DNA of 64,000 nt from Octopus bimaculoides (GCF_001194135.2 NC_068999.1:47471259-47535258); one strand, 5' to 3'; positions 1 through 64,000 are shown, counted from the first letter of the stretch. Numbers and translations are program-made. The notes: a model not told the origin generated them from the sequence alone.

Positions 1-573
1 ACAAAACAAACAAAAGGAGTGGTTGAAACTGAAATAGATTTTTGAACATTTCTCTAGCTATGTCAGAGCAACAGCAAAATAGAAAATATCTCGTAACTTA
101 ATCTTGTATGATGGCCGCAGGTGGTTGTAAAAACATTTCAAATGAAGACTTCAGTCTCTCTGACTTAGTGGTAATGACTTTTCACTAAAATGAATTTAAG
201 GCTTTTTTTTTTTTTTTTTTTTAGTTTGATTTCCTGTTTTAGTGAAGAATTTAGTCAGTCACTATAAAGCTTGTTTCTTTGAAAATAAATATCATAAACA
301 TCACCTTCCGTCCATAACATTGTGAAACCGTTTGTCCTAACTCGATTCATATCTTCTTCAAACTTTTAGCATTATAGAAATTTAACAATGACAACAAAAT
401 TTGGCTGTGATATTAATAATTAAAATAACCAAAAAACATTTAAGTTGCTTGTAAAAGGGAACAAATTCTGAATTTAGTTATTAACTACTTTTAAACATAT
501 CAATAATCTTTTATCTAGCTATACTGAATAAATTTACCAAAACCTTTTGGAATATCACTTTTATATATTTTTT

Positions 574-719
574 GGTGCCACTTTAGCATGCAGTCTAACC
601 CATTCCTAAACCCTAACTCTAACCTCAATCCAACCCTGATCCTTCACCCTAACCCTGATCAGGTACTTTCACAGTATAAATAAAGGATACTGTGGTAGAC
701 TGCATGCTAAAGTAGTATC
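574..719. mobile_element. MITE with ~24-bp TIRs and an internal degenerate (CCCTAA)-like array
   Basis: 580-597 ACTTTAGCATGCAGTCTA is the perfect reverse complement of 696-713; the interior has ccctaa-like units. Confidence 0.7.
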
Positions 720-2410
720 ACTCCCTATTTTTTCTTTCCAAATAGGGCTTCATATAAATGGGAATTTTACATTTAAAGATAGACTTATTATTTTTAGGAA
801 GACTTATATTATAATGAATTTTTAAACTTCAGTTTCCTGCTGCCAACTTTTCTCTCTAAACCGCTCTACACTAGCCAACCAAATGTTAGTGTGTGTATAC
901 ATAAATAGATTTTATTTTACTGTTTTCTATTTCAATGTATTTTCAGAATAACTGGATTTTTTTGTATATATTGATTTTCGGTTTTCTTTAACAATAATTT
1001 TCCAAATCAAATCACTGTTTGATTGTTTTTATAACCTGGGGGTCATTTTAACTCTTTTACTTTGTATAAGAGTTGATTTTTCCAGTTCCAGATTCATAGA
1101 ATGTAATAGTCGTTCCGAGATGATACTCAAAGGATTTGATTTGAAGAATTCAGTTAGAATGAAACAATTTCTAAATTCATTAATGCAACACTTTGCTACT
1201 AATTAGTTAACGAATAAGAAAAACTTTGCAGTAGAACCATTTTGAAAAGAAATGAGGTACTTTCTCACGATTATGATTTTATACAGTTAATTCACTTATC
1301 TTGTGTGTGTGTATGTACACGCACAAGCACGTGTGTGTGTGTGTATACACACATATGCATATGCATAAATATATACATGTATGTATACATATATGCATGA
1401 TATTTTAAGTGAGGTCTTGAGCACACAGTTTAAATATTTAGATGGAAGACATTGTTTAAAGAAGATTGTTAAAATGGCCCCTTGTGACATCCTGGCTTCA
1501 TAACTTCCGGTTTATTTTAAAGTCCAGTCAGATTGCTGTATCTTGAATATTCAATAAAGAAACCATTATATCCAGTCTAGAGATATTATGTGCTTGATTG
1601 ACATATAATCGTAATGATTATCCTGTATTTGGATAAAGGTATATCTTTTATCTTTTGTTTCATTTATTGGACTGGGGCCATCTTCAAGATCAAGCTTGAG
1701 GGGTTTAGTCAAACAAATCAGTCCCAGTATTTTTTTTTTTTTTTCCTCAATTGTGGTACTTATTCTCTCAGTCTCTTTTACTGAATCACTGCCAAATCCA
1801 CTCACAAAGCTTCTGTTGACCTGAAACTGTAGTTGAAGACATCTACGTAAGGCACTGTGCAGTGTGACTGAACCTGAAACCATGTGGTTGAGAAACAAGC
1901 TTCTTATCACACAGCCAAGCCTTCACCTTTATAGGTTTGGTACAAAGTCTTTGGATATTTTAGCAAAATTTTTGCTTTATCTTGCATTAACATCTCAAGG
2001 AAGGATTAAAAAAAAACCCAGTTTAACCCTTTCAAAATTCAGAGCTTGAAGTAGATGAAGTTCCCACAAAACTGTCACCTCAACATTAAGGTGCTGATCC
2101 TAAAAGCATCCAAACAAGTGGTTTGAGAACTTTCCTGGTTGTTGCCAGTGCCACTGGACTGTCTCCTGTGCATGTGGCACATAAAAAACACCATTTTGAG
2201 CATGGCCGTTGCCAGTACCGTGTGATTGGCCCTCGTGCCAGTGGCACGTAAAAGCACCCACTACACTCTCGGAGTGGTTGGCGTTAGGAAGGGCATCCAG
2301 CTGTAGAAACTCTGCCAGATCAGATTGGAGCCTGGTGCAGCCATCCGGTTCACCAGTCCTCAGTGAAATCGTCCAACCCATGCTAGCATGGAAAGCGGAC
2401 GTCAAATGAT

Positions 2411-2446
<36 letters not shown>

Positions 2447-4935
2447 AAATACTCACTGTGAGTAAATATATGCACTAAGTATATGCAAATATACCAGAGT
2501 GTATATTGGTATATACGCATACTCTGTATATCTATATATTCTGGTTCAAGTAGAAGATGCAAACAGCATCATGTGTACAAGAATATTCTAGGCATGGAAT
2601 AAGAACCATCTTCGTCTGTGACTTGAATAAAGAAATCAGTTCAAAATTCCAAGAAACTTACTAAATATGTCAGTGACCAGATGAAGACCTAAAGGTAGAA
2701 TGGCTATAACAAGCCAAGATTAGTCTGAATATATCAATATGTGATAATCCTTTCTACTAGAGACAGGGACGGGTGCCTGAAATTTTCTGGGCTGGGACTA
2801 GTCAATTACACCCACCTACCCCGCTCCCAATGTTTCGCTAGTATTTGATTTATCGATCCCAAAAGGATGAAAGGCAAAATTGAACTCAGAACGTTGTGGC
2901 TGATGTTTCTGCCTTAGGGCACAATGGCTGAGACATTGTGACTATAACAACCAGGATGAATATATTGCTATATGATATTGATTTCAAATTCTGGCACAAG
3001 GCCAGCAATTTCATGGGATGGAGTAAGTCTATTACATTGATCCCTAGTATTTTACTGGTACTATTTTATCGATACTGAAAGGATGGAAGGCAAAGTTGAC
3101 CATGGCAAAATTTGAACTTGAAATGTGAAGAAATACTAATACGCTTTTTACCTGGCGTGTTAATGGTTCTACCAGTTTGCTGTCTTAATATTACTATATA
3201 ATATTGATAATTCTTGAAAAATGGCGGAGGATACAATGACTAAGACAGCCAAGATAGAAGACATGAGTCTGAAATATATCAGGGTGGACCTATCCGTCCA
3301 TTGTAAATAATGTATATTAGTGTATAATACTATATTTTCTAGGTGGTGAGTTGGCAGAAACATTAGCATATGTTCTGAGTTCAAATTCCGCCGAGGTTGA
3401 CTTTGCCCTTCATTCTTTTGCGGTCGATAAATTAAGTACCAATTGTATACTGGAGTCAATCTAATCGACTGCCCCCCCCCCTCCCCCAAAACTTCAGGCC
3501 TTGTATCTAGAGTAGAAAAGGATATATATTTCCAAAAGGCAGCAGGCTGGCAGAAACGTTAGCATGCCGGGCGAAATGCTTAGCGGTATTTCATCTGTCT
3601 TTATGTTCTGAGTTCAAATTCCGCTGAGGTCAACTTTGCCGTTCATCCTTTCAGGGTCGATAAATTAAGTACCAGTTGTGTACCGGGGTTAATCTAGTCG
3701 ACTGCCCCTCCCCCTCCCCAAAAATTTTGGGCCTTGTGCAAAGAGTAGAAAAGAATATATTTATTAATTTTGGCACAAGACCAGCAATATTGAGGGACAA
3801 GGGGAAACAATTACATTAATCCCAGTGTTCAATTGGTACTTATTTTATTGACCCTGAAAGCCAAAGTTGTCCTCAATGGAATTTGAACTTGGAATATAGA
3901 GAACCAGAAGAAATGCTGCTAAGCATTTTGCTGACATGATAATGATTTCGCCTGCTTACTGCCTTATGTGAGAGTATAATAATCCTTTGTTATATAAGCA
4001 CAAGGCTTGAAATTTGATGGGAGGAGGAGGGGGGGGGCTAGCTGATCATATCAGCCCTAGTGTTTGACTGGTACTTAATCTATCGACCTTGAAAGGGATG
4101 AAAGACAAAGGTCGACCTCGATGGAATTTGAATTCAGAATGTAACGGTCTGAAATTTTGTGGAAGGGGTTAGTTGATTACATTGCACCCCAGTGCACAAC
4201 TAGTATTTGTTTCATCGACCCTCAAAGAATGAATGACATAGTCAACCCTGGCTGAATTTGAACTCAGAACATTAAGACAGCAAAGCTCCACGATAGTGCA
4301 TGATCAAAACAAGGTTAATAAATAAGTGTTCTGTATGACAGAATGTATCTGAATGCCAAGAAGTTAAATTGATAGTGGAGGGAGTTTTTTAAAAAGATTT
4401 GGCTGTAATTTCTTACAAGATCTTTTAGAGATTTCTTTATCGGTTTATGAGAAATATATGTAAAGTAATTTGTTACCAATATTGAATATTCCAGTTAATG
4501 ATCCAAAAAGAATTTTGAATGTTTATTTTATTGATTGGAAATATTTTAATAAGTATTATTGAACAATTGGTTGTTAGCTTGCATGTTTTATACTTTGAAT
4601 TTTCAAGAACTCAAGAAAATGGTGCCTTCCTGGTTTATTATAAACATATGACAATCTTTATGTGGCCATCTCTGGTAACTTGTTATGAGCATTTTAGAAT
4701 GGTTTACAAATGTCTGACAGAAGTTTTCAGCAGCCATGAAGAATACAGCATAACTTTTAGAAGCGTTATCCTTCATTTCTTGTAAAAATAATTTTCTGAT
4801 AATGTTATTATAATGCTATCATAATAACATTATAATGTTGTTATAAGGTTATTATAAAGTCATTATAACAAAGTTATATGGGAAACAATTATTGGTTTAA
4901 TTTTGTTGTCTTCAATGTTACACTGAAGAAGTGTT

Positions 4936-5118
4936 TTAGCAGTGGTCATGGTGATGGTAATCGTGATGATGATGGTCGTGATGACCATGGTGACCATGGT
5001 GACCATGATGATCATAGTGAACATGATGTCCGTGGTGGCCTCCATGGTGATGGTCATGACCAAACACCATGTCATGTACTGCATGTTTGATGGCGCCACC
5101 AACACCCTCATGATGTTC
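4936..5118 (-). CDS. His-rich gene, terminal His/Gly/Asp-rich exon
   Basis: ttttctttttttaataatttcag|GAA CAT CAT..., 60 codons then TAA at 4938-4936; 29 His. Confidence 0.88.
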   Translation of the reverse strand, partial: EHHEGVGGAIKHAVHDMVFGHDHHHGGHHGHHVHYDHHGHHGHHGHHDHHHHDYHHHDHC

Positions 5119-6636
5119 CTGAAATTATTAAAAAAAGAAAACAATGTTAACATCAAGAAATGTAAATTTTGAATCTTTTTGTTCTAACGGATGATATTGG
5201 TTCTAAATCTATCGATTGATATCACCGCTAGACATATTGATCTCCTATTAATGGTTGCGTCTTTTACTTCTGATGCACATGAAGTTTCCTGCAACTGTGA
5301 TGGTTTTGAGAATGGAGATCATGTTATGCCACCTGACACCTTTCCACAGGGACCGAATTAACACTACTGGATACATTGAGGCACTGGAAATGGTTGTTAA
5401 GCCATAACATGTTTCAACATGACCAGCACCTTCTCACAAAACCCACAGAACCCAAAAATGGATGTCAGACAATCTTTATGATCATATAACACCAAACTCA
5501 TGGCCGCCAAACTTGCTAAATTGGACCGTTTAGCATTTAAATGTACATATGTCTTCTACTAAAGCCTTGGGCCAACCAAGGATTAGGTAGACAGAAACTG
5601 AAAGAAGCCCGTCATGTATGTATACATATATATTTATATATGTGTTTGTCCCCCCACCATCACTTGACAACCAATGTTGGTGTGCTTACGTCCCCGTAAC
5701 CTAGTGGTTCAGCAACAGAGACCGATAGAATAAGTACTAGGCTTACAAAGACTAAGTCCTGGGGTCGATTCGGTCGACTAAAAGGCGCTACTCCAGCATG
5801 GCTGCAAGCAAATGATTGAAACAAATCAAAAAATAAGAGAATATATACATATATATTTATACAAGGGGTTGCTGAAAAATTCCTGCCTTCGGGTAAAGGA
5901 AAGTGAAGGAGTATCAGTTAATTATTCAACATCATCCCCTCCTAGATTCACACGTGTATTGCAGTGGTCCTTCAGTTGTTATAAACCCTGTAAAAAAAAC
6001 TGAGAAAGTTGGGCCTCCAATCAGGCTTTCCATGATATCCTTAAAGCCAGGGGCTTTTCAGCACCCCATCATATATATATATATATATAATGGAGAAATT
6101 ATACAAAATGTACAAGTGGATTATGAGTAAAGCACCAGCACAGTTTCGATTACCTGTTATTATCCTTAGATTGCAGGAACTTCATAGTGGCAGTTGAGGT
6201 AAGAGTATAAAATTTCTTTTTTCCATCTATTTCATTAATACTAATATATATATATATATATATAGTATATATACATATGTATATAAAGTTATCTCTATCC
6301 TAATTCCTGTTACATGTTAAAACTCGCAAGAAATGTCTGAAGTAAAACTTTGTCAAATACACTTACTTCTATAACAATGGTTGGTGGTGGTCTCTGAGCT
6401 GGTGGTGGGTATGGTTGGGGTGGGTAATATGGTCCATTGTAAGGGTAGGCTCCGGATGGTGGAGGGCCTCCTAAACAAAAAAGCAAAGCAAAAATTGCAT
6501 GTTATTGATGTATCATTTAATAGTTTGGTTTTTTTGCATCGCATTTAGTGGCAGTAAATCATAGTGAAGTCAATTTTGCCCGTCATCATTTAGAATTATC
6601 AGAAAAGTACTAGAACGGATCCCCTCTCTCTCTCTT

Positions 6637-6716
<80 letters not shown>

Positions 6717-7903
6717 TTAAATAATCCTTGATGGGGTTATCTAATATGAGTTGAGAATAATTGTACTTACCTGGATTTCCATATGGATCTATAATGGAAG
6801 AAGAAAAATAAAATGAAATACATTAGGAGACAAGTATATTCAATATGAGTGAAATAACTATTTATTAATGTTGTTCCAAAAGTAAGAATACTCTATTTTT
6901 GATGTCATTAGAAACATTATAAGGAATTGAGCTGATAATGTTGGTTTCAGTGTTTGATGTTTCATTTAACTTCATATTTTGGTTGAGTCAAACTGATTAA
7001 GTGTTGTAACAAAGTCATAAACTGTATTTGACGGTACATAAGACACTTTTCTTTAAAAAGAAATGAAGTTTTGAAAAAATCATGCTGGGTCCTATATGCA
7101 ATGTTGGACCTATATTATAGACTTCAATGCACCAGAGCCTTTTTTCCCTGAATATGTGCTGTTGAAATTAGGGCACAGTTAATATGCCCATGCATCATTT
7201 CTTGACTCAAACATAACAACACTATGAATCATTACAAAAATAGCTGCTATAACAAATTATCACAGAAAATAATATTCTTTTATGTGATCTCGTTATCTTA
7301 ACATTATCTTAATTGCACCACCAAAGGTGTTTTTAACATCTCACCAATTATTATTAGAACCATTCTGCAACTATTCCACAACAATTTCTTCTACTTTTCA
7401 TCTCCCACCCCTACCCAAGTAATTCTCATCAGGAATCTAGATTTCAATCTAGTTTGGGTGATTTGTAGAATTCCTTGATAGAAAACCTTATTATTCTATG
7501 TTGAATCAGTTCTGTAAGATGTTTAGGTCAATACTCAGAATTTCCTCTATCAGGTTATCAGGGCAGATCACCTTATTGATTGATCTCTTTATCTCTTATC
7601 TTTTAACTGATTTCATAATTACATCAATAGATGAAGTAATTGAAAGATGTATGGATTTGTAAACATGTTTATCAGTCAACGTATTTATCAGTAAACAGGT
7701 TTATCTGCTGTATTTATACATTTTTGTATTCTATGAAGACAGACTTCAGACTTTGCTTTCTTCGAGTTTCAATGGTTTATCTTTTGTCTTTTGTTGGTGC
7801 AACTAAACTGATTGAATTGTGACCTTACTGAAAGCTAGACACAATTACTTTTGGTATCTGTAGAAGTACACATAAATACATACATACATAGGTACACACA
7901 TGC

Positions 7904-7934
<31 letters not shown>

Positions 7935-8230
7935 CACACACACATATCTATGTATGTATGTATTAATGCATGTGTGCCTGTGCTTGTGTGTATGTGTGTA
8001 TATATGTACACAGCTATAAATGTAGGTTTGGTGGAAAATATGCTTTACACACACAAACACAAACATACAGTCAATGCATACATAGCATATATACATTTTT
8101 CTTTACCACTCATCGTTTCGGGGTTGATAAATTAAGTACCAGTTGCGTACTGAGGTCGATTTAATCAACTAGCCCCCTCCCCCTGAAAAAATTTCGAGCC
8201 TTGTGCCTAGAGTAGAAAAGAATATATATA

Positions 8231-8261
<31 letters not shown>

Positions 8262-11000
8262 GCAGGCAAGAAGGTAGGTAGGCTGGTAAGCTGACAAACA
8301 GACAACTAGACACACAGACTGACTGACAGACGATCACTCTCTGCACCCAATTCTTCCATCCCATATCAGAATGACTATCAAATAATATGGCATTTATCTA
8401 CAACATACTTTTTATCTTCCATTCTGTCGCTGCTAAGAACTGATAGTAAATTGCTCCGACTATGTCTCTGCAAACACATTTCCAAACGATAAAGAACTCC
8501 CAGCAGTACATGTGCCCTCACAGTCTAAGATAACTATATCTCAGTGACTTTACAGACAAAGTATGTATGTATACATGCATTGTTTGTATGTGTTGTTTGT
8601 ATGTATGTATGTCATTGTTCAGTTTTATTTCAAGATTTCTTGCCAATAGAGAAAGATCTGGTTTCTAACCTAAACCCAAGGCTCCTTCATTGGAATTTCA
8701 ACATCAATAACAGGGTATTTTTGTATGTATGAATGTATGCATGTGTGCAGATTTGTATGTTTAGTTTTATGTGTGTATTCTCATGCATGTAGTTGCATAT
8801 CTAGACATACTCAGATATACTTAAATGATAAATTTTTGGGAAGTCTTACAGATTTTTAAAGTTCCAGTGATGTATGCATGAATGACTGTATGTACATCTA
8901 CATGCACCACAAGGAATTGTGTCTAATGTTTATCATACTCTTAACATCCACTTTCCCATGCTTGCATGGGTTGGATAGGAATTTGTTGGGGTGGCTTCTC
9001 AATAGCAAACTGCCCTTCACCTGTTTCCAAGTGAGGCAATGTTTCTCCATGACCAGATATGTTTTTTTTTATAGAAGATTGGGAGTGAAGGACACTGCTT
9101 ATTTGATGGTGACATTCGCTTACATTTGTACAATGTCAAGTCGAGGAGTCAATTAAACACATACACACACACCCACACACACACACGCATGTATATTAAG
9201 CTAACTAATGGCTACTTTTGTTTTTCAACACATTACATGCAAACAAATGCATTAACAAGGTACCATGTAGTGAGATTGAAAGCAGAACCTTGAGGTTCTG
9301 ATGCAAACTTCTTACCACACTCAGCTAGGACTAATTTTATCAGCCCTTAAAGGCTGAAAGGTGAAACTTCAGTCAGTCCTGCTTATACAGAAATATGGCA
9401 TGAAGATAGAGAATCAAATGTTGAAGTCTGAACCCATAGATCTAACGTACCGATGACATAAAGTTAGTTATTCAAACGGTGAGATGTGATCCACAGGTCT
9501 ACTACCCTGAAGATTCCAGACCTTTAACTAAAATCTCCTACATTTCTAATGATTTTATAACAAACATTTTAGAAAAAATATTATTTGACGCTTTCATAGA
9601 AATAACCATTTCTGTTATAGACAACAATACCTGAAATTTTAGGGGAGCATTTCATCAATTACATTGAACCCAGGGCTCGACTGGTACTTATTTCATCGAC
9701 CCTGAAAGGACGAAGGACTAAGTCATCCTTAGCGGAATTTGAACTCAGAATGTATAGTTGGAATAAATCCCGCCAAGCATTTTGTCCGACATGCTAATGA
9801 TTCTGCTAGCTTGCCTTAGTTTTCATAGAAATAATGAACAATAGCATAAAATCAGAATTTGTTTCTTAGAATAATGATGAGAAAGTTTGGTAAAAGTGAC
9901 CAATACTTCTCTATCTCCAATGTCCCCTGAGTGTATGTCTCAACATATATTCTCCATCGTCTTTCTTACTAATCTCTCTCTTATTTTACATCTGGGGTAC
10001 TCAAAGGTGCAGGAGTGGCTGTGTGGTAAGAAGCTTGTGGTGGCGAGCTGGCAAAAACGTTAGCACGCCGGGCGAAATGCTTAGCGGTATTTCGCCTGCG
10101 TTCTGAGTTCCGAGTTCAAATTCTGCCGATGTCGACTTAGCCTTTCATCCTTTCGGGGTCGATTAAATAAGTACCAGTTACGCACTGGGATCGATGTAAT
10201 CGACTTAATCCGTTTGTCTGTCCTTGTTTGTCCCCTCTNNNNNNNNNNNNNNNNNNNNNNNNNNNNNNNNNNNNNNNNNNNNNNNNNNNNNNNNNNNNNN
10301 NNNNNNNNNNNNNNNNNNNNNNNNNNNNNNNNNNNNNNNNNNNNNNNNNNNNNNNNNNNNNNNNNNNNNNNNNNNNNNNNNNNNNNNNNNNNNNNNNNNN
10401 NNNNNNNNNNNNNNNNNNNNNNNNNNNNNNNNNNNNNNNNNNNNNNNNNNNNNNNNNNNNNNNNNNNNNNNNNNNNNNNNNNNNNNNNNNNNNNNNNNNN
10501 NNNNNNNNNNNNNNNNNNNNNNNNNNNNNNNNNNNNNNNNNNNNNNNNNNNNNNNNNNNNNNNNNNNNNNNNNNNNNNNNNNNNNNNNNNNNNNNNNNNN
10601 NNNNNNNNNNNNNNNNNNNNNNNNNNNNNNNNNNNNNNNNNNNNNNNNNNNNNNNNNNNNNNNNNNNNNNNNNNNNNNNNNNNNNNNNNNNNNNNNNNNN
10701 NNNNNNNNNNNNNNNNNNNNNNNNNNNNNNNNNNNNNNNNNNNNNNNNNNNNNNNNNNNNNNNNNNNNNNNNNNNNNNNNNNNNNNNNNNNNNNNNNNNN
10801 NNNNNNNNNNNNNNNNNNNNNNNNNNNNNNNNNNNNNNNNNNNNNNNNNNNNACTAGGCTTCCAAAGAATAAGTCCCGGGGTCGATTTGCTTGACTAAAG
10901 GCGGTGCCCCAGCATGGCTGCAGTCAAATGACTGAAACAAGTAAAAGAGATAAAAGAGGTTTTTTTTAAAAATGAATTTTTACTTACTATAAGGATTCAT
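4936..11000 (-). CDS. Small Pro/Tyr-rich + histidine-rich protein, 105 aa, 4 coding exons, family not recognised
   Basis: Exons 11000-10988 (13 nt), 6788-6771 (18 nt), 6470-6367 (104 nt), 5118-4936 (183 nt). All introns are GT-AG, all three donors are GTAAGT and the phases match (1,1,0). Translation: MNPYNPYGNPGGPPPSGAYPYNGPYYPPQPYPPPAQRPPPTIVIE-EHHEGVGGAIKHAVHDMVFGHDHHHGGHHGHHVHYDHHGHHGHHGHHDHHHHDYHHHDHC*. Mixed CAT/CAC and GGT/GGC/GGA codons argue for coding sequence rather than a microsatellite. Confidence 0.8.
5290..5530 (+). mobile_element. Decayed Tc1/mariner-superfamily transposase fragment (catalytic region)
   Basis: Frameshifted translation gives HVMPPDTFPQG...GYIEALEMVVKP...QKWMSDNLYDHITPNSWPPN, matching the FPQG and W-P-P-N-S-P-D-L-N-P region of these transposases. 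Confidence 0.7.
6367..6470 (-). CDS. His-rich gene, Pro/Tyr-rich exon
   Basis: ttttgtttag|GAGGCCCT...ATAGAA|gtaagt, encoding GGPPPSGAYPYNGPYYPPQPYPPPAQRPPPTIVIE. Confidence 0.85.
6771..6788 (-). CDS. His-rich gene, 18-nt microexon ((N)PYGNP)
   Basis: Long pyrimidine tract, then tttttcttcttccattatag|ATCCATATGGAAATCCAG|gtaagt; phase 1 to 1. Confidence 0.75.
10239..10852. other. Assembly gap (others at 12426-12435, 14718-14959, 29430-29930, 30463-30561, 34021-34988, 36314-36643, 51361-51832)
   Basis: Runs of N. Confidence 1.
10988..11000 (-). CDS. His-rich gene, ATG-containing exon (whole exon 11006-10988; MNPY + phase 1)
   Basis: Minus strand reads aaatcag|AAAATC ATG AAT CCT TAT A|gtaagt. 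The NPY content matches the next microexon. Confidence 0.62.
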
Positions 11001-11525
11001 GATTTTCTGATTTAACACCAAATACTCTTGCCGCTTGCCAAACTGATTTAATCACTTGTTTGAAAATGGTTCTTATATATGCACGGACACACGCACATAC
11101 ACACTCACATTTGTGTATGATTATGTGTGTATCTATGTAAGTATACGCATGTATATATATATGTGCAGGTGTGAGTGAATGAGTGTGTGTATGTGTGTGT
11201 AGAACAGTGTGGGCAGGGACTTGAAGGTTTTTTCTATAAATAAATAATAAAGTCATGTGATTTGTTTTAAGAAGACTTTGGAGTTATGACCTCATTGTGT
11301 TCTCTTAATGAATCATTATAATAGATTAATAACCTACCAAAGTGAAAGTTTTTAGATCTAAAATCTTATCAACAACACTTGAATATATTTGTTCTCCTAT
11401 TTTGAAGCTGTGACCTTCTCACAATAATATTTCATCAGAAAGAAAAAGAAAGAAAAAGCAGTCTTATTTATTAGTTGTCATCATTACTTATGTAAATTCA
11501 TTAAGTTGTAATATAAATATAACAT

Positions 11526-11575
<50 letters not shown>

Positions 11576-11670
11576 TAATTAAGGGATCAGCAAATATTTG
11601 CTTCACCAAATACCGATGACTGAACACTATTCAATTTTTTTTCTCCGTGTTTTTCTCCTTGTCTCCGTAT

Positions 11671-11707
11671 TCTTTCTGTTGAAGAGCGTAGCTCGAAACG
11701 TCAAAGA
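11671..11707 (+). ncRNA. Minimal type I hammerhead-ribozyme-like motif (A6U variant) in a Penelope-like relic
   Basis: TCTTT-CTGTTGA-A GAGC gta GCTC-GAAA-C GT C-AAAGA: stem I TCTTT/AAAGA, stem II GAGC/GCTC, palindromic ACGT stem III, GUC cleavage triplet. Confidence 0.6.
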
Positions 11708-14700
11708 CTTTCCGTATTCCCGAGCGTCATACTAATATATACTTTTGTTATTTACACCACCTGTCCTCGTCTGTTGTTATTATTTGTATATTCTCCCATA
11801 TATGAATACACATATATATATGTATGGATATATATATATTGTGTGTGTGTGTGTATATATATATATAAATATATATATATATGTATATATACACATACGA
11901 ACCTCCACCAACTATTCTGTGTATACAACCACCATATATACATATTTATGTAAATATATATAGATGTTGGTTTGTTTATGTCTCTGTAAGTTAGCGGGGT
12001 TTTTTTTTAACTCTAGCAGTGCCAAGAGATTTGAAGTAAGGGGTGAGGAGGAATCTACATCAAGACTGTTATAGGGACTTGGTCAGGTGATTAGATATGG
12101 GAAGTTTTTTTTGTGTCAATGAGGAGCTAGAATATTTATTTCTTTATTGCTAAACCTAGAGGGGACAAACAAGGATAGATAAAGGGATTAAGTCGGTTAC
12201 ATTGACACCAGTGCATAACTGGTACTTATTTAATCGACCCCAAAAGGATGAAAGGCAAAGTCGACCTCGGTAGAATTTGAACTCAGAACATAAAGATAGA
12301 TGAAATACCGTTAAGCATTTCGCCTGGCGTGCTAACGTTTCTTATTTCTTTATTGTCCACAAGGGGCTAAACATAGAGGGGACAAACAAAGGGATTAAGT
12401 CGATTACATTGATACCAGTGCGTAANNNNNNNNNNTAGAGGGGACAAACAAAGGGATTAAGTCGATTACATTGATACCAGTGCGTAACTGGTACTTAATT
12501 TATCGACCCCGAAAGGATGAAAGGCAAAGTCGACCTCGACAGAATTTGAACTCAGAACGTCACAGCAGACGAAATACCGCCAAGCATTTCGCTTGGCATG
12601 CTAACGTTTCTGCCAGTTTGCCGCCTTGAACAGCAGAAATATTGATGGCGTTTTGACTTTTGTATTTATGTAAATGAAAATAATTGAAATTAGATTACAG
12701 AAGATTCATTGTAAATGGGAAGTAATTATTTCTACACACACACACACACATTCTCTCTCTTTTTATTTTGTTTCACACACACACTTGCCCTTTCACACAC
12801 ACACACTTGCCCTTTCACACACACACTCTTTCTCTCTCACACACACACACTCTGTCTCTCTCTCACACACACTCTTTCTCATACACACATACATGCACAC
12901 ACACACACTCACGCATGCACACACACTCACACTTTCTCTCTCTCTCACACACACACACACTCTATCTTTCTCTCTCTCTCTCTCTCACACACATACACAC
13001 CATTAGATTTATGCTGTAATTAATTGTCTGGAGTGAATAATTAAAAACATATTGATGACTTTGCAGAAACAGTTAAAACATTTCAGCTCTTAGTTATTTT
13101 TTTCTAATTAAAACTTCCGAATAACATAGGCTGTATGGTGTTGCTGATTTGCCCAGTACACATTGAAGAGGTTGTAGAGAGACTGTGACAAAAAACTTGT
13201 TTGAGAAAAGAAGAAAAGTGAGTTTTTAGGATTTATTGATCTTTCTATCTTTTTTATTTGGTTCATTTACCATAATGACTCTTCCAAAATAAGACTATGT
13301 TAGTTTCTGATCAAAATACTTGAAAAACGAATTCAAAAATGGAAAGACCACAAATTTTAGCCAAGCTAGCGGGAAACTGGGAAACGGTTTGTTTAAAAGA
13401 AGAAAAGGAAAAAAGAAAAAGGTGACTTTATAAAACAACAAGAACATCAATAACAAGAAGATCAATAACGACAACAACAACAAAAATTTGCCTGAAGGAA
13501 AGGGAGATGAAATTATTGTGACTGACAATACACTGTCATAAATTTAAAACACAGATAGGAAAACTGAAAGTAGTAGGAGCCTACAGAGATGTACAACTAG
13601 ACTCAGTGGAAACATCTGTTTTGACACTAGCACTAGCATATATGCCTTATACAAGATCAATAATATTGAATGTCAACTTGAATTTGAGAAAAACCCCACA
13701 CAAATTAGATTGGAATTAAAGAATGATAGCAACAACAACAAAATTAACAATTAAATCTCCCCTGGGAATTGGGATAGTGGTAGCAATTGTAGCTTGATTA
13801 CAAATACTGATAATGGCAGTAATAATGAACCACAACATTCCGTTTACAACAGTTTTTGGCAAATTGTATGATACGACACACACATATATCCCCATGGAAA
13901 TGAAACAGATGCAACGTCTGTACTGGCTGAAGTGTGAAACTTAATCCTTTGAATGCAGAAATGTGATACATATACACTCAAAATTTTATTATTGCTAACT
14001 GTGGAAAGCGGTTTTATTCAGTTTTAGAAAAAAACAAAAAAATAAATAAATAAATAAATAAAGAAAGAAAGAAACCCAACTCTTCTTATGCTGTGAAAAA
14101 TAGAGACACCCACAATGACACATTTTACAAAAGACAAGTAGAGGGTGCTTTTCATGCATCACCGGCATGGGAACCAGTCAGGCGGCACTGGCATCGACTC
14201 ACACTCGAATGGTGCCACACTCGAGTGGGATGGTGTAGAAGATGTTGAAATAGGCATGTGGACAACATCAAAGTAAAACAATGGGAAAGCATTGGATTGT
14301 GGTTTAAATAATTAATTTAATTGACACTTGCATTTATTTTTTATATACACCAAAGTTTCACTACATGACATTACCAACTTGGTGAAGAAGAAAATAAACA
14401 GGGGAAATACTGTGTTGATGTGATGAGAAGGTAGAACCGGGCATGTTTTGTGTCTGTGTGTGCGTTGGTCATTCAGTGGTGTCTGTTTATGTTCTGTGAC
14501 TGCTACTGTGTTGGGTCGTTCATGCTGAATATGTGGTTCTATGTTGGCTGCTTGACTGGTGCAAGTTACTGGCTGGCTGTCTCCTGGTGATGGCTATCTG
14601 CTGTTCCTTGACGGATTGCTGTATTTATAATGGTCATAACAGCTAGAAGGACAGACATACTATAGGAGTAATTTCTTCCTATGTAGGTCGCCTCCTGTCC

Positions 14701-15929
14701 ACTTGAACCTTAAATGANNNNNNNNNNNNNNNNNNNNNNNNNNNNNNNNNNNNNNNNNNNNNNNNNNNNNNNNNNNNNNNNNNNNNNNNNNNNNNNNNNN
14801 NNNNNNNNNNNNNNNNNNNNNNNNNNNNNNNNNNNNNNNNNNNNNNNNNNNNNNNNNNNNNNNNNNNNNNNNNNNNNNNNNNNNNNNNNNNNNNNNNNNN
14901 NNNNNNNNNNNNNNNNNNNNNNNNNNNNNNNNNNNNNNNNNNNNNNNNNNNNNNNNNNAAGCAACGTTTTTGTATGATGGGGTTTTACAAATACTTTTTA
15001 TTACAAAGATCTTTCCTAATTACTTCATGTTACTGACTCATATTAACAAATTAATAGGAAATAAATGAAGAGAGAAATGTTTTAAGAATAAACGAACTAG
15101 TAATTTTTTTTTTTTGGTTATTGTGACAAGTCATAACAGAGCTAATGAAAAATGTTTAATGAACCGTTATAATGATTTGTTGTATGAACGGATAATGATT
15201 ATATTTCGTTAGAAAGGCGGACTTAATTAAAATTTGTAATTAGTAAGTATAGTTAAACAAGGCTTTGTAAGGTATACATCTCGTCAGATATATTTCAAGC
15301 AACCGATGTGCATATATAATGGTGTGTTTTTCTATGCATATTAATTAACTTCCATGTATTGTATATTAATAAAACATAAAGAAAGATTGTTTTCCTAATG
15401 TGCATTTGTCAAAATGTGTGACACAAGATGTGCTCTGATTATCAGTGAAGAAACAATAGCTGTTACAAGTGTCAGACCACTTACATGGCTCAAGTGACCA
15501 TGTAAGTGGTCTGATTTGTTGAAAATAGCCACTCACTTAGCGTTTCTAAGTGTTTATTGCTACGTCTGCAACAATAACTACTTCTAAGTGGTTGGACAGC
15601 TTTAACTAATGTTGCAGAAATATACGGTGACTTCAGAACTTTCGATTTGTATTGAAGTAAGTTAAGCGTAAAGTGGGGGAATTTTTTTTTTTATGATGAT
15701 TTCCTATTTCGTATTAATAATAAATAATACATATCAGTATATTGTCAGATTTTAATTTTTTCATGTTGATCTTGAGCATATTATTGAATAATTAAATAAA
15801 ACAAAGCACTATGGACTTCTTTTCTTTCTGAATCAAAAAAGCTTTTTTCGTTACTTAATTAAAAATAATCATAACTTCGAAAGTGTATCTAAAATTTCAT
15901 TAAAAAATACGCATTATTAAGAAAATTAT

Positions 15930-16460
15930 AAGGAAACGAAGTCGAAGCGGGGCACGAAAGTGTAGTTATGTCTACAAATAACGTTCTCAGTTACGAACTG
16001 TGTGGCCTGGTGGACAACAGCCTTTGGTTTAGAATACAATATTACTATTTCGAATCTAGCCTGGAACCATGTATACATCCACGAATAAAATATCAGATAA
16101 CGATCGAAGAGTTAACTGATTTAAATCTCAAGTAGGTGTTAGTATATATAATCTAAGGACTATCAAGTTGCGACACTTATAATCTCATTGAGTTTCCAAT
16201 CCTCTTTTCCATTATTGCTTGTTGACGACCACCAACCAAATTAATTTAAGCGAATGACTTAGAAATCAACATCCATATTTCCCACCATTAACGGTTTGTA
16301 GCAGACAACATGAAGCGACATCCAGTTTTCGATATTCTACGCCGCCGCCCGCCGACACTATTCAATAAATGTTGCATACAAAAATTCTTGGTTTTCTTAT
16401 CAATTTCTGGATATCGAACAGTAAAATACACACATACATACATAAGAACAGACGTCTCGA
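15930..16460. promoter_or_regulatory. Candidate shared (divergent) promoter region
   Basis: Local CpG enrichment (gtcgaagcggggcacg, cgccgccgcccgccgac) between the head-to-head His-rich and ENPP genes; both ATG exons start with a splice acceptor. Confidence 0.3.
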
Positions 16461-16490
16461 TTTATTGTGGCCTCAAATGAAGCAAAGTTT

Positions 16491-16713
16491 GGTGCCACTT
16501 TAACATAAGGTCTGCTTGGCCATCTGTACTTTAGCGTGCAATCTAATCCTAACTCTAAACTCTATCACCTAACCCTAATGGTAAACCTTAACCGTAACTC
16601 TAACCTTAACCCAAATCCTTACCTAACTCTAAACCTAAACTGAAACCCAGATCAAGTCCTTTCACAAGGTAAGACTACGGATACAGCAGTAGACTGCTCG
16701 TTAAAGTAGCACC
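16491..16713. mobile_element. Second copy of the telomere-like MITE
   Basis: Ends GGTGCCACTTTA / TAAAGTAGCACC; same interior and same ...tttcaca...gtagactgc tail as 574-719. Confidence 0.7.
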
Positions 16714-17631
16714 CAAAGTATCGTATTAATTATGAAAAAGAATTAGACACTGAAAAAGAAACAAAAAAAAAAAAAATCCCCGTTGTGATATTTTTAACAA
16801 TAAATTATTTTACTTCTGTAAAAGAATAGAGCAACAGAAGCCAACAATCCCTCATATGTTAACTCGCTATCGATTACATAGATAATTGATTCTAAGAACG
16901 ACGGAACTGACACAAAAATGTCATGTTTGTTGACGACAACGAACTGGTTGCTAACACCGAAGCTACAATCGCCCCCATGCATTCTTTAAAATGTTACAAC
17001 TCTCCATTGCATGCCATACCATCCATGGCATTTACCAACTTTCACATTAAACAACTATTACTTTGTTTCAAGAGGGGAAGTTAAAAAATACATAATAAAA
17101 GATAACGAAAACAAAAAGCCATGTTTCTACATCCTTGTATGATAAGTTTCATTTTTGATATCTTTGATCCAGAAATTATTTTTAAAAAACATTCCAAAAT
17201 CCGGTTAGCCCTGCCTATAGCATGATAAAAAGATATCTAACACCTGTTCTACATCTTAAATTATACAAAAGGCTATTATATTCTATATACAACACATAAC
17301 TTTTAGGTCATTGAAACTTATCGCATCCTGTTCAGTGTTTATACTTTACTGTTTTGAATGTTATTGTTAATCATAAAGTTGTATCATTTAAAATTCGTAA
17401 CAGGGTTAATTTAAGTATCAAGAAATAGATTAAGTATCAAGAAATAGATTAAGTATCAAGAAATCAAAACATTTTTATATCGATGATAACACGATCTTCT
17501 CTTTTTTTCATTTTCGCAAATTCATGTTCAAAGGAAGGTGATAAGACGTGGTATTAACTTTTACTGGAGACTTATTGGCGTGACACCGCTAAGCATTTCG
17601 CTGGAACTTGTTTGGTATCTCTCTCTAGGCA

Positions 17632-18490
17632 ATGTCTCTCTGTATTTATTCTATTGTATATATTATCATCCCATTTTTATATTGTTTCCCAATTATATTA
17701 GCTGATCTGACATTTCCGAACCTTTTACTGGTTTCTTTCGACGGTTTTCGATGGGATTACATGACTCATTCAAATGCTACTTTGAATAACTTTAAGTGGT
17801 TTATCGAAAATGGCGTTTCTGCACGACGTGGTCTACAAAATGCCTTTATTACGAAGACTTTCCCTAATCACATCACTTTAGTGACCGGTATGTACGAAGA
17901 AAGTCACGGTATAGTTGGTAATATAATGTATGATCCTCTTTACAACGATACCTTTTACGGTTCTATTGATCAAATCAGAGACCCTAAGTGGATGGACGAC
18001 GGAGGTGAACCCATATGGGTGACTAACCAAAAGCAAAACACAAAGGCTAGAAGTGGATGTGTTTACTGGGTCGGTGATGGTGCTAGCATAAAAGGGTTTA
18101 AACCATACAGATATTTAGAATTTAATAAAAATCATTTGTTGAATTTTACTAGCAGAATAGACAAAATTATTGAGTGGTTCACAGACCCCTCTTATCCTAT
18201 TAATCTGGGGTTGTTATATTTCGAAGAACCAGATCATACCGGGCATCTCTTTGGTCCTGATTCACCAGAAATTGATAAACAATTAACTGTCCTTAACAAT
18301 GATTTAGGTTATCTTATTCGACGTTTAAACAACACAGGTTTACTTCCCAAAACTAATGTCATCATAACCAGTGACCATGGAATGGCATTTACGCCAGCAG
18401 ATAAAATTATTAACTTGGATTTATACATCACGCCGTCTAAATATCAAATTTTTCAAAGAAATCCTATTGGAAATATCCTACCTAATAAAG
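17632..18490 (+). CDS. ENPP4/5: ENPP coding exon 1 (signal peptide + catalytic core)
   Basis: Acceptor ctctctag at 17628 just before the ATG; donor AAAG|gtgag at 18491. Confidence 0.95.
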
Positions 18491-21400
18491 GTGAGAACTC
18501 ATTTTATGTTTATGGTTTATAAATATATAACTATATATGGTTTATTAATTAAATTATATCTTTGTTTATTTGAACCGTTTTCATGTAAAGAGCGTACACA
18601 AATCAGATTTTGCGTTGTTGTTTTAACAAAATCAGCTTTCGCGATGTTATTCAGCAGTCCTGAGATTAAATACATTCTCGACATGACCATTCTGTCTTAT
18701 TTTCGGGAATATGATACCTAAAACCACATCATCCGGTAGGAGGTGATTTAAGAGAGATTTAGCTGCTATTTCTTGCAAGTCGAATGACCTCTTCATTCAA
18801 GTGTAAACCAGTCCTGAACAATTATACTGATATCGATATTTTCACGCACTCGCAACGCGTGGATATTTTTACCTTTTCTTTTTCTTTTTCTGCTTGAATG
18901 TTTAATATATCATCGTCATCACCATCATCGTTTTCACGTCCACTTTTTCATGCCCGCATGGGTCAGAAAGAATTTGCTGAGGTGGATGGACTTCTACAGC
19001 TGGATGCTCTTCCCGAAGGTAATATTTTCCCTCGACCAGACATGTTTTCCATGAAAGATTGGAAATGAAGGTCATCGCCTGCATTGTGGTGAATCTCGTT
19101 TACAACTATCACGTGAAGTATAGTACATACGCAGTTACATATGTAAGTGCGTATGTACATAGATACATGCATACACACGACGGGCTTCTGTCAGTGTTTT
19201 CCTACCAAATCCACTTACAAGGCTTTAGTCGGTCTGGGGCTGTAGTAAAGGACACTTGCCCTAGGTGTCACACTGTAGGATTGAACCCAAAACCTTGTGA
19301 TTGGCAAGCACAGGGTTATATATATGTGTGTGTGTGAGTTTCTTTGTCCTCTCTGGGCGAGAGGAAATATTACCTTACTTGGAAATAGGTAAAGATTGAC
19401 AACGGGAAGGTCCTTTGAAAAAATGCCTGAACGAATTCCATCTCATCCATGCAAGAATGGAAATGTGTATTTTAAAACAATAATGATGAAATGATCTTGA
19501 TATAAATGTATTTCGCACTTCTTCAGTTTCTCTTCACCAATTTCTTTCAGAAAATATATTTATAGCTTTTAGTACAAGTGCACCAAGGCTGGGAGCATCC
19601 ATGCTGTGGGAACAAACCCCTAAGTATGGTTTTATATATAGATATGTATAGGTGTATAGCTATACCTGTTCACCCATGTAAAAAGCACTGGTGCTGATGC
19701 CATGTAAAAAACACCCAGTACAATCTGAAAAGTGGTTGGCAGAATCCAAGGTGTAGAATCCAAGCCAAAACAGACTGGAATCTGGTGCAGATCCTGGCCT
19801 TGACAGCTCCTGTCAAAACCATCCAACCCATGCCAGCTTGGAAAATGGACTTTAAATGATGATGATGAATGGCTAGGCTATATGTGGAATTTAATGTAAT
19901 ACTTACTTATTCACATTGTTTTGAATTAATCATTCATTACCTCTTAGCATTGAGATTTCGATGATGTGGTTGTTTATTTTGAAAATGACATTGTAGAGTA
20001 AGTGTGAGAGGCTGGATCTGGTCAGTTTGGACAAAAAACAAGTTAGAATATTTGAGCTGGGTATTTGGCCAGTTTTAATGCTAAAGGGATAAGCTGTATG
20101 TGGAATGTGGAACGTCTGTTCAGATTAATATGTTGATAAATTAAAAAAATCCTGTCTAAATTCATGATTATTTTAGAATTTAATTGAAATACATAAGGGG
20201 TGTATTTTAGTTAGAAATATAATAACTGAAGGGTTAACTAGAACAGTAAACCAAAGCCATAGTCACTGCTGCCTTAGTAGATTAGTTTAAAGATTACTGT
20301 AAGCTGGAACCAAAATTAACCTAAACAGATTGTTGAACTTAGAAACTTAACATTTTTGATATTTTCGTTACTTTCTTTTTTTACTCTTACTGGTTTCAGC
20401 TCAGGGCTGAGGTCATGCTGGTACACCACATATAGTCACTCGGTGCTGTTTCTAATACTGATTTTGGTGAAGTAGCGAGTTGGATGGAGCTGTTCTTCTT
20501 TGCATCTCCTGTTGTGATGTGGGTTCATCTGGTATCTCAGACAGAAACCTGTCCAGGCGTTCCTTGAAAACTTCCACATCAACATCATGTGGATCTGGAA
20601 GGATACTCTTTCACTTGTTTCAGTCGTTTGACTGCAGCCATGCTGGAGCACCGCCTTTATAGGCGAGCAAATCGACCCCAGAGCTTAATCTTTGTAAGCC
20701 TAGTACTTATTCTATCGGTCTCTTTTGCCGAACCACTAAGTTACGGGGACATAAACACACCACCATCGGTTGTCAAGCGATGCTGGGGGGACAAACAGAC
20801 ACACAAACATACACACACACACACACACACATACATATATATACATATACGACAGGTTTCTTTCTGTTTCCGTCTACCAAATCCACTCACAAGGCTTTGG
20901 TCGGCTCGAGGCTATAGTAGAAGACACTTGCCCAAGGTGCCATGCAATGGGACTGAACCCGGGACCATGTGGTTGATAAGCAAGCTATTTACCACACAGC
21001 CACTCCTGCACCTATATTGAACAATTGCGGTCCCTTGAAACCCAGACTAACTGCAGTACTGTGTCCTTATTTTAGATGGGAAGATTTTTTTGTTTTTGTA
21101 TATGATAATTAAGAAAGAGTAATTTTTAAAATTAACATGTGAATTTGCGGAACAATTTTTTGATAATGAAATCCTCTTTTTTTAATCTTTTAGATGTTCC
21201 TATTGAGCAGTTTGTAAAAAATCTATCATCAGTGTCTCACTTACATGTGTTTCTTAAGGAAGATATTCCAGAAAGTGCTCATTACAAACACAATCGCCGT
21301 ATTCAGCCTTTACTGTTGGTTCCCGATGAAGGATACACTCTCAATTCATCACATTATAGCTACCACAGTGAGTACATTCCTCAAAACTACTTTGATTTGT

Positions 21401-24400
21401 AATCTTTGTATCGTATTTTACAATAGGCACAGGCATGGCTGTGTGGATAAGATGTTTGCTCCTAACCATGTGGCTTTGGGTTCAATCCCTCTGTGTGGCA
21501 CTTGTAAAGATGGCCAAGATACTGCTAAGCATTTTGTCTGGCATGGCAACAATTCTGCCAGCTTGCTGCCTTAAATTTTAATTAATATTAATTTTAATTA
21601 TAATTCTCAGCTATTTCATTTTAATAAACTCTTGGTTTTAATTCTCACTTATTTCATTTTAATTTCTTTTTTCTTTAAATAAAAATTTCAGGACAAGGAG
21701 AACATGGCTACAACAACTCTTTACTTGATATGCATCCAATTTTTATGGCTTCTGGGCCAAGCCTTAAGAAAAACTTCTCAGTTGACATGTTTGAAAATGT
21801 TGATTTATACCCTTTGATGTGTACACTTCTTGGTTTAAAACCTTCTCCTAATAATGGTAGTATGAAGACTGTTCAAGCATTTCTTATCCCTAAATATTCA
21901 AGCAGCTTTACAACATTTATTACATGTAAGTACAATTGTGTCTATTAATTTCCTTTATTTCTTTGCCATTCTAATCAAAGACTAATTTCAGAATCCTTAC
22001 ATCTTACTTTTCTGTAAAAAAATAGTCTCCAGCGTATATTACTCAGCCTGTTTCTGTCTTGAAATAGCACAACAGGGTGTATTTTTGAGGATGCTAATAT
22101 GTGTGTGTGCATGGGGTGAGGAGTGTTTTTGTGTTTGTTTTTATGTCAAGTTATAATAAAAACAATTTTATACTAAACCAGAAGATCACTCAGTACTTAT
22201 TTTGTAGAGCATATGTTTATTAAACTTTTACAAGACAGTGACTTCGAAGTTTCAGCCTGCTTACCTTTGTTGGACTGTCCAACAAAACATTAAAGTCACT
22301 GTTACCCTTCCTCATGTAAAAGTAGTGTACATATATATATAGAGAGCTAAGGTCAGTTTGGATGGGAAGCTGAGGTATCTCCAGAGAAGCACTAAATCCG
22401 AATACTGGGCTGTCAACACTGTCAGGATCCAAGCCAAAGCTGGAATACTTTTGGTGTAGAAAATCCAAGTTTCACGATGATTATACCATCGTATGGTTTG
22501 ACAAAGAGTAAATAATCCAGTGAAAAGAAGAAGACAAAGAAAATTCTTTAACACCTCTTTAATTATAAGTTACAAATGTTTCCGCACCATCTCCATTTGC
22601 AATGCCAGTTTACAAGAAAATTCTAAAAGAAAAAGTCACATAAACAATCTCCATATTTGGGAGATAGCAATCTGTGGAACTGGTCTTGTGTATGAGAAAC
22701 AGCTCTGATGGAATGGTCATATGAAAATGGAAAATATCAGCTGAATAAAAATGTGTGTTTTGGCCAGAGGAAGACCAAGAGAGCCAAAAGAAGTGGTGGA
22801 ATCAGATCTTTTGATGCTGGGCCTAGAAAACAAGATATCATATACTAGCATTAAAAAATAAATAAATAAAACAACTCAGATGATAAAATCATGATGAAGT
22901 ACTTATGTTGGGTACATTAGGATGAGGATAGAGTATCTATACTGAGTACATTGTGTGATATGTTGAATCTGGCCAATTTGAACATAAAACAAGAAGAATA
23001 TTTGGGCCAGATATGGTCAGTTTAAATGCTAAAGGGTTAAGTAAATAAAAATGGAATACCCTTGTCGAGTACATTAAAATGATGGTGGATTACTCATGTT
23101 GAGTACATTAAAATAATGATGGAGTACTGATGACAGAGTGTCAGTCTTTGTAAAGTAAATGTCTGTTAAACAGAGCCCTTAATTCTCAAACTGATCTCGC
23201 TATTTATTTCTCTTCTACTAATAGACATGAATAGAAAACAGAAATTGCCTCAGCGATGTAACCTTAGAACTTAAATTTAAATCTTGAAGTGTTTGCTTGT
23301 ATCTTTGTAAGTCATTCCATGTAATTTATTTCAACTGTTTTGTTATATATCTTCCGTGAGATGGTAATTACTTTCTTGTACTTCCATTCCAATATTTTCA
23401 TTTTAAAATTACTTTAAGAGCCAACATTTCCTCCAACTTCAAGCCTAGAAAGAATTCTTTGATATACTTTGTTTATGTATATATATATATATATATATAA
23501 ATGGAGAGTTTGAACACAGAAAAATATCAATTTTTTGTATAATAGTCAATTTCATATCACCTTTGTATGTTTCAATTTCTTACCTACATTCATATTTTGC
23601 AGTTAAGATTGCATTATGCATTTAAAAGGTAAAAACATCTTCAGGGCAAAAATTGACAAATATTCATTCACATCCATTAGGATGTGAATGATAAAAATTA
23701 AAATAAACATTGGAAGTAACCTTAAAATGAAATGTACTCTCACCATTTGAAAATAGTCTAACTCCATACACATAATACATAGTGAATCATACCCCCATTA
23801 ATTATGAAATATAAAAATTAATTTAACTAAAATATACATATGATAACCTAAACTATCAACAAATAAGACTAATACATCTAAATAAATAAAAATTTTTAAT
23901 AAACATTGGAATTCTCACAACTAAATAAGTAGACATTATTTACATTTGACAGATATTTGTCCTCATCTTGTTTGTTGTTAAAACAGTCTTGGGGAAATTT
24001 CGAACCTTAGGAATGAGAACCCAGGTTAGAAACCTCCCCAAGATACCTGATGAAGGCTGGAGGGTATATAAGCAGAAATGTTGTGTTAACAACAAATAAG
24101 GTGAGGACAAATATCCGTCAAATGTAAATAATGTACATAATTCCTCATCTCTTAAATATAGAACTGTATTAAATAAATAGAAGTTAAATGAATATATTGA
24201 TTTGATTTCTTGCTAATGTTAGCATGGAAAGTGGACGTTAAACAATGATGATATATATTTTATTTTTTATTCTTTTCACAAATGAGTAGAGATAGGAATG
24301 GTAGCCAACCATTATAAAACCAATCTAAGGAGAATAGTAGTATGACCTGTAACTTTAAGCTATTTTTTGAAAGGAATCCAAATGACACACATGCTGACTA

Positions 24401-25071
24401 ACACAAGCACACAAAAGCATGCTGCTATCTCAATCTGTAAGCAACTCTCCATCCTAATGGGTGTAAATGAATATTTGTCAATTTTGGCCCTGAAGAGATT
24501 TTTACCTTTTAAATGCATAATGCAATCTTAATTTGCAAAATATGAATGAAGGTAAGAAATTGAAACATATGTAGGTGATATGAAATTGACTATTATACAA
24601 ATAAATTGATTTTTTTCTCTGTTCAAACTCTCCACTTTCCTTATATTATATTATAAAAATTCTGTTCTCCTATATTGAATGGATGAAAACATCTATAATG
24701 ACAACTGGAGCTTCATAAGTGTTAACAGTAATTCTAACACTGATTAATGACTATCATGCAAAGTCAAGGCAAGGCAGCAGTAACTCTCTCTTACATGGAG
24801 GCAATGGCAATTGAGTGAGACCTTCAGCAAGGTGCTGTACTTGAGTAGAAGACCCATCAAGCCATCTTGAGTAGAAGACACCATACTGGTGTCATGCAAC
24901 TGGCAAATCCACTGACAAGGCTTTGGTTGGCCCCAGGGCTATAGTTGACGACACTTGCCCAAGGTGCCATGCTGTGGGGCTGAACTCAAGACCACATGGT
25001 TTCATGTACTTTTATATATAGGTCTATGTGTGTGTGTGTGTGTGTGGGGGGGGGTATACAAACATGCGCAT

Positions 25072-25104
<33 letters not shown>

Positions 25105-25355
25105 TATGTATGTATTGTTTTGATTGTGATATTTAAAAAAACTCCGTTTCTGTTTCTCTCTTTGCAGACATCCTAATTCTGTCTCTTACTGCAACATTGG
25201 TTGGCATCTACACTGTAGCTTCATGTCGGCAACAGAGAATGAAACACAAACACATGTCATTTTACACATCTGGCATAAAATTCTTGGTTGCATCGTCTGT
25301 TCATCCAACTCAAACATCTTTACTCTCTGATTCAGATGATGATGTCATTCCATAG
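17632..25355 (+). CDS. ENPP4/5: Ectonucleotide pyrophosphatase/phosphodiesterase, ENPP4/ENPP5-like type I membrane protein, 484 aa
   Basis: Exons 17632-18490, 21194-21367, 21692-21925, 25168-25355, all introns phase 1 and GT-AG. Signal-peptide-like N-terminus; motifs SFDGFRWDY, catalytic [28 protein letters not shown] and [10 protein letters not shown]; C-terminal TM segment ([19 protein letters not shown]) and short tail. ENPP4 versus ENPP5 orthology cannot be settled by eye. Confidence 0.95.
21194..21367 (+). CDS. ENPP4/5: ENPP coding exon 2
   Basis: ttttag|ATGTTCC...CACA|gtgagt; contains [27 protein letters not shown]. Confidence 0.92.
21692..21925 (+). CDS. ENPP4/5: ENPP coding exon 3
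   Basis: tttcag|GACAAGGAGAACATGGC...ACAT|gtaagt; GEHGYNN...[11 protein letters not shown]...PNNGS. Confidence 0.93.
22705..22850 (+). mobile_element. RTE LINE ORF2 C-terminal remnant
   Basis: Degenerate GRGRPR...[12 protein letters not shown] motif. Confidence 0.45.
23502..24634. mobile_element. Long-TIR non-autonomous DNA element with a nested palindromic element (23933-24134)
   Basis: Arms 23502-23684 and 24450-24634 are close reverse complements; lies in ENPP intron 3. Confidence 0.65.
24041..24087 (+). ncRNA. Degenerate hammerhead-like motif in a palindromic Penelope-derived element
   Basis: agatac-CTGATGA-aggctg...aagca-GAAA-tGTT-gtgtt; canonical CUGAUGA core, weakened stems. Confidence 0.45.
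25168..25355 (+). CDS. ENPP4/5: ENPP terminal exon (TM helix + cytoplasmic tail)
   Basis: ctctttgcag|ACATCC..., TAG at 25353-25355. Confidence 0.88.
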
Positions 25356-25811
25356 AATACATTTGCTTTGGGTTTTTTCACACGATGCTCTCCGTCTCTG
25401 TTATCGCAAAGGAAAGTGGTGTTTGTTGTTTTTGTTTTGATTTTCCAAGCATTTATCTATACGAGACATATGTTGTGGTATATACGTACATTGTTATTTC
25501 TGTCCTCGCCAGTTTTGTTTTGGATTCCAGTTGGAGAGGTTCAGTTAAGGGACGGATTTCATTACAGGAATTATTGAAGAAAAGAAATTTGTTGATCATG
25601 GATTTTTATATTCCTCTCTCTCTCTCTCTCTCTCCCTATCTGTCTATCTGTTTGTCTATCTACCTTCATACCTACCTAACTAACCCCTCACACACATACA
25701 TGTGCTGATCTCTGATCACACACACACATACATGTGTATACGTGTGTGTGTGTGATCAGTACTTGTATCTGAAAGAGAAGCGCATATATATATATATATT
25801 TTCTTTTTAAG

Positions 25812-26144
25812 AAGTTAAAAGTTGTGGCCAGTCATAAAGCAACCGTTGGTTCCACATCTATAAAATGCTTAGCAGTATAGGAGACTTGTCAGACTCAAAT
25901 GGTTGAAGGCGCATAACCTCTCTACAACTGGAGGAAGAAATATGCAACGGCCAGTTGCTTTTTTAAAATTTTATCTTTTTTTTCTTTGCTTACAAAACCA
26001 ACTGACTGTTACATATTTCTTCCTCCAGTTGTAGAGAGATTATGTGCTTTCAGCCATTTGAGTCTGATGAGTCACCTGTACTGCTAAGTGCTTTATAGGT
26101 ATGAAACCAATGGTCATTCTATGACCAGCCATAACTTTTAGCTT
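25812..26144. repeat. Palindromic foldback element (~147-bp arms, ~35-nt loop)
   Basis: 25812-25958 aligns without gaps to the reverse complement of 25993-26144. Confidence 0.85.
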
Positions 26145-26185
26145 CCTAAAAAATATATATGTGTGAGTGTGTGTGTGTGTGTGTA

Positions 26186-26407
26186 CATAAGGTCTGCAAA
26201 TCTAATGGAGGCCTCCAAAGACATTCTAAAATCCACATTGATCAGAACTTAACTGCAGCTCTTGGTGGTCCAAAGCAGATATGCAATTTATGTGGATGTC
26301 TTTTCAAAACATTGTCTGGTTTAAAAAGCCATATCAGATGCCATGATGGCTCTAAGGTGTAGGTACAGGAGGTGGTCAGAATCTACATAAAGAGTAGACA
26401 ATCACCA
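26186..26407 (+). mobile_element. 5'-truncated LINE (RTE-like) 3' end encoding C2H2 zinc fingers
   Basis: HKVCKSNGGLQRHSKIH, then a complete C-x2-C-x12-H-x3-H finger (CNLCGCLFKTLSGLKSHIRCH), TAG at 26362 and a short tail. No splice sites or start context. Confidence 0.55.
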
Positions 26408-27914
26408 TATATTTGTATGTATGTATGTACATAAGTATGTAGTGGCATGTAGCTTAGTGGTTATAATGTTCATAAGATAGTGGTTTCGATTCCTGGACCA
26501 GCCGACGTGTTGTGTTCTTGAGGAAAACACTTCATTTCACGTTGCTCCAGTCCACTCAGCTGGAAAATATGAGTAATCTCACAACGGACTGGTGTCCCGT
26601 CCAGGTGGGGGGGATATATAAGCCATGGAAAATGGGAAACCAGCCGTCTGAGTCTACACGACTCGGGAAGGAACTTTACTTTACTTATGTATGTATGTAT
26701 ATATGTGTGTGTACATACATGCATGTGTTCGTTAGTATATGTTTATGATTTTATTTATTTTCAATAGTATGTTGAGTGTATCCATGAACAAAAATTATTG
26801 TAGGTCCTTATTGATTGTTCTTTATTTATTTATTGGAAGAGGGTGTATATATGAAGTACGCATCTTGCTTTGCTTAAATCCTAGATTTACTTTACTTGAT
26901 AAGACTATCTTTATCCAGCAGCCACGAAAAACCATCTACATGGTTGCCCCCATCTCCTAGAAATATCAACTACATTACTCTGAATCACAAACTACCATTT
27001 AGAAAAAGAAAGAATACATTAGACATTAATTTTAATCCTACTTTATTTAAGTTTTATCTGTTGCAGCTGATCTATGTTAATCATAGAGGAAGGGAGCTGG
27101 CTACATATTCTCTTAGGAGCAGTCAACTAACTGTCAGACCATTAGAGGACTACCTCTTCTTTTTTTTTTTTCCCCACACATCAATAGTATAGAAATAACA
27201 TGTTTACATTATTATTTAACCCACAGTAAGGCTTTGTAATATCTAAATTTATTTTAGTCTTAGACATATTAAAAAAGGTGGAATGGTCACAGCTGGGAGA
27301 CTGATAACAGGCTTGCTCAGTGAGGGCTGACCTCAAGGCTAAACAATAACAACTGCAGAGTCAGTAGAGAGTTTGTAACATTTCCCACTTTTCCATTTAT
27401 CAGTCACTTTTTATCCATTCTGTGATAAATATTCAATATTGGAGGATTTTTCGTAACTCTCTTCAGCATTCAAATTCCTCTGTCAAATGTAACACTTGTT
27501 TCTTCACATTGTTTTGAATTAATCATGAAATTATCTTGTAGCTTTGAGATTTTGATAATGTGATTGTTTATTTTTAGAATGACATTGTAGGGTAGGTGTG
27601 AGAGGCTGGATCAGACCAGTTTAAACATAAAATGGAAAATATTTGGGTTGGATATGCTGAAGAGTTAAGCTGCTTTTTGAAGCAGAATTGACATGACATT
27701 TCAATGGAAGTGGTGTCATACAGCCAGGAGTGGTCTCAGGCATTTTGATACCACAGGGTTATACTGTAGAGAACAGTCAGACTTCTGTAGGTCCATATAT
27801 GTCAACAAATAAACAATAGATTTGATCTGGAATGTAATCTAGGAAGATATAAACTTCATATTTCCTCTTGTCCAAGAATAGTCAATCAGGAAAATTAAGA
27901 ATCAAGTGAAAAAC

Positions 27915-28300
27915 ATTAATGAATTTATGTCATTAAAGGTACATAATTTATTTGTTAAAAATATATTATTTATACCATTTAAGGTATATAAATTATATCA
28001 TGAAGGGTATATAATTTATATCATTAAAAGACATAATTTATATCCTTAGAGGTATATAAATCATATCATAAATGTTATATAAATTACATTGTTAAAGGTA
28101 TATAATTTATATCATTGACACTATATAAATTATATCTTTAAAGGTATATAATTTATATTGTTAAAGATATATAATTCGTATCATCAAAGGTATATAATTT
28201 TATATCATTAAAGTTATATAGTTTATATCATTTAAATTATATAAATTATACCATTAAAGACGTATAATTTATATCATTAAAGGTATATAATCTACGCTGT
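27915..28300. repeat. Degenerate ~29-bp AT-rich minisatellite
   Basis: Repeated tatatcattaaaggtatataat. Confidence 0.8.
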
Positions 28301-29044
28301 TATTATTTGTCTGCTGTGTTTAACAGAAATTTATCAAGTTGTAATTATTTCTGCCTTGTTTTACAAAGCTTTTTAATGGCAAAGTTCACTCAAATGTTTA
28401 ATGAATATAAATAGTGTAAAAAGAAAAAAAGAATGGTTGTACGGGATACAGGGTTGGCTGTGTGGTTAAGAAGCTTCTTTTGCAACCACATAGTTTCGGG
28501 TTCAGTCCCACTGCATGGCACCTTGGGCAAGTGTTTTCTACAATAGTCCCATTTTAACCAATTCCTTGTGTGTGAATTTGGTTGATGGAAACTGTGTGGA
28601 AGCTCATTTTTATATATACATATATATGTGCGCGTGTGTATATATATATCATCATCATCATCATCGTTTAACGTCCGCTTTCCATGCTAGCATGGGTTGG
28701 ACGATTTGACTGAGGACTGGTGAAACCGGATGGCAACACCAGGCTCCAATCTAATTTGGCAGAGTTTCTACAGTTGGATGCCCTTCCTAACGCCAACCAC
28801 TCAGAGAGTGTGTGTGTGTCTGTGTTTGTCCCTGTCAACACCAGCATTTGACATCTGGTACTTATTTGTTTATGAACCGTAACTTAACAGTTCAGCAAAA
28901 GGGACCAATATAATAACTAAGTACCAGACTTTAAAAAACAAAGTACTGGGGGTTAACTTGTTTGATTAAAACCCTTCAAAGCAGTGCCCCAGCATGGCCG
29001 TAGTTTAATGATAGTAACTAATAAAAGATATATGAATATATACA

Positions 29045-29183
29045 ACCACATGGTTCTGGGTTCAGTCCCACTGTGTGGCACCTTGGGCAAGTGTCTTCTA
29101 CTATAGCCTCGGGCCGACCAAAGCCTTGTGAGTGGATTTGGTAGACGGAAACTGAAAGAAGCCTGTCGTATATATTTTTATAC

Positions 29184-29217
<34 letters not shown>

Positions 29218-29428
29218 ATATGTTTGTGTGTCTGTGTTTGTCCCCCTAACATCGCTTGACAACCGATGGTGGTGTGTTTACGTCCCCGTAACTTAGCGGT
29301 TCGGCAAAAGAGACCGATAGAATAAGTACTAGGCATCCAAAGAATAAGTCCTGGTGTTGATTTGCTCGACTAAAGGCGGTGCTCCAGCATGGCCACAGTC
29401 AAATGACTGAAACAAGTAAAAGAGTATA
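29045..29428 (+). mobile_element. tRNA-derived SINE family A (other copies near 1680-1925, 5560-5835, 20620-21010, 35240-35625, 40655-41005, 52870-53100, 55040-55170, 58790-58935, 61545-61770)
   Basis: Recurrent ...ggttcagtcccactgtgtggcaccttgggcaag...(AT/GT)n...cagcatggccacagtcaaatgactgaaacaagtaaaagag. Confidence 0.85.
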
Positions 29429-30115
29429 TNNNNNNNNNNNNNNNNNNNNNNNNNNNNNNNNNNNNNNNNNNNNNNNNNNNNNNNNNNNNNNNNNNNNNNN
29501 NNNNNNNNNNNNNNNNNNNNNNNNNNNNNNNNNNNNNNNNNNNNNNNNNNNNNNNNNNNNNNNNNNNNNNNNNNNNNNNNNNNNNNNNNNNNNNNNNNNN
29601 NNNNNNNNNNNNNNNNNNNNNNNNNNNNNNNNNNNNNNNNNNNNNNNNNNNNNNNNNNNNNNNNNNNNNNNNNNNNNNNNNNNNNNNNNNNNNNNNNNNN
29701 NNNNNNNNNNNNNNNNNNNNNNNNNNNNNNNNNNNNNNNNNNNNNNNNNNNNNNNNNNNNNNNNNNNNNNNNNNNNNNNNNNNNNNNNNNNNNNNNNNNN
29801 NNNNNNNNNNNNNNNNNNNNNNNNNNNNNNNNNNNNNNNNNNNNNNNNNNNNNNNNNNNNNNNNNNNNNNNNNNNNNNNNNNNNNNNNNNNNNNNNNNNN
29901 NNNNNNNNNNNNNNNNNNNNNNNNNNNNNNNAAAAAAATAAAAAGATATCCATGTTTGGAAATATAATAATTTAACAGATGTAAATGTTATTAATATTAT
30001 GTATTTTTCCCTAATAAATATTTAATTATTTGTCAATTATAACATATTTGTTATTTTGTGGTCAAAACCGCCTTTTGTTCAAAATATAAAATTTTTTCTA
30101 ACAATCTTAATTTAT

Positions 30116-59459
<29,344 letters not shown>

Positions 59460-60276
59460 CTATGAATTAAAGAAACACCACAAATAATAAGATAAAGAAG
59501 AAACATTTTTTTTCCCTAAATATTGAACAACTGATACTAATTTTTTTTATCATGTATCAACAGTAACAGCTTGACTCAAAAATATATAATTGTCAGGAAG
59601 TTCAGAGTTCTGAGTATAACAAAAGAAAAAAGCATGCCACTAAAACTACTGTTTTGTTTTTGAATGAAAATAGTTTATTGGTTGTGGTCTTTTAGATTTA
59701 GTATTCTGTACAACTGCACTGGAAGTCAAAAACAACGACGGTCGCCATCGTCATTTAATGTCCGTTTTCCACGCTGGCATGGGTTGGACGGTTTGATTGA
59801 AGATTGGCAAGCCAAGTAGGCTGTACCAGGCTCCAATCTGATCTGGCAAGGTTTCTACTGCTGGATGCCCTTCCTAATGCCAGCCACTCTGAGAGTGTAG
59901 TGAGTGCTTTCTACATGCCACCAGCTCAGGAGCCAATCAGGAAGCACTGGCAGCGACCACATTCAGATGGTGCTTTTTACGTGCCACGGCATGGAGAGCC
60001 AGTCAGGTGGCACTGGCATCACACAATAAAATGAACTAACCCAAATAATGACCTATTCAAAACATATGCTATCATAAAAAGCAAGACTATGCTCTTGCTG
60101 TGAAACTTTTGCCATTTACTTTTGTAAAACTGTTGTGTTGCTTATAAACCTTTTGCATAATTCCACTTGACTGGTTTCTGATTATTAAGAGTCCTTCTTT
60201 TCAGGAAGACGCAACAAAAATCTTTAATCGTGTACAGTCTATTTAGACATCCTTTCCAAATGTGAGTGTGAGTGTG

Positions 60277-60310
<34 letters not shown>

Positions 60311-60580
60311 TCTGTGTGTGCCTATCTCTCTCTATGACCAATAATAAGAGAAAGAGATGGGGGGATTCTATGCAGTTGCATGACTTGCTAGAAATAGCAG
60401 CCAGGAAAAGGACACATTAAATAATGTAGTCCTAGGTGCATCAGGCACGAAAAAAAAGATGAGATTGTTATTGTAAGAATGCCTTTGATCACAGGTCTAC
60501 GTGGTCAAGATTGGCACTGGGCGAAAGATATTAAAAACAATGGTGGCAACAACAACAACAACTACAGCAGCTGCAACAAT

Positions 60581-60619
<39 letters not shown>

Positions 60620-60942
60620 AATAATAATAATAATAATCTTTTCTAATGGAAGCATAAAGCCTCAAATTTGGGGGAAGGGATTAAGTCGATTATATCGACC
60701 CCAGTGCATAACTGGTACTTAATTTATTGACCCCGAGAGGATGAAAGATAAAGTCAACCCTGGTGGCATTTGAACACCCTAACCAACAGCCATAATAACA
60801 TCAGCAACAACAACTGAAACAACAGTAGCAACGCCAACAGCAACAATAACATGACCAACAACCGCAACAGCAACAAGAACCTTGACGACAACAACAACAA
60901 CAACAAAGAACTAGTGACCACACATAACAAAAGTATATCTAC

Positions 60943-60986
60943 CTCTGGGTTTTCGTCCAATGTATCCTCTATTTTTTCATTGGCTT
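60943..60986 (-). CDS. AK9: Candidate upstream AK9 exon (EANEKIEDTLDENPE)
   Basis: tttgcttag|AAGCC...CCAGAG|gtagat; phase 1 to 0 fits the phase-0 start of exon 59459. Confidence 0.5.
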
Positions 60987-61165
60987 CTAAGCAAATATAT
61001 GAAATAAAAATATTTGAAATCAATGTCAAGGCATTTCTATAAGCAATATGTGATAAAAATTATCCATCCCTCCATCCAGCTTCTCTGCCTGCTATTTCTG
61101 GGAAAGCCAGGAGGGCCGAGTCATCAGGCACCTCCTTCATAGTGTCCTATCAGAAGCAACTGTCA

Positions 61166-61232
<67 letters not shown>

Positions 61233-62025
61233 CACTGTGTGTGTCACAAGATTTTTGTCCTTGGGTAGCCACTGTTATTTCCTGTTTGCTTACCCCTAGA
61301 AAGTATGAAAAACAGCTGATATTTCCTTCAAACTTTACTTCTGTTACATTTATTGAAACCCCAAGGAATCCCTCTCAACTCATGGCTATGATGCTCCCCC
61401 ACTACTCCTGCTCATGATCAGAGATGCACACATTGTCTGCCACTAAGGGACATGTTCAAGTGGTTAAGGTCATGTATACATATGTGTATACATATGTGTG
61501 TATACATACATACATACATACATACATACATGTATGTATATATTTATTTATGTGTGTATCTTTGTGTTTGTACTTGTTTCCCACCACAGCTTGACAACTG
61601 ATGTTGGTCTGTGTATGCTCCTGTAGCTTAGCAGTTCAACAAAAAGAGACTGATAGAATAAGTGCCAGACTTTAAAAAAATAAATACTGGAGTTGACTTG
61701 TTCAACTAAACCCTTCAAGGCGGTGCCCCAGTATGGCCACAGCCCAAAGACTGAAAGATAAAGACAAACCAATATGTTTAATTAATTAATTAATTAATTA
61801 ATCTAAACGCAAACCTTTTATAATCATTCATCATATTTAACTAATTAGTCTAACAACAGACTCTTCATAAATATCCATTCTTTCTCATAAATTAGTGTAC
61901 CAGTTTTTGTACAGGAAATGAGTGATTAAACATTGACAAAGATGTCATAATTAAATATTAATGAACGAACTATAATTAGGAACAAGGTCTTTATGAAAGG
62001 AGAGGTAACTTCAACATTAAGAACA

Positions 62026-62039
62026 GTTGCTATAGAAAC
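62026..62039. promoter_or_regulatory. Candidate RFX X-box
   Basis: GTTGCTATAGAAAC fits the X-box consensus GTHNYY-AT-RRNAAC; lies in the 5' part of a ciliary gene. Confidence 0.35.
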
Positions 62040-62061
62040 AACAACTGAACAGATTCACTAC

Positions 62062-62106
62062 CTTCATCATAACATCTTGAAGGTAAATATTTGCAGTTCT
62101 CATATA
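62062..62106 (-). CDS. AK9: Candidate upstream AK9 exon (45 nt)
   Basis: cccttttgaaag|TATATG...ATGAAG|gtagtg; open in phase 1 (YENCKYLPSRCYDE) and in phase 0 (YMRTANIYLQDVMMK). Confidence 0.4.
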
Positions 62107-62199
62107 CTTTCAAAAGGGAATCATTAGAAAACAAACAACAAAAACAACTCAAATGACAAACAAGCAGAGAGACATTAAATTAGGTAAGTCTGTTTGATA

Positions 62200-62900
62200 A
62201 TTTTATTTAAACAGTTATCAATAATATAATAATAATATAGAAAAGTATTTTTTATAATCTAGAAAATCTGTTTGATGATTTTATTTCAAGTTTGATAATC
62301 ATATTTAATGTTTGTTTGATAGTTTCATTTCAAGTATGTTTGATAATTGTATTTAAACATTTTTGATAATCCTATTTGATAGTTTCATTTCAAGTATGTT
62401 TGATAATTGTATTTAAACATTTTTGATAATCCTATTTGATAGTTTCATTTCAAGTATGTTTGATAATTGTATTTAAACATTTTTGATAATCCTATTTGAT
62501 AGTTTCATTTCAAGTATGTTTGATAATTGTATTTAAACATTTTTGATAATCCTATTTTAGTCTGATAATCTTACTGAAAGTCTGTTTAGTAATCTTATTT
62601 CAAATCAGATAATCTTATTTCAAGCTTGTTTGATAATCATATTTAATGGCTGTTTGATAATTTCATTTCAAGTCTGTTTAGTAATCATATTTAAATGCTT
62701 TTTTGATAATTCTATATAAAGTCTAATAATCTCATTTTAAACTCTTCGATATAATTCTATTAATGTCTTTTTGATTTTTATTTCAAGTTTGCTTGATAAT
62801 CTTATTTCAAATCTGATCATCTTATTTGAAGTTTGATAATTTTATTTCAAGCCTGTTTGATAATCTTATTCCAAGGTTGTTTGATAATATTATTTGAAGG
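62200..62900. repeat. AT-rich minisatellite of ~20-nt TTTGATAAT monomers with a homogenised 60-bp unit at 62315-62557
   Basis: Three consecutive 60-nt lines (62341-62520) are identical; the flanks are degenerate. Confidence 0.9.
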
Positions 62901-63676
62901 CATTAATGAGCAATAAAATCTTTCCCAAACTGTTAGGTTTTGCTAACAACTAACCCTAATTGTATTTTATGGTTAAGAAAACTGTTTCTACAGAGGAGGT
63001 GGTGGTGGTGGTGGAATTAACTAAAACTGAACTAACCTCTGATAGTGAAATATAATTAATATATTGCAATGATTGTTCCTTGTGTATCGACGTAAGTCCA
63101 TTTCTATAGTGTCGTTAGCAACATTAGAAGCTGTCTTAGCAACAATTAATCTCCTCAAGAACAGGATTTTATCATCATGATCGCCATCTTACCATCTCTC
63201 TCATCATCATCATCACTCTCTCTCTCTCTCTCTCTTTCTATCATGAACATCTTTCTCAAGCAATACACCGCCACCACCACTGCTGCCGCCGCCACCACCA
63301 CTGCTGCCGCCGCCACCACCAATGCTGCCACCGCCACCACCGCTGCTGCCGCCGCCACCACCACCGCTGCCGCTGCCATGATGACAATGATGATAATGAT
63401 AATGATAATGATAAATGATAATGACAACAATGCTGATGGTGATGACGATGATGATAATGATGAAGATGACAGTGGCAGTGACACTGATGAGGGTGATGAC
63501 ATTGATGACAACAATGATGATGATGGTGATGGTGATGATGACAACAAAGATGGTGAGGTCTTCGGATCTGGCCAATGAGTTCGCTTACATGCAGCGGCGT
63601 TCCGTGCGTTTTCTGATGGCCTGGAGAAGACGACCGAACCCGATCGTTTAGAGGAAGTAAAAAAAGAAAAAGTGAA

Positions 63677-63930
63677 GGCGCATGGCTCAGTGGTTAGAGC
63701 ATCGAGTTTACGATCGTGAGGTTGTGAGTTCAAATCCCGGACCGGGCTGTGTGTTGTGTTCTTGAGCAAGACACTTTATTTCACGTTGCTCCAGTTCGCT
63801 CAGCTGCAGAAATGAGTTGCGACATCACAGGTGCCAAGCTGTATCGGCCCCTTTTGCCTTTCCCTTGGATAACACTGGTGGCGTGGAGAGGGGGAGGCCG
63901 GTATGCATGGGCGACTGCTGGTCTTCCATA
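63677..63930 (+). mobile_element. SINE family E (second copy near 26440-26670)
   Basis: TGGCTCAGTGG A-box, GAGTTCAAATCC B-box, core gtgttgtgttcttgagcaagacacttt. Confidence 0.8.
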
Positions 63931-64000
63931 AAAAAAAAAGATGGTGGTGGTGATGGTGGTGACGAAGATGGTGATGATGATGATGATGATGATAATGATA

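Follow-up and report, generated by a model that had tools for sequence, protein, structure and literature searches.

The 64,000-nt stretch of Octopus bimaculoides DNA analysed here (GCF_001194135.2 NC_068999.1:47471259-47535258; hereafter the window) holds on its minus strand four short segments which, when joined, read through in phase into a protein tail made largely of histidine. The locus thus raises the question of whether these segments constitute a genuine gene or a fortuitous assembly of repeats and splice-like sites and, if they are a gene, what role a protein of such composition might play.

Exon structure of the locus

The features of the locus, in window positions and in the order of transcription, are the following.

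11072-11079, minus strand: TATA box (TATATAAG), its first T 79 nt 5' of the ATG; read from the sequence, identical in O. vulgaris
10988-11000, minus strand: exon 1, coding part (ATGAATCCTTATA; MNPY plus 1 nt), with GTAAGT donor; the 13 nt are kept in O. vulgaris with one synonymous change
6789-10987, minus strand: intron 1, with an assembly gap (10239-10852) and SINE-like repeats
6771-6788, minus strand: exon 2, an 18-nt microexon (completes N, then PYGNP, plus 1 nt), with CAG/GTAAGT donor and an acceptor of pyrimidine tract and AG
6367-6470, minus strand: exon 3 (104 nt), the Pro/Tyr-rich region GPPPSGAYPYNGPYYPPQPYPPPAQRPPPTIVIE
4936-5118, minus strand: exon 4, coding part, 60 codons plus TAA; begins with a short linker that includes a predicted helix and continues into the His-rich tail
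5064-5103, minus strand: predicted short helix, approximately VGGAIKHAVHDMV, residues 51-63 (AlphaFold2, low confidence)
5074-5079, minus strand: weak internal donor GTACAT after codon A58; identical in O. vulgaris and used by an annotated model of that species
4939-5061, minus strand: His-rich tail GHDHHHGGHHGHHVHYDHHGHHGHHGHHDHHHHDYHHHDHC, residues 65-105
4982-5037, minus strand: imperfect 9-nt tandem repeat (GGTCACCAT = GHH, ~6 copies) within the His tail (Tandem Repeats Finder)
4896-4901, minus strand: ATTAAA, candidate polyadenylation signal, 34 nt past the stop; same spacing in O. vulgaris

A preliminary description of this DNA had proposed an in-phase join of four exons through three GTAAGT donors, and the structure is recovered with coordinates exactly as claimed. 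The donors of exons 1 to 3 read ATA/GTAAGT, CAG/GTAAGT and GAA/GTAAGT, the acceptors of all three introns consist of a pyrimidine tract followed by AG, and translation of the 318-nt CDS from the four joined segments yields the expected 105 amino acids plus TAA, with 29 His and a terminal Cys. The designation as a microexon gene is appropriate for exon 2, a true microexon at 18 nt, whereas the 13 nt of exon 1 are merely the coding portion of that exon. Similarly, the ORF list was said to contain wrong frames only; this applies to the longer ORFs, but the right frame is present as a 44-aa ORF that starts from an internal Met (4936-5070). An in-frame TGA lies 54 nt 5' of the ATG. The TATA element is the putative promoter, with transcription probably starting near 11045, and the ATTAAA downstream of the stop may act in polyadenylation.

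The assembly gap is located wholly inside intron 1, 130 nt beyond the exon-1 donor, and hence no reading frame crosses it. Its left flank (to 10853) aligns to the O. vulgaris chromosome L001 up to 10583, and on the right the alignment picks up again at L001 11134 (window 10037); colinearity of the flanks with this gap-free chromosome supports the way in which the scaffold is joined here. The ~550 nt between these two points in O. vulgaris are rich in microsatellites, contain stops in each of the three forward frames and carry no annotated exon.

Conservation of the frame and existing annotations

The preliminary description had looked to related octopus species for conservation of the linker or frame, and the frame is indeed kept in O. 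vulgaris. The gap-free locus on L001 retains four of four exons, all splice sites, start, stop, TATA box and ATTAAA, and its DNA holds an intact His tail within a predicted 111-aa product. The 18-nt length difference between the species begins at the 3' edge of the repeat array (window 4980/4979); since it corresponds to a whole number of 9-nt repeat units, it would be in frame even without selection. The full-length comparison involves two close species (~7-12% intron divergence) and reveals 21 substitutions in 315 aligned coding nt, with 15 of the 21 at codon position 3. Exon 2 shows one synonymous change, exon 3 shows four differences (two synonymous, N22S and I44V), and the exon 4 stop codon is identical together with the next 27 nt. 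The complete set of six amino-acid changes (N22S, I44V, V63I, F64Y, G84D, D93H) is conservative or within the His/Asp/Gly repertoire. By the Nei-Gojobori method, dN/dS is ~0.11 for the whole CDS and 0.086 for exon 4, a contrast to be read as inflated, given that the exon 4 synonymous rate (pS 0.35) lies far above intron divergence and thus indicates hypermutable CAY/CpG third positions; among the five other frames of exon 4, four give a dN/dS of at least 1.9 and one contains 22 stops. Measured against the intron mismatch rate of 7.4%, 6.5 nonsynonymous changes are observed where 18.6 are expected (Poisson P ~0.001), and for exon 4 alone the deficit is modestly significant (P ~0.01-0.04). The claimed reading frame, His tail included, is under purifying selection.

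A more distant comparison is provided by Argonauta hians, in which an annotated 108-aa gene at the syntenic position opens with the same 13-nt first coding exon, ATGAATCCTAATT, followed directly by GTAAGT. The gene is oriented divergently from an ENPP4-like neighbour, the same neighbour as in the window, and TATATAAAG occurs at a distance similar to that of the window's TATA box. This comparison covers the first exon, the upstream element and synteny, and that of the His tail covers the two Octopus species. In the O. sinensis RefSeq annotation, no protein-coding gene is called within 10 kb upstream of the ENPP gene, and the locus stops short of the exon 1 position.

It could be argued that a CAY-rich simple repeat and a Pro-rich sequence are joined here by chance splice-like sites, or that the frame is a young ORF devoid of function. 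CAY/CAN simple repeats are abundant in the genome and His-rich frames occur elsewhere in the window, the tail itself is an imperfect 9-nt tandem repeat, relatives were not detected, and the two species are so close that splice-site conservation alone is not significant. We consider such an origin very improbable in view of the third-position bias and the nonsynonymous deficit relative to introns, the coding behaviour in the claimed frame only, the retention in O. vulgaris of the TATA element together with the start and stop codons and the poly(A) signal, and the finding that in Argonauta, a distant octopod, exon 1 stands out as an island of conservation at the syntenic position, where a 108-aa gene is annotated. 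It is because of this cross-species evidence, rather than splice-site coincidence alone, that the locus is regarded as a real gene beyond chance, and as judged from sequence it is highly probable that the gene is genuine and its His tail translated.

Independent annotation also speaks for the gene, since a product of the orthologous O. vulgaris locus exists in CAI9737015.1 (UniRef A0AA36FFX5; P0001 in the following), a 118-aa "Hypothetical predicted protein". Exons 1-3, the microexon among them, and the exon-4 acceptor are common to both models, and the first 58 residues differ at two positions; P0001, however, leaves exon 4 at the internal GTACAT and ends in a 60-aa exon present only in O. 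vulgaris. This terminal exon (L001 25500-25679) belongs to a ~5-kb segment without counterpart in the window, and the same segment carries an ORF (L001 26776-26991) that, from its sequence, we take to be a remnant of a LINE reverse transcriptase. Were an isoform of this type the main product, with exon 4 exited at GTACAT after AIKHA, the His stretch would become mostly intron or 3' UTR. P0001 is the sole Octopus model in databases, the internal GTACAT is conserved in the window, and the source pipeline drew on Iso-Seq, RNA-seq and protein alignments besides ab initio predictions (PMC10700109). Even so, that isoform is improbable as the main product: the segment of its terminal exon lacks a window counterpart, GTACAT is weak as a donor, the sequence past it keeps an ORF and stop with third-position-biased substitutions, and the ab initio step was run on repeat-masked sequence (PMC10700109) while the tail scores as a tandem repeat (period 9, 6.2 copies, 76% matches; Tandem Repeats Finder). 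Repeat masking of the tail could have forced the odd 3' end of P0001.

Because P0001 exits exon 4 before it, the His tail is represented in no protein database, and none of the exact products (105 aa, 111 aa and 44/50 aa) occurs in a collection of 15 billion proteins that includes assembled sequencing runs. The epithet "hidden" therefore suits the His-rich C-terminus but not the gene as a whole, for which O. vulgaris and Argonauta hians models exist. The microexons, and a last exon that is masked as simple repeat, are probably the reason why annotation pipelines overlooked the gene or cut it short.

Composition of the predicted protein and search for relatives

The 105-aa protein (11.9 kDa; computed pI ~6.5) contains H29, P17, G15 and Y9, together with one Cys as the last residue. 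Its N-terminal region places 9 Tyr and 17 Pro within 45 residues and is of Gly/Asn-rich low complexity as well. Exon 4 supplies all 29 His, which make up 48% of its 60 residues, in agreement with the earlier estimate of about one half, and the final 41 residues are 59% His, organised in GHH/DHH units with the Cys at the end. Exon 4 encodes each of the 12 HxH, 14 HH and 5 GHH motifs of the whole protein, and the GHH repeats noted previously are thus seen both in the motif count and in the ~6-copy 9-nt array. The computed net charge changes from about -5 at pH 7.4 to +12 at pH 6 and +21 at pH 5. AlphaFold2, applied to the exon-4 sequence alone, predicts with low confidence a helix spanning residues 6-18, the remainder being coil (mean pLDDT 61); the short helix would be amphipathic. 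On the Kyte-Doolittle scale no 19-residue window exceeds 0.2 and the mean of the N-terminal 20 residues is -1.2; this lack of a hydrophobic window excludes a transmembrane helix and a signal peptide, the absence of the latter having been noted before. The protein would appear to be cytosolic and largely disordered.

Searches for relatives gave a consistent picture. Pfam produced no match at threshold, the sole match, RAM (PF15320; E = 0.043, 14.8 bits against a cutoff of 25), being rejected as below cutoff and compositional. None of the NCBIfam profiles and 0 PDB sequences matched at E ≤ 10, single-protein and two-species-profile searches of 5.8 billion clusters retrieved P0001 only, and a phmmer search of 1.84 billion representatives with the exon-4 product yielded 0 matches at E ≤ 0.001. 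Pfam, NCBIfam, PDB and two billion-scale protein searches are hence in accord with the initial view that no family can be recognised. One gene copy is present in the window and one in L001. The Pro/Tyr-rich N-terminus and TTVYVVED-like linker are reminiscent of CYSTM proteins, tail-anchored stress proteins defined by a Cys-rich transmembrane module at the C-terminus (PF12734), but that candidate was rejected on lack of a CYSTM match in Pfam at E ≤ 10 and of a hydrophobic segment; BLASTP against human CYSTM1, in what we take to be its sequence, gave E = 0.4 over 12 residues outside the linker.

A secreted structural or antimicrobial His-rich protein, comparable to beak proteins, suckerins or histatins, would be in keeping with the His/Gly/Tyr/Pro-rich composition shared with cephalopod biomaterial proteins. 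The squid histidine-rich beak proteins and suckerins are likewise cephalopod-restricted, of low complexity and His/Gly/Tyr-rich, with pH-dependent phase behaviour proposed. However, these proteins are secreted, encoded in tandem gene clusters and expressed in buccal mass or tentacle, whereas the octopus gene is single-copy and its product has neither signal peptide nor sequence similarity to them; the distinction drawn in the preliminary description is thereby upheld. Reports of beak proteins and suckerins are moreover confined to decapodiforms, and in O. bimaculoides they were not found (PMC9068888). Considering also that the N-terminus is not hydrophobic and that the searches revealed no similarity to any protein outside the orthologous locus, secretion in this manner is very improbable. 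Caenorhabditis elegans C50F7.5 (306 aa; printed sequence in PMC5604969) similarly combines a Pro-rich repetitive body with a C-terminal HHHDHGHHGHHGHH tract that has a GHH unit; its printed N-terminus, MQISLTILLAVAGATFA, is by contrast hydrophobic and read as a signal peptide. The resemblance is most likely an analogy between low-complexity regions that arose by convergence.

Possible role and comparison with known systems

Our proposal is that of a genuine, single-copy octopod gene, with TATA promoter and four coding exons, whose 11.9-kDa product would be a largely disordered cytosolic protein built from three parts: the Pro/Tyr/Gly/Asn-rich N-terminus, the short amphipathic helix and the 41-residue His tail. 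The tail would serve as a multivalent array of imidazole ligands, through which a single chain could coordinate several divalent ions (Zn, Cu, Ni, Co) at neutral pH; histidine protonation would release the bound metal, and the Tyr/Pro-rich region might supply self-association or docking. The protein may thus function as a His-based metal buffer or store, or as a pH-gated switch. Judged from composition, intracellular metal buffering or pH-responsive phase separation is plausible because of the computed charge switch and the density of HxH and HH motifs. Metal binding in vitro is common to all poly-His sequences, which makes composition a poor guide to the physiological role, and we regard the chances for and against metal binding as that role as evenly balanced. 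Gene and His-tail function taken together, the explanation is slightly favoured.

The gene could be as described and its role yet be other than metal handling. The tail would then buffer protons or sense pH, and its charge reversal near pH 6.5-7 would drive reversible self-association or condensation with Tyr/Pro stickers, so that the protein would be the intracellular equivalent of those His-rich proteins that form coacervates in response to pH. The computed pI and the swing in net charge from pH 7.4 to 6.0, the many Tyr and Pro of the N-terminal region and the predicted disorder of the tail are all compatible with such a role; the Asp and terminal Cys among the His (DHH, HDH, DHC), however, fit metal coordination at least equally, and we consider pH sensing in place of metal handling possible but rather unlikely. 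The two roles are not mutually exclusive.

Cephalopods accumulate Cu, Zn and Cd to high levels and rely on copper to transport oxygen. To our knowledge, the cephalopod proteins characterised in this context are Cys-based metallothioneins only. A metal-binding role, if true, would add an imidazole-based small protein to cephalopod metal biology. If expressed as predicted, this is a gene conserved among octopods, with a characteristic His-rich end that protein databases lack, and it shows how microexons and repeat masking conceal low-complexity genes in cephalopod annotations. As a compact natural sequence with a sharp computed charge switch near physiological pH, it lends itself to work on assembly triggered by pH or metals.

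Metallothioneins (ObiMT1, OvuMT1) are small octopus metal-handling proteins, a likeness that holds on the predicted metal role of the present protein. Identity with them was rejected on one Cys in 105 residues as compared to ~30% Cys in CxC/CC motifs. Mollusc metallothioneins are characterised by ~30% Cys, with CxC motifs in alpha/beta1 domains, and the octopus possesses canonical ones (PMC9781358). With one Cys against 29 His, any metal chemistry of the present protein would be imidazole-based.

Comparably His-dense sequences such as Helicobacter pylori Hpn, the tails of SlyD, HypB and UreE, and the GHHPH repeats of histidine-rich glycoprotein bind Ni, Zn and Cu. Dense HxH/HH motifs in a soluble flexible segment, which mark the Hpn-like functional class, are found here in a tail predicted as coil. 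A specific and speculative extension, which we hold to be doubtful, sees in the protein an octopod-restricted cytosolic metal buffer or chaperone based on His, not Cys, that arose by in-frame expansion of the 9-nt GHH unit, was kept since before the Octopus-Argonauta split, and performs pH-gated Cu/Zn handling (e.g., copper for haemocyanin synthesis, digestive-gland storage), possibly via Tyr/Pro-nucleated condensates; it would be an animal counterpart of bacterial Hpn, without homologue elsewhere. Differences from Hpn and the SlyD/HypB/UreE tails lie in the absence of detectable homology, in the animal gene with introns and in the Pro/Tyr-rich N-terminal domain. The bacterial proteins, as generally known, are similarly small, without signal peptide and about half His with Gly/Asp and an occasional Cys, and by analogy with them a multivalent, pH-reversible metal binding would be expected of the octopus protein.

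Gene structure and assembly context

The His-rich gene is read from four segments of the minus strand, the last of them also encoding a short linker.

Features of the His-rich gene in the window (exons read from the sequence)
11000-10988, minus strand, exon 1, coding part
6788-6771, minus strand, exon 2
6470-6367, minus strand, exon 3
5118-4936, minus strand, exon 4, coding part
within exon 4, minus strand, linker, PPPTIVIEEHHEGVGGAIKHAVHDM

Joined together, the segments give a 318-nt coding sequence of 105 residues that ends in TAA. The translation is exactly the protein of the preliminary description, which had proposed an in-phase join of four exons through three GTAAGT donors. The donors read ATA/GTAAGT, CAG/GTAAGT and GAA/GTAAGT, a hexamer whose frequency in the window is only ~0.3 per kb and strand, and all three acceptors consist of a pyrimidine tract followed by AG. 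The closest in-frame stop 5' of the ATG is 54 nt distant. The earlier statement that open reading frames called over the last exon are wrong-frame only holds for the longer ones; the right frame is present as a 44-aa ORF starting from an internal Met. Overall, we consider it very likely that the four-exon gene is real.

An assembly gap (10239-10852) lies fully inside intron 1, 130 nt 3' of the exon-1 donor, so that no reading frame spans it. The left gap flank can be aligned to position 10583 of the orthologous, gap-free Octopus vulgaris locus (L001), and colinearity restarts at 11134; the intervening ~550 nt are rich in microsatellites, with stops in all forward frames and no annotated exon. 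Judged from this comparison, the scaffold join placing exon 1 upstream of exon 2 is sound, because exon order and orientation are identical in O. vulgaris and the flanks are colinear. Eight gaps, totalling 3,237 N, occur in the window, one of them (34021-34988) with very long trinucleotide repeats on both sides (33820-35320). Intron 2 carries a long (GA)n/(CT)n microsatellite (6625-6705). SINE-like repeats of 100-200 nt are present in many copies (12442-12624, 10039-10238, 9655-9815, 5641-5841, 4163-4280, 3808-3966 and others), one of which adjoins the intron-1 gap, and recur in the O. vulgaris locus with identities of 70-90%. A search of the whole window against Rfam gave no family at the gathering threshold.

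Conservation of the His tail in Octopus vulgaris

CAY/CAN-rich simple repeats with His-rich frames are scattered across the window (about 63415-63650, 52227-52423, 53087-53158, 39188-39259 and 37186-37436). Poly-His reading frames therefore arise readily in this DNA, and a His-rich composition does not by itself point to a gene. The sole database relative of the protein is the O. vulgaris gene model CAI9737015.1 (P0001, 118 aa, "hypothetical predicted protein"), whose locus can be aligned colinearly to the window for more than 30 kb, non-coding sequence being 75-94% identical.

Features of the O. vulgaris locus (L001 coordinates; splice sites of exons 1-4 identical to those of the window)
10001-10013, exon 1
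17045-17062, exon 2
18850-18953, exon 3
21663-21863, exon 4
25500-25679, terminal exon of P0001, 60 aa

The full His-tail reading frame is intact in O. vulgaris and gives a 111-aa product. Among 315 aligned coding nucleotides there are 21 substitutions, 15 of which fall on codon position 3, and the amino-acid differences between the two species are N22S, I44V, V63I, F64Y, G84D and D93H. Nei-Gojobori analysis yields pN = 0.026 and pS = 0.227 for the whole coding sequence (dN/dS 0.11) and a dN/dS of 0.086 for exon 4 alone; of five control frames of exon 4, four have a dN/dS of at least 1.9, the remaining antisense frame containing 22 stops. Relative to expectations derived from the intron mismatch rate of 7.4%, nonsynonymous changes are depleted both in the whole coding sequence (6.5 seen, 18.6 expected; Poisson P ~0.001) and in exon 4 (4.5 seen, 11.1 expected; P ~0.01-0.04). 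The pS of exon 4 (0.35) exceeds intron divergence, which suggests that CAY/CpG third positions in this exon are hypermutable. Neither splice-site conservation nor the in-frame 18-nt indel carries enough weight alone, and we do not rely on them as arguments: the two species are close, and the 9-nt GHH unit fits exactly twice into 18 nt, so that the indel is not independent evidence for frame constraint. Also kept in O. vulgaris are the stop codon plus the following 27 nt, ATTAAA at 34 nt 3' of the stop and a TATATAAG box 79 nt 5' of the ATG.

The annotated O. vulgaris model departs from this structure at its 3' end, leaving exon 4 after AIKHA via a weak GTACAT donor. Its 60-aa terminal exon has no match in Pfam and is placed within a ~5-kb segment (L001, about 25087-30039) for which the window has no equivalent; the C-terminus annotated for CAI9737015.1 is accordingly lineage-specific, and possibly an artefact. 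The same segment harbors an ORF (26776-26991) which we read as a possible LINE reverse transcriptase remnant. The O. vulgaris annotation drew on Iso-Seq/RNA-seq transcripts and protein alignments together with ab initio predictions, and these predictions were made on repeat-masked sequence (PMC10700109). Given that the His tail was detected as a tandem array with a 9-nt unit, masking may explain the odd 3' end of the model. Whatever the cause, the conserved and selected reading frame is that of the His tail.

The ENPP neighbor in other cephalopods

Upstream of the His-rich gene by 6.6 kb, and divergently oriented, lies a 296-aa open exon of an ectonucleotide pyrophosphatase/phosphodiesterase, which has its best matches in O. 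sinensis ("enpp4-like", 94% identity) and Argonauta hians (81%).

Neighboring gene and candidate Argonauta counterpart
17632-18522 of the window, plus strand, first exon (N-terminal part) of an ENPP4/5-type gene (PF01663, E = 2e-67)
GCA_054771915.1, BAAFZT010000043.1, CDS start ~17,627,402, extending past 17,629,811, plus strand, A. hians gene with 108-aa product

The pairing of ENPP with a small gene is kept in Argonauta, where the annotated 108-aa gene begins with ATGAATCCTAATT followed directly by GTAAGT, 7.6 kb upstream of ENPP and divergent from it. It shares with the His-rich gene the 13-nt coding first exon and the donor, with a TATATAAAG box upstream, and this first-exon pattern plus GTAAGT occurs once in the 35-kb locus, on the expected strand. 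The 10-kb flank of the Argonauta locus covers exon 1 and 2.4 kb of intron 1, within which no exon 2 candidate was found. His-rich tblastn matches in this locus were rejected as simple repeats, and the 108-aa protein is absent from the results of all searches, including a profile run at E ≤ 10. On a contig with a more distant ENPP relative (71% identical to the window exon), neither an MNP/GTAAGT first exon nor, among ORFs of the 10 kb upstream, a similar product was found. No genes were called in the 10 kb upstream of the O. sinensis ENPP, a flank that stops short of the exon-1 position. We conclude that conservation of the gene extends throughout Octopus and probably to octopods in general. 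The O. sinensis locus (L004) also has a gene of 1926 aa annotated downstream of ENPP4-like, on the opposite strand (35093-35586), whose product repeats the adenylate-kinase (ADK) domain. The window itself contains a 118-aa Glu/Leu-rich ORF (58372-58728, minus strand; including LELEEEIDHDELTKLQLEQELEAVDENNEEVKSIVEKLMLEYAELN) that has no Pfam match and may represent an exon of a further gene.

Protein properties and possible function

The 105-aa protein (11.9 kDa, pI ~6.5, GRAVY -1.4, all computed) comprises 29 His, 17 Pro, 15 Gly, 9 Tyr and a single Cys; the His count and the terminal position of the Cys are as first described. Residues 1-41 are rich in Pro/Tyr/Gly/Asn and lack PPxY and NPxY motifs. 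Every His resides in the part encoded by exon 4 (60 residues), which carries 12 HxH and 14 HH motifs and is closed by the Cys; the tail has no tryptic sites. The sequence contains no hydrophobic window and hence lacks both a signal peptide, in agreement with the preliminary description, and a membrane segment. AlphaFold2, run on the single exon-4 sequence, predicts one helix at about residues 51-63 (VGGAIKHAVHDMV) and coil elsewhere (mean pLDDT 61).

The initial impression that the protein belongs to no recognized family was borne out throughout. Pfam returned only a sub-threshold compositional match (RAM), and nothing was found in NCBIfam or, at E ≤ 10, among PDB sequences. A phmmer search of 1.84 billion representatives, for which the query was the exon-4 product, gave no matches; a two-species profile run against 5.8 billion clusters at E ≤ 10 recovered P0001 only. 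The 105-, 111-, 44- and 50-aa products are all absent from an exact-sequence collection of 15 billion proteins. A supposed resemblance to CYSTM1 was unsupported by BLASTP and Pfam. The literature searched does not mention the accession, and the GHH-repeat string was found there only in Caenorhabditis elegans C50F7.5. The gene is uncharacterized and without detectable family, and its His-rich end is missing from protein databases.

A metal-binding or pH-related function is inferred for the protein. Most economically, it would be cytosolic and disordered, a multivalent array of imidazole ligands, each chain of which would hold several Zn/Cu/Ni ions at neutral pH and let them go on acidification; the Tyr/Pro-rich region could serve in self-association or docking. 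The main rival, in which pH alone would drive a switch or condensate, is compatible with metal binding; the computed net charge is -5 at pH 7.4, +12 at pH 6 and +21 at pH 5. The proposed metal-holding array has bacterial analogs in Hpn and the His-rich tails of SlyD, HypB and UreE, which bind metal multivalently and release it on acidification, the same behavior as would be expected of the octopus tail. Squid histidine-rich beak proteins and suckerins are secreted products of clustered genes, and O. bimaculoides is reported to lack them (PMC9068888); the metallothioneins of Octopus rely on Cys (PMC9781358). In C. elegans C50F7.5 a Pro-rich body is followed by a C-terminal HHHDHGHHGHHGHH (PMC5604969), the same combination of Pro-rich body and GHH-repeat end as in the octopus protein; as an analog, it shows that this architecture recurs, most likely by convergence.
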